From NCBI GenBank assembly GCA_022841375.1, contig JALHRQ010000015.1, positions 12,306 to 76,305 on the forward strand: 64,000 nucleotides of DNA. The letters are read 5' to 3'. Under the pieces are notes generated by a model that was not told where the DNA came from, did no database searches, and was given only the letters and a program-made list of their open reading frames with translations. Shown here in pieces: positions 1 to 64,000 of the stretch (position 1 is its first letter; each line of letters opens with the position of its first letter). The translations under genes were made by a program, and so were the position numbers. Source of the DNA: Burkholderiales bacterium (GTDB lineage Bacteria > Pseudomonadota > Gammaproteobacteria > Burkholderiales > SG8-41).

Positions 1-1
1 C

Positions 2-1024
2 GATGATTTTGACGAGATTATCGACGTCCGCTCCGAGGGAGAATTCGCCGAAGACCACATTCCCGGCGCGATCAATCTGCCGGTGCTGAACAATGCCGAA
101 CGTGAACGCGTCGGCACCATCTACAAACAGGTTTCTTCGTTCGACGCCAAAAAAATCGGCGCCGCACTGGTCAGCGCCAATATTGCATCCCACATCGGCG
201 GCATCCTGCAGGAACGTCCGCGCAACTGGCGGCCGCTGGTGTATTGCTGGCGCGGCGGCGGCCGCAGCGGTGCGCTGGCGCATGTATTGGCGCAGATCGG
301 CTGGAAGGTTGGCCAGCTCGACGGCGGTTACAAGGCCTATCGCCGCGCCATCCTCGAAGAACTGCCGACGCTGCCCGCGCGTTTCGACTGGCGCGTGGTC
401 TGCGGCATGACCGGCACCGGCAAGAGCCGGCTGCTGCATGCATTGCAGGAACAGGGCGCGCAGGTGCTGGATCTGGAAGAACTCGCGGCGCACCGCGGCT
501 CGGTGCTCGGCAATCTGCCTGACGAGGCGCAGCCGGCGCAGAAAATGTTTGAAAGCCGGGTGTGGCATGCACTGAAACACCTGTCACCAGAGCGGCCGGT
601 GTATGTGGAATCGGAAAGCCGCAAGATCGGCAAGCTGCGCGTGCCGCCGGAGCTGATCGATGCGATGTGGCAAAGTGCCTGCGTGGTCATCGAAGCGCCG
701 ATTCCCGTGCGCGTGGCACTGCTGATGGATGAATACGTGCATTTTCTCAGCGATGCCCAACTGCTCAATGCGCAACTCGACTGCCTGCGTGCACTGCACG
801 GCGGCGTGGTCATCGACAACTGGCAGGACATGGCGCGCGACAGCCAGTGGAGCCGGCTGACGGAAGAATTGCTGGTCAAGCACTACGATCCGGCTTACAC
901 GCGGGCCATCGTCAATCATTATCCGCGCCTGCCGCAGGCCTCGCACTTTCAGCTCAATGCGCACACGGTCGACGCTATCCAACAGCTGGCTGCAGAAATT
1001 CTCGCAGCATCGCCGGCAGCATGA
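2..1024 (+). CDS. selU: tRNA 2-selenouridine synthase, 5'-truncated by the window edge
   Basis: The frame is open from nt 2 (DVRSEGEFAEDHIPGAINLPVL...). It has a rhodanese active-site loop CWRGGGRSGALAHVL followed by a P-loop GMTGTGKS, which is the SelU/MnmH architecture. Confidence 0.85.
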   Translation, partial: DDFDEIIDVRSEGEFAEDHIPGAINLPVLNNAERERVGTIYKQVSSFDAKKIGAALVSANIASHIGGILQERPRNWRPLVYCWRGGGRSGALAHVLAQIGWKVGQLDGGYKAYRRAILEELPTLPARFDWRVVCGMTGTGKSRLLHALQEQGAQVLDLEELAAHRGSVLGNLPDEAQPAQKMFESRVWHALKHLSPERPVYVESESRKIGKLRVPPELIDAMWQSACVVIEAPIPVRVALLMDEYVHFLSDAQLLNAQLDCLRALHGGVVIDNWQDMARDSQWSRLTEELLVKHYDPAYTRAIVNHYPRLPQASHFQLNAHTVDAIQQLAAEILAASPAA

Positions 1025-1260
1025 ACAGCCGCATCAAAACCACTCTATGTCTTCGACGCACCAAGCAGCCATCCCCTGCGAACATCGGGGCTACGGTGCG
1101 GCAAAGACATTGCGGGCGTACTGCGAAGACATGACAGTTCCAGGACAATATTCAGGTGTTGCATGCCGTTGAAAATTGCGCCAAGATATAAACAAGAGTT
1201 ACCGATAAACCGCGCAATCGCCGATTAATCGTTTCAGAACCGTAATCGATCAACACCCGA

Positions 1261-1719
1261 GTGCTGGACAAACCCGCACCAGACATTGAACTTCCCGCCA
1301 CCGGCGGCAAGAGCATTGAGCTGAGCACCCTGCTCGGCAAAACTGTCGTCCTCTACTTCTATCCGAAGGACAACACCCCCGGATGCACCACTGAGGGGCA
1401 GCATTTCCGCGACCTGCACAGTCAATTTACCAAGGCCGGCGGCGTGGTCTTTGGCATCTCCCGCGACAGCATCAAGTCGCACGAGAACTTCAAAGCCAAG
1501 ATGAGTTTCCCCTTCGATCTGCTCAGTGATGTCGATGAATACGCCTGCAAGGCCTTCGACGTCATCAAGATGAAGAACATGTATGGCAAGAAAGTGCGCG
1601 GTATTGAGCGCAGCACTTTCGTGATTGACGCCAAAGGCTTGATTCGCCGCGAGTGGCGCGGTGTAAAGGTTCCGGGGCATGTGCAAGAGGTGCTGGAATT
1701 CGTAAAAACCCTCGCATAG
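1261..1719 (+). CDS. bcp: thiol peroxidase / peroxiredoxin, Bcp type
   Basis: 152 aa with a GTG start. VVLYFYPKDNTPGCTTE is the peroxidatic-Cys motif of the AhpC/TSA Bcp family, and the length is typical. Confidence 0.9.
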   Translation: MLDKPAPDIELPATGGKSIELSTLLGKTVVLYFYPKDNTPGCTTEGQHFRDLHSQFTKAGGVVFGISRDSIKSHENFKAKMSFPFDLLSDVDEYACKAFDVIKMKNMYGKKVRGIERSTFVIDAKGLIRREWRGVKVPGHVQEVLEFVKTLA

Positions 1720-1769
1720 CTCCCCGGAAACGCAGGTTTCCAATCAACGCCTGACTTCCCGGGAGGCTC

Positions 1770-3203
1770 ATGATTCAACGCAAGTCCGCTACCAGCCCCA
1801 CACTCGTTTCCCGCCTGCCCGCCAGCGCCAAACTTTTTGTGCTGGACACCAACGTGCTGATGCACGATCCCACTTCGCTGTTCCGCTTTGAAGAACATGA
1901 CCTGTTCATTCCGATGGCCACGCTTGAGGAACTGGACGGGAACAAGAAAGGCATGTCAGAGGTCTCGCGCAATGCGCGACAGGCCAGCCGTTACCTCGAC
2001 GAAATCATCGCCGCGCTGCAGAGCGACATCACCGAGGGCATACCGCTGGCCAGCCATGGCGACAAGTCGGCCAAAGGCAAGCTGTTCCTGCAGACCGAAG
2101 CCATCCACGGCAACCTGCCTTCCAGTCTGCCCAGCGGCAAAGCCGACAACCAGATCATCGGCGTCGTCAAACACCTGCAGGAAACGCAGCCAAAGCGCCA
2201 GGTCATCCTGGTGTCGAAAGACATCAACATGCGCATCAAGGCGCGTGCGCTGGGCCTTGCGGCCGAGGATTATTTCAACGACAAGGTTCTTGAAGATACC
2301 GACCTGCTCTACACCGGCATTTGCGCACTGCCGGAGAACTTCTGGGACACCCACGGCAAGAACATGGAGTCCTGGCAGCAGGCCGGCCATACCTATTACC
2401 GGGTCACCGGACCGGTGTGCAGCAACCTGCTCGTCAACCAGTTCCTGTTCCTTGAGGGCGATCAGCCTTTCCACGCGCAGGTCAAGGAAGTCAGCGGCAA
2501 GACGGCGATCCTGCAGACGCTGAAGGACTACAGTCACCAGCGCAACAGCGTCTGGGGCATCACCGCGCGCAACCGCGAACAGAACTTCGCACTGAACGCC
2601 TTGATGAATCCCGACATCGACTTCATCACCCTGCTCGGCCAGGCCGGCAGTGGCAAGACGCTGATGACGCTGGCCGCGGCACTGGCGCAGACGCTGGAAG
2701 AAAAGAATTTCTCGGAAATCATCGTCACCCGCGTCACCGTGCCGGTGGGTGAAGACATCGGCTTCCTGCCCGGCACCGAGGAAGAAAAAATGAACCCGTG
2801 GATGGGCGCGCTTGAGGACAACCTTGATGTGCTGAACCACACCGATGACGAAGCCGGTGAATGGGGCCGCGCCGCGACGCGCGACCTGATCCGTTCGCGC
2901 ATCAAGGTCAAGTCGCTGAACTTCATGCGCGGCCGCACCTTCCTCAACAAATTCGTAATCATCGATGAAGCGCAGAATCTGACGCCCAAGCAAATGAAAA
3001 CGCTGATCACGCGCGCAGGGCCGGGAACCAAAGTGGTGTGTCTCGGCAACATTTCGCAGATCGACACACCGTACCTAACCGAAGGCAGTTCAGGGCTGAC
3101 TTACGTGGTTGACCGGATGAAGGGCTGGCCGCATGGCGGCCATGTCACGCTGATGCGCGGCGAACGTTCGCGGCTGGCGGATTTTGCAGCGGAGTCGCTG
3201 TAA
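1770..3203 (+). CDS. PIN-domain / PhoH-family ATPase fusion (PhoH2-like)
   Basis: N-terminal PIN signature (LFVLDTNVLMHDP...ATLEELD). C-terminal PhoH P-loop GQAGSGKT with Walker B IIDEAQN. Confidence 0.85.
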   Translation: MIQRKSATSPTLVSRLPASAKLFVLDTNVLMHDPTSLFRFEEHDLFIPMATLEELDGNKKGMSEVSRNARQASRYLDEIIAALQSDITEGIPLASHGDKSAKGKLFLQTEAIHGNLPSSLPSGKADNQIIGVVKHLQETQPKRQVILVSKDINMRIKARALGLAAEDYFNDKVLEDTDLLYTGICALPENFWDTHGKNMESWQQAGHTYYRVTGPVCSNLLVNQFLFLEGDQPFHAQVKEVSGKTAILQTLKDYSHQRNSVWGITARNREQNFALNALMNPDIDFITLLGQAGSGKTLMTLAAALAQTLEEKNFSEIIVTRVTVPVGEDIGFLPGTEEEKMNPWMGALEDNLDVLNHTDDEAGEWGRAATRDLIRSRIKVKSLNFMRGRTFLNKFVIIDEAQNLTPKQMKTLITRAGPGTKVVCLGNISQIDTPYLTEGSSGLTYVVDRMKGWPHGGHVTLMRGERSRLADFAAESL

Positions 3204-3227
3204 CGCCGACAAAAAGACTTCCCGCAG

Positions 3228-3268
3228 CCCCTCTCCCCGCCCCTCTCCCCGCAAGCGGGGAGAGGGGG
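3228..3268. repeat. REP-like hairpin (CCCCTCTCCCC family), probably a bidirectional terminator between convergent genes
   Basis: cccctctccccg, then cccctctccccgc-aa-gcggggagagggg (13-bp perfect stem). It lies between the phoH2 stop and the dnaB stop. A second copy in inverted arrangement is at 63567-63610. Confidence 0.7.
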
Positions 3269-3292
3269 TATCAGTAAGATGCGCGTGTCGCT

Positions 3293-4702
3293 TTAGTACT
3301 CGGCGCTGCCGATGCCGCCGCCGGCATAACTCTCGAATCGTGTGTATTTGCCGAGGAAGGTCAGATCAATCTTGCCGACGGGGCCGTTACGTTGTTTGGC
3401 GATGATGATCTCGGCGATGCCCTTGCGCGGTGAATCGGCGTTGTAGACTTCATCGCGGTAGATGAACAGGATCACGTCCGCGTCCTGCTCGATGGCGCCG
3501 GATTCACGTAGATCGGACATCATCGGCCTTTTATCCTGGCGGGAGTCGACGCTGCGGTTCAGCTGGGACAGCGCGACCACCGGCAGTTTCAATTCCTTGG
3601 CGATACCTTTCAGTGACCGCGAAATCTCGGCGATCTCGGTGGCCCGGTTCTCTTCCCGGCCACCGGATGCGGTGCCCGACATCAGCTGCAGGTAGTCAAC
3701 GACGATCAGCGCGAGGCCGCCGCACTGCCGGTGCAGGCGCCGCGCGCGTGAACGCACTTCCAGCACGTTGAGGCCCGCAGTGTCATCGATATAGAGCTGC
3801 GCATCATTGAGCTTGCCCACGGCATCGACCAGCCGCGGCCAGTCTTCTTCCTTGAAGGTGCCGGTGCGCAACTGGTGCTGATCGACGCGCCCTACCGAAC
3901 CGATCATCCGCATCGCCAACTGGGGACCCGACATCTCCATGCTGAATACGGCGACGGCCTTTTTGCTTTCCAGCGCAGCGCTCTCGGCGATGTTCATCGC
4001 CAGCGCCGTCTTGCCCATCGACGGACGCCCGGCGATCACTACCATCTCGCCGGGCTGCAGTCCCGACGTCATGCGATCGAGGTCTACAAAACCGGTCGGC
4101 AGGCCGATCACGTCGTTTTTGTTCTCGCGGCTGTAGAGCATGTCGATGCGCTCTACGGTCTCGGTCAGGATGGGATCAATGCGGATAAAACCTTGCTTGT
4201 TTTTTGAACCGGCCTCGGCAATCTGGAACACCTTGGCTTCGGCTTCGTCGATCAATATGTGCGCATCCTTGCCGCTGGGGCTGTATGCCGAATCGGCAAT
4301 CGCAGTGCCGACGGCAGCCAGATTGCGCATGATCGAACGGTCGCGCACGATCTCGGCATAACGCCGGATGTTGGCCGCGCTGGGTGTGTTCAACGCCAGC
4401 GAACCGATATAGGCCTGACCTCCCACGTCGGCCAGCTTGCCGCTGCGCTCAAGGCTCTCCGCTACGGTCAGCGCATCGGCCGGCTGGTTGTGCTCGATCA
4501 GCTTGGCGATGTGCTGGAAAATCGTGCGATGGTCGCCGCGATAAAAATCCACTTCCGAGACCACATCGCCGATACGATCCCAGGCCACGTTGTCGAGCAA
4601 CAGACCACCGAGCACCGATTGCTCCGCCTCGATCGAATGCGGCGGTGTGCGCGCGGCTTCGAGCTGCGCATCCTTGGTGAACGGGGTGACAACCTGGACC
4701 AT
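3293..4702 (-). CDS. dnaB: replicative DNA helicase
   Basis: 469 aa. N-terminal PPHSIEAEQSVLGGLLL, Walker A GRPSMGKT, and C-terminal RecA-like motifs (VVDYLQLM, SQLNR). Confidence 0.95.
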   Translation of the reverse strand: MVQVVTPFTKDAQLEAARTPPHSIEAEQSVLGGLLLDNVAWDRIGDVVSEVDFYRGDHRTIFQHIAKLIEHNQPADALTVAESLERSGKLADVGGQAYIGSLALNTPSAANIRRYAEIVRDRSIMRNLAAVGTAIADSAYSPSGKDAHILIDEAEAKVFQIAEAGSKNKQGFIRIDPILTETVERIDMLYSRENKNDVIGLPTGFVDLDRMTSGLQPGEMVVIAGRPSMGKTALAMNIAESAALESKKAVAVFSMEMSGPQLAMRMIGSVGRVDQHQLRTGTFKEEDWPRLVDAVGKLNDAQLYIDDTAGLNVLEVRSRARRLHRQCGGLALIVVDYLQLMSGTASGGREENRATEIAEISRSLKGIAKELKLPVVALSQLNRSVDSRQDKRPMMSDLRESGAIEQDADVILFIYRDEVYNADSPRKGIAEIIIAKQRNGPVGKIDLTFLGKYTRFESYAGGGIGSAEY

Positions 4703-4788
4703 GGCGTATATCTCTATGTTATTGTTTTTAAACGATATTTATTGAAAGCGGCGAAAGGGGGAATTCGCCAACAGGCTTTCAATCTACC

Positions 4789-4818
4789 AAAAAAAAGGGC
4801 TGTCGCCAGCCCTTTTTT
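4789..4818 (-). terminator. intrinsic terminator after rplI
   Basis: A8-GGGCTG-tcgc-CAGCCC-T6. On the minus strand the stem is followed by a U-run, about 35 nt downstream of the rplI stop. Confidence 0.75.
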
Positions 4819-4850
4819 GGTCGTGCAGAAAAACGCTTTTGATTCAGTGC

Positions 4851-5303
4851 TTACGCAGCCTCGCCAAGCACCGAGACGGTGATTGAAACCACCACATCGG
4901 CGTGCAGCGCCACTTTGATCGGGTAGTCACCGATCGTTTTAAGCGGGCCTTCCGGCATGCGGATGGACGCTTTCGACACTTCGAAGCCCTGCTTTTTCAG
5001 CGCTTCGGAGATGTCGCTGTTGGTGACTGAACCGAACAGCTTGCCGTCGACGCCGGCCTTTTGGGTGATCTGAACCATCAGGCCTTCGAGCTTGGCGCCT
5101 TTTTCCTGTGTCTGGGTCAGCATTTCAGCGTGTGCCTTTTCCAGCTCGACGCGGCGCTTTTCGAAGTCAGCCAGGTTCGCCGTGGTGGCGCGTTTGGCTT
5201 TGCCCTGCGGGATCAGGAAATTGCGGGCATAACCGTCCTTGACGCGAACCACGTCGCCGAGCGTGCCCAGGTTGATGACTTTCTCAAGAAGAATGATTTG
5301 CAT
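4851..5303 (-). CDS. rplI: 50S ribosomal protein L9
   Basis: [37 protein letters not shown] chose the internal ATG at 5303; the longer ORF to 5369 overlaps rpsR. Confidence 0.93.
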
Positions 5304-5313
5304 GTCAGGCCTC

Positions 5314-5613
5314 TCAGTGCAGGTCGGTGTAAGGCAGCAGCGCGAGGAAGCGCGCGCGCTTGACCGCAATCCCCAACTGGCGCTGGAAGCGCGCCTTGGT
5401 GCCCGTGATGCGGGCGGGGATGATCCTGCCGTTTTCGTTGATGAAATCCTTCAGCAGGCTGATGTCTTTGTAATCAACCTGTTTGATGCCTTCAGCCGTG
5501 AAGCGGCAGAACTTGCGACGACGAAACAGGGCATTGCCCTTTTTGCGTCCGTCCTTGCCTTTGCCTTTGCCGAATTTACCCTTACCGCCGCTGTTTCCGC
5601 CCATTCGTGCCAT
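5314..5613 (-). CDS. rpsR: 30S ribosomal protein S18
   Basis: [21 protein letters not shown]...[13 protein letters not shown]. Sits in the rpsF-priB-rpsR-rplI operon context. Confidence 0.93.
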
Positions 5614-5627
5614 GTGCGTTTCCTTTT

Positions 5628-5924
5628 CTAAATCAGTTCCATGTTCGTAACGTGCAGGACAATCTGCCTGCTCATGCGATGCTTGCGGTTGAGAAAACCC
5701 TGCACATCCATCCCGCTGCCCTGCCGTATTCCGGCAATCCGTGCTGCCAGTTCGCCGGTGGCTTTCGCCGCCATCTCGAACTCCACCTGCCTTTGCTGTC
5801 CTGCCTCGGTTTGTTCCGAGGCATGGGCCAGCGTAAATTCCACTACAGGCAGGCCGGCGGGTGTGTGACGCAAGGGTTCAACCGTGGCCAGGACTCCAAT
5901 CAGCCTGACCGTATTCCGGCTCAC
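5628..5924 (-). CDS. priB: primosomal replication protein N
   Basis: A 98-aa OB-fold-sized protein located between rpsF and rpsR, the canonical priB position. Confidence 0.85.
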
Positions 5925-6317
5925 TTACGCTGCGCTCTCCGCTTCAACTGCGGCCACAGGAGCTGCCGGCCTGGCATCATCGGTAGTCGGGCGCGCGCGC
6001 TCTTCCCGCATCATCGGCGACGGGGTCGTGACGGCCTCGTCCATGCTGACGGTCAGATGGCGCAGCACTGCGTCGTTGAACTTGAAAGCGTGTTCGAGCT
6101 CGAGCAGCGTCTCGTTGTCGCACTCGATGTTCATCATCACGTAGTGTGCTTTGTGCAGCTTCTGGATCGGGTAGGTCAACTGGCGGCGGCCCCAGTCTTC
6201 GAAACGATGGATCGCGCCTTTGCGGCCGGTGATCAGCTGACGATAACGGTCAACCATCGCCGGCACCTGCTCGCTTTGGTCCGGATGGACAATCAAAACG
6301 ATCTCGTAATGTCGCAT
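5925..6317 (-). CDS. rpsF: 30S ribosomal protein S6
   Basis: [25 protein letters not shown]...; first gene of the S6 operon. Confidence 0.93.
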
Positions 6318-6343
6318 TTAATATCTCCTTGTGGGCTGTTGGG

Positions 6344-6369
6344 CCACCCGCGATGCGAGCGCGGTGTGG
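6344..6369 (-). promoter_or_regulatory. hairpin in the rpsF 5' leader (possible S6:S18 autoregulatory element)
   Basis: On the minus strand, CCACACCGCG-cucgcau-CGCGGGUGG lies about 27 nt upstream of the rpsF ATG. The function is inferred only from position. Confidence 0.3.
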
Positions 6370-6499
6370 CAAGGAAGGGATTTCATTTCAGTGTTCCCGC
6401 GCGACAGGCGCCGCACGGGAGGCCGGGATTATACCGGAACGCCCCTCAAAATCAAGGGCTTGTAGGCGCCTGAGGGAGAGTCAGCAACGCTTGAAAGCG

Positions 6500-8128
6500 T
6501 TAATAAACAAGCACCAGGCTGCCATTCAGCCGCATGTCGTCGGTTTGGCGGGTGCCGTGGGCCTTGAGGATCTGCGCCAGGTCGAAACGCAGGCTGACGG
6601 TTTTGCCGTAAGTCAGGCGCATACCGATGCCGGTGCTGGCCAGGTATTTGCCTGCCTGCTCGCTAGGCGTCGGATCATTGCGGTAAACGTTGCCAAAATC
6701 GTAAAAGCCGACCAGCCGGGTGCGCCATTTGTCGCTCATGCCCAGATTGTCGGAAAGATTCGGCGTATACATCTCGAGTTGCGCGGCATAACCGTAGTCG
6801 CTCGAGGCTTCGCGCGGCAGATAACCGCGCACGGTATCCATGCCGCCGATACCAAACTGCTCACCAGGGATCAGCAGATCACGTGTGAATTGGCCCACGT
6901 ATGCGATACGCCCCTGCCATTCGTTGCGGAAGGCGTGCGAAAACGTCGCGCCGTAACGCAGGATGTTGTAATCCGCTTTTGCGCCCTGACGAACACACAA
7001 TCCATCTGTATGCCGCGGACACTGAAAATCCTCTTTGCTGCCATCATTGCCCCCGGGAATATTATGCGACAGTGCGGCATTAAAACTCAGCTCACTCGCC
7101 GTCATCCGCAGTAGGCCGGCATAACCCAGCGATACCGGATGCACGGTGATGTCCGGTACAAAACCGATACCCAAAAGGGTCACGTTGTTCTGATAGGCGC
7201 GGTAATCGAGACCGAAACTCAGTTTTTGTTCAATGTCCTTCCACTTCTGCGGGAAGTAGTTCCATTTGGCACCGAAGATCGAACCCTTGCCGCTGACATT
7301 GAACAGGCCCGACACCGTACCCGAATCAACATCGGAATAACCGCCGAACATTTCCAGCGTGCTGTTAAGCCGATAGTACGGAATCTTGTAACCCAGCCCG
7401 TAAATCGCGACCTGGTCCAGATTGGTCGGCGACGTCACATACTGTGCGGTGAACGAATGGTCACGGTCAAACAGGTTGGTGTGCTGAAAGCCCACACCCA
7501 GGCGCAGGTAACCCGTATCGGAAGTGCCGGTATCGTCCAGCGTTGCTATCAATCGCCACGGCCGGTCATCGGTGACCCGCACGTTAACGTCCACCAAACC
7601 TTCGTTTTCACCAGAGCGCAGCAATACGTTCGACTGCTTGACCGGATGCTCTGCGGCAATCTGCAGATTGCGCGCGATGTTATTGGAGTTGGGCGTCTCG
7701 CCCTCTTTCACCGCCGGCAGCGAACGACGGACGTTCTGGGTGCTGAAATACTGGTTGCCTTCGACATTCACCTTGCCGATTTTCGGCTGGTTGATGTTGA
7801 AGCGGACGATGCCGCGGGTGATGTCCTGCTCGGGCAATTGAACCTGAATTACACCATAGCCGCGATCGCGATAGGCCACTTCCAGCGTTTCCAGCGCGCG
7901 CTGAACGTCGCTGAAGTCCTTGTCTTTGCCGGTGAACGGCTTGACCAGGCGCTGGACCGTTTCAGTGCCGAGGATGTTGTCGCCAATGACTTCAAAGCGA
8001 TCGATGTTGAATTTGGGAGCCGGAATCACCACTTCCTGAGCGGTTTCCTGCGCAGCAACCCACGCCGGAGAGACCAAGAGAATTGAGGCTAACGCCGCAT
8101 GCGCTATCGAAGATTTGTTATAAGTCAT
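6500..8128 (-). CDS. two-partner-secretion outer-membrane transporter (TpsB; ShlB/FhaC/HecB family)
   Basis: 542 aa. Signal peptide (...SPAWVAAQE), a POTRA-like N-terminal part (FNIDRFEVIGDNIL...), and a beta-barrel-like C-terminal part ending in an aromatic residue. It is immediately downstream of a TpsA gene. Confidence 0.88.
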   Translation of the reverse strand: MTYNKSSIAHAALASILLVSPAWVAAQETAQEVVIPAPKFNIDRFEVIGDNILGTETVQRLVKPFTGKDKDFSDVQRALETLEVAYRDRGYGVIQVQLPEQDITRGIVRFNINQPKIGKVNVEGNQYFSTQNVRRSLPAVKEGETPNSNNIARNLQIAAEHPVKQSNVLLRSGENEGLVDVNVRVTDDRPWRLIATLDDTGTSDTGYLRLGVGFQHTNLFDRDHSFTAQYVTSPTNLDQVAIYGLGYKIPYYRLNSTLEMFGGYSDVDSGTVSGLFNVSGKGSIFGAKWNYFPQKWKDIEQKLSFGLDYRAYQNNVTLLGIGFVPDITVHPVSLGYAGLLRMTASELSFNAALSHNIPGGNDGSKEDFQCPRHTDGLCVRQGAKADYNILRYGATFSHAFRNEWQGRIAYVGQFTRDLLIPGEQFGIGGMDTVRGYLPREASSDYGYAAQLEMYTPNLSDNLGMSDKWRTRLVGFYDFGNVYRNDPTPSEQAGKYLASTGIGMRLTYGKTVSLRFDLAQILKAHGTRQTDDMRLNGSLVLVY

Positions 8129-8277
8129 TGTTTTTAAACAAATTAGTTATATAAAGCCCATGCTGCAGGCAATCCCCGTCAATTTCAACTTGCGTCCCAA
8201 TTACGCAATCAAGTATTGATAATTATGGCAGATTTACCGCGGAAATAGCGCACTACACCACGCATGCGCCGTCCACC

Positions 8278-8311
8278 AAAAAAAAAACCGGCTGCAAGAG
8301 CGCCGGTTTTT
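8278..8311 (-). terminator. intrinsic terminator between tpsA and tpsB
   Basis: aaaaaccggc-tgcaagagc-gccggttttt. On the minus strand the stem is followed by a run of about 10 T, 42 nt downstream of the tpsA stop. Confidence 0.65.
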
Positions 8312-8352
8312 GCTCCGGCCGCATCGATTGCAAACCGGAGTGTCCCTGCTTT

Positions 8353-11300
8353 TTATTTACCGCAGATCGGGAGATCCTTTTTCTTGTCCTTGTTTTTTTC
8401 GTCTTCCGACTCCATCGCCCCGGTCGACTTCTGCTCTTCCGGCGGCTTGGTGGCCTGGTTCATGGCAACAATCAGCGTGTCGGTCGGCGGCGAAATGGAC
8501 GCGCCGGTGTAAGTCACCATCATGGTGTCACCCAATACAGCCGGACTTCCGTTGGTAAAGAAGCCAGTTTCCGTCAACGCATCATAGAGTGCACCGCTCA
8601 CACCATTGACGGTGAAGCCTCCGCTGGTCAAACCGGTCAGCACCAGCGTGATGGTATCCACCGATCCAGCCTCAATACGCCCCGGGGTCGACAGGGTGCC
8701 ATTAACAAAGACGGAACCACCGACCTGCATCATCACGTCAGGACCGCCGATAATCGACGCATTGTCGACCACCACGTTGCCGCCGGTTTTGACCGTGGTA
8801 TTGCTGGAGTAAGTACCCAGAGTGGTATCGCCATAACCATCGTTGGAATACACGCGGAGATTGCCACCTGCAACAGCGACTGTATTGGCATTGCCATAGG
8901 CATAGTTGTTATAACCCCCGGTGCCGCCAATGTTCAGATTGCCGCCGGCATTGAGCAGAAGGTTTCCTCCTGCATGCACGTATCCGTAATACCCGGTGAT
9001 ATTAATGTCGCCATTAGCCATCAGCGACAGGTCACCACTGGCGTAACCTTCAGCACCGTCAACAGTCAGAGAGCCAGTTGCTCCAATCGCAGCGTTGCCA
9101 TTGGGTGCATATACAGCGTTATAGTTGTAGAGGCGCAGATTACCGGTATTGATTATGCCGATGTCGCCGTTGTAAGAAGAGACACGAAGTTCATTAACCA
9201 GCGTTTCGAGTGGATTGGTAATGGAACCCACACTACCGGAAGCATAGAGTTGCGCTCGTGGCGCCAGGATATTGATCCCCGCATTGCCGTCGATAATCTG
9301 ACCGTTGTTGCTGTCGATATAGATTGAACCGTCGGCGCTCAACTGGCCCAGCGTAATGTCGCCGTTAGCATAGGCGTACACTTCTCCCAGGTAGTAACCG
9401 CCGCCACTCGCAGAAACATTACCCGTAGACGTATTGATCGTTCCGTAAGGAGAATAAAGCGAGACATAGCCTTCACCGCCATCAGGACCGCTTCGACCCA
9501 CAGCCGAGACCGTGGCATTGGCAATGGTCACATTTGAGGAAGTTCCGTACGTATACAAGTAGATGTTCGCCTCACCGCCGGCCCAGGTATATTCCAGACC
9601 CTCCGGACCGGTCACGGCTGCCCCAGCCGTAGCAGTAAGGTTACCGTTGACAGTGAGTGGGCCGTCGCTTGTTAACGTAATGTACGCATTGCCTCCGTAG
9701 CTGCCGCCCGACAAGCCGCCCTGCCCGCCGGCGCCGCCGGTCATGCCGATGGACCCGGTACTCCCCACCGTAAAGGGGTCGCCGGAAGGAGCGTAGTAGT
9801 AATAGTTACTCAAATATAAGCTGGCATTTCCCCCCCGACCGCCGGAAGCCCCGTCGCCTCCGGAACCGCCTAGTCCGGTGATAGAGCCCTGAACCAGAAC
9901 TGGACCCCTGACGTCAGCATAGATCTGCGCATATCCGCCGGCGCCACCTGTGCCATAGCTACCGACACCATGCCCACCATCACCGCCGGTGACGGCAATC
10001 GAGCCGGTGCTGTTTAGCGAGAAACCGCCCACATTGGCATAGACGTAGCCATAACCGCCATCGCTCCCATCAACATCCCACTCGTTGTTGATACCACCAC
10101 CGCCCTTGCCGCCCTGGGAAACAATCGCACCGCCGATTTCCAGAGCGCCGGTGCTGGTCAGATTGACGTTGGCATCTCCGCCGCTACTTGTGCCGTATTC
10201 ATCATTTCCGGAATTGCCGGCGATTGCGGTAATCGATCCCGCGCTGGTCACGCTAATGCTGTTGCTGCCGTCAACGTTGACCGTTGAATCGCCGCCCTCA
10301 GCATAAGCCTCGAGGCCGATTCCAAGCGCATGACCACCCGTCGCCGAAACCGGCGCGGCAATATTGACAACGCCGCCATACAGATTGACGGTCGCGCTGC
10401 CGCCATAATCACCATCATTCCCGTCAGCACCTTTGGCTTCAACCGCACTGTTGACGGCAAGGGTTCCGTCATAGGCGGTCAGGGTGACGGCTGCATTGGC
10501 ACCGGAACCTTCACCCAGCGCACGTACATTCTTGCTGACGGTCAGATTGCCGGTCGTGACAGCAATATCAACCACGGCATTTGAAGAAGTGGCCGTCACA
10601 CCATCAACACCGCCGACACTGCCGATCGTCAAGGACTGGCTGTTGTTGAAACGGAACTCGTTCGCCGAACCGGCCAGCGCATTGACCGCATTGGCTTCCG
10701 TCAGCGAAACATTGCCTGCCACGCTCTTGGCCAGCAACTGATTGGCGGTAATGATCCCTGTCGCAGTCTGAGTGATGTCACTGCCGGCAACCAGATGCAC
10801 ACTTCCACTACCCATGTTGATAGGTGCATTGATCTGGATAAAACCGCCGATTCCCACAGTCGGTCCGGGCGGCAAACTTGGCGCTGTTGCTGGGGTCAGA
10901 GGATCGCCATTCCAACCCGCATACAGCAATGCCCCTCCGGAGGTTGTGTTGCTGATCGGGCTATTAACCTCAATATTATTGTGCGATGCGAGCCGGAGAT
11001 ACGACTGCTTGTCCCAAGACACTGAGTCATTAACATAAATGCTGCCGGCTGACCCGGTAGTGGCGATATCAACGTTAGTTGGTGTTCCGATGATGGTTCC
11101 GGCACTGCCTGAATAGTCAGCTCCCAAAGCCAGCGACAATGAATACCCTGACATATTGCCGCCAGTGGCCGCAATGACAAAATCATCTGGATCGATCAGC
11201 CAGCGTCCAGCCTGACCACCGCCACTGCCCGCCGCGCTAACCCTCGCACTGTCCGCGATATTGACCGTCGCCGCTGAAGTCTCAATAAAACCACCACTAC

Positions 11301-12258
11301 CCGGCGCACCCGATGCAATCGCCGACGCGTCCATCTTGCCGGCGACCTGCGTAACCCCATCGGCCATGCCCGACAGCGCGACAATTTCACCTCCGCTGGT
11401 GCCACGCGCGCTCGTCACGCTGCCGGCTTCCAGATCGGTGCGTTTGGTCGACTTGAGCATGATGCGGCCGCCCTCGGCAACCGCGCTGTCCGCATTCAAC
11501 ACGCCACCCTGCTTGATCAGCCCGGCATAGATGCCGATGCGACCGGCATCAGCGACCACGCTGCCCAGATTGCGCGCTTCGTTGTCACCCGCCTGGATTT
11601 CAACGCGCAGATTCGGCGTGCCGGGATTGACCAGTTCCACGCTGTTGCCCGCTGCCAGCACCACTTCGCCCCCCGGGCTGGTGATGATGCCGTTGTTGGT
11701 GACGGCGTTGCCGACCATATAGACCGGGCCGCCCGAGGCGTTGATCGAGCCCTGATTCACCACCGAACCGGCGCCAGCGCCGTCGGTGAAGTTCATGCGT
11801 CCGGCGAGGAAGTCGGCGTTGGACATGTTCAGCGTCGATGCCACCAGACCGGCGACGTTGATCTGTGAGCCGGCACCAAACAGGATGCCGTTGGGATTGA
11901 TCAGGAACACACGGCCGTTGGACTGCAACGCGCCGAGGATGGCGGAAGGATCCTGCCCGACGACGCGGTTCAACACCGCAGACAGCGCCGAAGGCTGGAT
12001 GAATTTGGTCAACTCGTTGACGCCGATCGAGAACGAACCCCAGTTGATGATCGCGTTATGGCTGTTGGTGACGTTTAGGATGCTGCCCGCCTGTGCGAAG
12101 CTGGCAGTGCCGTGCACCACCGTGGGTACGGTCGGGTTGGCCAGCACGGCGCTGCTGAAGCAGGCGGCGACGGCGAGTGCGGCGGCCTTTGGACGCAGGC
12201 CGAATGCCGGTTGAATGATAGAATTAGGCGTGTTATGCGTAGCGGTTTTTTTGTTCAT
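8353..12258 (-). CDS. TpsA exoprotein with filamentous-haemagglutinin-type TPS domain and a Gly/Tyr-rich beta-solenoid-like passenger
   Basis: 1301 aa with an extended signal peptide. TPS-domain motifs HNAIINWGSFSIG and FLINPNGILFG, then GGFIETSA ... WLIDPDDF. No recognisable C-terminal toxin. Confidence 0.9.
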   Translation of the reverse strand: MNKKTATHNTPNSIIQPAFGLRPKAAALAVAACFSSAVLANPTVPTVVHGTASFAQAGSILNVTNSHNAIINWGSFSIGVNELTKFIQPSALSAVLNRVVGQDPSAILGALQSNGRVFLINPNGILFGAGSQINVAGLVASTLNMSNADFLAGRMNFTDGAGAGSVVNQGSINASGGPVYMVGNAVTNNGIITSPGGEVVLAAGNSVELVNPGTPNLRVEIQAGDNEARNLGSVVADAGRIGIYAGLIKQGGVLNADSAVAEGGRIMLKSTKRTDLEAGSVTSARGTSGGEIVALSGMADGVTQVAGKMDASAIASGAPGSGGFIETSAATVNIADSARVSAAGSGGGQAGRWLIDPDDFVIAATGGNMSGYSLSLALGADYSGSAGTIIGTPTNVDIATTGSAGSIYVNDSVSWDKQSYLRLASHNNIEVNSPISNTTSGGALLYAGWNGDPLTPATAPSLPPGPTVGIGGFIQINAPINMGSGSVHLVAGSDITQTATGIITANQLLAKSVAGNVSLTEANAVNALAGSANEFRFNNSQSLTIGSVGGVDGVTATSSNAVVDIAVTTGNLTVSKNVRALGEGSGANAAVTLTAYDGTLAVNSAVEAKGADGNDGDYGGSATVNLYGGVVNIAAPVSATGGHALGIGLEAYAEGGDSTVNVDGSNSISVTSAGSITAIAGNSGNDEYGTSSGGDANVNLTSTGALEIGGAIVSQGGKGGGGINNEWDVDGSDGGYGYVYANVGGFSLNSTGSIAVTGGDGGHGVGSYGTGGAGGYAQIYADVRGPVLVQGSITGLGGSGGDGASGGRGGNASLYLSNYYYYAPSGDPFTVGSTGSIGMTGGAGGQGGLSGGSYGGNAYITLTSDGPLTVNGNLTATAGAAVTGPEGLEYTWAGGEANIYLYTYGTSSNVTIANATVSAVGRSGPDGGEGYVSLYSPYGTINTSTGNVSASGGGYYLGEVYAYANGDITLGQLSADGSIYIDSNNGQIIDGNAGINILAPRAQLYASGSVGSITNPLETLVNELRVSSYNGDIGIINTGNLRLYNYNAVYAPNGNAAIGATGSLTVDGAEGYASGDLSLMANGDINITGYYGYVHAGGNLLLNAGGNLNIGGTGGYNNYAYGNANTVAVAGGNLRVYSNDGYGDTTLGTYSSNTTVKTGGNVVVDNASIIGGPDVMMQVGGSVFVNGTLSTPGRIEAGSVDTITLVLTGLTSGGFTVNGVSGALYDALTETGFFTNGSPAVLGDTMMVTYTGASISPPTDTLIVAMNQATKPPEEQKSTGAMESEDEKNKDKKKDLPICGK

Positions 12259-12484
12259 ACCACCCCCTGAATCATCGCAACCCGGCAGTCTGCTCGCGGT
12301 GCCCTATGGCTTTCCGCGCCGCAGTCTGCATCTACCCGAAATTATAGGCGGTAATCAAGGGGGAACGGGAGTCCCTGAAACACTTTTTTGCACTGCACTG
12401 TGACAATTCGCACGTCCGCACTGCCACCGTTCAAACCAGAGGAGCGGGAAGACGGACGTCATCCCGGCGCAACAATCGGCGCTG

Positions 12485-13219
12485 TCAGCGGCGCTGACGG
12501 CGCGCCTCGGCCAGACAGATTCCCGCCGAAACCGAGACGTTGAGGCTTTCGACACTGCCGAGCATTGGAATCCGCGCCAGCTCGTCACAGGTTTCACGGG
12601 TCAGCCGGCGCATGCCCTCGCCTTCAGCACCCAGCACCCAGCCCAGCGGGCCGTTGAGTTTGATGCCGTAAAGGTCGTGTTCGGCGCGCTCGTCGGCGCC
12701 CACCAGCCAGATGTTGCGCTCTTTCAATTCACGCATGGTACGAGCGAGATTGGTGACCATGATGTAGGGCACCGAGTCAGCCGCGCCGCTGGCGACTTTG
12801 GCCACCGTCGCATTCAGCCCGACGGCGTGGTCTTTGGGGGCAATCACCGCATGCGCACCCATGCCGTCGGCCACCCGCAGGCAGGCACCAAGATTGTGCG
12901 GATCGGTAACGCCATCAAGAATCAATAGCAGCGGCGATTCGGTGAGCTCATCCAGAACGTCATCGATATGCGTCGGCATTTTCACCGCTTCGACCCGTGC
13001 GGCTACACCCTGATGGCGCGGGTTGCCGGTCATGCCGTCGAGACGCTTGGCGTCGACCATGATCACGCGCACACCCCGCGATTCGGCCAGCGCCAGCAGA
13101 TCCTTGCCGCGCTTGTCATGACGCGCGCTGTCGAAGTAGATCTCCTTCACCACGCCTTCGCGCTGACGCAGCCGGCTGGTGACCGCATGAAAACCGTGGA
13201 TCAGTTGCAGGTCGCTCAT
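12485..13219 (-). CDS. rlmB: 23S rRNA (guanosine-2'-O)-methyltransferase
   Basis: 244 aa. SpoU/TrmH motifs ([25 protein letters not shown]). Immediately downstream of rnr, as in E. coli. Confidence 0.9.
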
Positions 13220-13271
13220 GGTTGCTTAAAAGTCATGCACTTATAAATAATTGTTTTTATTTATTTTTTTA

Positions 13272-15458
13272 TTAATTGGCCAGGACAAAATCAATGCGCG
13301 AGGCCCCCAGGTCTACGCGGGCGATTTTGACCCGCAGCCGGTCGCCGAGGCGGTAACGCTGCTTGGTGCGCTCACCCATCAACTCATGCCGGGCTGCGTC
13401 ATACTTGTAGTAATCCTTGCCCATGTCGGAAATGTGCACCAACCCTTCGACATAGACGTCGTCGAGCGCGACAAACGCACCGAAGGCCGCCACACCGGCA
13501 ATGCTGCCCATGAAGGTTTCGCCAACACGGTCACGCATGTAATAACACTTCAGCCACGCCGTCACGTCGCGCGTGGCCTCGTCGGCCCGGCGTTCGGTCA
13601 TCGAGCATTGCGCACCGAGTTGCTGCCAGTCGCCCGGGTTGTAAGTACCGCCGATCAGCACCGCCTTGATCGCGCGGTGCACCAGCAGATCGGGATAGCG
13701 GCGGATCGGCGAGGTGAAATGGGTGTATGAATCGTAGGCAAGACCAAAGTGACCGGCATTTTTCGGCGTGTACACGGCCTGCTTCAGTGAGCGCAGCATT
13801 ACCGTCTGCAGCAACTGTTCGTCCGGACGCCCTTTGACCTTGGACAGCAGCTTGGCGTAATCAGACGCATGCGGCGTCTCGCCGCCGGGTAACTGCAAAC
13901 CAAATCCCTTTAAGAAATCGCGCAGCGCTGCGAGTTTCTCCGGCGTTGGACCTTCATGCACCCGGTACAGCACCGGATGACCGCGTTCGCGCAGGAAGTC
14001 CGATGTGCAGACGTTAGCTGCCAGCATGCATTCTTCAATCAAACGGTGCGCGTCGTTGCGGATCACCGGCACGATGTTTTCGATTTTGCCCTTGTCATCG
14101 AAAATCATCTGGGTTTCGATGGTCTCGAAATCGATCGCACCGCGCTTGGCGCGTGCCTTCGCCAACTGGTGATAAAGCTTGTACAAAGTCTGCAGGTGGG
14201 GCACCAGCGCCTTGCGCCGGCGCGCGGCCGGGCCTCGCAGGTCCTCGAGGATGGCCGCGACTTCGGTGTAAGTGAACCGCGCATGTGACAGCATCACCGC
14301 CTGATAAAACTTGTAACCTTTGACGTGACCGTGGCTGTCGATCTGCATGTCGCAGACCATCGCCAGCCGCTCGACATCGGGATTAATCGAACACAGACCG
14401 TTGGACAGCGCCTCGGGCAGCATCGGAATCACCCGGCGCGGGAAATACACCGAATTGCCGCGGTTGCGCGCCTCGACATCCAGCGCGTCACCCTCCTTGA
14501 CGTAATGACTGACGTCGGCAATCGCCACCACCAGCCGGAAACCGCTGCCGACCGGTTCGGCGTACACCGCATCGTCAAAGTCGCGCGCGGTTTCGCCATC
14601 GATGGTGACCAGCGGCAAGTCGCGCAGATCAATGCGGCTTTTGTGGTCGGTACTACGCACGCCCTTGGGCAATTTGGCGGCAATGGCCTCGGCTTCTTTC
14701 GGAAATATCCACGGCAGCGTGTGTTTGCGCAGCGCAATTTCGATTTCCATGCCGGGATCGGCGTAATTGCCAAGCACCTCGACTACACGTCCCAACGGCT
14801 TGCTTTGACGACCCGGCTGCGAAATGATTTCAACGGTGACCACCTGCCCCGCTTTCGCCTTGCCGGATTCGCCCGTCGGAATCACAAAATCCTGGCTGAT
14901 GCGTTTGTCTTCGGCTGCAACGAAACTCACGCCGTGTTCGACGTGCAGGCGGCCGACAAAACGCGTCTGGCCATGCTCCAGCACTTCGACAATCTTGCCC
15001 TCAGGCCGGCCACGGCGGTCCGTGCCGGAAATACGCGCCATCACACGGTCGCCGTGCAGCACTTTCTGCATCTCTCCCGAACCGAGGAACAGATCAGGGC
15101 CACCCTCGTCGCGCACCAGAAATCCGAAACCGTCCTTGTGGCCCAGCACGCGGCCTTTGACGAGATCGAGTTTTTCAGCGACACATAAATCACCGCGACG
15201 GTTGCGCATGATCTGGCCGTCGCGCTCCATCGCGGCGATACGGCGATTAAACGCCTCACGTTCACGCTTGCGAATGTCGAGTTCACGCGCGAGATCGGCT
15301 TCCTCAAGCGGCACTCCAGCCTCGACCATGACCTCAAGAATCAATTCGCGGCTGGGTACGGGATGCTCGTATAGCCCCGCCTCACGCTCGTGGTGAGGAT
15401 CATTTTGGCGACGTGAGCCTTTAGAGCCGCTTGCAGTGGATTTTTTGGGTTTTTTCAT
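13272..15458 (-). CDS. rnr: ribonuclease R
   Basis: 728 aa. RNB catalytic region (DGETARDFDDAVY, YFPRRVIPMLPE) and a C-terminal S1 domain. Confidence 0.93.
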   Translation of the reverse strand: MKKPKKSTASGSKGSRRQNDPHHEREAGLYEHPVPSRELILEVMVEAGVPLEEADLARELDIRKREREAFNRRIAAMERDGQIMRNRRGDLCVAEKLDLVKGRVLGHKDGFGFLVRDEGGPDLFLGSGEMQKVLHGDRVMARISGTDRRGRPEGKIVEVLEHGQTRFVGRLHVEHGVSFVAAEDKRISQDFVIPTGESGKAKAGQVVTVEIISQPGRQSKPLGRVVEVLGNYADPGMEIEIALRKHTLPWIFPKEAEAIAAKLPKGVRSTDHKSRIDLRDLPLVTIDGETARDFDDAVYAEPVGSGFRLVVAIADVSHYVKEGDALDVEARNRGNSVYFPRRVIPMLPEALSNGLCSINPDVERLAMVCDMQIDSHGHVKGYKFYQAVMLSHARFTYTEVAAILEDLRGPAARRRKALVPHLQTLYKLYHQLAKARAKRGAIDFETIETQMIFDDKGKIENIVPVIRNDAHRLIEECMLAANVCTSDFLRERGHPVLYRVHEGPTPEKLAALRDFLKGFGLQLPGGETPHASDYAKLLSKVKGRPDEQLLQTVMLRSLKQAVYTPKNAGHFGLAYDSYTHFTSPIRRYPDLLVHRAIKAVLIGGTYNPGDWQQLGAQCSMTERRADEATRDVTAWLKCYYMRDRVGETFMGSIAGVAAFGAFVALDDVYVEGLVHISDMGKDYYKYDAARHELMGERTKQRYRLGDRLRVKIARVDLGASRIDFVLAN

Positions 15459-15496
15459 TTGAATAAATAGCTTTCATGGGCTAGAATCGCGCCCTT

Positions 15497-15581
15497 GCCC
15501 AGATGGCGGAATTGGTAGACGCACCAGCTTCAGGTGCTGGCGGGTAATACCGTGGAGGTTCGAGTCCTCTTCTGGGCACCA
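15497..15581 (+). tRNA. tRNA-Leu (anticodon CAG), type II with long variable arm
   Basis: GCCCAGA acceptor stem pairing with TCTGGGC, then A-CCA. D-arm GGCGGAATTGGTAGACGC, anticodon loop cTTCAGGt, T-arm GGTTCGAGTCC. Confidence 0.93.
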
Positions 15582-15613
15582 AAGTAGACGATAGACGTAG
15601 TTAGTATCGGGCA

Positions 15614-15650
15614 GGCAGGGCACGGCAACATCAACAAGCCGTGCCCTGCC
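15614..15650. terminator. long hairpin between tRNA-Leu and the purA stop (bidirectional terminator candidate)
   Basis: ggcagggcacggc-N11-gccgtgccctgcc, a perfect 13-bp stem lying between convergent transcription units. Confidence 0.6.
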
Positions 15651-15656
15651 GTGCCA

Positions 15657-16961
<1,305 letters not shown>

Positions 16962-17028
16962 TCATCTAAGGAGCCATACCGGGTATGGCATAAAATATTA
17001 AATATAAACAATAACTTATGATAATTCA

Positions 17029-18189
17029 TCAATCATCGCATTTTTGCACGACCCAGCGTCCGGCGCGCAGCACCAGTTCACGGTCGCAACCGAGTTCACC
17101 GCGAAAACGGGCGTGCCCCGGCAAATCTTCAATGACTACGATACCCCGGCTACGCAAAGTCGCGATGCGCTGCGCCAACGCACGGTCGGCAGGACGGTAT
17201 GGCGCCAGCACCCGCGACGGCGGGCTGCCTTCGCTGGCAGCCGCAGCCAGTTCCCGCATATCCATGCTGAAGCCGGTCGCCGGGCGCGCGCGGCCGAAGG
17301 CCTTGCCGACTTCGTCGTAACGGCCGCCCTGCGCCACCGCATTGGGCCGCGCATTTGAATATGCCGCAAACACCACGCCGCTGTGATAGTGATAACCGCG
17401 CAACTCACCGAGATCAAAACTGCGGATCTTCGCCAGATCGGCAAGCGGCCGCGACAGCGCTGTCAGATCGCGCAAGGCGCCGCGGATTTCCGGCAGCGCC
17501 GGCAATACGCGTTTCGCACGCGCCAACACTTCGACGCCACCGTAAAGCCCCGGCAGTTCAGCGAGTGCGGCCTTGGTAACCCGATCAAGACCCTTGGTCA
17601 ATGCGTTGATTGCGGTGACATCCTTGGACTGCATCGCCTGGAACAGGTCGGCTTCGAGTCCGCGCGACACACGGCCCCGGCGCAGCAGCGAACGGAACAC
17701 CGCGACATGACCGATGTCCAGCGACACGTCGCGGATATCGGCAAGACGCAGCGCGCGCAGCAGCAAACGCTGCACTTCGATATCGCTTTCAATGCCGGCA
17801 TGGCCGTAGATCTCAGCGCCGATCTGCAGCGGCTCCCGGGTGCGGTTCAAGCCCGGCAGCGTGCGCAGCACACTGCCCGAATAACAGAGCCGGGTGATGC
17901 CGCCGCGGTTCAGCAAGTGGGCGTCGATTCGCGCCACCTGCGGCGTGATGTCGGCGCGCACGCCCAGCATCCTGCCAGTGAGCTGGTCGACCAGCTTGAA
18001 GGTCTGCAGATCCAGATCGTGCCCGGTACCGGTCAGCAGCGAATCCACATATTCCAGCAGCGGCGGCATCACCAGTTCATAGCCGTGCACCGCGAAATCG
18101 TCGAGGATGAGCCGGCGCAGCCGCTCAATGCGGCGCGCCTCGGCGGGGAGGATGTCCTCAATATATTCAGGCAGCAGCCAGGTTCTCAT
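17029..18189 (-). CDS. hisZ: ATP phosphoribosyltransferase regulatory subunit
   Basis: 386 aa. HisRS-like catalytic core without an anticodon-binding domain. Lies upstream of purA, the typical betaproteobacterial position. Confidence 0.85.
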   Translation of the reverse strand: MRTWLLPEYIEDILPAEARRIERLRRLILDDFAVHGYELVMPPLLEYVDSLLTGTGHDLDLQTFKLVDQLTGRMLGVRADITPQVARIDAHLLNRGGITRLCYSGSVLRTLPGLNRTREPLQIGAEIYGHAGIESDIEVQRLLLRALRLADIRDVSLDIGHVAVFRSLLRRGRVSRGLEADLFQAMQSKDVTAINALTKGLDRVTKAALAELPGLYGGVEVLARAKRVLPALPEIRGALRDLTALSRPLADLAKIRSFDLGELRGYHYHSGVVFAAYSNARPNAVAQGGRYDEVGKAFGRARPATGFSMDMRELAAAASEGSPPSRVLAPYRPADRALAQRIATLRSRGIVVIEDLPGHARFRGELGCDRELVLRAGRWVVQKCDD

Positions 18190-18309
18190 GGCAAACGTTC
18201 AAAAGGGGGCAAATAGGGGGGAAATCGTTAATACAGTCAAAACGTCAAAACCGGGGCTGTGGGCCCGTTGGTCCGGGCAAAGCGCACATTATAGAAGCTT
18301 GGGGGAGCC

Positions 18310-18498
18310 TCAACCACGCAAGAAATAAAGCAAGATCAGGCCGGCCAGCATAGAGCTTAAGCCCACAAAGCGCAGTTGGCCGTCATTCATCTCGATCAGC
18401 CGCCGAAAGGTCTCGCGCCAGGCGTTGGGGACAAGGAAGGGCATCAGCCCCTCGATCACCAGCATCAGGGCGAAGGCGGTCAGCAGGTTGTCAGTCAT
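18310..18498 (-). CDS. DUF2065 (YjeT-like) small membrane protein
   Basis: 62 aa from the ATG at 18498, with two hydrophobic helices. Occupies the conserved slot between hflC and hisZ/purA. Confidence 0.75.
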   Translation of the reverse strand: MTDNLLTAFALMLVIEGLMPFLVPNAWRETFRRLIEMNDGQLRFVGLSSMLAGLILLYFLRG

Positions 18499-18562
18499 CG
18501 GCGGGTCGCTGCATCGCGTGCTGATCCGCATTCAACGGGCGCGGCCCGAAGGCCGACCCTGA

Positions 18563-19444
18563 TTACTTGCCGCCAGCCTTGCCACCCGATTTCATGTATT
18601 TGAAGAATTCGGAGTTCGGTTCCAGCACCAGAACGTCGCTCTTGTTCTTGAAGCTGGCGCGGTAAGCCTCGAGACTGCGGTAGAAGGCGTAGAACTCGGG
18701 GTTGATCTCATAAGCCTTGGCATAAATCGCCGAGGCCTTGGCATCACCCTCACCCTTGATCCGCTGCGCATCACGGTAAGCTTCAGCAAGGATGACTTCT
18801 TTCTGCTTGTCAGCGTCGGCGCGGATTTTCTCCGATTCCGCCGAACCGGTCGAACGCAGTTCATTGGCCACCCGCTTGCGTTCAGCTTCCATCCGGCGAT
18901 ACACCGACTCGCTGACTTCCTGCGGCAAATCGACCCGCTTCAGGCGCACGTCCAGGACTTCTACGCCAATCTTCAAGGCATCTTCGTTGGCCTTGTTGCG
19001 CATCAGTTCCATGATCTTGTCACGCTCGCCCGAAACCACGTCATGCACCGTGCGATTGCCGAACTCGGCACGCAGGCCGTCATTGATGGTCTGCAGCAGC
19101 CGTGTCTGTGCGCGCATTTCATCGCCGGCGACCGAGGTGTAGTAGTTGCGCACATCGGTGATCCGCCATTTGACGAACAGGTCAACGAGAACGTTTTTCT
19201 TCTCTGACGTCAGGAAACGCTCGGGCTCCGCGGTATCGATGGTGAGGATGCGCACGTCAAAAAAGCGCACGTTGTCGAGCAGCGGCACCTTGAAATACAG
19301 GCCCGGGTCCTTCTTGATCGACACCACTTCACCGAGACGGAACACGATGGCGTTCTGGCGCTGATCCACCACGAACATCGACATACCGAGTACCAGCAGC
19401 AGCGCAATGGCGCCGGCGATTATCGCTCCAAAATTATGTTTCAT
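18563..19444 (-). CDS. hflC: protease modulator HflC (SPFH/band-7)
   Basis: 293 aa with an N-terminal TM helix and an SPFH domain. Its start overlaps the hflK stop. Confidence 0.92.
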   Translation of the reverse strand: MKHNFGAIIAGAIALLLVLGMSMFVVDQRQNAIVFRLGEVVSIKKDPGLYFKVPLLDNVRFFDVRILTIDTAEPERFLTSEKKNVLVDLFVKWRITDVRNYYTSVAGDEMRAQTRLLQTINDGLRAEFGNRTVHDVVSGERDKIMELMRNKANEDALKIGVEVLDVRLKRVDLPQEVSESVYRRMEAERKRVANELRSTGSAESEKIRADADKQKEVILAEAYRDAQRIKGEGDAKASAIYAKAYEINPEFYAFYRSLEAYRASFKNKSDVLVLEPNSEFFKYMKSGGKAGGK

Positions 19445-20736
19445 TGGCGAACCTCCCGGTCACGGCTGCGGAAGGCTTCACGACCCCGCGCAGCACCATC
19501 GGCGGCAGCTGCAGCCGGGTCGGCAGTTTTGGCTGACGCCGGCGCCTCAGGCGCGACGCCGGACGCGACGCTGCCCGCGGTCATCTGCATCAACTTGTCC
19601 AGCGGCAGGTACAACATGTTACCGCCGCTTTTCTGGTCGATCAGCACCTTGCTGGTGCTGGTCATGATCTGCTGCATGGCGTCGAGATAAAGACGATCAC
19701 GCGTCACCTGCGGCGCCTTGCTGTATTCGGCGACGATCTGGCGGAAGCGTGCTGCATCACCCTGGGATTGTTCAACCACCCGGCTGCGATAACCCTCGGA
19801 CTCCTGCATCAGCCGCGCCGCCATACCGCGGGCTTTAGGTACCACGTCGTTGGCGTAAGCTTCACCTTCATTCTTCTGCCGTTCGCGATCCTGGCCGGCC
19901 TTGACCGCATCATCGAACGACGCCTGCACCTGTTCGGGCGGCTGCGCGTTCTGCATGGTCACGTTGCTGACATTGATGCCGGTCTGGTAACGGTCAAGAA
20001 TTTCCTGCGTCAGCTTGCGCGCTTTGGCCGCCACTTCGGCACGACCTTCATACAACACGAAGTCCATTTTGCTGCGGCCGACGATTTCACGGATGGCCGT
20101 CTCGGCAGCCTGCAGCACGGAATCATCCGTGGCGCGGTTATTGAACAGATAATCACTCGGGCTTTTGAGCACGTATTGAACCGCAAACTGGACGTCGATG
20201 ATGTTTTCATCGTCGGTCAGCATCAGTGCCTCTTTCAGAACCTTGCTTTTGACGTTGTTGCGATAACCGATTTCGACAGTGCGCACCTGCGCGACGTTGA
20301 CCACCTCGGCGGATTCGACCGGATACGGCAAGTGCCAGCGCGGCCCCGGCATCGTCGCCTCGACGTATTTACCGAAGCGCAGCACAACACCGCGCTGACC
20401 TTCATTGACGATATAGAAGCCGCTGGCAAGCCACACCACGACGATCAATCCAAACAACAAACCGGCACCCCCACCCAGCGCCCCCAGGCTCGGGCCACCG
20501 CCTCCGGGAGATTCATTGCCACCGGAATTGCCGCCCTTGTCGCCCCTGCTGCCGAACAAGCGGTTCAACTTGCTGTTCAAATTGCGCCAGATCTCATCGA
20601 GATCAGGCGGACCCTGATTACCGCCGTTATTCGGCCGGCGCCCCCATTGCGGATCGTTGAGTGACAGCAATGGCGCCAGAACGCGGGCAAGACCACCTTT
20701 GAGGCGGTCACGGAGAGACCTTGAGGATGCAATCAT
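19441..20736 (-). CDS. hflK: protease modulator HflK (SPFH/band-7)
   Basis: Gly-rich N-terminus (NDPQWGRRPNNGGNQGPPDLDEIWRNL), a TM helix and an SPFH domain. I chose the ATG at 20736; the longer ORF overlaps hflX. Confidence 0.9.
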   Translation of the reverse strand: MIASSRSLRDRLKGGLARVLAPLLSLNDPQWGRRPNNGGNQGPPDLDEIWRNLNSKLNRLFGSRGDKGGNSGGNESPGGGGPSLGALGGGAGLLFGLIVVVWLASGFYIVNEGQRGVVLRFGKYVEATMPGPRWHLPYPVESAEVVNVAQVRTVEIGYRNNVKSKVLKEALMLTDDENIIDVQFAVQYVLKSPSDYLFNNRATDDSVLQAAETAIREIVGRSKMDFVLYEGRAEVAAKARKLTQEILDRYQTGINVSNVTMQNAQPPEQVQASFDDAVKAGQDRERQKNEGEAYANDVVPKARGMAARLMQESEGYRSRVVEQSQGDAARFRQIVAEYSKAPQVTRDRLYLDAMQQIMTSTSKVLIDQKSGGNMLYLPLDKLMQMTAGSVASGVAPEAPASAKTADPAAAAADGAARGREAFRSRDREVRQ

Positions 20737-20749
20737 CGGATCAGTTTTT

Positions 20750-21868
20750 TCAGGCGGCTGCGGGTTGATTGGATCTGGCGGCTTCCATCGCATGTTCTGC
20801 GATGGCGGTGCGCAAAAGCTCGACACCATCACCGTTTGCTGCGCTTACCCAGATGCGGGAAATTCTAGCACACTCGTCTCTCTCAGCCCGGGGCTCAAAG
20901 GCGGTGCGGTCAATCTTGTTCATGATCATGATCTGAGGGGTTTTATCGGCACCAATTTCGGTCAGCACGGTATTGACCGCAGCGATCTGAGTGTCTCGAT
21001 CCGGGCTGCTGGCGTCCACCACGTGCAGCAGCAAATCGGCATGTACGGTCTCCTCCAGCGTCGCCTGGAAAGCTTCGACCAGGGTATGCGGCAGGTGGCG
21101 GATAAAACCCACGGTATCCGAAATGACCACCGAAGCCCCTGCGACGCCGCTCAGACGCCGGGTCGTGGTGTCGAGGGTCGCAAACAACTGGTCGGCCGCA
21201 TAGGCGTCGGAACGGGTCAACCGGTTAAACAATGTTGACTTGCCGGCATTGGTGTATCCGACCAGAGAGATCGAAAATACGTGGGCCCGCTCGCGCGAGC
21301 GGCGCTGGGTGGCATGCTGGGCGCGAACTTTCAGCAGTTTTTCCTTGAGCACCTTGACGCGTTTGCCGAGCAGCCGGCGGTCGGTTTCCAATTGCGTTTC
21401 GCCGGGCCCGCGCATGCCAATACCGCCGCGCTGACGCTCCAAGTGGGTCCATCCGCGGACCAGCCGGGTCGACAGGTGCTCCAGTTGCGCCAGTTCCACC
21501 TGTAATTTGCCGATATGGCTGCGTGCACGCTGGGCGAAAATATCGAGAATAAGGCTGGTACGGTCGACCACGCGGCAATTGAGCCTGCGCTCCAGATTGC
21601 GTTCCTGGATCGGGCTCAGGGCATGGTTGAAAAGGACCAGCGAGGCTCCGCTATCCGTGACCGTCTGGGCAATTTCATCAACCTTGCCCTTGCCGGCGAA
21701 CATGGCGGCATCCGGCCGCTCGCGGCGACCACGAACTACCGCAGCAACTGAAACGCCGCTGCTGCGGCCCAGCAATTGCAGCTCGTCGACGCTTTCAGCG
21801 TAATCCGGGACGCCAAAATCCAGCGCCACAATGACGGCTTTGGTGCCGCTACCCGGACGCTCAAACAT
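20750..21868 (-). CDS. hflX: GTPase HflX
   Basis: [14 protein letters not shown] (G1), DTVGF (G3), NKID (G4). ATG at 21868; a TTG one codon upstream is also possible. Confidence 0.92.
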   Translation of the reverse strand: MFERPGSGTKAVIVALDFGVPDYAESVDELQLLGRSSGVSVAAVVRGRRERPDAAMFAGKGKVDEIAQTVTDSGASLVLFNHALSPIQERNLERRLNCRVVDRTSLILDIFAQRARSHIGKLQVELAQLEHLSTRLVRGWTHLERQRGGIGMRGPGETQLETDRRLLGKRVKVLKEKLLKVRAQHATQRRSRERAHVFSISLVGYTNAGKSTLFNRLTRSDAYAADQLFATLDTTTRRLSGVAGASVVISDTVGFIRHLPHTLVEAFQATLEETVHADLLLHVVDASSPDRDTQIAAVNTVLTEIGADKTPQIMIMNKIDRTAFEPRAERDECARISRIWVSAANGDGVELLRTAIAEHAMEAARSNQPAAA

Positions 21869-21891
21869 CAAATTTTTTCAATAAAAAACAA

Positions 21892-22131
21892 TTACTTGTC
21901 TTGTTTTTCATCCATCTGCAGGCTGACTGCACGTGCCGGCACCACGGTGGAGATCGCATGTTTATAAACCATCTGCGTCACCGTGTTTTTCAACAACACC
22001 ACATATTGATCAAAGGAATCCACTTGCCCTTGCAGCTTGATACCGTTAACCAGATAGATCGACACGGGGATATGTTCCTTGCGCAAAGCGTTCAGGAACG
22101 GGTCTTGTAGCAACTGCCCTTTATTACTCAT
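21892..22131 (-). CDS. hfq: RNA chaperone Hfq
   Basis: [40 protein letters not shown]... (Sm1/Sm2 motifs); 79 aa. Confidence 0.96.
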
Positions 22132-22198
22132 GGTGCCCTCTTGATTTTAGTTATTCGAACAATCACTCTAGCCTAATATTTCCCGTCTGGCCATATAG

Positions 22199-23539
22199 TT
22201 AGCTGCGTTTGGCCGCGCGGTTTGCGAAGGGATTCCGGCCGGTCTTGAACTCCACCCTGAGCGGTGTCCCGGTGAGTTTGAACGTGTCACGGAAGAATCG
22301 TTCCAGATAACGCCGGTATGAATCCGACACCCCGTCCAGCGCCGTTCCGTGAACAATGATTCGCGGCGGATTGGACCCACCCTGATGGGCATAGCGCATT
22401 TTCGGCCGCACCATCCCCGAACGCGGGGGTTGTTGCTGCTGGACCGCCATCATCAACGCCCGCGTCAGCCGCGGCGTCGCCAGCTGGGCCATGGCTGCGG
22501 CATACGCCTCGTCAGCAGACCGCAGCAAGGCGCCGATGCCCTGCCCCTCCAGCGCCGAAATGAAATGAAAGCGCGCAAAATTGAGGAAGTTCAGCTTGCG
22601 TGCGCCATCGCGCTTGATTTGCTCGCGTTCCAGCTCGGTGAGGCCTTCCCACTTATTGACGGCCACCACCAGCGCCCGCCCTGCTTCCAGAATAAACCCG
22701 GCGATATGCGCATCCTGTTCGGAGATTTCCTGGCGCGCGTCGAGCACCAGGATGGCGATGTTGGCGTCAGCAATCGACTGCAATGTCTTGATCACCGAAA
22801 ACTTCTCGACTGCTTCGTCCACCTTGCCTCGCTTGCGCATGCCGGCGGTGTCGACCAGGGTGTAACGTTTGCCTTCACGCTCGAAATCGATGGAAATCGA
22901 ATCGCGTGTGGTTCCCGGAAGGTCAAACACAACCACCCGCTCTTCGCCGAGCAAGGCATTAACGAGAGTGGATTTGCCGACGTTGGGCCGGCCAACAATG
23001 GCAATCTTCGGGTGTTTGGATTCGTCTTCGACGGCGCGTTCAGGCGCCGAAAATTCAGCGAGCACCAGATCCATCAGGTCACTGACATATTCCCCGTGCG
23101 CCGCTGAAATCGCCAGCGGCTCACCCATACCCAGCGCATGAAATTCCGCGGTCGACATCGCCGAATTCATGCCCTCGGCCTTATTCACGATCACCCAAAC
23201 TTTGCGCCCGCTGCGCCGCAACTCGGTGCCGATTTCCCGGTCCTGCGCCGTCAGCCCTGCACGAGCGTCGACGATGAACAGCACCACATCGGCTTCATCG
23301 ACAGCCTGCCGGGTCTGCCTCGCCATCTGATGATAAATGCCGTCCTTGGCCACCGGCTCAAAGCCGCCGGTATCCACCACCAGATAGGATTTGGTGCCGA
23401 CACGGCCTTCGCCGTAATGCCTGTCGCGGGTAATGCCAGGCGCATCCACCACGATCGCCTCGCGGGTGCGGGTAAGCCGGTTGAACAACGTCGATTTACC
23501 GACGTTGGGCCTGCCGACGATGACGACTGTGGGTTTCAT
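22199..23539 (-). CDS. der: ribosome-associated GTPase Der/EngA
   Basis: Two tandem GTPase domains ([14 protein letters not shown] and [14 protein letters not shown]) plus a KH-like C-terminus. ATG chosen at 23539. Confidence 0.93.
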
Positions 23540-23610
23540 GTCTAAATGCCACTGAGGCCGCAACATTGCTGTGGCCGATTGAAATTCGGTTCGGCGCGCA
23601 AACTGCGGCA

Positions 23611-23706
23611 CCGCTGTTACTGGTCCAGCTACAAGCCCGTTGTTAGCGGACCGTTGTTAGCGGACCGTTGTCAGTAGACCGCTTTTACTGGACCGCATCT
23701 ACTGGA
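23611..23706. repeat. degenerate 14-bp tandem array (CCGYTKTYASYGGA)
   Basis: Five contiguous units at 23637-23706: ccgttgttagcgga x2, ccgttgtcagtaga, ccgcttttactgga, ccgcatctactgga. One further unit is at 23611-23624. The last unit overlaps the bamB stop. Confidence 0.8.
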
Positions 23707-24850
23707 CATTAATCGCAAACACCCCGCCGCTGCGGGTCTGCACCAGAAACGTGGACAGATCGATCGCAATCGGCGGTGCCTGGATCGGGCTGCCATCCGT
23801 CGCGATACGCGCGACAAACGCGCCGTCTTCACGCGACATGACATGCACAAAACCCTGGACATCGCCAACAATCACGTAGCGCCCCAGCGCCAGCGGCGCA
23901 CTCGCCCAGCGGCCCTGAAGCTTGTCCTGCTTCCACAGTCCTGAACCGGCGCGGCGATCATACGCCTGCACCGCGCTGCGCTCGTCGGTGACATATACAT
24001 TGCGCGCATCCAGCCCCATGCCGGCAATGCTCGAAACATCACGCGCCCACACCGTCTCGCCGCGCTGCACCTCAAAACAGGCGACCCGCCCCTGAAATGC
24101 CACGGCGCAGACCTGAGTGCCATCCAGCACCGGGAAACTCGTCACATCGGTCACACGCTCCAGTTCGGTAGTGCCCTTGGGCAAGGCAACGACGGCTTCC
24201 CAACCGACATTGCCGTTCTGCAGCGCAATCGCCACCAACCGACCACCGGGGAAGCCTGCAAATACCGCGCCGCGTTCCACCACGATGCCGGCATAACTGC
24301 GCACGGCCAGCGGCGGTAAGGCACGCTGATAAACCCAGCGCTGTTTGCCGTCTGCGGCATTCAAACCATAAATACGGCCGTCTCCTGTCCTCACCACAAT
24401 AATGCCTTCGGCACCGGCCGGGGGCGACAGCACCTCGCCGGTCAGTTGCACCTTCCAGACGGGCTTGCCGGTGGGTTCGAAAGCCAGCACCTCCCCGCGC
24501 GGTGTGCCGACCACAATCAACCCCGAACCGAAGCCCACGCCGCCTGACAAGGGGGTGCCGGCTTCAAACCGCAGCTGCTGCGCACCGGTGCTGGCGTTAA
24601 AACCGGCAATCTGGCCGGAAGCACCGCCGGCATAAACTGTATTGCCGACGCTCGTCGGGTAAAACCCGCCATTCCCCGCATTGCCTACACTGGATTGCCA
24701 GATGACACGCATTGTGGCGCGCGCCTCGAATGTCACCAGTTCAGCCGCCTTCTGCTTGGGTCCGGAACCGAACCAGCCGTCATAAACACTGGATACGGTT
24801 TGACACCCCTGCAACAGCAGGAAGACGGCGATCAGCAACAGGCGGCGCAT
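23699..24850 (-). CDS. bamB: outer-membrane protein assembly factor BamB (PQQ-like beta-propeller lipoprotein)
   Basis: Lipobox LLQGC, repeated propeller blades, and a position between yfgM and der. Confidence 0.9.
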   Translation of the reverse strand: MRRLLLIAVFLLLQGCQTVSSVYDGWFGSGPKQKAAELVTFEARATMRVIWQSSVGNAGNGGFYPTSVGNTVYAGGASGQIAGFNASTGAQQLRFEAGTPLSGGVGFGSGLIVVGTPRGEVLAFEPTGKPVWKVQLTGEVLSPPAGAEGIIVVRTGDGRIYGLNAADGKQRWVYQRALPPLAVRSYAGIVVERGAVFAGFPGGRLVAIALQNGNVGWEAVVALPKGTTELERVTDVTSFPVLDGTQVCAVAFQGRVACFEVQRGETVWARDVSSIAGMGLDARNVYVTDERSAVQAYDRRAGSGLWKQDKLQGRWASAPLALGRYVIVGDVQGFVHVMSREDGAFVARIATDGSPIQAPPIAIDLSTFLVQTRSGGVFAINVQ

Positions 24851-25485
24851 TACTTGTTCTCGCCCAATGCATCGATTTTCAACTGGACAATCTGGCGGGT
24901 CGGACTTGCCGCATCACTCTTTTCCAGCGCGATCTGATAAGCCGCACGTGCATCGGCGCGTTTACCGCCGGCGAGCAAGGCATCGCCTTTGACGTCGGCA
25001 TAAAGACCAATAAAACTCTCTCCGTGTTTGGCTTCGAGCAGTTTCAGCGCTTCGGCAGGATTTTTCTCGTCGAGCAGCACTCTCGCCAAGCGCAGCCGCG
25101 CCACATCGCGCGCTTCTTCTTCCTTGCCGTTATCGATCACCCATTGCAACCGGGATTTCGCAGCTGGAAGATCACCGGTATCGAAATTGCTTTTCGCCGC
25201 CGCCAGCGAAGCCATAGTGGCGTACTGCGTTGAAGAATATTTATCGACCATCTGCGCGGCAATGTCGCGGACTTTTTTGTGATCGCTGGCCCGTTCCGCG
25301 CGCTGCATTTGATCAAACAATGTCAGGGCCGAAGCGGCCTGCGTATTGCGGTAGTAGTGCCAGCCGCGAATGCCGCCGACCACCAGCAAAGCGGCAACGA
25401 CGGTGACAATGACCAATTTGCCGTATTGCGACCACCAAGATTTGATTGCTGCAAGTTGCTCCTGCTCTTCAAGATCGTAAGCCAT
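24850..25485 (-). CDS. YfgM-family membrane-anchored TPR-like protein
   Basis: 211 aa. An N-terminal EEQEQL...WW motif followed by a TM helix. Conserved position between hisS and bamB. Confidence 0.8.
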   Translation of the reverse strand: MAYDLEEQEQLAAIKSWWSQYGKLVIVTVVAALLVVGGIRGWHYYRNTQAASALTLFDQMQRAERASDHKKVRDIAAQMVDKYSSTQYATMASLAAAKSNFDTGDLPAAKSRLQWVIDNGKEEEARDVARLRLARVLLDEKNPAEALKLLEAKHGESFIGLYADVKGDALLAGGKRADARAAYQIALEKSDAASPTRQIVQLKIDALGENK

Positions 25486-25489
25486 TGAT

Positions 25490-26782
25490 TTACCTAGTTT
25501 TTATAATCTCGCACGTTTCCGACAGTGGAACGCGCACCTGTTCCCGCCGCACCTGTTCTTGCCGCCCCTCTTCCAGCTCTACCCTCAACGATTTCACCGT
25601 CAGCAGGCCGGCCCGCGCTTCATCGTCTCCAATGATTACCGCAAACCGGGCCCCGCTGCCATCCGCCTTTTTCATCTGCGACTTGAAGCTGCCGCCACCG
25701 CAATGCAGGATGACCGCGAGGCCGGCATCACGCATCCGCTCGGCCACCTGCTCACCGTAAGCCATCGCCGCATCGCCCTGGCGGACAATGTAGGCATCAG
25801 GCACGGTTTCAGGTACTGCGGCACTGCCATCGACCAGCAAAGCGAGCAACCGTTCCACACCCATCGCGAAACCGCAGGCCGGCGCCGGTTTGCCGCCGAT
25901 CTGTTCGATCAATCCGTCATAACGGCCCCCTGCACACACAGTCCCCTGCGCGCCCAGCCGGTCGGTCACCCACTCAAAAACGGTACCATTGTAATAGTCC
26001 AGCCCGCGCACCAGACGCGGATTGATGCGGAAGGCCAGCCCGGCCGCCCGCAATGAAGCTTGCAGGGTCGCAAAGGCCTGCGCGGATTCATCATCCAGAT
26101 CATCCGCCAGCTGCGGTGCCGCTTCAATCACCGCCTGCATCGCAGGATTCTTGCTATCCAGAACGCGCAACGGGTTACTGTGCATGCGCCGCTTCGCGTC
26201 CTCATCGAGCTCACCGACCCGGCTTTCCAGATAAGTGACCAGTTTGGCACGGTAACGGGTGCGCGCTTCTGCCGAACCCAGAGAATTCAGTTCCAGCGTG
26301 ATGCCGTCCAGCCCGAGTTCCTTCCACAGCCGTGCGCACATCAGAAGGTGTTCGGCATCGATGTCCGGCCCGGCAAAACCCAGTGCCTCGACACCGATCT
26401 GGTGAAACTGCCTGTAACGCCCCTTCTGCGGCCGCTCATGACGGAACATCGGCCCCCGGTACCACAGCCGTTGCGGACCCGGATACAGCAGGTTGTGTTC
26501 GATCGCCGAGCGCACGCACGACGCCGTGCCTTCAGGACGCAACGTCAGCTGTTCACCGTTCAACTCGTCGGTAAAGGTATACATCTCCTTCTCGACGATG
26601 TCGGTGACCTCGCCAATCGAACGCACGAACAGTTCGGTGCGCTCGAGAATCGGCATGCGGATCTCGCGGTATCCGTAAGCATGAAGCCAACGCTGAACAG
26701 TACTTTCGAAAAAAGCCCAATAGCGCGCGTCATCGGGCAACACGTCATTCATGCCACGAACGCCCTGAACTTTGTTCGCCAT
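25490..26782 (-). CDS. hisS: histidine--tRNA ligase
   Basis: [42 protein letters not shown] (class II motifs). Confidence 0.95.
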
Positions 26783-26802
26783 CGCCTGGAGGTCCCGTCC
26801 GG

Positions 26803-28068
26803 TCAGTGCGCGGCCGCCGCCGACACTTCGGCAGAACCGTAATGATCACGCACGTACTGATCAACAATACGCTGGAATTCTTCAGCGATCCGGTCGCCCT
26901 TTAACGTCACCGTCTTCACGCCGTCGACAAACACCGGCGCCACCGGCGTCTCGCCGGAACCCGGCAGGCTGATGCCGATGTTCGCCTGCTTGCTTTCTCC
27001 GGGACCGTTGACCACGCAACCCATCACCGCGACATGCATGTTCTCGACACCCGGATAACGGCCGCGCCACTCCGGCATCTGTTCACGCAGATAACTCTGG
27101 ATGCGGTTCGCCAACTCCTGGAACACCGTGCTTGTGGTGCGGCCGCAACCCGGGCAGGCAATAACCAGCGGCGCAAACGAGCGCAGCCCCATGGTCTGCA
27201 GCATCTCCTGCGCAACAATCACCTCACGCGTACGATCTCCACCCGGCTCCGGCGTCAGCGAGACGCGAACGGTGTCGCCAATGCCTTCCTGCAACAGCAC
27301 CGCCATCGCCGCCGTCGAAGCAACGATGCCCTTGGAGCCCATGCCGGCCTCGGTCAATCCAAGATGCAGCGGATAATCACAACGCGACGCCAGGTCGCGA
27401 TACACCGCAATCAGATCCTGCACGCCACTGACCTTGCACGACAGCACGATGCGGTCATGCGGCAATCCAAGCGCCTCGGCCTGCCGCGCGCTTTCCAGTG
27501 CCGAAGTGACCAACGCGTCACGCATCACGACCGTCGCGTCGCGAGGTTGCGGCAGCCGGCCATTGTCGTCCATCAGGCGCGCCAGCAGTTCCTGGTCAAG
27601 GCTGCCCCAGTTGACGCCGATGCGTACCGGCTTGTTCAGCCGGCAGGCGAAATCAATCATGGTCGCGAACTGCTCGTCGCGCTTCGCCCCCTTGCCGACG
27701 TTGCCGGGATTGATGCGCAGTTTGGCCAGCGCTTCGGCGCAGGCCGGATGCTGGGTCAGCAACCGGTGGCCGTTGAAATGAAAGTCACCCACCAGCGGTA
27801 CATTGACGCCGCGTTTATCAAGTTGCTCGCGGATCACCGGAACAGCGGCCGCGGCCTCAGCGTTATTCACTGTCACACGAACGATCTCGGAGCCCGCGCG
27901 CGCCAACGCGGCGACCTGTTCGACCGTGCCGGCAATATCCGCAGTATCGGTATTCGTCATCGACTGAACCACAATCGGTGCACCGCCGCCGACAGCAACG
28001 TTGCCGACGCTCACTCCGACGCTGCGCCGGCGGGCCGCCGGACCATGGGAAGGCAGACACGTAGTCAT
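26803..28068 (-). CDS. ispG: 4-hydroxy-3-methylbut-2-enyl diphosphate synthase
   Basis: [31 protein letters not shown] (Fe-S ligands). Confidence 0.94.
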
Positions 28069-28075
28069 CGCCGCA

Positions 28076-28936
28076 TCATTCCAAAGTAAACCGCGCCACT
28101 TCGACCTTGGTATGCGGAGCCAGATCGACCGTGCGTCCTTTATAGGTCACGCGTACGCCGCTGGCATTGCCGATCACCACATTCAGCGGCGGCAACCCCT
28201 GCACAATCTGCACCGCCCCTGCAGGATTGAGTTGCGAGAACACGATGCGATCTTCCCGGTCGCGCACCTCAACCCAGGATTGCCTGTCAAACACCATTCT
28301 CATTTCCACACTGCCCGCGCGTTTTGCCGGCGGTGCGGCGACCGGTGCCGGGGCCGGTACCGGCTGAACCGGTTCAACCACGGGCTCGGTCTTCACGGCC
28401 GCAGAAACATCTCCCGGGATCGGCACCATCACCTGCACTGGAAGTGCCTCGGAGGGTGCCGGTGTTTCCGCTTTCGGCGTCACCTCAGCGGGCACCTCGG
28501 CAGACGGCGATGAATAAACATATTCGAACAGCACCACGACAGCCGCAAGCACCGCAATCAGCACTGCATATATGGGCCAGCGTGGTCCGCGGCCATCGGG
28601 AAAAGGAATGTTGTGCGAGTGCGGTATCGCTGCACCGGCCGCCAGCGGGTCCTGGGGCATCGTCAGCCCGGCAACCAGGGCTTCGCCATCCAGATCCATC
28701 AGACGCGCGTAATTACGAATAAAGCCACGAACGAACACCGGTCCCGGCAAATGCGCGTAATCTTCTGCTTCCAACGCTTCAATCTGCGTCGAAGACAGTT
28801 TCAGTTGCTGGGCAATCTCGGCAATGGTCTGATGACGGCGAGTCCGGGCCTCAGCCAGCGCACGACCCGGGCGCAACGCCGGAGCAGACTGGGGTGCGGG
28901 AACCGCGGATTCAAGCGGTGTATTTTCCTCGCTCAT
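28076..28936 (-). CDS. rodZ: cytoskeleton protein RodZ (HTH + TM + C-terminal domain)
   Basis: N-terminal XRE-type HTH ([22 protein letters not shown]), a central TM helix and a Pro-rich linker. Conserved position upstream of ispG. Confidence 0.85.
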
Positions 28937-29730
28937 TCAAACCTGCCTGCCTGCAGGGCAGCCGCCTCTTTGGATTCCGGAAAATTTTTGCGCAATTGTT
29001 GCGTATAACTGGCTTCTCCAATCGGGTTGCCAATGCGGCGTTCCACGCGTATCGCCAGCCACAGCACTTCAGCATTAGCCTGGGCAGCCTGGGCAAGGCG
29101 GCGCAGATATCCCTGCGCCGCCGCGTAATTGGCTGACGCATAAGCCAGGTCTGCGAGCTGATACAGCGCCTGAGCCTGATTGGGTCTGATCGTCACGGCG
29201 CGCTGGAAATACTCCTGCGCGGAAGCATTGTCGCCGCGACGGCGCGCGCAAACACCGGCATTGATCAACGAACGCTCGGGATTCTGATATAACGGGTTCT
29301 GCACCGCCGTCAGAAGATACTTGATGCCTTCCACCTCGCGTTTGCGCTGACACAAAAACATGCCGTAATTGTTGTTGGCATCCGGATCGCCCGGGGCCAG
29401 CCGCAACGCGCGGTTGAAACTTTCTTCAGCTCGACGATCGTCCTTCAGCGCGGCGTAGACCAGCGCGGCAACGTTGTAAGTCGGCGCATAGGATGGATCC
29501 GACTGCTCTGCAATTCGCACTTCCTCAAGAGCGACGCCGATATTGCCAAGCTCGAAATAACCGGCGGCAAGTTCGGTATGAATGCGTGCTCGGTTGCGCG
29601 CCTCGCTTTCGTTGCCCGTGGTATTGACCGAAGGCTGCAGATCATTCGACTCCGGTCCAAGTGTTGCACAGCCGGCGAACAGCACCGCAATGCCCATCCA
29701 GACCGCGACACTAAAGGTGCGCATACGCAT
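28933..29730 (-). CDS. pilW: type IV pilus biogenesis/stability TPR lipoprotein PilW
   Basis: Lipobox LFAGC plus TPR repeats. The ATG at 29730 is preceded by GGGAGGG (Shine-Dalgarno). An alternative ATG at 29751 overlaps the rlmN stop. Confidence 0.8.
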   Translation of the reverse strand: MRMRTFSVAVWMGIAVLFAGCATLGPESNDLQPSVNTTGNESEARNRARIHTELAAGYFELGNIGVALEEVRIAEQSDPSYAPTYNVAALVYAALKDDRRAEESFNRALRLAPGDPDANNNYGMFLCQRKREVEGIKYLLTAVQNPLYQNPERSLINAGVCARRRGDNASAQEYFQRAVTIRPNQAQALYQLADLAYASANYAAAQGYLRRLAQAAQANAEVLWLAIRVERRIGNPIGEASYTQQLRKNFPESKEAAALQAGRFE

Positions 29731-29747
29731 GGTTTTTCCCTCCCGAG

Positions 29748-30881
29748 TCATATTCCGCCTACTTCCAGACGCCGTTGCACACGCCGGGTGCGGTCTCGAA
29801 CCTGGCCGGCCAGCTGACCGCAGGCCGCATCAATCGTATCGCCGCGTGTTTTGCGCACGGTGGTCGTCAGTCCGGCCTGGTGCAGCACGTCGCGGAACGC
29901 GCTGATGACAGGGGCAGCACTGCGCTCAAACCCGGAATCCGGAAACGCATTAAAAGGAATGAGATTGATCTTGCAGGGAACCGGCTTCACCGTGCGAACA
30001 AGTTCGCGCGCCAGTGCCACGCTGTCATTGACGCCGGCAAGCAGAACATATTCAAATGTCACAAAGTCACGCGGTGCTTTTTCGATATAGCGCACACAGG
30101 CATCCATCAGCTGCCTGATCGGGTACTTGCGATTGATCGGCACCAGTTCATCGCGCAGTTCATCATTGGGCGCATGCAGAGATACCGCCAACGCCACCGG
30201 ACAGGCGTCACGCAAACGGTCCATCGCGGGAACAATGCCGGAGGTGGACAGCGTCAGCCGGCGACGGGAAATGCCGTAGGCATGGTCATCCAGCATCAGT
30301 TGCATCGCCGAGACAACGTTGTCGAAATTCGCCAGTGGCTCGCCCATACCCATCATCACCACATTGGTGATCGGCCGCTCCATGCCGGTCGCCGCCGACA
30401 GGCTGCGGCTGGAATGCCACAACTGACCGACAATTTCGGCCGTCGTCAGATTGCGGTTGAAACCCTGCCGCCCGGTCGAGCAAAACGAACATTCGAGCGC
30501 ACAGCCGGCCTGTGAGGAAACACAAAGGGTGCCGCGATAACGACGTGCTGCGGTTGTGCCTTCTGCGGCCGGCTCGTCGTCTGCATCCCCCTCAGGAATG
30601 TAGACCGCTTCAATTGCATTCCCGGTACCGACATCGAACAGCCATTTGCGGGTGCCGTCCGGCGCAGTGGTATCCCGCAACACCTGTGGCCCCTCGATCA
30701 CCGCGCAGGCCGAGAGTTGCTCGCGAAAATCGCGGGACACGTCGGACATCAGCGCAAAGTCATTGACGCCGGACTGGTGCATCCAGCGCATCATCTGCCG
30801 GGCGCGAAACGGTTTCTCACCCCGTTCCGCGCACCACGACTGGAACTGCTCGCGGTTAAGCCCCAGCAGGTTGAGTAACAT
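29748..30881 (-). CDS. rlmN: 23S rRNA/tRNA (adenine-C2)-methyltransferase, radical SAM
   Basis: [11 protein letters not shown] (CxxxCxxC radical-SAM motif), GMGEPL, and a C-terminal Cys (DAACGQL). Confidence 0.94.
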
Positions 30882-30908
30882 GGGCAGCCCGGTTATCTTG
30901 CACGCCGT

Positions 30909-31334
30909 TCAGCGTGAGTGCACTTCGAGCGCAGGAAAAAAGTAGGCGATCTCGACCGCCGCGTTCTGCGCGGAGTCGGAGCCGTGCACGGCGTTAGCGT
31001 CGATGCTGTCGGCGAAATCTGCGCGGATCGTGCCTTTGTCGGCCTTCTTCGGGTCGGTGGCGCCCATCAGATCGCGATTTTTCTGCATCGCATTTTCACC
31101 TTCCAGCACCTGAATCATCACCGGGCCGGAAATCATGAATGCAACGAGTTCACCAAAAAACGGGCGTTCTTTGTGCACCGCATAAAAACCCTCGGCTTGT
31201 GCGCGTGACAACTGGGTCATGCGTGCCGCGACAATGCGCAGGCCGGCGCCTTCAAAGCGCGAGTAAATCTGACCGATCACGTTTTTGGCAACGGCATCGG
31301 GTTTGATGATGGAAAGCGTGCGTTCGACAGCCAT
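30909..31334 (-). CDS. ndk: nucleoside-diphosphate kinase
   Basis: [12 protein letters not shown]...NAVHGSDS (active-site His); 141 aa. Confidence 0.96.
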
Positions 31335-31480
31335 GAAAATCCCCTACTTCCAGAGTTTGAAATAACCCGGGAGAATAGCACGATAACGCCTTGAATAAAA
31401 GACACTTACCGGCAAATTTGCCGTAAAAACAAAGGCTTTGAAGGAACTAGCGGGTTGGCGAAGGATGCCGCCCGCAATTC

Positions 31481-33622
31481 CTAGGCTGCAACGGTTCGCA
31501 AACGCATCCGCTGCCAGAGATAAATAGGCACTCCGACCGCAAGCCCGAACACGTCCGTAATCGTACCCGGATGGATTAAGCAGAGTGCAGCAATAAACAT
31601 CACCACCCGAAGCGGCATGGCGAGTTTGCCGCCAAACCAGCCTTCGGTGGAACCGGCCAGAAACCATACCCCGATCGACGCGGTGATGAAGGCTTGTGCA
31701 ATGTCAATTGGATTCCCTTTGAGCAGCAGTAAAGGGCTGTAATAAAACATGAACGGCACCAGGAAGGTCGCCAACCCCATTTTCAATGCGATCCATGAGG
31801 TTTTCCAGGGATCGGCATTGCACATGCCGGCTGCGGCAAACGAGGCCAGTGCGACCGGGGGGGTAATTGCTGAAATCACCGCAAAGTAAAAGATGAACAG
31901 ATGGGCCACCAGCGGCGCCACACCGATTTTGGTCAGTCCGGGCGCTATCACTGCCGCAGCAATGGCATAAGCTGCCGTGGTCGGCATACCCATCCCGAGG
32001 ATCAAAGCCACACCAGCGGCAAAAATCATCGCGATCAGCTGACTGGTTCCCGCGATGCCCAGAATCAATTCGGAAAAACGTCCGCCGATACCCGTCAGCG
32101 CCACCACACCCACAATAATGCCGGCACAAGCACACACCGCCACCAGCTGGATGGTGTCTCGCGCAGCAAGGTTGAGCCCTTCCAGCGTTTTGCGCCAACC
32201 AAACATCAACGTCAGCGTAATTAGAAGAGCGAAACCCACCGCCATCCCTGCCCACTCGCCAGCAACACTCTTGAGCATTTCCGGGATATAAAAAATGACC
32301 AGTCCGGCAGCAGCGCCGAGCGCCACCAGCGAAAGAATCCTGACCAGCAAAGCCGTGGCAAAGGCCAATCCGGGCCCAATCGGCGCCTGTGAATCGGGAC
32401 GCAGCTCAAGATCGCCAAATCGTATCGCCATCCAGCCGACGATGAGCGCCGTCAGGATACCCAGCCCGCCCGCCCGGAATGGTGAGTACCCCGCCAGCAG
32501 TCCCCAGACCAGAACAATAATCGGGGAAAACAGATACAGACGCTTCAGCATTTCAAACAAAGGCGGCAGTTCATCCTTGCGCAGCCCGCGCAAGCCCAGC
32601 CGGATCGCATGAAGATCGACATGGATCCAGCAGGCGATGTAAAACAGCAAAGCGGGAATCACTGCTGCGAGCGCAATTTCGCTGTAGGGAATACCGGTGA
32701 TTTCGGCCATCAGAAATGCCCCCGCACCCAATACCGGAGGGGTAATCTGACCGCCCGTTGATGATGTTGCCTCGATCGCTGCCGCCGTGGGCTTGTCATA
32801 GCCCACCTTGCGCATCATCGGGATGGTCACCATTCCCGAAGCCACCACATTGGCTACAGCTGAGCCCGAAATCGATCCGAACAGGATGCCGGATGCGACC
32901 GCAGCCTTCGCCGGACCACCGCGTGCCCAGCCGAACATGGCATTGCACAGGTCATTGATGTAATCGCCGACCTTGGACACCTGAAGGAACGCCGCAAAGC
33001 AGACAAACAGGATGATGTAAGACGAAGAAACCTGGGTGGTGACGCCGAAGATTCCGTATTCGCTGTAAATGTAAGTGAAGAAACGCGGAATTTCGAAACC
33101 CTTGTGCTCAAGCACGCCGGGCATCCACGGACCGATAAAACAATAAATGATAAATACGCCGGCAATAATCGGCAGCGCCAGCCCGGAGGTGCGGCGGCCG
33201 AACTCGAGCACCAGCAGCGTCCCGACAAAACCCGTGATCACATCGCCCGTCGTGAACTGAGCGCCCGCACGGAACAGCAACCCGTCCAGTTCGACGGTCA
33301 TGTAGACCGCACAGGCAATGGAGGCTGCGACCAACAACCAGTCATACCACGGCACACCGTCCTTGCGCGCACGGTTGCCGGCGGAATACATCATGAAGCC
33401 GATTGCACCGCCCCAGCCCACGTGGATCGCCCGAAACAACAAAGGCTCAAGGGAATAGATATTCAGCACAAAAAGGTGAAATGCCGTGAAACTGACGCAG
33501 AGGATAGCCAGAACCAGTGCCTCCCAGTTCTGCAACGTCCGCTTATTGCCACCGAACTCTTCCTCGGCCATCGGCGGCTTGATGACATCCTCAATCGACG
33601 GCGTGTTCATCTGCGTGCTCAT
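31481..33622 (-). CDS. TRAP transporter fused permease (TAXI-type, DctQ/M fusion)
   Basis: 713 aa and polytopic (many hydrophobic segments). Directly downstream of a TAXI solute-binding protein gene. Confidence 0.85.
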   Translation of the reverse strand: MSTQMNTPSIEDVIKPPMAEEEFGGNKRTLQNWEALVLAILCVSFTAFHLFVLNIYSLEPLLFRAIHVGWGGAIGFMMYSAGNRARKDGVPWYDWLLVAASIACAVYMTVELDGLLFRAGAQFTTGDVITGFVGTLLVLEFGRRTSGLALPIIAGVFIIYCFIGPWMPGVLEHKGFEIPRFFTYIYSEYGIFGVTTQVSSSYIILFVCFAAFLQVSKVGDYINDLCNAMFGWARGGPAKAAVASGILFGSISGSAVANVVASGMVTIPMMRKVGYDKPTAAAIEATSSTGGQITPPVLGAGAFLMAEITGIPYSEIALAAVIPALLFYIACWIHVDLHAIRLGLRGLRKDELPPLFEMLKRLYLFSPIIVLVWGLLAGYSPFRAGGLGILTALIVGWMAIRFGDLELRPDSQAPIGPGLAFATALLVRILSLVALGAAAGLVIFYIPEMLKSVAGEWAGMAVGFALLITLTLMFGWRKTLEGLNLAARDTIQLVAVCACAGIIVGVVALTGIGGRFSELILGIAGTSQLIAMIFAAGVALILGMGMPTTAAYAIAAAVIAPGLTKIGVAPLVAHLFIFYFAVISAITPPVALASFAAAGMCNADPWKTSWIALKMGLATFLVPFMFYYSPLLLLKGNPIDIAQAFITASIGVWFLAGSTEGWFGGKLAMPLRVVMFIAALCLIHPGTITDVFGLAVGVPIYLWQRMRLRTVAA

Positions 33623-33638
33623 GTATTACTCCCCTGCC

Positions 33639-33670
33639 AAAAAAAACGCACTGTGCTTGCGCACAGTGCG
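33639..33670 (-). terminator. intrinsic terminator/attenuator between the TAXI binding-protein and permease genes
   Basis: Minus strand: CGCACTGTGC-gcaa-GCACAGTGCG (perfect 10-bp stem) followed by T8. Lies 22 nt after the SBP stop and 17 nt before the permease ATG. Confidence 0.75.
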
Positions 33671-33691
33671 GTCTTGATCAGAATGTCGCGA

Positions 33692-34696
33692 TCAACCCTT
33701 GTATTCAGGCGGGATCAAATGCTTGGGTACGGTAATCCCTTTTTCCTTGAAATAACGGATGGCACCCGGATGAAAAGGCAGGAATCCATTACGGTTCCAG
33801 TTGGGAAGAAGCGTCTCTTTGGCCGCGGCGTGCCCCTTGACCATTTGCGCGTTGTTTTCCATCACAGCCTTCACCACTGCGTAGACCAGATCATCGGCAA
33901 CATCCTTGTTGGCAATCGCAAAATTGTAGAGTCCGACGGTTTTATGATCTTCGGTCTGCTGTTTGTAAGTGCCTTTGGGGATCACCGAGTCAGAGAGTTC
34001 AGGCAGCGCAGCCTTGATCTTTTTCAGTTCATCATCGTTAAAGGTGAAAAAGCGCACCTTGTTGGTGGTTTCCAGTTCCGAATAAGCGGCAATCGGAACG
34101 CCGGCACAGAACGGGAATGCGTCGATCAGTCCATCCTGCAGATTCGCCGACATGTCGGACGCCTGGCCGTTACGGAATGTTGTATCGATGCCGATGGCCT
34201 TGAACATCAGCGGGAAATAAGTACCGCAGGTACCGGCCCGGGGACCAACTCCCGATTTCTTGCCGGCAAGATCCTTGGCCGTCTTGATACCGGACTTTTC
34301 GAGCGTCACAAAATGAAACGGCGTGTCATACATCGGAAACATCGCGCGGATATTGCTGAACTTTTGCCCTTTGGTCCAATCGCCCTTGCCTTCCCAGGCC
34401 TGCAACGCGACGCCCATCGTGGTCATTCCGAAATCAACCTGTTTGGAATCAGCCAGGATAATGTTCTGGTTGGGCCCCTGGGTCTGTTGCGTGCTGATAT
34501 TGGTGCCGATTTTTTCGTTAACCAGACTGGCCCAGACCTGCCCGTAAACAAAATAGGTGCCACCTACAGACGCGGTACCCAGCGTCAGATTGGTTGGCCA
34601 CTTCGGATTCGGTTTTGCTTGGGCTAACGCGCCGCTTGCGATGGACAAACCAGCCACAGCAGCAACAGCAAGACTTAAAACCTTGGAAATTTTCAT
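33692..34696 (-). CDS. TAXI-family TRAP solute-binding protein
   Basis: Signal peptide ending ...ASGALAQA. LTLGTASVGGTYFVYG motif typical of TAXI (immunogenic-protein family) SBPs. Confidence 0.85.
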   Translation of the reverse strand: MKISKVLSLAVAAVAGLSIASGALAQAKPNPKWPTNLTLGTASVGGTYFVYGQVWASLVNEKIGTNISTQQTQGPNQNIILADSKQVDFGMTTMGVALQAWEGKGDWTKGQKFSNIRAMFPMYDTPFHFVTLEKSGIKTAKDLAGKKSGVGPRAGTCGTYFPLMFKAIGIDTTFRNGQASDMSANLQDGLIDAFPFCAGVPIAAYSELETTNKVRFFTFNDDELKKIKAALPELSDSVIPKGTYKQQTEDHKTVGLYNFAIANKDVADDLVYAVVKAVMENNAQMVKGHAAAKETLLPNWNRNGFLPFHPGAIRYFKEKGITVPKHLIPPEYKG

Positions 34697-34844
34697 TACG
34701 ATATTCTCCTCGCGGTAATTCGTTGACGGAGTCAGGAGTGACCGCTACTGTATGCGCGGTATTTTTTCTTCCCGACAGCCTGCAGGGGCAGATTAGCAAA
34801 GCCCTAACCCTTTGGCAAACCGCTGACGAAATTCAGTACGCAGA

Positions 34845-36161
34845 TCAATCGCAGGACCAGATGGGACGCCAGCCAGCGGAACGGGGTTGAGGCCGCAGGC
34901 GTTCATCCACCCCGACTCCCGGCACTGCCGCCAACACGTGGTCCAGGTATAACAGTGGCAGGCGCTCCCGACGCCATGGCGGCAATGCGGCCTCCTGCAA
35001 CAGATTACGCACCGTGCGCCGGGGCCCGCCCGCAACCAACCTCAGACTTTCACCACCGCCACGCAAACGCACGGTCAGCGTATTCCCTTTAAGCCACTGG
35101 GCGGCAATCCCGTCGCCTTTGCACGGCTCAAGATGCAGGGTGCCGCCAAGCTGGGGCAGCAGCAATGGACGCTTCCAATGCCAGTCGACCTCGAAATCCG
35201 TGGCAATTGGCGGCAACGGGCGGACGATGTAGAGGTCTCCGCGGAAACGCCGCAACTCAACATCCCCCATATCCACGCAAACCCGGGCATCGTCCCGCGC
35301 GGTCAGTGCCTGCCGCAGCAACTCATCGAGCCGTCCGGACTCCGGCATGGTCACACCGTTCCCGCGCAGAAAATAACGCAAGGCATTGCGCGCGCGATGA
35401 GGTGAAAGATCGAGCAATGCTGCTGTGGCAATACGGCCGGCATGGGCATGACCGGAGATGTCCTGCGTCGCCAGTGCGTCCAGCAAATCGGAAGCTTCGT
35501 ACTGCAATCGCGCACCGCGGGCCAGTACAACCCTGGTGCCCGGCACCCTGCTCTCAATCAGCGGCAGCACGTCATGGCGCAGAAAATTACGCAAATAAGC
35601 ACGGTCAGCGTTGCTGTCATCCTCCACCCACTGCAGCCGGTGATGACGGGCATAGGCCTCAATGGCACTGCGCGGCACTTCAAGCAAAGGCCGCCACAGC
35701 ACCGGTGTTCCCGCAGTAAACGCCGGCATGCCGGCAAGCCCGCGTGGCCCGGCCCCGCGCAACAGTTGCAGCATCAGCGTTTCGGCTTGGTCATCACGGT
35801 GATGCGCCAGCGCTACAACATCCGCCGCAGTCTCCGCAAAAACCGCCAAACGCGCCTTGCGCGCCGCTGCTTCGGTGCTGTTACCCCGCGGAACAACGAC
35901 CTTTGCCACCTTCAGTGCAACGCCCAATGCCCGGCAATAACGACGGCAATGCGTTGCCCAGGAACCGGCTTTTGCACTGATCTGGTGATTGACATGAATA
36001 GCCGAAATTCGCTGCGAACCCAGCCGCAGGCCGGACCGCAGCACATGCAGCAGCACAACGGAATCGATTCCGCCACTCAAACCGACGGCGATTCGAGCCG
36101 ACTTCCCAGGATCGACAGCGGCGAGCGCCGCAGCCACCTGATTTACAAGCGCGTCGGTCAT
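34845..36161 (-). CDS. tilS: tRNA(Ile)-lysidine synthase
   Basis: PP-loop VGLSGGIDS; 438 aa; adjacent to accA as in many proteobacteria. Confidence 0.9.
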   Translation of the reverse strand: MTDALVNQVAAALAAVDPGKSARIAVGLSGGIDSVVLLHVLRSGLRLGSQRISAIHVNHQISAKAGSWATHCRRYCRALGVALKVAKVVVPRGNSTEAAARKARLAVFAETAADVVALAHHRDDQAETLMLQLLRGAGPRGLAGMPAFTAGTPVLWRPLLEVPRSAIEAYARHHRLQWVEDDSNADRAYLRNFLRHDVLPLIESRVPGTRVVLARGARLQYEASDLLDALATQDISGHAHAGRIATAALLDLSPHRARNALRYFLRGNGVTMPESGRLDELLRQALTARDDARVCVDMGDVELRRFRGDLYIVRPLPPIATDFEVDWHWKRPLLLPQLGGTLHLEPCKGDGIAAQWLKGNTLTVRLRGGGESLRLVAGGPRRTVRNLLQEAALPPWRRERLPLLYLDHVLAAVPGVGVDERLRPQPRSAGWRPIWSCD

Positions 36162-36197
36162 ACCGTGTAGCAGACCCAGGAGGGCATGGGCGCCGTG

Positions 36198-37166
36198 TCA
36201 GCGGCTTTCCGCTTCCTTGAACTGGCCGTAACCCATCAGCCGCTCGAACCGCGACTCGGCCAGCTTGTCGATGGGCAGATCACGCAGCTGACGCCAGCTT
36301 TCCTGCAATGCTTTTTTCATCGACTGCATCATCACATCATAGTCGCGATGTGCGCCGCCCAATGGCTCCGCAACGATCTTGTCGATCAGCCCCAGCGTCT
36401 TCAGGCGAGTGGCCGTGATACCGAGCGTCTCCGCGGCATCAGGGGCACGGTCCGCGCTTTTCCAGAGAATTGAGGCGCAGCCTTCCGGCGAAATGACCGA
36501 ATACGTGGAGTATTGAAGCATCTGTGTGACATCACCTACAGCAATCGCCAGCGCGCCGCCGGATCCGCCCTCGCCGATGATCGAGCAGATGACGGGAACT
36601 TTCAGCCCCGCCATCGCAAAAAGATTGCGGCCGATCGCCTCCGACTGTCCGCGCTCTTCAGCGCCAACGCCGGGATAAGCGCCGGGCGTATCAATAAAAG
36701 TAAATACGGGAACGCCGAACTTTTCGGCCAACTTCATCAACCGCAGCGCCTTGCGGTATCCCTCGGGACGCGGCATGCCGAAATTGCGCAGGATCTTTTC
36801 CTTGGTGTCGCGCCCCTTCTGGTGTCCCATAACCACCACGGTCTGGCCGCCAAAGCGCGCCAAACCGCCGATGATGGCAGGATCATCGGCATAAGTACGG
36901 TCGCCGTGCAGTTCTTCGAAATCGGTAAAGAGGCTGTTGATGTAATCGAGCGTGTAGGGCCGCTGCGGGTGACGCGCCACCTGGGAAATTTGCCAGGACG
37001 TCAGTTTTGCGTAGATATCTTTTGTTAATGCCTGGCTTTTTTTCTGCAGCCTGGAGATTTCTTCAGAAATATCCAGCGCCGAATCATCCTGCACGAAACG
37101 CAGTTCCTCGATCTTGGTTTCCAGATCGGCAATCGGTTGCTCGAAATCAAGGAATGTCGTTTTCAT
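36198..37166 (-). CDS. accA: acetyl-CoA carboxylase carboxyltransferase alpha subunit
   Basis: [23 protein letters not shown]...[14 protein letters not shown] chosen at 37166. Confidence 0.94.
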
Positions 37167-37235
37167 GGGGCGGAATGATACAGGATGCACCGGACTCGCG
37201 GCGATGACGCAGCAGCCACGATTTTTAATGCAGAA

Positions 37236-38402
37236 TCATTGATGCGGCGGCTTCGCGCCTTTGGCATCGCGCTGCATCAGTGCTGCCGCCACGGCCAGCA
37301 GCACTGCGTCGAGCCAGAATACCGGGATCATGCCCAACGCAGCGGACAACGTTCCGAAAACAAGTGGCACCAGCACTTCCGTGCCTTTGTTCACCATCTG
37401 CCGCAAACCCATCGCCTCACCCGATCGTCCTTGCGGCGCCCGGTTGTAGGCCAGCATCATCGACAGCGGACTGCCGCATCCGAGGCCCATGCCCAATACA
37501 AAAGAAATTACGATCAGCGCAGCAAAACTTTTTACAAACGGAAACACCAGGCAAACTGCGGTCGCCAGCAGCAACGAAGCGGCCAGCACCCGCTCTTCGC
37601 TGGAGCGTTTAACCAGATGCGGCATCAGCGAGCGCACGATCAACAGTGCAAAACCAAAGGCGCCCAGAATCATCCCGATTTCCGACGCGCTGAGTCCGAT
37701 GCGGTGACCGTAAATGGGCAACAACAGGTTGTATAGCTCCAGACCGGTTTCGATGATACCGGCGGTGATCAGTGCGCGGCGCAAAGGCGGGTTGCGCAGC
37801 AGGTCGCCAACGCGGTGCTGTGCTTTTTCTTCCTTGCCCAGCTTCACATGGGTGATTTTCGGCAACCACCCCGTCCATAACCCCAACAATAAAACGGGGA
37901 TGATCGGCATTGCGGCCAGGACCCCGAACGTCGCGCGATGACCAAGTGCATCGATCAGGAATCCGGCGGATGTCGGTCCGAGCAGCGCCGTCATTCCAAT
38001 GCCAAGGCTGAACCAGCTGTAATTTCGGGTGCGATCCATACCCTCGGCCATGGCGCCGATCAGGTGCTGCACCGAAACGGTGTAAAAAATGTAACAGCAG
38101 CCGATCAGCGCCGCGGCGATATAGAGCACCTCCAACCGCTGCCAGAAGAACGGCAACGCCAGCCCGACGAGGAGACCGATCGTACCCAACAACATGGGTT
38201 TACGGAAACCAATGCGGTCCGACACCTTGCCCGCATACACCGAAAGCAACAATGGAAACAGCGCGTAGGTGGAGAAAATCATACCGACGTAAAATTCGTT
38301 GGCGCCCAGTTCCAGCGCCGAGAGCGACATCAACACCTTGCTGCCCTTGTAGGCAGTGTGCGTCAGGATGCTGAGCAGGACGATGCGGAATATGGCCGGC
38401 AC
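37236..38402 (-). CDS. MFS transporter
   Basis: 388 aa with about 12 hydrophobic segments. MFS loop motif (GKVSDRIGFRKPM). Confidence 0.8.
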   Translation of the reverse strand: MPAIFRIVLLSILTHTAYKGSKVLMSLSALELGANEFYVGMIFSTYALFPLLLSVYAGKVSDRIGFRKPMLLGTIGLLVGLALPFFWQRLEVLYIAAALIGCCYIFYTVSVQHLIGAMAEGMDRTRNYSWFSLGIGMTALLGPTSAGFLIDALGHRATFGVLAAMPIIPVLLLGLWTGWLPKITHVKLGKEEKAQHRVGDLLRNPPLRRALITAGIIETGLELYNLLLPIYGHRIGLSASEIGMILGAFGFALLIVRSLMPHLVKRSSEERVLAASLLLATAVCLVFPFVKSFAALIVISFVLGMGLGCGSPLSMMLAYNRAPQGRSGEAMGLRQMVNKGTEVLVPLVFGTLSAALGMIPVFWLDAVLLAVAAALMQRDAKGAKPPHQ

Positions 38403-38551
38403 GTTGTTTATGTCAGGATGGGCAAAACAAACTTGGCGCGAGCCCGGCGTTGTCGATCAAAAAGCCGTGTCACGCAATGAAAATTTTTGTTGGGAGAATG
38501 CGGAGGCGTGTATTTTAGCGCATCGTCACCACCCGTTCACCGGAGTAAATC

Positions 38552-39424
38552 ATGAATTTGCAGAACATCGGCATCGTCAGTCCCGGTGACATGGGGCAGG
38601 CTATCGCCCAGACCCTTAAAGCAAACGGCTACACCGTACACACGGCGCTTGCAGGTCGCAGTGCGCGCACCCAGGCATTGGCCGCCGAAGCCGGTCTCAA
38701 CGACTGCGGCACCATGGAAAAACTGGTGAGGACCTGCGATGTACTACTGTCTGTGCTCAACCCTGCCGCCGCAGTGGACAATGCGCGTGCTGCCGCGGCC
38801 GCGTTAAAAGCCACCGGCCGGCGCTGTTTGTTTGTCGACTGCAACGCGGTCTCGCCGCGGACTGCACAACAAATTGACGCCATCATCCGCGAGGCCGCCG
38901 GCGAATGTGTCGACGCCGGCATCATCGGCCCTCCGCCCCGGGGAAAAGCGGGCATGCGCATGTACGTCTCAGGCCCGCAAGCTGCATTGCTGGCGCCGCT
39001 GACGGGTGGCGGCATCCAGGTGCGGGTGATGAGCGACCGCATCGGCGACGCCTCGGCGATCAAGATGTGTTACGCCTCTTACACCAAAGGGGCTGTCGCC
39101 CTCGGTGTTGAAATGCTGATGGCTGCGCGCCGGCTGGGTGTGGATGCCGCGCTCGATCGCGAATTGCAGGAAAGTGCAGCCGACAACCGCCAGTGGATAC
39201 TCAACCGCTCCACAAGCATGCCGCCCAAGGCTTACCGTTGGGTTCCCGAAATGCTGGAAATCGCGCAGACCTTCGAAGACGCGAAATTGACGCCGCGCAT
39301 CCTGCTCGGCGCCGCCGACATGTACGAAATGATCGCGCTAACACAGTTGGGCAAAGAATCGCCTGAACAAGCGCGAAAAATCGGCCGCGACGGTCTGACC
39401 ATCATCAACAGCCTGGCGGACTGA
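38552..39424 (+). CDS. NAD(P)-binding oxidoreductase (6-phosphogluconate-dehydrogenase-like N-domain + DUF1932-like C-domain)
   Basis: N-terminal Rossmann motif IGIVSPGDMGQAIA; 290 aa. Confidence 0.65.
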   Translation: MNLQNIGIVSPGDMGQAIAQTLKANGYTVHTALAGRSARTQALAAEAGLNDCGTMEKLVRTCDVLLSVLNPAAAVDNARAAAAALKATGRRCLFVDCNAVSPRTAQQIDAIIREAAGECVDAGIIGPPPRGKAGMRMYVSGPQAALLAPLTGGGIQVRVMSDRIGDASAIKMCYASYTKGAVALGVEMLMAARRLGVDAALDRELQESAADNRQWILNRSTSMPPKAYRWVPEMLEIAQTFEDAKLTPRILLGAADMYEMIALTQLGKESPEQARKIGRDGLTIINSLAD

Positions 39425-39430
39425 CCCGGC

Positions 39431-40348
39431 TTAAACGCGGTAGATCGAACGCCTGTCGCGACGGAAGGTGATGGCAGGACGATCGGTCAGCGTGCTGCTG
39501 TAGCCCGGCCTGATCTCACCGCCGCCCTCCAGCAGCATCTCGCGGCGCATCAAATGGATCTCTTCGCCGTTTTCACGGCTGATGAAGGTGCCGTTGACAC
39601 TGTGATCAACCACATAGAACTGGGTTCGTTCGACGCGAATGGTGGCGTGGCGGCGAGATACCACGGCATCGGCCACCACCAGTTCGCAGGATACGTCGCG
39701 CCCGATGGACAGTATCGGGTGCCAGTGGTCAACCCGGTGCTCACTGCTGCCCAGCGTCAGCACCAGGCTGCCCGCATCTTCGGGGATGGTGCGGCGGATA
39801 TGCGGATTAATCTGCGTGCGATTGACCATATCGTCACGCCACGACACTTCGCAAACCGCGGTTTTCGACAAGCTTGTTTTCAGGATGGCGTCAAAAATCG
39901 GCCAGGTTGACTCCCGCCGGCGTGCTTCCAGTTGTTCCAACGTAGTCTGCGAAATGAGGATCTGGTCCGGACTGGCGGCGTCGGCCAGATATGCCGCCAC
40001 GTTGACCGTATCGCCGTAGACATCGTCGCCGCCGACCACCACCGGTCCGGTATGCAGTCCGACACGGATCTGCATCGACAGCCCGCTGGGCTGCAATGCG
40101 GCAATTGCACGCTGCATGTCCATCGCGGCGTCCACCGCGCTGTCGGCATCCGGAAAAAGGCACATCACGGCATCGCCCAGCGTCTTCACCAGCCGGCCAT
40201 GGTTACGCGGCAGCACATCCTTCATCGCACCCACACAGGCATTGATGATTTTCAGTGCTTCGATATCGCCAAGGCGGCGATATAACGCGGTGCTTTCGAC
40301 AATGTCGGCAAAAAGCACCGCCAGATCATCACTGTGAGTGTTCGACAT
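39431..40348 (-). CDS. class III nucleotidyl-cyclase domain fused to a C-terminal FHA domain
   Basis: Cyclase motifs VLFADIVEST, VKTLGDAVM, GDTVNVAAYL. FHA motifs SIGRD...VSRRHATI...SVNGTFI. Confidence 0.85.
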   Translation of the reverse strand: MSNTHSDDLAVLFADIVESTALYRRLGDIEALKIINACVGAMKDVLPRNHGRLVKTLGDAVMCLFPDADSAVDAAMDMQRAIAALQPSGLSMQIRVGLHTGPVVVGGDDVYGDTVNVAAYLADAASPDQILISQTTLEQLEARRRESTWPIFDAILKTSLSKTAVCEVSWRDDMVNRTQINPHIRRTIPEDAGSLVLTLGSSEHRVDHWHPILSIGRDVSCELVVADAVVSRRHATIRVERTQFYVVDHSVNGTFISRENGEEIHLMRREMLLEGGGEIRPGYSSTLTDRPAITFRRDRRSIYRV

Positions 40349-40502
40349 TTTTGATCATTTGCACCGCGCGGAGCGGTCAGGTTTTCCGGCAACACTCACC
40401 CGTTCCGGGTGGTGCTGAACCATTGGCACTTTAAGGCACAAGGCCACTGAAAGCAAAGACGGCGTGCGTCGACAAACCACCGGCAAAGCCTCACAATTCC
40501 CG

Positions 40503-41396
40503 ATGATTCCCATCAAGGAAACGGCCGTGAGCACTGCATCTGACACCAAAAATATGGCGCTGTTTTGCGATTTCGAGAACGTGGCGCTGGGCGTGCGCGA
40601 AGCCAAATATGCCGACTTCGACATCAAAAAAGTCCTCGAACGCCTGCTGCTGAAAGGCGATATCGTTGTCAAGAAGGCCTACTGCGACTGGGAACGCTAT
40701 CGAGAATTCAAAAAACCCATGCATGAAGCGGCTTTTGAACTGATTGAAATCCCGCACGTACGTATGTCCGGCAAGAACTCCGCCGACATCCGCATGGTCG
40801 TCGATGCGCTGGACCTCTGCTACACCAAGGCCCACGTGGATACTTTCGTCATCATCAGCGGCGACTCTGATTTCTCCCCGCTGGTCTCCAAGCTGCGCGA
40901 GAACAACAAGGTGGTGATCGGCGTCGGCGTCAAAAAATCCTCATCCGACCTGTTGATCGCCAATTGCGACGAATTCATTTTCTACGACGACCTCGCCCGC
41001 GAAAAAGCCAAAAAACAGCAGCAGAAAAGCCGCAAAAAGCCTGCCACCGGCATCACCGCGGCCAAAGCCGGATCTGCTGCCGAGATCACCGAAAAGGACG
41101 GTGCGGACAAGGATGCCGGAGAAAAAGACGGCGCCGACAAAAAATCGGAGGCGCTGGATCTGGTCATGGAAACCATTGAGGCACTGTTCACCGAACGCGG
41201 CGCAGAGGAAAAAATTTGGGGCTCGATGGTCAAGCAGGCGCTCAAACGTCGCCAACCCGGGTTCAACGAGAGTTATTTCGGCTTCCGTTCTTTCGGCAAA
41301 CTGCTGGATGAAGCCCATGCGCGCAAGCTGCTGGTGCTTGAGCCCGACGAAAAATCCGGCGGCGTCATTATCAAAAGCTTCAACCCGGACTACTGA
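40503..41396 (+). CDS. NYN (LabA-like) nuclease domain + OST-HTH/LOTUS domain protein
   Basis: NYN motifs: ALFCDFENV and IISGDSDFSPLVSKLRENNKVVIGVG. A Lys/Glu-rich linker and a C-terminal LOTUS-like WGSMVKQALKRRQPGFNESYFGFRSFGKLLDEA. ATG chosen at 40503. Confidence 0.8.
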   Translation: MIPIKETAVSTASDTKNMALFCDFENVALGVREAKYADFDIKKVLERLLLKGDIVVKKAYCDWERYREFKKPMHEAAFELIEIPHVRMSGKNSADIRMVVDALDLCYTKAHVDTFVIISGDSDFSPLVSKLRENNKVVIGVGVKKSSSDLLIANCDEFIFYDDLAREKAKKQQQKSRKKPATGITAAKAGSAAEITEKDGADKDAGEKDGADKKSEALDLVMETIEALFTERGAEEKIWGSMVKQALKRRQPGFNESYFGFRSFGKLLDEAHARKLLVLEPDEKSGGVIIKSFNPDY

Positions 41397-41446
41397 ACCA
41401 AGCCGCGGCACCGTGGTCTGACCCTCGACAAGGAGGCGGCAAGTTC

Positions 41447-41728
41447 ATGGATCAATCGCAAGACCCGCAAAATCGTATTCACAGCCGCCCGCAGGCAGGC
41501 CTGATCGAGCGCATTGTGTTTTTTTCGCTCGGACTGATCGTATTGGTCGCCGCGTTCTTTTTCATCGGCATCGCGCTGATTGCCGGCGCCATTCTGGCCG
41601 GTGTGATCCTGCTGCGCTTTTGGTGGCTCAAGCGCAAATTGCGCCAGGCCCGGGCGGAAACCTATGTTGAAGGCGAATTCCGCGTTGTCGAATCCGTGAT
41701 CACCGACCAGCGCACCCCGCGAAAATAA
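41447..41728 (+). CDS. small two-TM membrane protein, unknown function
   Basis: 93 aa. Hydrophobic hairpin IVFFSLGLIVLVAAFFFIGIALIAGAILAGVILL followed by a basic stretch. 50 nt downstream of the NYN-LOTUS gene on the same strand. Confidence 0.55.
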   Translation: MDQSQDPQNRIHSRPQAGLIERIVFFSLGLIVLVAAFFFIGIALIAGAILAGVILLRFWWLKRKLRQARAETYVEGEFRVVESVITDQRTPRK

Positions 41729-41752
41729 ACGCCGGTTGTCGAAAACTGCCGG

Positions 41753-42661
41753 TCAGCAGTGCAACCGGTCGAGATCCTGATCCAGCATCGACAGCGGATC
41801 TTCCAGCGGTTCGAGATGTGTCAGCACATTGACGCGCGGCACCGCCTTGCGGATGTCCCTTTCGATGCGTTCGGCCCAGTCATGCCCTTCCTTGATCGTC
41901 CAGACTCCCGGCACCAGCACATGCAGTGAAACAAATGCGCGGCTGCCGGCCTGACGTGTGCGCAACGCGTGAAAATCCAGCCCTTGCTCGCGATACAACG
42001 TCAGCACGGCTTCAATGTCTGCGACTTTTTCGGCGGGCAGAGAGACGTCCATCAGACCTTCCGCAGATCGATGCATCAGTTGCCAGCCGGTCCAGACAAT
42101 GTTCAACGCAACCGCAATCGCAATCACCGGATCCAGCCACAACCAACCGGTCAGCCATACCAGTCCGACCCCCACCACCACTCCGGCTGACGTCCACACG
42201 TCGGTCATCAGATGGTGTGCGTCCGCCTCCAGAACAATCGAATGGTGTTCACGCCCGACTTTCAGCAATATTCGCGCGACCAGCAGATTGACGATGGAAG
42301 CCACGACCGACACGGCAAGGCCTACTCCAACAGATTCCAGCGGCTGCAGATTCCACAGACGGTCCACTGCCGCCCAGATAATGCTCATCGCCGCAAAAAC
42401 GATCAGCAGTCCTTCGAACGCACTGGAAAAATATTCGGCTTTGCTGTGACCATGCGCATGACGGTCGTCGGCCGGCGTTGCCGCCACCGTCAGAATCCAC
42501 AGCGCCATCATCGCCGCCGCCAGATTGACGAATGATTCAATGGCGTCAGACAGCAGACCGACCGAACCGGTCAGCCACCACGCGGTTCCCTTGAGCAAAA
42601 TGGTGGCAATCGCCGCGGCGATCGACAGCCAGGCATAACGGGTCAGCGACGGGGTCACCAT
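41753..42661 (-). CDS. cation diffusion facilitator (CDF) family metal efflux transporter
   Basis: 302 aa with six TM segments. Motifs [11 protein letters not shown] and [10 protein letters not shown], plus a cytoplasmic C-terminal domain. Confidence 0.88.
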
Positions 42662-42713
42662 TGCAGGGTTACCGCATGATCACTAAAGTTATGCAAGCCA
42701 TTGTTTTTTATAA

Positions 42714-43136
42714 TTATTTTTTAAGATCGGCTGCCGCAGCCTTGGCCTGCGTGCGCACATCGAAGCGCTCGACATTGACGATGATGCGCTCATGGATGCC
42801 TTCGCCGATACGCTCGACCGCATCTTCAGCCCAAATCCTGAAAGTCAGCTTGCGACCTTCCACTTTGATCACTTCGGCATGGGCATGGACGCGCATGCCG
42901 ACGGGTGTTGCCGCGGTATGGCTGACATCGAGGCGCGTGCCCACGGTCTGATGCCCCTCAGGCAACAGCCCTTCGACGGCATTCAGCGCCGATTCTTCGA
43001 GCAACATCACCAGCACCGGCGTCGCCAGCACCTTGATGCGGCCGCTGCCGACATGCGGCGCGGTATCGCGGGTCCCTACCATGATTGCGGTGGAACCCGT
43101 CAGGCCGGTACGGATCGAATCGAGATTAATACTCAT
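42714..43136 (-). CDS. hotdog-fold thioesterase (fluoroacetyl-CoA-thioesterase-like)
   Basis: 140 aa. The pattern VGSGRIKVLATPVLVMLLEESA...GTRLDVSHTAATPVG resembles this family. Confidence 0.6.
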   Translation of the reverse strand: MSINLDSIRTGLTGSTAIMVGTRDTAPHVGSGRIKVLATPVLVMLLEESALNAVEGLLPEGHQTVGTRLDVSHTAATPVGMRVHAHAEVIKVEGRKLTFRIWAEDAVERIGEGIHERIIVNVERFDVRTQAKAAAADLKK

Positions 43137-43225
43137 CTGGCGCTTTCGTTGCGAATGGCGATGACGCGATGTTACATTGAATCACCATCTGTACGAATCA
43201 ACGCCTCAGGAGGAGAACGCAGATC

Positions 43226-44335
43226 ATGCGTCTGGGTTTTTTCACAATGCCGCTGCACCCGGCGCACCGGCCGCCCGCGATTACGCTGCAGGAGGATCGC
43301 GAGGCCATCATCCTTGCCGACCGCCTGGGTTTTTACGACGCCTTTGTCGGCGAACATCTCACCGAACCCTCGGAAAATGTAACCAACAGCTTCTTGTTCC
43401 TGGCGACGCTGATCCACCATACCCAGCACATCAAGCTCGCCACCGGCACCTCCAATCTGTCGCACTCGCACCCGACTCTGATTGCCGCTCACGCCGCGAT
43501 GTTCGATCACCTCGCCCAGGGCCGCTTCATTTTCGGTATCAGCCCCGGCGCACTGCCCTCGGATGCCGAGGCGCTGGGCATGCTCGGCGAAGACCGCAAC
43601 AAACTCTTTGCCGAAGCCATCGACGTCATCCTCGCCATCTGGGAACGCGATGCGCCGTATGACATCGACTTTCCCGGCAACCGCTTCAAGGTCACCACGG
43701 CAGTGACCCAGAATCCGGAAATCGGCCGCGGCGGCATGTACAAACCCTGGCAGCAGCCGCGCCCCGAAATCGTCGGCACCGTCGTCGCACCCGGTTCAAA
43801 GGGCGTGATTGCAATGGGTGAGCGCGACTTTCATCCCTTATCGGCCAATTTCCTGCTGTCGCAATATCTGGCTTCACACTGGACCAATTACGCCGAAGGC
43901 AAAAAACGTGTCGGCAAAACCGCCGACCCCGCCGACTGGCGCATTGCCCGCACCATTTTTGTTGCCGACGATGACCACACCGCGGAACGTTATGCGCTGC
44001 AGGACAGTGCCAGCCCGTACCGCCATTACTGGGAACTGCTGCTGAAGAAAATGCTGATCTCGAAACGCCACGCAATCTTCAAGACCCACCCTGAACAGGA
44101 TGACCGCGAACTCACCACCGACTACATGGTTGACCAGCTGGTGCTCTGCGGCACGCCGAACCGCGTGGCCGAAGAAATCCTCGCATTACGCGAGGAGGCC
44201 GGAGAGTTCGGCGAAATCGTCTACGCCGGCATGGACTGGGTGGATCCAGCGCTGGCGAAACGGTCGATGGAGTTGATGGCCGAGAAGGTAATGCCGCAGG
44301 TCAATCGCGCCATCGGGAAACAAACCGCGCCTTAA
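43226..44335 (+). CDS. LLM-class (luciferase-like) flavin-dependent oxidoreductase
   Basis: 369 aa. MRLGFFTMP...GFYDAFVGEHL...; TIM-barrel LLM signature region. Good Shine-Dalgarno (AGGAGG) upstream. Confidence 0.8.
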   Translation: MRLGFFTMPLHPAHRPPAITLQEDREAIILADRLGFYDAFVGEHLTEPSENVTNSFLFLATLIHHTQHIKLATGTSNLSHSHPTLIAAHAAMFDHLAQGRFIFGISPGALPSDAEALGMLGEDRNKLFAEAIDVILAIWERDAPYDIDFPGNRFKVTTAVTQNPEIGRGGMYKPWQQPRPEIVGTVVAPGSKGVIAMGERDFHPLSANFLLSQYLASHWTNYAEGKKRVGKTADPADWRIARTIFVADDDHTAERYALQDSASPYRHYWELLLKKMLISKRHAIFKTHPEQDDRELTTDYMVDQLVLCGTPNRVAEEILALREEAGEFGEIVYAGMDWVDPALAKRSMELMAEKVMPQVNRAIGKQTAP

Positions 44336-45075
44336 TCTCCCGGTTTTACGGAGGGCGGCTTGCCCTCCCAGTAACCCACTTCGCGCCCATAACAGGGCGG
44401 CGATGAAAACTCGGCTGCGGGATGACGCGACGACAGCAGCTTCGCCGCCAGTTCCGCGGCACGCTGCGGATCGGCAATCGGCTCCAGGCCCGCAGACGCA
44501 TTGTGATAAATGCAGCGCTCGGTCACGATGAAATCCAGCGGAATGTCATAGGTCTGCGGGTATATGGTTTCCAGCCGGGACAATTCATAAGCCACGCCGA
44601 TCTTCAACGGCTGTGGCGTAATCGTTGCGAGCGTACGGTCGAAATACCCGCCGCCATAACCCAGTCGGAAACCCCGCGCATCAAACCCCACCGGAGGAAT
44701 CAGCATCGCATCAGGCACCACGACACGGGTGCCTTCCGGCACCGGCAGATCGAAGACGCCCTTCGAGGTGGCCACACCGGGCCACCATTCGCGAAACTGC
44801 AGCGGTGCGCGTTTCTCGATGACTACCGGCAATGCGGCCACCGCACCGCCCTCACGGAAATGGCGTATTGCATAACGCGGATCGAATTCGCCCTGGAACG
44901 GCCAGTACAGGCTGACTGTCATCTGCCGCAGCATCGGAAAACCGGAAATAATGAGCGCGGTGATGATTTCGTTCCACTCGTGATGCTTTTCCCGGGCAAC
45001 CGCCGCACGTTTCCCCAGCAGTTCCGCCCGGATAATTTTGCGCCAGTGCTTGAGGTCTTGCGGAACAATCATCAC
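44332..45075 (-). CDS. 5-formyltetrahydrofolate cyclo-ligase with a ~50-aa C-terminal extension
   Basis: KIIRAELLGKR..., LYWPFQGEFD, GFDARGFRLGYGGGYFDR (5-FCL motifs). The stop overlaps the convergent LLM gene stop by 4 nt. Confidence 0.8.
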   Translation of the reverse strand: MMIVPQDLKHWRKIIRAELLGKRAAVAREKHHEWNEIITALIISGFPMLRQMTVSLYWPFQGEFDPRYAIRHFREGGAVAALPVVIEKRAPLQFREWWPGVATSKGVFDLPVPEGTRVVVPDAMLIPPVGFDARGFRLGYGGGYFDRTLATITPQPLKIGVAYELSRLETIYPQTYDIPLDFIVTERCIYHNASAGLEPIADPQRAAELAAKLLSSRHPAAEFSSPPCYGREVGYWEGKPPSVKPGD

Positions 45076-45183
45076 GAATCCAAATTTTCCTGGTTATTAT
45101 CCAGCAATAGAATAAGCAATAAGTGTATTACTAGCATTGTGTTTCACTGATCGGCAAATCGGTTTATATCGTATGGGCAGGAA

Positions 45184-47712
45184 TTAAGAGGGCCGGACCG
45201 CAGTGCCTCGGACCAGCGGCAATTCGAAATAAAACGTTGAGCCCTGCCCCTCGACCGAATCAAAACCAATCTCGCCGTTCATGTGCTCGATCAGCGCCTT
45301 GCTGATGGCAAGCCCCAGTCCGGTGCCGCCCTTGCGCCGGGTATTGGAATTATCCGAACGCTCGAACCGCTGGAAGATCTGTCCGCGGAACTTCTCCGGA
45401 ATGCCGGGACCGTGGTCGCGCACATTAACCCTGACCGCATCGCCGCGCGCTTCCGCGCTGACCTCGACTACAGCCTGCGCTGGTGAAAACTTGGCGGCAT
45501 TGGAAATCAGGTTGGTCAGTACCTGCATCAATCGGCCGGAATCGGCCGCTACATCAAAATCATCGCCCGGCAACAAACTCAGCCTGACGTTGTGCAGTTC
45601 GGCATACGGCATGTTGATGTGCACCGCCTTCTCCAGCAATTCCCGCAGGTGTTGCGGCCTCAGGTCTATCGTCATCTGGCCTGAACCGATCTTCTCGATA
45701 TCCAGCACATCATTAATCAAGGAGGCGAGGCGCTCGCTGTTCTGCGAAGCCATGTCGATGAACCCTGCAACCTCGGGATCCAGGTTCTCTGCGGTCTCCC
45801 GGATCAGACTCAGCGAGCCGATGATCGCTGTCAGCGGTGTGCGCAGTTCGTGACTGACCGTGGCAATAAACTCGTTTTTCACACGTTCGATTTCCTTGCC
45901 GGCCGTGATGTCCGAGTTGGTGCCAACCAGCCGCAATGCCTTGCCCTCGGCATCGCGCTCGGTCACCTTGGCCCGACTCAGGATCCAGCGCCACTCGCCG
46001 TGCAAATTGCGCACACGGTGCTGCACCTCGTAAAACCGGGAATGCCCCTTGAGCACCTTGTCCAGACTCTCCTGCAACCGCGGCATGTCATCGCGATGCA
46101 CGATGGCATTCAGCGCCTTGACCGTAGTGACCGTTTCGACCTTGTCACCGCCCATGATCAGATTCCATTGCTCGCTCAGACGCACTTCGCCGGAACGGAT
46201 ATCCCAGTCAAACAACGCCAAGTTTGATCCATCCAGTGCCATGCCAAGGCGCTCTCGCCCCTTCATAAGGGCTTCAGTGGCGCGCCTGCTCTCGGTTACA
46301 TCCTCGACATTACCGACAAAACCGGTAATCTGGTTCTCCTCGCGAATCGCTGCGGCCCCAGCAGTCACCCAGATCACCGTACCGGCAGAATGCAGGAATC
46401 GGTAGGTAACCGTCATTTCGGATGCCCCTCCTGCGACTGCGGCAAGCCAGGCTTCGCGAACGCGATTCCGGTCATCAGGATGCACTGCGGCGAGCCAGCC
46501 ATCACCGACAGCTACTGCTGCGGAGAGCCCCGATAACGACTCATAACGCCGATTAACATATCTGTAACCGCCTTCGTTATCGGCACGAAAAATACCCAAC
46601 GGGGAAGCATCGTTCATCGCCTGCCATTCAGCCTCGCGGTGACGCACCTCAGTGGTCATTTTTCTAGCCAGGCTTACAGCGCGGCTGCGCGTGGACCAAA
46701 GGGACCAGAGCACCGCAAGCAGCATCAACTGAATGGCAAAACCACTGACCAATATCAACCGCGGTTTGTCGCTGCTCACGGTGGCCTCAAACTGCGGCGT
46801 CGAAGTCATGGATAAGGTCCACGGCACACCATTAATCAGAACTTGCATGGAACTGGAAAAACGCGGAGGCCCTGAAGACGCATCGGCCAGCATGGTCCGG
46901 TACAACAGCGCCTCCTCGGCCATACTCGTGCCGTCATAAACGGCGACGTCGATCTGCCACTCGTCGCCTAAGATCCGGCTGATCAGATTGCCGGCGCGGA
47001 ATGCGGCATAAACAACGCCCTGCGCCGCAATGACACGTTCGTCGCTGGTTCCGATTGCAGCGCCGCGACGATAGATCGGCATATACATGAGAAATCCGGA
47101 CTGCATATTCCGGTCCGTCTCCTGCACCAACGTGACCTTGCCCGTTAGGAAAGCCCGCCCGGACACAATGGCTTCCCGGATCGCAGAACTACGCACCGCA
47201 TCCGAATTCATGTCGAAACCGATGGCGCGGGCATTACGCTCGCTGGGCGGTTCAAGAAAATAAATGGGGTAGTATTCAGCGCTGTCTCTAGAAGGACGCA
47301 TCTCGTAAGAGGGGCCGATTTTCCGCTTGGCAACCGATTCAAACTGACCTTTCTGCCCGCTGGATACTTTCGGCGCATAGCCAATGCCCTGGATGCCGGG
47401 GTAGTACGACTCGATTTTCAGGCTCGTGTAGTAGCTGTTCCATTCCCCCTTTTCCACTGACTCCGAAGCTGCAAACAGCCCTGCCGCTCCACGCAGTACC
47501 TGCTCGTAATCAAGCATCCGGCCGCTGATTGCATTACGAATCTCGTTCGCATGGAAATTGAACCGTGTTCTGGCCTCTTGCTCGACATCAGCAATTGCAC
47601 TTTGCCAACTGACTATTACCAGCGCCGCCGGCAAAACAAGCGCGACCAAGACAACAAGGCCGTTAAGCAAAGGTTCTGGTAGTTCGATTCGTTCGAATCC
47701 AGCCTGCTTCAT
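45184..47712 (-). CDS. sensor histidine kinase: TM-CHASE-TM, two PAS domains, HisKA, HATPase_c (no receiver)
   Basis: 842 aa. CHASE-like periplasmic region ([25 protein letters not shown]...TGKVTLVQE), H-box SHELRTPL, G-boxes DHGPGIP and [10 protein letters not shown]. Confidence 0.9.
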
Positions 47713-49145
47713 CGCTCGACTCCTTTACCGAGTCCGCCAGGACCGCTCTGCCAACTCGCGCTGCGTGTCATCTCGCCCCAGCGTGCCTTCGAACGAAACA
47801 TCCACAGCAGCAATCCCCACAGACGCCAGGCCGAATTAAGCTGGCGGTAACCAATGTTTTCAAGCACCACGACAAGCACCAGCACGGCGATCTGGTGCGG
47901 TTTCGGGTAAATATGGAAGGAAAGTTCCTCGAGCAGCAGTGAACTGACCGACAATACCAGTCCGAAACTGAAGACCACCAGCATGAAAGTCAAGAACGCA
48001 TCCAGCGCCATCAGCCCGGAAGCAAAAGCCATGATCATAAACACATAACCCGCCACCTCGATCAGCGGTCCCAGCCATTCAAACACCGCCATGAACGGAA
48101 AAGCCAGCCAGCCAACTGCACCGCCGCGGCGATGAAACAGCAGGCTGATATTCATGGTCAGGCTCTCCGAAAGGCCGCGCTGCCAGCGCACCCGCTGATT
48201 CTTCAGCACACGCAGTGTCTCCGGCGCCTCCGTCCAACACACCGGATCGGGCACAAAAACGATGCGGTAGGGAATATTGCGGGTGCGATGCAGGCGATGC
48301 AGCCTGACAATGAGTTCCATATCCTCGCCCATGGTGTCGGTTCGGTATCCGCCGGCCTCGACCACGACATCCTTGCGGAAAACCCCGAATGCGCCGGAAA
48401 TGATCAGCACCGCATTCAGCGGCGTCCACCCCAGCCGGCCGAACAGGAAAGCGCGCAGATACTCGACAATCTGCAGCAGCGCCAGTGGATTACGCGGCAA
48501 ACCGACACGGGTCAGAAAGCCGCTGTCGACCGTGCAGCCGTTGGCAATCCGTACCGTGCCACCGGAAGCAATGGTGCGCGGATCCTCCAGGAAGGGTTCC
48601 ACCACCCTGCGCAGGCTGACGCGCTCCAGCACCGAATCCGCATCCACACCGCAAAACAGCGGGTAACGCGCAGCATTGATGCCGGCATTCAGTGCATCGG
48701 CTTTGCCGCCGTTGTCCTTGTCGATGACGCGGAGCGATGGATACGTTTTCGAACGATAGATTCCGCGCACTGGCTTCACCGCAAGCCGCTGCCAATAGGC
48801 TTCCGGAAACAGCTCCAGGCTGAATTCGCGGCGCAACGCATCCATCGTGCCGTCCTTCGAACCGTCGTTGATGACGATCACCTCGTACTCGGGATAATCC
48901 AGTTGCAGCATCGAACGCACCGAGCTGGCGATCGTCGCCTCTTCGTTATAGGCAGGCACCAGCACCGACACCGGGAGCTCAAATCCCGAGATGCCCCGCG
49001 GCATGTCGTCCAGGCTGTGTGCCTCGACATAACGCTTCAGGCCACCCAGCGACAGCAGGTTCAGCATCAAGTAACCCATGTTGACGCCGATGAAATAAAG
49101 TATGAAAAACCACTGTGCTCCGACGATCCAGTCACTGACGCTCAT
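47709..49145 (-). CDS. membrane-embedded processive family-2 glycosyltransferase (PgaC/BcsA/NodC-like synthase)
   Basis: 478 aa with TM helices at both ends. Motifs VPAYNEE, NDGSKD, GKADALN, GVDADS, GEDMEL, QRVRWQRG (QxxRW). Confidence 0.88.
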   Translation of the reverse strand: MSVSDWIVGAQWFFILYFIGVNMGYLMLNLLSLGGLKRYVEAHSLDDMPRGISGFELPVSVLVPAYNEEATIASSVRSMLQLDYPEYEVIVINDGSKDGTMDALRREFSLELFPEAYWQRLAVKPVRGIYRSKTYPSLRVIDKDNGGKADALNAGINAARYPLFCGVDADSVLERVSLRRVVEPFLEDPRTIASGGTVRIANGCTVDSGFLTRVGLPRNPLALLQIVEYLRAFLFGRLGWTPLNAVLIISGAFGVFRKDVVVEAGGYRTDTMGEDMELIVRLHRLHRTRNIPYRIVFVPDPVCWTEAPETLRVLKNQRVRWQRGLSESLTMNISLLFHRRGGAVGWLAFPFMAVFEWLGPLIEVAGYVFMIMAFASGLMALDAFLTFMLVVFSFGLVLSVSSLLLEELSFHIYPKPHQIAVLVLVVVLENIGYRQLNSAWRLWGLLLWMFRSKARWGEMTRSASWQSGPGGLGKGVER

Positions 49146-50230
49146 GTCGCACGAGCCTCCGCAATCGCCTGGGTCAGGATATCGGCTGCGTAGGGGTCAT
49201 CCAGCGTGCCGCGAATCTTCTCCAGATCCTCGATGCGGGTCCCCGGCAGCGCCAGCAGCGCCCGCGCCGCGCGGTAACGCACCCACCAGTGCCCGTCGCT
49301 GAGTTTATCGAGCAGCAGCGGCCGGTCAGTGGCATCGCCGGTCCTGCCCAGCACCCGAATTGCATTCGCCCGCACAAACCACGCTTCGTGCCCGGTACGG
49401 GCACGCACGATATCCAGATCACGGGGATCCTGTACCAGGCGCAATGCCGAGGCGATCAATTCGGGATCCTGCACCTCCCGCGCAATCCGCCCGGCGACCG
49501 CTGCCACGCGTTCGGTGTGCGCCACTTCCATCATGCGCAGCAGTCGCGCCACCTGGCGTTCCCCGCCCTCGGCGCGCACCGCGGCTTCTGCCGCGGAAAT
49601 CAGCAGCAGCGTGACCCGGTCGGGACCGGCGTCTTTGAGCATGCTCGCCACCCGGGACAGCGGCCAGTCTTCCCGGGCCGCCATGACCGTGACCAGCCAG
49701 GGCAATGTCGAGGAGGCATCAATATCGAGCAGCGCGCGGGCGGCGACCATGGACAACATCGGCGACGGGTCGGCCACCAGCGCCCGCAGTTCATGCCATT
49801 GCGTGCGGTCGCCCAGATGACCGAGTGTCATCACCGCGATGAGACGTTCGCGCAAATCCCCCGTCTTCATCATTTCGCGGGCGACGTCCTCGAGATGCAT
49901 GGCTCCAGCCAGCGCCTCCAGATTGGCCCGCGTATTGCCGACCAGTGATTCGTGGTGAAAATTCCAGATCTTGAGAAAATGGTAGCGCAGATTCTCCGGT
50001 ACCTTCGGTAAAGTAACCGGCACTCCAAACACACATTCAGCGAGCAGCGGCTGCCATTGGGCTTCATGTATGCGTTCGCGACGCCGCCGGATCAACATAC
50101 GGATGCGCAGCATGAACACGGCGACCAGCATCAGCAGCGCGCAGGTGATTGCAGCGATGCCAATCAGGAAAACCGCATTGAGCAGCGGATCCTGCGGCAA
50201 CCAGATCTCCAGCATGCCAGGCTCAGGCAC
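49142..50230 (-). CDS. membrane-anchored HEAT-repeat protein
   Basis: One N-terminal TM helix (LLNAVFLIGIAAITCALLMLVAVFML) then repeated HEAT/PBS-lyase-like units (e.g. WFVRANAIRVLGRTGD, WWVRYRAARALLAL). GTG start at 50230, or ATG at 50215. Confidence 0.75.
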   Translation of the reverse strand: MPEPGMLEIWLPQDPLLNAVFLIGIAAITCALLMLVAVFMLRIRMLIRRRRERIHEAQWQPLLAECVFGVPVTLPKVPENLRYHFLKIWNFHHESLVGNTRANLEALAGAMHLEDVAREMMKTGDLRERLIAVMTLGHLGDRTQWHELRALVADPSPMLSMVAARALLDIDASSTLPWLVTVMAAREDWPLSRVASMLKDAGPDRVTLLLISAAEAAVRAEGGERQVARLLRMMEVAHTERVAAVAGRIAREVQDPELIASALRLVQDPRDLDIVRARTGHEAWFVRANAIRVLGRTGDATDRPLLLDKLSDGHWWVRYRAARALLALPGTRIEDLEKIRGTLDDPYAADILTQAIAEARAT

Positions 50231-50270
50231 CGGGCACCGGGGATAAACTGTGATCCACGCGCAAAGGCGG

Positions 50271-51104
50271 TCAGAAACTGCGACGAAGGCCGAGCTGCAG
50301 ACCCTGCCGGCGATAAAGGGTGCCCTGTTCGTGCTGGATCAAGTCGTAGGTCATTGCCCACGAAGGGGTAAACCAGTGCTGGCCGCTGACCGACCAGCTC
50401 TGCACATCTGTAGCAACCACGCCACGGGGCGGACCGACATTTTCGACCTCGCGGCCGTTGGTATAAGACATGCCCACGTTACTGCGATCATCGTAGTAAT
50501 AACTCAGTTGCAGCCGGTGACTGGACGCCGAAGAAGCACCTTCGGGACGCCCGGAATACAGCGTATAGGCGCCACGGAAATTACCCCAGTAACGCTCGGC
50601 CAGCACCGACGCCACATTGCTCGCGGTCGAGGTGTATTCGCTGTGTCGAAGCCCCAGGCCGAGACCCCATCCGCCCTTGAAACTTTTCTGCAGGAAGCCG
50701 TAAACCGAACCTTGCGCCAGCACTTCATGAGTTGGACTATAGCTACCCTCGACAACTGCGTTCCAGGTCTCCCCCAGCGGGAAATAAAGGCCCGCATGCG
50801 CCTCGCTGTCCTTCAGGTTAAAGCGCTCTGTTGCACGCAGTCCGCCGTAAACCGTGTTGCGGTCTCCCAGTTTGCGGCTGCCGAGCAGATAGGTGTTGGT
50901 CCAGTCGGAAAAATTATTGGTCAGCGACTCGCGGCCATAGCCAAACTCCAGCGCATTTACCGGCAACCGCAAACCCGTTGCCGCACTTTGAGGCCGCAGA
51001 GTGGCCACATCGTCCGACGACGGCTGTGCACCGGCGTTCAGCGCGGCCAGCAACACAAACGCAGCGCCCAAAAACGGCCATCCTTTGGCGACAGTCTTCT
51101 TCAT
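50271..51104 (-). CDS. small outer-membrane beta-barrel protein (YaiO-family-like)
   Basis: 277 aa with a signal peptide (...LAALNAGAQP), alternating beta-strand pattern and a C-terminal ...GLRRSF. Family assignment is by resemblance only. Confidence 0.6.
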   Translation of the reverse strand: MKKTVAKGWPFLGAAFVLLAALNAGAQPSSDDVATLRPQSAATGLRLPVNALEFGYGRESLTNNFSDWTNTYLLGSRKLGDRNTVYGGLRATERFNLKDSEAHAGLYFPLGETWNAVVEGSYSPTHEVLAQGSVYGFLQKSFKGGWGLGLGLRHSEYTSTASNVASVLAERYWGNFRGAYTLYSGRPEGASSASSHRLQLSYYYDDRSNVGMSYTNGREVENVGPPRGVVATDVQSWSVSGQHWFTPSWAMTYDLIQHEQGTLYRRQGLQLGLRRSF

Positions 51105-51520
51105 TTGACTTCCTTCACCAGACGCTTGACCCGGGAACGCAGTTCATCCGGCTTGAACGGCTTGACCATGTAATCCGCCGCCCCCGAGTCAAGGGCGCGG
51201 ACGATGTCCTTTTCCTGCGACTTGGCAGTCAGCATCAGCACCGGCACGTTTTCCCAGCCATCCTTGGCACGAATCGTCGCCAGCAGTTGATAGCCATCCA
51301 CAAACGGCAGCATCACATCCAGCAAAACCAGCGCCGGCGGCGCGCCATGCGCGATCAGATCCTGCGCCACACGGCCGTCACTGGCCAGTTCAACCTTGAA
51401 GCCCTCGCGCTCAAGGATAAACCGCAGCAAATAGGCAATCTGGTCGTCGTCTTCAACGACGAGCGCAATTCTCGGATTTGGGCCTGTCACTGGGCTCTCG
51501 GTTTTGCATGTTGTTGACAA
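51101..51520 (-). CDS. single-domain response regulator (CheY-like receiver only)
   Basis: VVEDDD, phospho-acceptor LLDVMLP, MLTA, VKPF. No output domain. Start ambiguous (TTG 51520 or GTG 51490). Confidence 0.88.
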   Translation of the reverse strand: MSTTCKTESPVTGPNPRIALVVEDDDQIAYLLRFILEREGFKVELASDGRVAQDLIAHGAPPALVLLDVMLPFVDGYQLLATIRAKDGWENVPVLMLTAKSQEKDIVRALDSGAADYMVKPFKPDELRSRVKRLVKEVK

Positions 51521-51583
51521 CGGGGTAACAGCGTGCCCCGTTTTGCAAATATGATACTACTTTAACCCCTTGCTGAGCTTCCT

Positions 51584-51829
51584 TTGCTGCACTGGTGGAC
51601 GGCGCGCGACCAGATCATCTGGAAAATAGAACGCGCAGGCACCCGGCGCAAACTGCTGCAGGAATCACCGCAAACGATCAGTGACCTGACGCTGCAGTTG
51701 CCGAAAGACCGGTTGATCAATACCAATCCCGAAAATGTCACTTCCATTGCCGCGCCACAGTCCTTGTTGATCAAAAAAACCAGCGGCAGCCTGCTGCTGG
51801 AATTTGAAACCGCCGGAACAACGCCTTGA
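51584..51829 (+). CDS. possible small protein (81 aa), unknown function, TTG start
   Basis: Strong G/C bias at third codon positions by eye. Its TGA overlaps the TTG start of the next ORF (cTTGAtt). No ATG/GTG start and no clear Shine-Dalgarno, so this call is uncertain. Confidence 0.3.
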   Translation: MLHWWTARDQIIWKIERAGTRRKLLQESPQTISDLTLQLPKDRLINTNPENVTSIAAPQSLLIKKTSGSLLLEFETAGTTP

Positions 51830-53529
51830 TTTCCTTATCCTACATCCTTCCCTGGATGCTATTGCTCCTTACAGCCCCGTCTTCAGCGGCCTGGCTCGGC
51901 GTCTGCCCGGGTACGCCGCAACAAGCCGACATCAAAATACTCGACACCCTGCTCAAACCCGCCGGCACCACGGCCAGCATCGTCGCCGCAGACAACCGGC
52001 TTCCGGACTGCGAGATGACTGAATTGCCGCTGACCGTCGAACAGCTGCGGTGGTCGAAAATGCTCAACCGCAGGGAAGCGGATGTCCTGTCGGGCGGCAT
52101 CATCATCAAAAGCGCCCGCGGTGAATCGCACACCACAGCGCCGCAGGAAATCGTGCCTTTGCAGGACGATAAACCCGCGCCGGCATCGACGCCGTTGGCG
52201 ACGGAATTACTGGCGCATTTGCAGGCCACCGTCTTCGGCGCTGAAGCTCGCGCGACCGTGAAACAGGACGCCGCGGGCATTCGCCTCGATTGCGCGCCCG
52301 GCAATGCACCCGCCGGTGCCCTGCTCGGCAGCGCGGTCGGTCTGCGCCTGCCGGCCGGCGCCGTACTCGCACTGACACTGGCGACAGAGACCAAAGGCAC
52401 ATTCCGCGTGGGTGTTGCCGACACGCAGCGCGAAAAAATCGGTGAATCGCTGACACTGGGCACGATCAATCCCGGTATGCCTGAAGCGGCCTTTGCCCTG
52501 CCCTCCACACTCGACAATACGGCGTGGCGGTTCTGGGTACTGGAATGCCCGGCATCGGCAGCGCGACTGGCCGTCCGCTCAATGCGGCTGGAAGCCCGCT
52601 TCTCGGGACCGTTGCCGCACCGTGCGCTGTGGGTCTGGCAACCATCAGCCTGGCAGACCAATATTTCGGCAACCACAACACTGCTGACCGAACACGGTGC
52701 CGACACGCTGTTCATCACCGTGCCATTGACCGCCGGCAATACCACTGTCGCAGAACCGGCGGCGCTGGAACGTTTCGTAGCGCATGCCTCCGCGCTCGGT
52801 ATCAAGGTATGGGCCGTTGCCGGTGATCCGCGTGCCGTGTTGCCGAAGGAACGTGATCAATTTGCCGTGATGGCCCGCGCCTATGCCGCATACAACAGCA
52901 CAGCGGCGCGGCGCGGCCGGCTGTCCGGCCTGCAACTCGATATCGAGCCTTATCTCAACAGCGGCTATCAACTCGACACCGAAGACTGGCTGGCAGCCTA
53001 TCTGGATACTCTGTCCCGGGTGCGCACGCAGGCGAAGATGCCGCTGGATGTGGCGGTGCCGTTCTGGTGGGGACGCCAGCGCTATCGTAACGGCCTGTTT
53101 CTCGACCATCTGGGGGCGCACGTTGAAGTGGTCTCGGTGATGAATTACCGCACCGACCGGCAGCAGCTGATCGATCTCGCCGAACCGTTTCTCGACTGGG
53201 GCACGCGCGCCAAAAAAACTATTCGTATCGGCATCGAAGCCGGCCCGATCCCGGATGAGTCGCTGCATGTATTCCGCAACAGCACCCGTGGCGATTTGTG
53301 GCTGGTGCCACTGGGCGCCAATACCTTGATACTGTCGCTCGATGCGGCGCAGGCCAATCCTGCGGGCAGCGCGTATGCCTATTCCCATACCATCAACCGC
53401 CAAGGCAGCGACACCACCTTCCGCGGCAACATCCGGGCGATGCAGAAATTATTGCCGGAACTGGAAATGATATGGCGCGCCTGGCCGTCGTTCGGCGGCA
53501 TCGCGCTGCACGGGCTCGACGCTGACTAG
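51826..53529 (+). CDS. secreted hypothetical protein, possibly with a glycoside-hydrolase-like (beta/alpha)-barrel C-terminal half
   Basis: 567 aa with an N-terminal signal-like segment (LPWMLLLLTAPSSAAW). The C-terminal half shows alternating strand/helix patterns (LFITVPL, KVWAVAGDP, LQLDIEPY, VAVPFWW, VSVMNYR). Start uncertain (TTG 51826 or ATG 51856). Confidence 0.7.
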   Translation: MISLSYILPWMLLLLTAPSSAAWLGVCPGTPQQADIKILDTLLKPAGTTASIVAADNRLPDCEMTELPLTVEQLRWSKMLNRREADVLSGGIIIKSARGESHTTAPQEIVPLQDDKPAPASTPLATELLAHLQATVFGAEARATVKQDAAGIRLDCAPGNAPAGALLGSAVGLRLPAGAVLALTLATETKGTFRVGVADTQREKIGESLTLGTINPGMPEAAFALPSTLDNTAWRFWVLECPASAARLAVRSMRLEARFSGPLPHRALWVWQPSAWQTNISATTTLLTEHGADTLFITVPLTAGNTTVAEPAALERFVAHASALGIKVWAVAGDPRAVLPKERDQFAVMARAYAAYNSTAARRGRLSGLQLDIEPYLNSGYQLDTEDWLAAYLDTLSRVRTQAKMPLDVAVPFWWGRQRYRNGLFLDHLGAHVEVVSVMNYRTDRQQLIDLAEPFLDWGTRAKKTIRIGIEAGPIPDESLHVFRNSTRGDLWLVPLGANTLILSLDAAQANPAGSAYAYSHTINRQGSDTTFRGNIRAMQKLLPELEMIWRAWPSFGGIALHGLDAD

Positions 53530-53985
53530 GCTGCCAGCTTCGCTCGCGGGTGCCCGGTTTTCGAACTCGCCGCCAGTGCCGGCACATCGCCTGCGCACTG
53601 AATCCGATGCATCACCCGGCAATAGCCGGGCGCTGCTGCATTTTTGGTTGTGGCCTCGACCTCACGCGGGCTGCGCCCGCATGAGTCTCGTCCCGCCCAC
53701 GGCTTACGCAGCGACGCGCGCCCGCGGGTGCCCCGTTTTGGCCGTTGCCGCCAATGCCGGCACATCCCCCGCGCACTGAATCCGATGCATCACCCGGCAA
53801 TAGCCGGGCCCTGCTGCATTTTTGGTTGCGGCCTCGACATCACGCGGGCTGCGCCCGCATGAGTCTCGTCCCGCCCGCGGCTTACGCGGCCACCCGTGCT
53901 CGCGGGTGCCCCGCTTTAGCCGATGCCGCCAATGCCGGCACATCCCCCGCGCACTGAATCCGATGCATCACCCGCCGATACCCGC
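53530..53985. repeat. 178-bp tandem repeat (about 2.6 units) duplicating the 3' end of the TauD-like gene plus its downstream spacer
   Basis: Three in-frame tails (...RVMHRIQCAGDVPALAA..K.GHPRA..AA-stop) end at 53526, 53704 and 53882, exactly 178 bp apart. Each unit carries hairpins gcgggc-tgc-gcccgc and cccggc-aata-gccggg. Confidence 0.9.
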
Positions 53986-54781
53986 CATCAAACGGATCTC
54001 TATGGTGCATCACGCAGCGGTTGTCCCAGATCAGGATGTCGCCGGGTTGCCAGACGTGATGCCAGGTGAATTTTTCCTGTGTGGCATGTGACCACAAGGA
54101 TTCCAGCAAAGCTTCCGACTCTTCAACCGAATAGCCGTTGATATAGGCATTCGGGCGACGGCCGAGATAAAGCGCGTTGAATCCGGTTTCGGGATGGGTG
54201 CGGATAATCGGATGACTCGGCCCCGGCGCATCGCGCACGTCATCGACCGGCTTGAATCCTTCGCGCAGGTCGCCAGCGCTGTTGTAAGTCATATCGTGCT
54301 TCAGCGTGCGGCCTTCGATTTTTTTGCGTAGCGCCGGATCCAGCGTCTCCAGCGCGAGATACATGTTGGCAAAGCCGGTGTTGCCGCCGCTCGGCGGAAT
54401 TTCCAGCGCATACAGCGCGCTGTACGACAGCGGCCGGTCGCGATAGGAATTGTCGGAATGCCACACCACTTCCGCATCGCGCAGCACGCCGATCGCCTCG
54501 CCGTTTTCCATGACGTTCGACACGACGATGATTTCCGGGTGCGTGCGTGCGCGTTCCTTGCCGGTCTTGGCCAGCGGTGCAAAGTCGAGCGTGCCCAGGT
54601 GTTTGCCGAAATCGATCAACTCCGGATCGGTGAGCTGCTGGCCGCGGATGCGGATCACCAGGTGCTGGAGCAGTGCCTGGTATACCGGCTTGAAATCAGC
54701 ATCGTTCAACGCGCGGACATCGCCGCACGACACTTCAGCGCCCAGTGCGGTCGATAACGCTTTCACGGTCACAGCAGTCAT
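53882..54781 (-). CDS. TauD/TfdA-family Fe(II)/2-oxoglutarate dioxygenase
   Basis: 299 aa. WHSDNSY (HxD iron ligands), a distal H in WDNRCVMHHR, and C-terminal RRVMHR. Confidence 0.88.
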   Translation of the reverse strand: MTAVTVKALSTALGAEVSCGDVRALNDADFKPVYQALLQHLVIRIRGQQLTDPELIDFGKHLGTLDFAPLAKTGKERARTHPEIIVVSNVMENGEAIGVLRDAEVVWHSDNSYRDRPLSYSALYALEIPPSGGNTGFANMYLALETLDPALRKKIEGRTLKHDMTYNSAGDLREGFKPVDDVRDAPGPSHPIIRTHPETGFNALYLGRRPNAYINGYSVEESEALLESLWSHATQEKFTWHHVWQPGDILIWDNRCVMHHRDPFDGGYRRVMHRIQCAGDVPALAASAKAGHPRARVAA

Positions 54782-54874
54782 CGCGAAAATCCTCCGTAAG
54801 TTATTGTTTTTATTATTATTTTTAAGTGCCTGCGCTGCTACGGTAGCAGCTTGCTTAAAACACTGCCTTACAAA

Positions 54875-55327
54875 TCAACGTTTGCCAGCGTGATCCGGAA
54901 ACTGCATCGCCGCCAGCGTGCCGCTGGCCACTTCGGCCGGCGCTTCTTCGTTGGGGAAATTCAGTTCCACCTTGTTGCCCACCGGATCGCGCAGGAACAT
55001 CTGGAAGCCGGCATTGGGCACGTTCTGTTCTTCGAACGCCACACCCATCTTTTTGAAACGCGCCCGAAAATCCTGCACGCCCTTCACGTCATACGCGGTG
55101 TGGTCGTAGCTGCTCTTGCTTTCGTCCAGCCCCGTCCAATCGGCCTTGAAGCGCGTGACCACATGCACCAGCGGATGTTTGCCGCAATACAGCCACAAGC
55201 CGCCCGACGGGAAATTCGGCCGGTAGCCGACATGCAGCCCCAGACCTTCGCAATAAAATTTTTCAATCGCCGGCAGATCGCTTTCGCGGCAGCCGATGTT
55301 GATGTGATGAATGCCGCTGATTTCCAT
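54875..55327 (-). CDS. VOC-family (glyoxalase/bleomycin-resistance/dioxygenase) protein
   Basis: MEISGIHHINIGC..., about 150 aa. The ATG at 55327 is preceded by AGGAGG. Confidence 0.75.
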   Translation of the reverse strand: MEISGIHHINIGCRESDLPAIEKFYCEGLGLHVGYRPNFPSGGLWLYCGKHPLVHVVTRFKADWTGLDESKSSYDHTAYDVKGVQDFRARFKKMGVAFEEQNVPNAGFQMFLRDPVGNKVELNFPNEEAPAEVASGTLAAMQFPDHAGKR

Positions 55328-55478
55328 GCTGTTCCTCCTGAGGGTCTTTTCACGATCCGGACGCAGCAATGACCGGACAAATACTGTGACACACCTGACA
55401 GCTACTTGCCTATAGCCACCGCGCCAATGGCACTGCCGCGCTTGCCAGCGGACGCGGGTTCATGCTTTGCTCCACGCC

Positions 55479-56252
55479 ATGAGTTTCCTGATCATCTGCA
55501 CGGTGGCAGGTCTGGCCGCCGTGATGACCTTTTTCTCCGGGTTCGGCCTCGGCACCCTGCTGCTGCCGGCCTTCGCACTGTTTTTTACCATTGAAAAAGC
55601 CGTAGCGCTGACCGCCATCGTCCACTTCCTCAACGGCATCTTCAAACTCGTGCTGGTGCGCCAGCATGTCAATTACGCCATTGTGCTGCGCTTCGGGCTG
55701 CCCGCCGCGCTCGGCGCGCTTGCCGGCGCCTGGCTGCTGCTGCGCATGGCAGAAAGTGGCGCGTTGATCCATTACAGCCTGTTCGGCCGCAGCATCGAAG
55801 TCGCCCCGGCCAAGGTCATCATCGGCATCCTGCTGCTGGTGTTCGCCTGCGCCGAGTTTCTGCCGGCGTTTCGCAAAATCACCTTTGCCCCCAGGCACCA
55901 GATTCCGGGCGGCCTGCTGTGCGGCTTTTTCGGCGGGCTCGCCGGATTGCAGGGCGCGCTGCGCTCGGCCTTCCTGGTCAAGGCCGGGCTCGACAAGGCC
56001 GGCTATGTCGCCACCGGCGCCGCCGTCGCCTTCCTGATCGACCTGTCGCGGCTGTCGATCTATGCGCAACTGATCGTCACCCACCACGCTGAATTCGATT
56101 ACGCGCTGCTCGCCGCCGCGGTATGCGCTGCGCTGGCCGGATCGGTGCTGGGCAATCGTTATCTGCACAAGGCCACGCTGCCCGGTATCCAGAAACTCGT
56201 CGCCGTGCTGCTGTTCGTCATCGCGCTGTCGTTGATCACCGGCCTTTTGTAA
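55479..56252 (+). CDS. TauE/SafE-family anion (sulfite) exporter
   Basis: About 257 aa with 7-8 TM segments. FFSGFGLGTLLLPAF and FFGGLAGLQGALRSAFL are duplicated TauE-type motifs. ATG at 55479 (TTG at 55467 also possible). Confidence 0.8.
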   Translation: MSFLIICTVAGLAAVMTFFSGFGLGTLLLPAFALFFTIEKAVALTAIVHFLNGIFKLVLVRQHVNYAIVLRFGLPAALGALAGAWLLLRMAESGALIHYSLFGRSIEVAPAKVIIGILLLVFACAEFLPAFRKITFAPRHQIPGGLLCGFFGGLAGLQGALRSAFLVKAGLDKAGYVATGAAVAFLIDLSRLSIYAQLIVTHHAEFDYALLAAAVCAALAGSVLGNRYLHKATLPGIQKLVAVLLFVIALSLITGLL

Positions 56253-56284
56253 TACTCCACCCCCACCCCTCACAACCCGCAAAC

Positions 56285-57202
56285 ATGCCTCCCATCGTCA
56301 TCCGCCTCGGCGGTTACCAGAAACCCGCCTCCATCCACACCCGCGCCTGCCTGCGTTTTGGCGAAGTGCTGAAGGCCGCGCTGGGCGAGCGCGTCGATTT
56401 CCAGTTTGTGCCCGACGTGCTGGCGCTGGGCCACAAATCCGGCGACCTGCCGCTCATGGTCGAAAGCGGCGAACTGTCGATGTGTTACATCTCGTCGCTG
56501 CGTTACGCGAAATGGGTGCCGGAACTGGCACTATTCGATCTGCCTTTCCTGTTTGCGGACCGGCCCGCCGCCTATCGCGTGCTCGACGGCAAACTCGGCC
56601 AGTCGCTGCGCGCCAAAACCGCGGCCCAGTCACCCTTCCAGCTGCTGGCTTATTGGGACAACGGCTTCCGCCATTTCAGCAACAAGCTGCGGCCGATCCG
56701 CACCCCCGCAGACTGCCGCGGCATCCGCACCCGGATCCAGATCAGTGAAGTGCAGGCCGCATCGCTGCGCCTGCTCGGTTTCGAACCCATTCTTGAAGAC
56801 ATCAAACTATTTGTCGAACAGATCGGCGGCGACCGTTTCGACGGCCAGGACAATCCGCTGACCAACATCGTCAACTTCAACATCCACAAACACCACCGCT
56901 ACATCACGATGTCAGGCCATGTTTATGGCGTGGCCTGCCTGATGTGCAACCGGGAACAGTACGAATCCTGGCCGGCGGCCGTTCAGCACGCCGTCGACCA
57001 GGCTGCCGCCGAAGCCACCGTGCTGCAGCGTCAGCTTGCGGCGGCCGAAGATGAGGAAATGCTCAAACGGCTGGACCCGGCGCAAAATGAAGTCGTCAAA
57101 CTGACGCCGGAAGAGCACCGCGCGTTTGCGCAAGCGGTGAAGCCGGTGACGGACAAATACCGCAAGGATTTTGGCGAGAGTTTTTTTGCGCTGCTGGATT
57201 AG
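56285..57202 (+). CDS. DctP-family (TRAP-type) solute-binding-protein homologue lacking a signal peptide
   Basis: 305 aa starting MPPIVIRLGGYQKPASIH, with no hydrophobic leader. DctP-like motifs LFDLPFLF, YWDNGFRHFSN, DGQDNPLTNI. Confidence 0.75.
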   Translation: MPPIVIRLGGYQKPASIHTRACLRFGEVLKAALGERVDFQFVPDVLALGHKSGDLPLMVESGELSMCYISSLRYAKWVPELALFDLPFLFADRPAAYRVLDGKLGQSLRAKTAAQSPFQLLAYWDNGFRHFSNKLRPIRTPADCRGIRTRIQISEVQAASLRLLGFEPILEDIKLFVEQIGGDRFDGQDNPLTNIVNFNIHKHHRYITMSGHVYGVACLMCNREQYESWPAAVQHAVDQAAAEATVLQRQLAAAEDEEMLKRLDPAQNEVVKLTPEEHRAFAQAVKPVTDKYRKDFGESFFALLD

Positions 57203-58107
57203 CGGCGGCGCTTGGCCTTCACCGGCGTCTGCGCCGGCTTTTTCGCTGAACGCTGGTACCAGTTGAGGATCTGCTCCCCCGTCCAGAACACCACCCCCGG
57301 CTGCTCACGCAGGCGGCGGAACACGTTTTCGAAATACTTGATCCGGTGCGGCACGCCCGAGATATAGGGATGCACCGCAATGCACATCACCTTCACGCGG
57401 TCCTTGCCTTCTTCATACAACCGCTCGAACTGGTCCATGCAGCGCGATTCGAACTCGGCGGCGACGTTGTGCTGCACCATCATCATCGCGATGTCATTCA
57501 GCTCGAGCGTGTAGGGCATCGACAGCACATTGCCGTGCGCGGTCTTGATTTCGCAGGGCTCGTCGTCGACCACCCAGTCGGCGATGTATTTGATGCCGGC
57601 TTCGGCCAGGTTATCCGGCGTGTAGGTGGTTTCAGTCAGCCCCGGCGACAGCCAGCCCACCGGCGCCTTGCCGGTGAACGATTTGATCTGCTTGACCGTG
57701 CGCTGAATCATCGCACGCTGGTCTTTTTCAACATGCGTCGGCTGCTGGTCCCAGGAATGGCCGACGAATTCCCAGCCCGATTTCAGCGACTCCTCGGCGA
57801 TGCGCGCGTAATCGACGCAGATGCGGCCATTGGTGAACAGCGAGGCCTTGATGTCCAGTTCGTCCAGTGCCTGCTTGACCCGCCAGAACCCGACGCGATT
57901 ACCGTATTCATGCCAGGCCCAGTGCGCAAAATCCGGCAGGCGGGTGATGTGCGTCGGTGGCGGCAGCACCTGCCGCGGCATCGGCCGCTTGATGTCCCAC
58001 ACCTCGACGTTGACCACCGGCCAGACGATCAGCCGCACGCCAGCAGGCGGTTTCAGCGGCGGACGGTCGATGATGGGCACATAAGGCAGACGTTTTGACG
58101 GGATCAT
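57199..58107 (-). CDS. polysaccharide-deacetylase-family (CE4/PuuE-like) protein, cytoplasmic
   Basis: 302 aa from the ATG at 58107. IVWPVVNVEVWD, GWEFVGHSWDQ and AVHPYISGVPHR resemble the PuuE-like deacetylase fold. No signal peptide. Confidence 0.7.
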   Translation of the reverse strand: MIPSKRLPYVPIIDRPPLKPPAGVRLIVWPVVNVEVWDIKRPMPRQVLPPPTHITRLPDFAHWAWHEYGNRVGFWRVKQALDELDIKASLFTNGRICVDYARIAEESLKSGWEFVGHSWDQQPTHVEKDQRAMIQRTVKQIKSFTGKAPVGWLSPGLTETTYTPDNLAEAGIKYIADWVVDDEPCEIKTAHGNVLSMPYTLELNDIAMMMVQHNVAAEFESRCMDQFERLYEEGKDRVKVMCIAVHPYISGVPHRIKYFENVFRRLREQPGVVFWTGEQILNWYQRSAKKPAQTPVKAKRRR

Positions 58108-58229
58108 GAGGGCTCCTGAAAATTTAAACGATGGTTCGATTATAACGACGCCCTGCTGAGATTGAGCAGGCCTCCGCATTGCACTAACATCGTGCATCCC
58201 AAAGAAAAGAACTACGGACGAACAACAAT

Positions 58230-59105
58230 ATGGACCTGCTGCCCTGCCTGCCCCCGATCGCCCACACCCGCGCGCCGAAAATCCCCACCCCGGCCGGCGC
58301 CTGCGACACCCATTTCCACCTGTTCGGGCCGCGGACGAAATTCCCGTTTGCCGACTCGCGCTCCTACACCCCGGACGACGCACCATTGGAGAGCCTGCTG
58401 AAAATGCATGACGCGCTGGGCATGACCCACGGCGTCATCGTCCAGGGCAATGCCCATGGCACCGACAACAGCGCCGTACTCGACGCGCTGCAGCGCGAAC
58501 CCAAACGCCTGCGCGCCGCCGCGATCGTCAAACCCGACACCGGCCGCGAAGAACTCAAACGCATGGCCGACCTCGGCGTGCGCGCGCTGCGCTTTCACCA
58601 CATGCCCCACGGTGTCGGTTTCAGTTCGCTGGGCATGCAGTCCTTCGAAAAACTCGCCCCGATCATGGCCGACCTCGGCCTGCACGCGCAGTTCATGATG
58701 GACGCCAACGCGCTGGACAGCGCAATGCCGTTTTTCAAAGATTGGAAACTACCCATCGTGCTCGATCACATGGGCAACGTCGACGGCAAATTGGGTGCCG
58801 ACCAGCCCGGCGTGCAGCAGATGTGCAGGCTGCTCGGAGAAGGCAAAATCTGGGTGAAGGTGTCAGGCTCGTATCGCGTATCGACGCAATACCCGGATTA
58901 CCCGGACGCGAAACTCATCCACGAAGCACTGGTGCGTGCCAACCCCGATCAGATCATCTGGGGCAGCGACTGGCCGCACCCGCGGATGGAAAAGGACATG
59001 CCCGAGGACGGGCATTTGCTGGATCTGTTTAATGCGTGGACGCCGGATGCGGGGCTAAGGAAAAAGATTCTGGTGGAAAATCCGGCGATTTTGTACGGGT
59101 TTTGA
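58230..59105 (+). CDS. amidohydrolase_2 family protein (LigI / 2-pyrone-4,6-dicarboxylate-hydrolase-like)
   Basis: CDTHFHLFGP near the N-terminus, VLDHMG, and WGSDWPHP near the C-terminus. Confidence 0.8.
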   Translation: MDLLPCLPPIAHTRAPKIPTPAGACDTHFHLFGPRTKFPFADSRSYTPDDAPLESLLKMHDALGMTHGVIVQGNAHGTDNSAVLDALQREPKRLRAAAIVKPDTGREELKRMADLGVRALRFHHMPHGVGFSSLGMQSFEKLAPIMADLGLHAQFMMDANALDSAMPFFKDWKLPIVLDHMGNVDGKLGADQPGVQQMCRLLGEGKIWVKVSGSYRVSTQYPDYPDAKLIHEALVRANPDQIIWGSDWPHPRMEKDMPEDGHLLDLFNAWTPDAGLRKKILVENPAILYGF

Positions 59106-59161
59106 AATAAGAAACTCCGAAGAAATCGACTCCGGAACCCCATTAGCGTTATCCAACAGCC

Positions 59162-60130
59162 TTACTTAAAACGGGCCCGAAACCCCAAAGCGGACGAAAC
59201 ACTAATTATGTTTCGCGTTTCAGGATCGTATATTTCATTGTAATTGGAACCCTCATTGAGTGAGATACATTTTTCAAAGTAACAAAATTTAATCGGCCTT
59301 CGAAAATCACTGTAATCCAAAACAAAGATGGGGCTCCGATCCGGGGTCAACTCACGATCAAACCTGATTTCTCCGTTTACCTCCTTGACTGAATAATACA
59401 GCCGCCTCTCCAGATCTTCTGGAGTAAACCAACTCCTGCGCCAAACTGGAAAACCAACTATCCGATCCGGAAGAGACGGCGGTGGCGCTACCGTGATTTC
59501 TGTAATTGCCTCAAAGTAGCTTTTCATTTCAGGATAACGACCCCACACCGACTCTGGTGTAATGATGACATGCTTGGAAACGAAAAACTGATCAAGCTTA
59601 TCGAGCTGATTTGCTAGAGATAAATCACGCCGACTGTATGGCAATAAATCTGGAATGCCATCAAGACGCTCAATTGACCCGCGAAGTATCGCGCCACTAC
59701 GCGGATAGAAGCTTACGTGATGAACAATCAAGTTATCTAAAACGTTAGGGTTCGGAATCACACCCACATCCGAAACATAAGCCTGCTTTTTATCGATCAA
59801 ACAATAGTTCTCAGCAGGTTGCCGAAAAAAAACAACGGTATCTTTCGAAATTGTTTGGACCACATACTTACTTTCCGATTTCCAACGCAGGCCCCACCCC
59901 ACCGCCGACGAAAATACCTTCTCTTGTGAACAACTCCAAATGTGATTAATCGTATGCCTCTGACCATCGAGGGTAACGTCCATTGAAAGTCGAAAATACC
60001 TGTCGGGCTCAGACTGAAGCTTCAAATTATCGGGATAAGAAATTATTGCCAATCCATGCAATGGTGTGCATGCAGGCAAAGAAAAAAACAGAGCCAGCAA
60101 AATAAGTAGGGGTGGTGTAATTTTTTTCAT
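59162..60130 (-). CDS. hypothetical lipoprotein, ORFan-like, visibly AT-richer than its flanks
   Basis: Lipobox FSLPAC after a typical signal peptide. 322 aa with no motif I recognise. Base composition clearly drops by eye across exactly this ORF. Confidence 0.7.
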   Translation of the reverse strand: MKKITPPLLILLALFFSLPACTPLHGLAIISYPDNLKLQSEPDRYFRLSMDVTLDGQRHTINHIWSCSQEKVFSSAVGWGLRWKSESKYVVQTISKDTVVFFRQPAENYCLIDKKQAYVSDVGVIPNPNVLDNLIVHHVSFYPRSGAILRGSIERLDGIPDLLPYSRRDLSLANQLDKLDQFFVSKHVIITPESVWGRYPEMKSYFEAITEITVAPPPSLPDRIVGFPVWRRSWFTPEDLERRLYYSVKEVNGEIRFDRELTPDRSPIFVLDYSDFRRPIKFCYFEKCISLNEGSNYNEIYDPETRNIISVSSALGFRARFK

Positions 60131-60163
60131 AAAGGCCTATGCAAACAACTCAAATACTTACAC

Positions 60164-61165
60164 CTACTTCGCCGGCGCCTTGACCAACTCCAACTCTGTC
60201 AAAAACGCCTTCAGCTCCGCATAATCCGCATCCATATACTTCTTCGTCTCTGCAGCATTACGGTATTCGTTATCCCAGTTGTTGTCCGCCAGTTCCTTTT
60301 TCCACGCTTCGGTCTGCGTGAGCTGCTTCAGCGCGTTGTCCCAGTAGGCGATCTGCGCCGGCGTCAGGTTCGGGGCGCCCACAAAGCCGCGCCAGTTGGA
60401 GACGATGGCGTTGGCGCCCTGCTCCTTCCAGGTCGGTGCCGTGGCAAACACACCCGTCAGCCGTTGCGGTGAGGCGATGGCGACGATGCGCACCGTGCCG
60501 GCTTCGACGTATTTGCGCATCAGGCCCACCGAACCGGGCACCGCATCGACATGGCCGCCCAACAGCGCGGTGATGGCGTTGCCGCCGGACTGGAACACCG
60601 GCGTCTTGGTCTTGCGCAGGTCGATGCCGGCGTCCTTCAGCGCCATCGCAATGCCCTGATGGTTGGGGTTGCCGAGGCTGGTGGCGACGCCGAAGCTCAG
60701 CGCGCCTGGATCCTTTTTCAGGCGGTCGATGATTTCGCGGCCGTTCTTGATCGGTGAATCCGCTTTCACCGCAACGGTGATGTATTCATCAAACAGGATC
60801 GCCAGCGGCGTCAGGTTACTGTAGGTCAGCGGCGCGCGGCCGGAGATGTGGTTGGTGAGCAGGCTTTTCGAGGCGATGGACACGAAGTGGCCGTTGCCCG
60901 GATGCGACTGCAGATAGGTGTAGGCAATCGCACCGCCGCCGCCCGGCTTGTTGTTGATGGTGATCGAGGCGGTGCCGGCGAGCTTGCGCTCCTGCAGGAT
61001 GCTCTGCACCAGCCGGCCGGTCGAATCCTGACCGCTGCCGGGTGCGGTGTTGATGACGATCTCGACATTTTTGTCGGGTTGCCATGCTTGAGCCATTGCT
61101 GGCAGGCTGGCTGAGAACAGTGAAACTCCGGTCAATACGACTGCAACTTTGTGCGATGCACTCAT
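60164..61165 (-). CDS. Bug/TctC-family tripartite tricarboxylate transporter substrate-binding protein
   Basis: Signal peptide ...LPAMAQA. NKPGGGGAIAY and other Bug-family patterns. No tctA/tctB nearby. Confidence 0.85.
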   Translation of the reverse strand: MSASHKVAVVLTGVSLFSASLPAMAQAWQPDKNVEIVINTAPGSGQDSTGRLVQSILQERKLAGTASITINNKPGGGGAIAYTYLQSHPGNGHFVSIASKSLLTNHISGRAPLTYSNLTPLAILFDEYITVAVKADSPIKNGREIIDRLKKDPGALSFGVATSLGNPNHQGIAMALKDAGIDLRKTKTPVFQSGGNAITALLGGHVDAVPGSVGLMRKYVEAGTVRIVAIASPQRLTGVFATAPTWKEQGANAIVSNWRGFVGAPNLTPAQIAYWDNALKQLTQTEAWKKELADNNWDNEYRNAAETKKYMDADYAELKAFLTELELVKAPAK

Positions 61166-61185
61166 TACGCCTCCTCTTTTAGCCC

Positions 61186-61295
61186 GTCATTCCGGCGCGC
61201 CCCAAAGGAAGTCCCCTTGGGGGAAAGCCGGAATCCAGTAATCACTATTCCACCCCGCTGCCGCCTTTCTGGATGCCGGCTTTCGCCGGCATGAC
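61186..61295. repeat. pair of inverted REP-like palindromes (GTCATKCCGGC...GCCGGMATCCAG family)
   Basis: gtcattccggc-N30-gccggaatccag at 61186-61238. The inverted copy ctggatgccggc-tttc-gccggcatgac is at 61269-61295. Confidence 0.75.
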
Positions 61296-61325
61296 GGTTC
61301 TTTACGGGTCGCCTGTCTTTAGCGT

Positions 61326-61940
61326 TTACGCCCTCGCCGACAGCCAGGGCCTATCCTTGTAGTAACCGGCTTCGAATCCCGCGATTTTTCCCGAATATTG
61401 CTGCGTGCGGGCAATATCGTCCAGCCCTTCGAGCAGGCAGCGCTTGCGCACCTCATGGATCTCGAACTGGTGCGCCTTGCCCTGCACGTCGGTCACCGTC
61501 TGCGCGGCGAGATCAACGCTGACTTTGGCGCCGGGTTGATCCTGCAACTGACGGCGGATCGCGGCGCATTCCTCTTCCGGCAGCGTCAGCGCGAGCAAAC
61601 CGTTTTTGGCGCAGTTGGCGGCGAAGATGTCGCCGAAACTCGGCGCGATCACGCAGCGGATGCCGAATTCATACAGTGCATACACCGCGGTTTCGCGCGA
61701 CGAACCGCAGCCGAAGTTGCGGTCGGCAACGATGATGCCCGACTGGTCGTAGGGTGCGGCGTTGAGCATGAACTCGGTCGGCGTGCCGTCGGGCTTGAAG
61801 CGCGAGTCGTAGAACAGGATCTCGCGGTACTTGGGTCCGCGCGGCACCTTGTTGAAGCGCGTCGGGCACAGCTGGTTGGTGTCGATGTTCGCCTCGTGCA
61901 TGGGCACGGCGATGGCGGTGAGTGTGGTGAATGGCTGCAT
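61326..61940 (-). CDS. LeuD-like small subunit of an aconitase-family hydro-lyase (divergent paralogue)
   Basis: NFGCGSSRE and IAPSFGDIF are conserved, but flanking residues differ from canonical LeuD (SSRETAVYAL versus SSREHAPWAL in E. coli). Confidence 0.8.
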   Translation of the reverse strand: MQPFTTLTAIAVPMHEANIDTNQLCPTRFNKVPRGPKYREILFYDSRFKPDGTPTEFMLNAAPYDQSGIIVADRNFGCGSSRETAVYALYEFGIRCVIAPSFGDIFAANCAKNGLLALTLPEEECAAIRRQLQDQPGAKVSVDLAAQTVTDVQGKAHQFEIHEVRKRCLLEGLDDIARTQQYSGKIAGFEAGYYKDRPWLSARA

Positions 61941-61970
61941 TGGATACTCCACTGAACGTCAAAATCTTTA

Positions 61971-62060
61971 GCCACAGAGGTCACAGAGGACACAGAGGAA
62001 AACCAACCCCGAAACACCGTTGTTTTTGCTGTTCTCTGTGATCTCTGTGCACTCTGTGGC
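61971..62060. repeat. long imperfect inverted repeat built from triple CACAGAG motifs
   Basis: gccacagaggtcacagaggacacagagg ...31 nt... ctctgtgatctctgtgcactctgtggc. Lies between the leuC-like and leuD-like genes. Confidence 0.85.
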
Positions 62061-62091
62061 AGCTTTTGGGTTTCATCTTAAGTATTTGCTT

Positions 62092-63504
62092 TTATTTAAT
62101 TATTTCTCTAACGTCGGTGAGATGACCCTTGATCGCCGCAGCCGCCGCCATCGCCGGACTGAGCAGATGGGTGCGCCCGCCCGGACCTTGGCGGTTGCGG
62201 AAATTGCGGTTCGAGGTCGAGGCACAGCGCTCCCCCGGTTGCAGGTTGTCGCCGTTGATCGCGGTGCACAGCGAGCAGCCCGGGTCGCGCCATTCAAAAC
62301 CGGCCTTGGTGAATATCTGATCAAGGCCTTCGGCTTCGGCCTGGCGTTTGACCGCCATCGAACCCGGCACCACCCAGGTCATCACTTTCGCTTTGCCGTG
62401 TTTCGCCACTGCGGCCGCGGCGCGCAGATCTTCAATGCGGCCGTTGGTGCAGGAGCCGATGAACACGCGGTCGAGTTTGATGTCCTGCAGACCCATGCCA
62501 GGACGCAGGCCCATGTATTCAATCGCGGTTTCGTATTCAGACCGTTTTTTCGCATCCTTGATGCTTGCCGGGTCCGGCACCACGCCGGTGATCGGCAGTG
62601 CGTGCTCGGGCGTGATGCCCCAGGTTGCGGTCGGCGCGATCTGTGACGCATCGAGTTTCACTTCCTTGTCGAATTTCGCACCGTCATCGGTAGCCAGCGC
62701 GCGCCAGCTATCCAGCGCCTGCTCCCACGCTTGGCCTTTGGGCGCATAGGGCCGGCCTTCGACGTAAGCGAAAGTCTTGTCGTCGGGTGCAATCAGTCCA
62801 ACGCGGGCGCCGGCCTCGATCGACATATTGCAGATGGTCATGCGCCCTTCCATGCTCAGATTGCGGATGGTCGAGCCGGCATATTCAATCGCATGGCCGG
62901 TCGCGCCATCGACGCCGATCTGCGCGATCAGTGCGAGGATCACGTCTTTTGCGGTGACGCCGAATCCCAGTTCACCGTCGATGGTGACGCGCATCGCCTT
63001 GGGTTTGCGCTGCCACAGCGCCTGCGTCGCCATCACATGCGCGAACTCGGATGCGCCGACGCCATAAGCCAGGCAGCCGAAGGCACCATGGGTGGAGGTG
63101 TGCGAATCATTGCCGATCACAAACAGCCCCGGCTGGATGATGCCCTGCTCCGGCGGCACGATATGCATGATGCCCTGCTGCTCGTGCGCCATGCCGAACA
63201 GCGTGACGCCGTATTTTTTCGCCATGTCCTGCATGTCGATCACCATGTTGCGGATGCCGATATCCGGAATGCCGTCAGTGCCCTTGGCACGGCCGGTGGT
63301 CGGCACATAGTGATCGGTAAAGGCGTAGATCTGCCCGGGCTTGAGCACCTTGCGCCCGGTCTTTTCCAGTTCGGTGAAGGCGTGCAGGGTGTTTTCCTGC
63401 GCCAGCGCGACGTCGACATACATCAGCGACTCGCCTTCGTCGGTGAGGATGTGGTGCGAGTTCCAGAGTTTCTCGATGATTGATTGCGGGGTAGTGCTGT
63501 TCAT
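62092..63504 (-). CDS. LeuC-like large subunit of an aconitase-family hydro-lyase (paralogue)
   Basis: 470 aa. GNDSHTSTHGAFG, MEGRMTICNM, GSCTNGRIEDLR, CSLC and ASTSNRNF (Fe-S and substrate motifs). The N-terminal substrate region diverges (VDVALAQENTLHAF versus IDRHLVHEVTSPQAF in E. coli). Confidence 0.85.
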   Translation of the reverse strand: MNSTTPQSIIEKLWNSHHILTDEGESLMYVDVALAQENTLHAFTELEKTGRKVLKPGQIYAFTDHYVPTTGRAKGTDGIPDIGIRNMVIDMQDMAKKYGVTLFGMAHEQQGIMHIVPPEQGIIQPGLFVIGNDSHTSTHGAFGCLAYGVGASEFAHVMATQALWQRKPKAMRVTIDGELGFGVTAKDVILALIAQIGVDGATGHAIEYAGSTIRNLSMEGRMTICNMSIEAGARVGLIAPDDKTFAYVEGRPYAPKGQAWEQALDSWRALATDDGAKFDKEVKLDASQIAPTATWGITPEHALPITGVVPDPASIKDAKKRSEYETAIEYMGLRPGMGLQDIKLDRVFIGSCTNGRIEDLRAAAAVAKHGKAKVMTWVVPGSMAVKRQAEAEGLDQIFTKAGFEWRDPGCSLCTAINGDNLQPGERCASTSNRNFRNRQGPGGRTHLLSPAMAAAAAIKGHLTDVREIIK

Positions 63505-63566
63505 GAAACACAATTCCTTTTAATGCGAATATCAAGCGATTCTTCATTGAGCTTCGCCACACTACT

Positions 63567-63610
63567 CCCCTCTCCCCCAATTTTGGGGGAGAGGGCCAGG
63601 GAGAGGGGGT
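63567..63610. repeat. REP-like hairpin, same family as 3228-3268 in opposite arrangement
   Basis: cccctctccccc-aatttt-gggggagaggg followed by ccagggagaggggg. Lies between the two leuC genes. Confidence 0.7.
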
Positions 63611-63641
63611 ATTTATTAATTAGCGCTGGTGCCGATCACTT

Positions 63642-64000
63642 CTATTTCATCAGCTCACGCACGTCGGTGAAATGTCCCTTCAGCGCCGCAGCAGCCGCCA
63701 TCGCCGGGCTGACCAGATGCGTGCGGCCGCCCGGGCCCTGGCGATTGCGGAAATTACGGTTGGAGGTCGATGCACAGCGTTCGCCGGGTTTCAACTGATC
63801 GCCGTTGATCGCAGTGCACAGCGAACAACCGGGATCACGCCATTCAAATCCGGCGGCAATCAGGATTTTGTCGAGCCCTTCCTTCTCCGCCTGCGCCTTG
63901 ACCAGCTTGGAACCCGGCACCACCCAAGCCGGCACCACGGCACGGCCGCGTTTGGCGACCTCAGCAGCAGCGCGGATGTCTTCGATGCGGCTGTTGGTGC
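63642..64000 (-). CDS. leuC: 3-isopropylmalate dehydratase large subunit, C-terminal part (runs off the window)
   Basis: The frame is open to nt 64000: ...[43 protein letters not shown]...[44 protein letters not shown]. Confidence 0.88.

Follow-up and report, generated by a model that had tools for sequence, protein, structure and literature searches.

A receiver-HEAT-GT2 gene cluster of a Burkholderiales bacterium that most likely belongs to a large family of synthase-dependent polysaccharide systems without a name

The PgaABCD/IcaADBC systems of E. coli and staphylococci combine an inner-membrane synthase and a small membrane partner with an outer-membrane barrel (PgaA, which joins TPR repeats to a barrel) and a periplasmic polymer-processing enzyme, a plan that the gene cluster described here resembles. 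PgaC is the nearest characterised sequence relative of the family-2 glycosyltransferase (GT2) of this cluster, and this relative makes poly-beta-1,6-GlcNAc. In the BcsA-BcsB-BcsC-BcsZ system, BcsC consists of TPR repeats and a barrel and BcsZ is a periplasmic hydrolase; the synthase fold and motif set of this system and of hyaluronan synthases are common to the GT2. In the Pel system of Pseudomonas aeruginosa, the glycosyltransferase is accompanied by PelD and PelE, inner-membrane-anchored proteins with cytoplasmic regulatory or alpha-solenoid domains that receive the activating signal; PelD has a degenerate GGDEF domain with which it binds c-di-GMP, and the glycosyltransferase itself, PelF, is of the soluble GT4 type. 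The compact exopolysaccharide system NfrA/NfrB/YbcH of E. coli (phage N4 receptor) has three parts: a GT2 synthase, an outer-membrane protein that joins TPR repeats to a barrel, and a small periplasmic protein of GH-like type. The yaiO-yaiX-yaiP-yaiS locus of E. coli K-12 is the only other place examined in which a YaiO barrel lies beside a membrane GT2; YaiP carries NDGS, DAD, VEDLDL, an RRWRRW stretch and C-terminal TM helices. [quoted passage not shown]

The window analysed here is a 64,000-nucleotide stretch of DNA from a Burkholderiales bacterium. The cluster within it has the following features.

45184-51520, minus strand: five-gene unit
51101..51520, minus strand: single-domain CheY-like response regulator (RR), 139 aa, TTG start, first gene of the unit
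50271..51104, minus strand: YaiO-family outer-membrane beta-barrel, 277 aa, with a signal peptide and a C-terminal Phe
49142..50230, minus strand: membrane-anchored HEAT-repeat protein, 362 aa, with an N-terminal TM helix, an Arg-rich juxtamembrane stretch and a HEAT solenoid
47709..49145, minus strand: processive membrane-integrated GT2 (synthase-translocase), 478 aa, matching GT2 Pfam families
45184..47712, minus strand: sensor histidine kinase, 842 aa, with TM, periplasmic CHASE, TM, PAS, PAS, HisKA and HATPase_c in this order
51521..51825, no strand, placed by position: divergent intergenic region of 305 bp between the RR and hydrolase-like genes
51826..53529, plus strand: divergent secreted protein, 567 aa, with a signal peptide and a C-terminal glycoside-hydrolase-like TIM-barrel domain of ~300 aa

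The sequence-only reading had described five tightly packed minus-strand genes, and all five open reading frames were confirmed at the above positions, together with three ATGA stop/start overlaps read from the sequence between RR and barrel (51101-51104), HEAT and GT2 (49142-49145) and GT2 and kinase (47709-47712). Its 40-nt gap between the barrel and HEAT genes (50231-50270) holds with the GTG start of the HEAT gene but widens to 55 nt with the homologue-supported ATG at 50215, five codons downstream. This ATG is probably the true start, giving a protein of 357 aa, because two close homologues of this same length, P0121 and P0122, begin there. Searches of the window proteins against Pfam and NCBIfam bore out the domain assignments of all five genes and detected no PilZ, GGDEF, MshEN, PgaA/B/D or BcsB/C/Z domains in them. 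The arrangement is far more than chance, since the gene order recurs in dozens of unrelated genomes.

Conservation of this neighbourhood, the main check that had been proposed for the cluster, was examined in the 80 best GTDB species loci, 68 of which were informative (enough flank). A HEAT gene was found together with GT2 in 68 of the 68 and lay directly upstream of it in 61. A dedicated receiver (profile score at least 100 bits) was located upstream in 55 of the 68 loci; beyond these, RR-HEAT lies ~5 kb away in Nitrospira loci, and receivers in two further loci (L071, L084) scored lower. Solely five Xanthomonadales-type loci, ordered HEAT-GT2-TPR/YaiO-sulfatase-GH-like, have no linked receiver upstream of HEAT, and the receiver is therefore not mechanically indispensable. 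In most related loci the receiver adjoins HEAT, or the barrel, upstream, and the receiver and HEAT reading frames often overlap or abut across distant phyla, whichever kinase is present. The loci span Proteobacteria, Nitrospirota, Acidobacteriota, Bacteroidota, Gemmatimonadota, Bdellovibrio and Clostridia, and the receiver-HEAT-GT2 trio persists in monoderms (Clostridium L088, Clostridia L059). This trio is the invariant core and recurs unchanged in hundreds of bacterial species. No description of it was found in the literature. The conserved neighbourhood, together with GT2 scores below family cut-offs, supports the view of the sequence-only reading that this is an unnamed, synthase-dependent exopolysaccharide-like operon.

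The GT2 carries the motifs NDGS, DAD (D168/D170), GEDMEL (273-278) and QRVRWQRG (317-324). Across relatives, D94, D168, D170, G273-E274-D275, Q317, R318, R320 and W321 are invariant or nearly so, and the C-terminal tail W456-G-x-M-x-R461...W465, to which the structure assigns no role, is invariant. An AF2 model (pLDDT 86.4, pTM 0.86) displayed a GT-A domain, interface helices and 1+4 TM helices. The motif set and a C-terminal TM bundle (four helices) thus agreed with what had been read from the sequence, whereas the supposed N-terminal bundle was a single long helix (residues 3-47) in the model. The top Foldseek matches in the PDB were hyaluronan synthases (TM 0.65), then BcsA, chitin synthases and CesA, the best structural matches being processive membrane synthases throughout. 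By sequence, the best PDB match was BcsA (E=1e-8), and identity to E. coli PgaC was 27% over 347 aa (E=1e-32). The best NCBIfam match, TIGR03937 (PgaC), reached 150.7 bits against an equivalog cut-off of 422, followed by CelA TIGR03030 (52.6 against 699) and NodC (33 against 550); assignment to any characterised synthase equivalog was rejected, as all cut-offs were missed. The concern that the GT2 might be a characterised synthase with partners encoded elsewhere was not borne out, in that it scores below these cut-offs and its partners travel with it. Relatives of the GT2 occur in more than 591 GTDB species genomes. Its product is probably a secreted glycan, and probably beta-linked.

The HEAT protein (Pfam HEAT_2, 54.9 bits) belongs to a family of 1812 clusters (50% identity) at E<=1e-30, and among the best 150 of these 1812 nearly all are full-length matches of ~350 aa. 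An N-out/C-in topology with a cytoplasmic solenoid is deduced from the Arg cluster, which obeys the positive-inside rule, and from the homologue P0445, in which the TM helix is preceded by a signal peptide and a periplasmic extension. Within the Arg-rich juxtamembrane segment, R42 is nearly invariant. Pairwise distances of GT2 and HEAT proteins correlated across 81 loci with r=0.86, a value that is supportive only, because shared phylogeny contributes to it.

The sole Pfam domain of the RR is Response_reg (residues 20-132, 98 bits), and its acidic pocket (E23/D24/D25), phospho-acceptor D68, T98 and K120 are all intact. Among 72 cluster-linked receivers, D68 is retained in 67 and replaced by Glu in the remaining 5, 70 have T/S98, and all 72 have K120. 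This strong conservation indicates that phosphorylation itself matters. The kinase, which matches CHASE (182.6 bits), PAS_3, PAS_4, HisKA and HATPase_c in Pfam, has the H-box SHELRTPL in its translation, is not of the hybrid type and is presumed to be the cognate kinase of the RR. A kinase occupies the same position in three loci (L001, L002 and L008), and other sensors (CHASE3, PAS-only, GAF-hybrid) are found elsewhere; at least 28 of the 68 loci have a kinase within 8 kb. The sensor domain is swapped freely among lineages, and such varied sensors beside a constant output trio are the signature of a modular effector.

The 277-aa barrel, previously left without a family, is assigned by its scores to the known YaiO outer-membrane family (TIGR04390, 118.8 bits against a cut-off of 32; PF19413, 66.8 bits). 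It would have ~14 amphipathic strands, as counted by eye; its single-sequence AF2 model had a pLDDT of 31.6. Of the 80 loci, 55 have a YaiO domain no more than 9 kb from the GT2, and no YaiO barrel was detected within this distance in Gemmatimonadota, Myxococcota or Massilia loci. It is also absent from the two monoderm loci that keep the core trio, as expected for an outer-membrane component. The YaiO barrel often carries fused TPR repeats, with examples from five phyla (Stenotrophomonas L056, Nitrospira L021, Vicinamibacterales L006, Bacteroidota L067 and Neomarinimicrobiota L083); PgaA, BcsC, PelB and NfrA are built in this way. The earlier statement that a TPR porin is missing is thus correct for the window operon but not for the system family, in which these fusions provide an equivalent.

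The divergent gene at 51826..53529 falls outside the coordinates covered by the sequence-only reading and was missed there. Its product matched no Pfam or NCBIfam family. The profile of its family matches PDB 10yv_A, 'Putative GH97 from Cellulomonas fimi' (E=7e-20), and D372, E374 (in LDIEPY) and Y441/R442 are invariant in the family, with E471 nearly so. The gene has an equally placed, divergent counterpart in L002 (60% identity over 308 aa, E=1e-133), lies directly downstream of GT2 in Massilia and Noviherbaspirillum (L014, L017, L019) and is also found in Nitrospira and Xanthomonadales-type loci. It probably encodes a sixth component, a candidate polymer-processing hydrolase. The 305-bp spacer is presumed to be a shared promoter region; neither an Rfam family (e.g., a c-di-GMP riboswitch) nor a consensus sigma-70 promoter was detected in it, and a 7-bp stem (AACGGGG/CCCCGTT) adjoins the RR start codon.

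We favour, with somewhat more confidence than doubt, a model in which the kinase signals through the receiver to the HEAT protein and on to the synthase, and the barrel exports the polymer. The GT2, as its fold and motifs suggest, would polymerise a nucleotide-sugar in the inner membrane and extrude the chain via its own TM channel, as do BcsA, PgaC and hyaluronan synthase. The HEAT protein is proposed to be an obligatory synthase co-subunit or adaptor, filling the role of PgaD, PelD/PelE or a PilZ module elsewhere; its co-occurrence with GT2 and its topology are consistent with direct contact. The CHASE-PAS kinase would sense a periplasmic or cytoplasmic cue and phosphorylate the single-domain RR, which has no DNA-binding output and would therefore have to act by protein contact. 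Phosphorylated RR would most likely act on the HEAT protein/synthase complex and switch polymer synthesis post-translationally; the catalytic residues and the invariant linkage of the receiver agree with such phosphotransfer and gating. The YaiO-family barrel is proposed as the outer-membrane exit porin for the polymer, a function suggested by its family membership and by the TPR fusions. The secreted protein, by homology a putative hydrolase, would trim or release the polymer in the periplasm.

An unlikely but serious alternative is that c-di-GMP is still the proximal activator: the receiver would recruit or activate a diguanylate cyclase beside the synthase, encoded elsewhere here, and c-di-GMP would be received by the HEAT protein, by the conserved C-terminal GT2 tail or by both. 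To our knowledge, the synthase-dependent systems with worked-out regulation (Bcs, Pga, Pel, alginate and Nfr) are all c-di-GMP-gated. In Gemmatimonadota, Neomarinimicrobiota, Myxococcota and others, the gene immediately upstream of HEAT encodes a REC-GGDEF-REC protein, whose C-terminal REC is an orthologue of the stand-alone receiver; Nitrospirae L007 has a REC-GGDEF gene after GT2, and L002 has an Hpt-REC-REC-GGDEF gene after the kinase. Such fusions and neighbours point to c-di-GMP as a possible proximal signal. The near-invariant R42 in its Arg-rich segment and the invariant GT2 tail are candidate receptor sites, although an Arg-rich segment after a TM helix is also expected from the positive-inside rule alone. 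By contrast, Pfam and NCBIfam detected no PilZ, GGDEF I-site, MshEN or GIL domain in the six proteins of the window cluster, which also has no neighbouring GGDEF gene, and the receiver phospho-acceptor residues are strongly conserved. The earlier claim that a c-di-GMP module is absent stands for the window operon but not for its relatives, where GGDEF is fused to the receiver or next door; thus, independence from c-di-GMP is not established.

It is distinctly unlikely that the HEAT protein has a purely structural part, as co-polymerase or stabiliser in the manner of PgaD, IcaD or BcsB, and that the two-component pair controls the system indirectly, its receiver serving as a phosphate sink or feeding another regulator without touching the synthase. 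Single-domain receivers are commonly phosphate sinks or branch points, and the receiver-less Xanthomonadales-type loci retain HEAT-GT2. In keeping with this, comparison of receiver-containing with receiver-less loci revealed no receiver-specific conserved surface on the HEAT protein (one position differed). However, the receiver is glued to HEAT across distant phyla whatever the kinase, which is unusual for a mere sink, and this linkage persists in loci with no kinase detected within 8 kb.

Improbable, finally, is that the GT2 makes a periplasmic or membrane-bound glycan (osmoregulated-glucan-like, a NodC-like oligosaccharide or a glycolipid) instead of an exopolysaccharide, the barrel and hydrolase-like protein serving another envelope function, as might be argued from the low identity to PgaC and missed equivalog cut-offs, from the GED variant of the TED motif (the form in NodC and chitin synthases), from the small size of the barrel and from diderm lineages without a linked one; against it are QxxRW with a full set of channel-forming helices and polymer-translocating synthases as nearest folds, a barrel translationally coupled within the operon, barrels in other phyla that bear periplasmic TPR repeats like polysaccharide export porins, and the recurrent secreted GH-like partner.

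Membership of the window cluster in Pga, Bcs or Nfr was considered and rejected. The cluster is without PgaD, the PgaB deacetylase and PgaA; its synthase partner is a TM-anchored cytoplasmic HEAT solenoid and its barrel is of the YaiO family. It has a built-in receiver and kinase, whereas Pga binds c-di-GMP at the PgaC-PgaD interface. Compared to Bcs, it has no PilZ, BcsB or BcsC, and its GT2 is 478 aa long versus ~730-870 aa. Unlike in Pel, PelF-type GT4 and PelD-type degenerate GGDEF domains are absent from the window proteins. NfrA/NfrB/YbcH resembles the Xanthomonadales- and Nitrospira-type variants of the HEAT-GT2 family, but NfrB has a C-terminal MshEN c-di-GMP-binding domain that is absent from the window cluster, the NfrA barrel is NfrA_C (PF13283) rather than YaiO, and YbcH is a DUF4434 protein, a family that the hydrolase-like protein does not match; BLASTP similarity between the window and Nfr GT2s and barrels was insignificant. 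YaiP is a distant relative of the window GT2 (26% identity over 222 aa), the two barrels are not significantly similar by BLASTP, and the yai locus pairs its GT2 with an acyltransferase (IS2-disrupted in K-12) and a deacetylase, without a HEAT protein or two-component pair.

The Xanthomonadales-type variant (HEAT-GT2-TPR/YaiO-sulfatase-GH-like) at first looked like a candidate match to Xag. The evidence against this identity is indirect: no Xanthomonas occurs in the 80 best GTDB loci, though Stenotrophomonas, Luteimonas and Lysobacter are present, and a HEAT query from Stenotrophomonas likewise gave no Xanthomonas among its named homologues. In iron oxidisers, XagB-like proteins are ~690 aa long and have a GspE_N/MshEN-type domain (PMC8250860), which is the architecture of NfrB. 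Set beside these systems, the window cluster most likely belongs to a large and as yet unnamed family whose members make and export polysaccharides in a synthase-dependent way.

The five genes that a sequence-only reading had described as a compact, uncharacterized exopolysaccharide-like operon were all found on the minus strand within 45184-51520. They are listed here together with a sixth, divergent gene (51826-53529), which lies beyond the coordinates given in that reading and is probably part of the same cluster.

Genes of the cluster, with strand and basis of assignment.
51101-51520, minus strand: RR, a protein with a receiver domain only (Pfam/NCBIfam)
50271-51104, minus strand: barrel of the YaiO family (TIGR04390, PF19413)
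49142-50230, minus strand: HEAT protein, HEAT_2 (Pfam)
47709-49145, minus strand: GT2 synthase (several GT2 families)
45184-47712, minus strand: kinase, CHASE-PAS-PAS-HisKA-HATPase_c (Pfam/NCBIfam)
51826-53529, plus strand: glycoside-hydrolase-like protein of 567 aa with a signal peptide (no Pfam match; assigned through homologues)

ATGA overlaps at 51101-51104, 49142-49145 and 47709-47712 were read directly off the sequence, and the junction between the barrel and HEAT genes was the sole intergenic gap among the five. The 40-nt length first proposed for this gap stands if the GTG at 50230 starts the HEAT gene; a gap of 55 nt is more likely, because the closest HEAT homologues, P0121 (95% identity) and P0122, are proteins of 357 aa with starts (MLEIW/MMEVW) that correspond to the ATG at 50215. 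An Rfam scan of the locus returned no element (e.g., a c-di-GMP riboswitch), and promoter and terminator scans of the locus gave no signal above chance. An inverted repeat, AACGGGG-N10-CCCCGTT (51518-51547, minus strand), ends in the TTG start codon of the RR gene, itself an uncertain start, and could act by start-codon occlusion or as an operator. Around the cluster, the window has the character of an ordinary core chromosome (DnaB, RNase R, Der, HflK, TilS, LeuC), with a G+C content of about 59% across its entire length. A two-partner secretion pair was also observed on the minus strand at 6500-12258.

Two-partner secretion genes.
8353-12258, minus strand: 1301-aa protein with an N-terminal TPS secretion domain
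6500-8128, minus strand: 542-aa ShlB/FhaC-type transporter (POTRA and Omp85)

The sequence-only reading had staked its case on conservation of the neighborhood beyond this genome, and such conservation was found. A GTDB scan with one genome per species detected GT2 relatives in at least 591 genomes. Of these loci, the best 80 (46-79% identity) were surveyed with profiles made from the cluster's own proteins, and linkage was counted on the 68 that had 3 kb or more of upstream sequence. The HEAT gene was present in 68/68 loci and was immediately upstream of the GT2 in 61; the remaining seven were Nitrospira loci, in which RR-HEAT is separated from the GT2 by about 5 kb that contain the barrel and hydrolase-like genes. 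A dedicated receiver was detected upstream of HEAT at high score in 55 of the 68 loci, as well as in the Nitrospira loci and two weaker cases, and was absent only from five loci of a Xanthomonadales type (HEAT-GT2-TPR/YaiO-sulfatase-GH-like). Based on these counts, the invariant core is therefore receiver-HEAT-GT2. The full order RR-YaiO-HEAT-GT2-kinase was identical on unrelated Burkholderiales and other contigs (related loci L001, L002, L008 and L009), and rearranged versions were found in a Vicinamibacterales genome (RR-HEAT-GT2-hybrid kinase-TPR/YaiO-TPR-sulfatase) and a Nitrospirae genome (RR-HEAT-GT2-REC/GGDEF-kinase). The kinase varied between loci in position and in sensor domain (CHASE, CHASE3, PAS-only or GAF-hybrid).

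The best 80 loci included Burkholderiales, Massilia, Noviherbaspirillum, Sterolibacterium, Pseudomethylobacillus, Nitrospira, Stutzerimonas stutzeri, Halomonas, Rheinheimera, Stenotrophomonas, Luteimonas and Lysobacter, together with Bdellovibrio, Myxococcota, Acidobacteriota, Gemmatimonadota, Bacteroidota, Neomarinimicrobiota, Clostridia and Actinobacteria-labeled MAGs. No HEAT homologue was detected in the plasmid collection. Distance matrices correlated at 0.67-0.86 across all protein pairs (GT2-HEAT 0.86, GT2-RR 0.79), values that mostly reflect shared ancestry and do not discriminate between partners.

The processive-synthase motifs claimed for the GT2 were all present (D94, D168-x-D170, G273-E274-D275 and Q317-R318-x-R320-W321), and their residues showed no or almost no variation among 12 distant and 45 closer relatives, other phyla included. 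An AlphaFold2 model based on an alignment of 45 sequences was confident (pLDDT 86.4, pTM 0.86) and revealed a GT-A core, interface helices, one long N-terminal helix (3-47) and four C-terminal membrane helices (342-449). Of the transmembrane bundles previously placed at both ends, the model retains the C-terminal one and replaces the N-terminal one with this single helix. When the model was compared to the PDB by Foldseek, the top matches were membrane-integrated processive synthases only: Chlorella-virus and Xenopus hyaluronan synthases (TM-score of at most 0.65), BcsA, yeast and oomycete chitin synthases, and plant CesA. As modeled, the GT2 has the fold of a synthase that forms its own translocation channel across the membrane. 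The nearest characterized enzyme by sequence was PgaC/IcaA, with a TIGR03937 score of 150.7 bits against an equivalog cut-off of 422.3 and 27% identity to E. coli PgaC. Taken together, the fold matches and sub-cut-off scores argue that the GT2 is a processive synthase-translocase of its own subfamily. At L008 (9080-10594), the GT2 of a metagenome contig loses alignment past QxxRW and looks frameshifted, probably by assembly error or as a pseudogene.

The cytoplasmic C-terminal tail of the GT2 was the sole conserved part left unstructured by the model.

Tail of the synthase.
47709-47780, minus strand: GT2 residues 456-478 (pLDDT < 60 in the AlphaFold2 model)

Residues W456, G457, M459, R461 and W465 of this tail were invariant (motif W456-G-x-M-x-R461-x-x-x-W465), and the tail may serve to dock the HEAT protein, the receiver or a ligand.

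The kinase displayed HisKA (69.9 bits) and HATPase_c (104.3 bits) domains with an H-box of SHELRTPL, and the phosphorylation residues of the receiver (D24/D25, D68, T98 and K120) were all present. Among 72 cluster-linked receivers (the best GTDB species loci, L010-L089, plus the window), 67 retained the phospho-acceptor Asp, 70 the Thr/Ser and every one the Lys. Judged by sequence, kinase and receiver have the features of a two-component phosphotransfer pair. Glu replaced the phospho-acceptor Asp in 5/72 receivers, a phosphomimetic-type exchange that suggests constitutively 'on' variants. The receiver is without an output domain and must, therefore, act via protein contacts. In the HEAT protein, a single membrane helix at the N-terminus precedes an Arg-rich stretch, in which R42 is nearly invariant, and the family of this protein comprised 1,812 clusters (50% identity) at E<=1e-30, with the best 150 nearly all full-length matches of about 350 aa. 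In the longest family member checked (P0445, 508 aa), the membrane helix is preceded by a cleavable signal peptide and an extension of about 130 aa, which places the HEAT N-terminus outside the cytoplasm and the solenoid inside. Of the longer HEAT-family proteins that were checked, none was a fusion of REC with HEAT or of HEAT with GT2, and a comparison of the HEAT proteins of receiver-containing and receiver-less loci, which differed at one position, revealed no receiver-specific HEAT surface. The simplest mechanism that fits the invariant linkage would run from kinase to receiver to HEAT/synthase: the kinase would phosphorylate the receiver, the phospho-receiver would bind the cytoplasmic HEAT adaptor and/or the synthase, and the synthase would be switched on.

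To our knowledge, synthase-dependent systems with an understood regulation are gated by c-di-GMP. In the window, the receiver and HEAT protein occupy the regulatory position where a c-di-GMP receptor would be expected. No PilZ, GGDEF, MshEN, BcsB or PgaA/B/D domain was detected in the five genes by Pfam and NCBIfam, as had been proposed, and c-di-GMP receptor domains (PilZ, GGDEF I-site, MshEN, GIL) were found in none of the six window proteins. The main rival explanation is that the receiver brings a diguanylate cyclase to the synthase and that the HEAT protein or GT2 is itself the c-di-GMP receptor. GGDEF domains fused to the receiver or encoded in the cluster in relatives speak for it: in Gemmatimonadota, Neomarinimicrobiota, Myxococcota and others, a REC-GGDEF-REC gene upstream of HEAT has the receiver orthologue as its last REC; L083 encodes Hpt-REC-GGDEF-REC; a REC-GGDEF gene follows the GT2 in a Nitrospirae locus (L007); and an Hpt-REC-REC-GGDEF gene follows the kinase in L002. 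By contrast, the window cluster itself is without a c-di-GMP module, and we regard this rival as unlikely. The earlier statement that no such module is involved thus holds for the window sequence but, given the GGDEF-linked relatives, not yet for the mechanism. The corresponding gene of a Clostridium locus (L088) is REC-REC. GGDEF fusions with the receiver as C-terminal domain were observed directly upstream of HEAT in L074, L063, L083, L069 and L080.

The barrel scored 118.8 bits to TIGR04390 (cut-off 32) and 66.8 bits to PF19413 (cut-off 23.9), and thus belongs to the YaiO family, for which we know of no assigned function. A hydrophobic leader at its N-terminus, taken as the signal peptide, ends in AGA|Q, about 14 amphipathic strands were counted by eye, and its C-terminus (...RRSF) has a Phe that was kept in 13/13 aligned members. 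A single-sequence AlphaFold2 model of the barrel was unusable (pLDDT 31.6), and its profile detected no relative in the PDB (best match E=0.27). By iterated profile, a YaiO domain was located within 9 kb of the GT2 in 55/80 loci. It was absent from the monoderm loci, which fits an outer-membrane component expected to be missing there, and also from the Gemmatimonadota, Myxococcota and Massilia loci. The window barrel is without TPR repeats. TPR-YaiO fusions, with the repeats as N-terminal half and YaiO as C-terminal half, were found in Stenotrophomonas (420 aa), Vicinamibacterales (389 aa), Nitrospira (638 aa), Bacteroidota (448 aa) and Neomarinimicrobiota (515 aa), and have the same domain layout as PgaA, BcsC, PelB and NfrA, porins that export polysaccharides. 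This likeness is the best available argument that the bare barrel of the window is a putative exit pore.

In every well-studied synthase-dependent system known to us, a periplasmic hydrolase or lyase is included. In L002, the hydrolase-like gene occupies an equivalent divergent position (60% identity); it directly follows the GT2 in Massilia and Noviherbaspirillum and is part of the Nitrospira and Xanthomonadales-type clusters. When 13 members were combined into a profile, it matched 10yv_A, a solved 'putative GH97 from Cellulomonas fimi', at E=7e-20. On our reading, the conserved LDIEP (E374) and IGxE (E471) motifs are similar to the acid/base on strand 4 and the nucleophile on strand 7 in clan GH-A enzymes. 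The only solved relative, 10yv_A, is 275 aa long, and GH97 enzymes are much longer; it may therefore represent a distinct, undescribed hydrolase family. In the Nitrospira locus L021, an extra gene for a 579-aa protein (4586-6325) with a weak Glyco_hydro_42M-like match lies between RR-HEAT and TPR-YaiO and may encode one more accessory protein specific to that lineage. A membrane protein of about 790-820 aa from the sulfatase/alkaline-phosphatase superfamily is an additional component of many variants (Stenotrophomonas, Vicinamibacterales, Bdellovibrio).

Sulfatase-superfamily genes in related loci.
L056, 12719-15148
L091, 12882-15242
L006, 14355-16814
L071, 5501-7867

LtaS, OpgB and the cellulose phosphoethanolamine transferase BcsG are of the same superfamily, which hints at a phospho-substituent on the polymer in the lineages with this gene.

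Taken together, these results support, with the amendments made here, the reading of the cluster as an unnamed synthase-dependent exopolysaccharide-like operon. The cluster belongs to a large conserved synthase-dependent polysaccharide family, unnamed as far as we found, with a hallmark of a dedicated phospho-receiver and a membrane-anchored HEAT protein linked to the synthase. We infer that a polymer, whatever its identity, would be made and exported. Tentatively, we propose that the trio may be an unrecognized switch, in which the phospho-RR would dock on the HEAT adaptor and gate the synthase directly without c-di-GMP, that this module may be common to diderms and monoderms of at least 10 phyla, and that it may define a sixth major synthase-dependent family with YaiO barrels as export porins, giving the YaiO family a function. 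The cellulose, PNAG, alginate, Pel and Nfr systems underpin biofilm formation. If the receiver acts directly on the synthase complex, a second, phosphorylation-based logic would be added to the post-translational control of polymer secretion, and a function would also be provided for the TM-HEAT family, which is annotated only as 'HEAT repeat domain-containing protein'. The family is widespread yet unnamed, with GT2 relatives in at least 591 GTDB species genomes and about 1,800 HEAT clusters (50% identity), and its carriers include Nitrospira nitrifiers, Stutzerimonas stutzeri, Stenotrophomonas, Massilia, Halomonas and Bdellovibrio.

Full-text literature searching found no description of a receiver-HEAT-GT2 system. 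The GT2 scored below the equivalog cut-offs of the characterized synthases. The Pga/Ica system differs in that the PgaC_IcaA cut-off was missed by the window GT2 and that PgaD/IcaD, the PgaB/IcaB deacetylase and the PgaA porin were absent from the cluster and the flanking genes examined. For Bcs, the score to CelA (TIGR03030) was 52.6 bits against a cut-off of 699.1, and the window is without PilZ or BcsB. Xag (the xagABCD operon of Xanthomonas) was suggested as a possible match to the receiver-less variant by the HEAT-GT2-TPR/YaiO order of Stenotrophomonas; this variant, with its sulfatase and GH-like genes, was also found in a complete Stenotrophomonas genome (CP014274). The indirect evidence is against Xag, if below proof, and this possible identity is the main risk to the claim of novelty. 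Xanthomonas was found neither among the best 80 of at least 591 GTDB loci nor among the named HEAT homologues; Xoc xag primers gave no match when scanned against the metagenome contigs, and translated xag primers gave noise only against the loci. XagB-like proteins are described as being about 690 aa with a GspE_N/MshEN-type domain (PMC8250860). This description and the Xanthomonas absence argue that Xag is probably a distinct, NfrB-like system. In the Nfr system of E. coli, NfrB has MshEN, NfrA has NfrA_C and YbcH has DUF4434, none of which is carried by the window proteins, and pairwise BLASTP between the window and Nfr proteins was insignificant. An NfrA ending in a YaiO-type barrel was rejected, as NfrA_C is a separate Pfam family and NfrB has MshEN.

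In E. coli K-12 (L005, NC_000913 380069-384616), yaiO, yaiX, yaiP and yaiS are found in a row. Of these, yaiX is an acyltransferase gene split by IS2, yaiS encodes a deacetylase, and yaiP encodes a membrane GT2 with NDGS, DAD, VEDLDL and RRWRRW motifs and C-terminal TM helices. The row has the look of a synthase-type polysaccharide locus that is cryptic and partly inactivated, and the location of yaiO beside yaiP hints at a general link between YaiO barrels and GT2 synthases.
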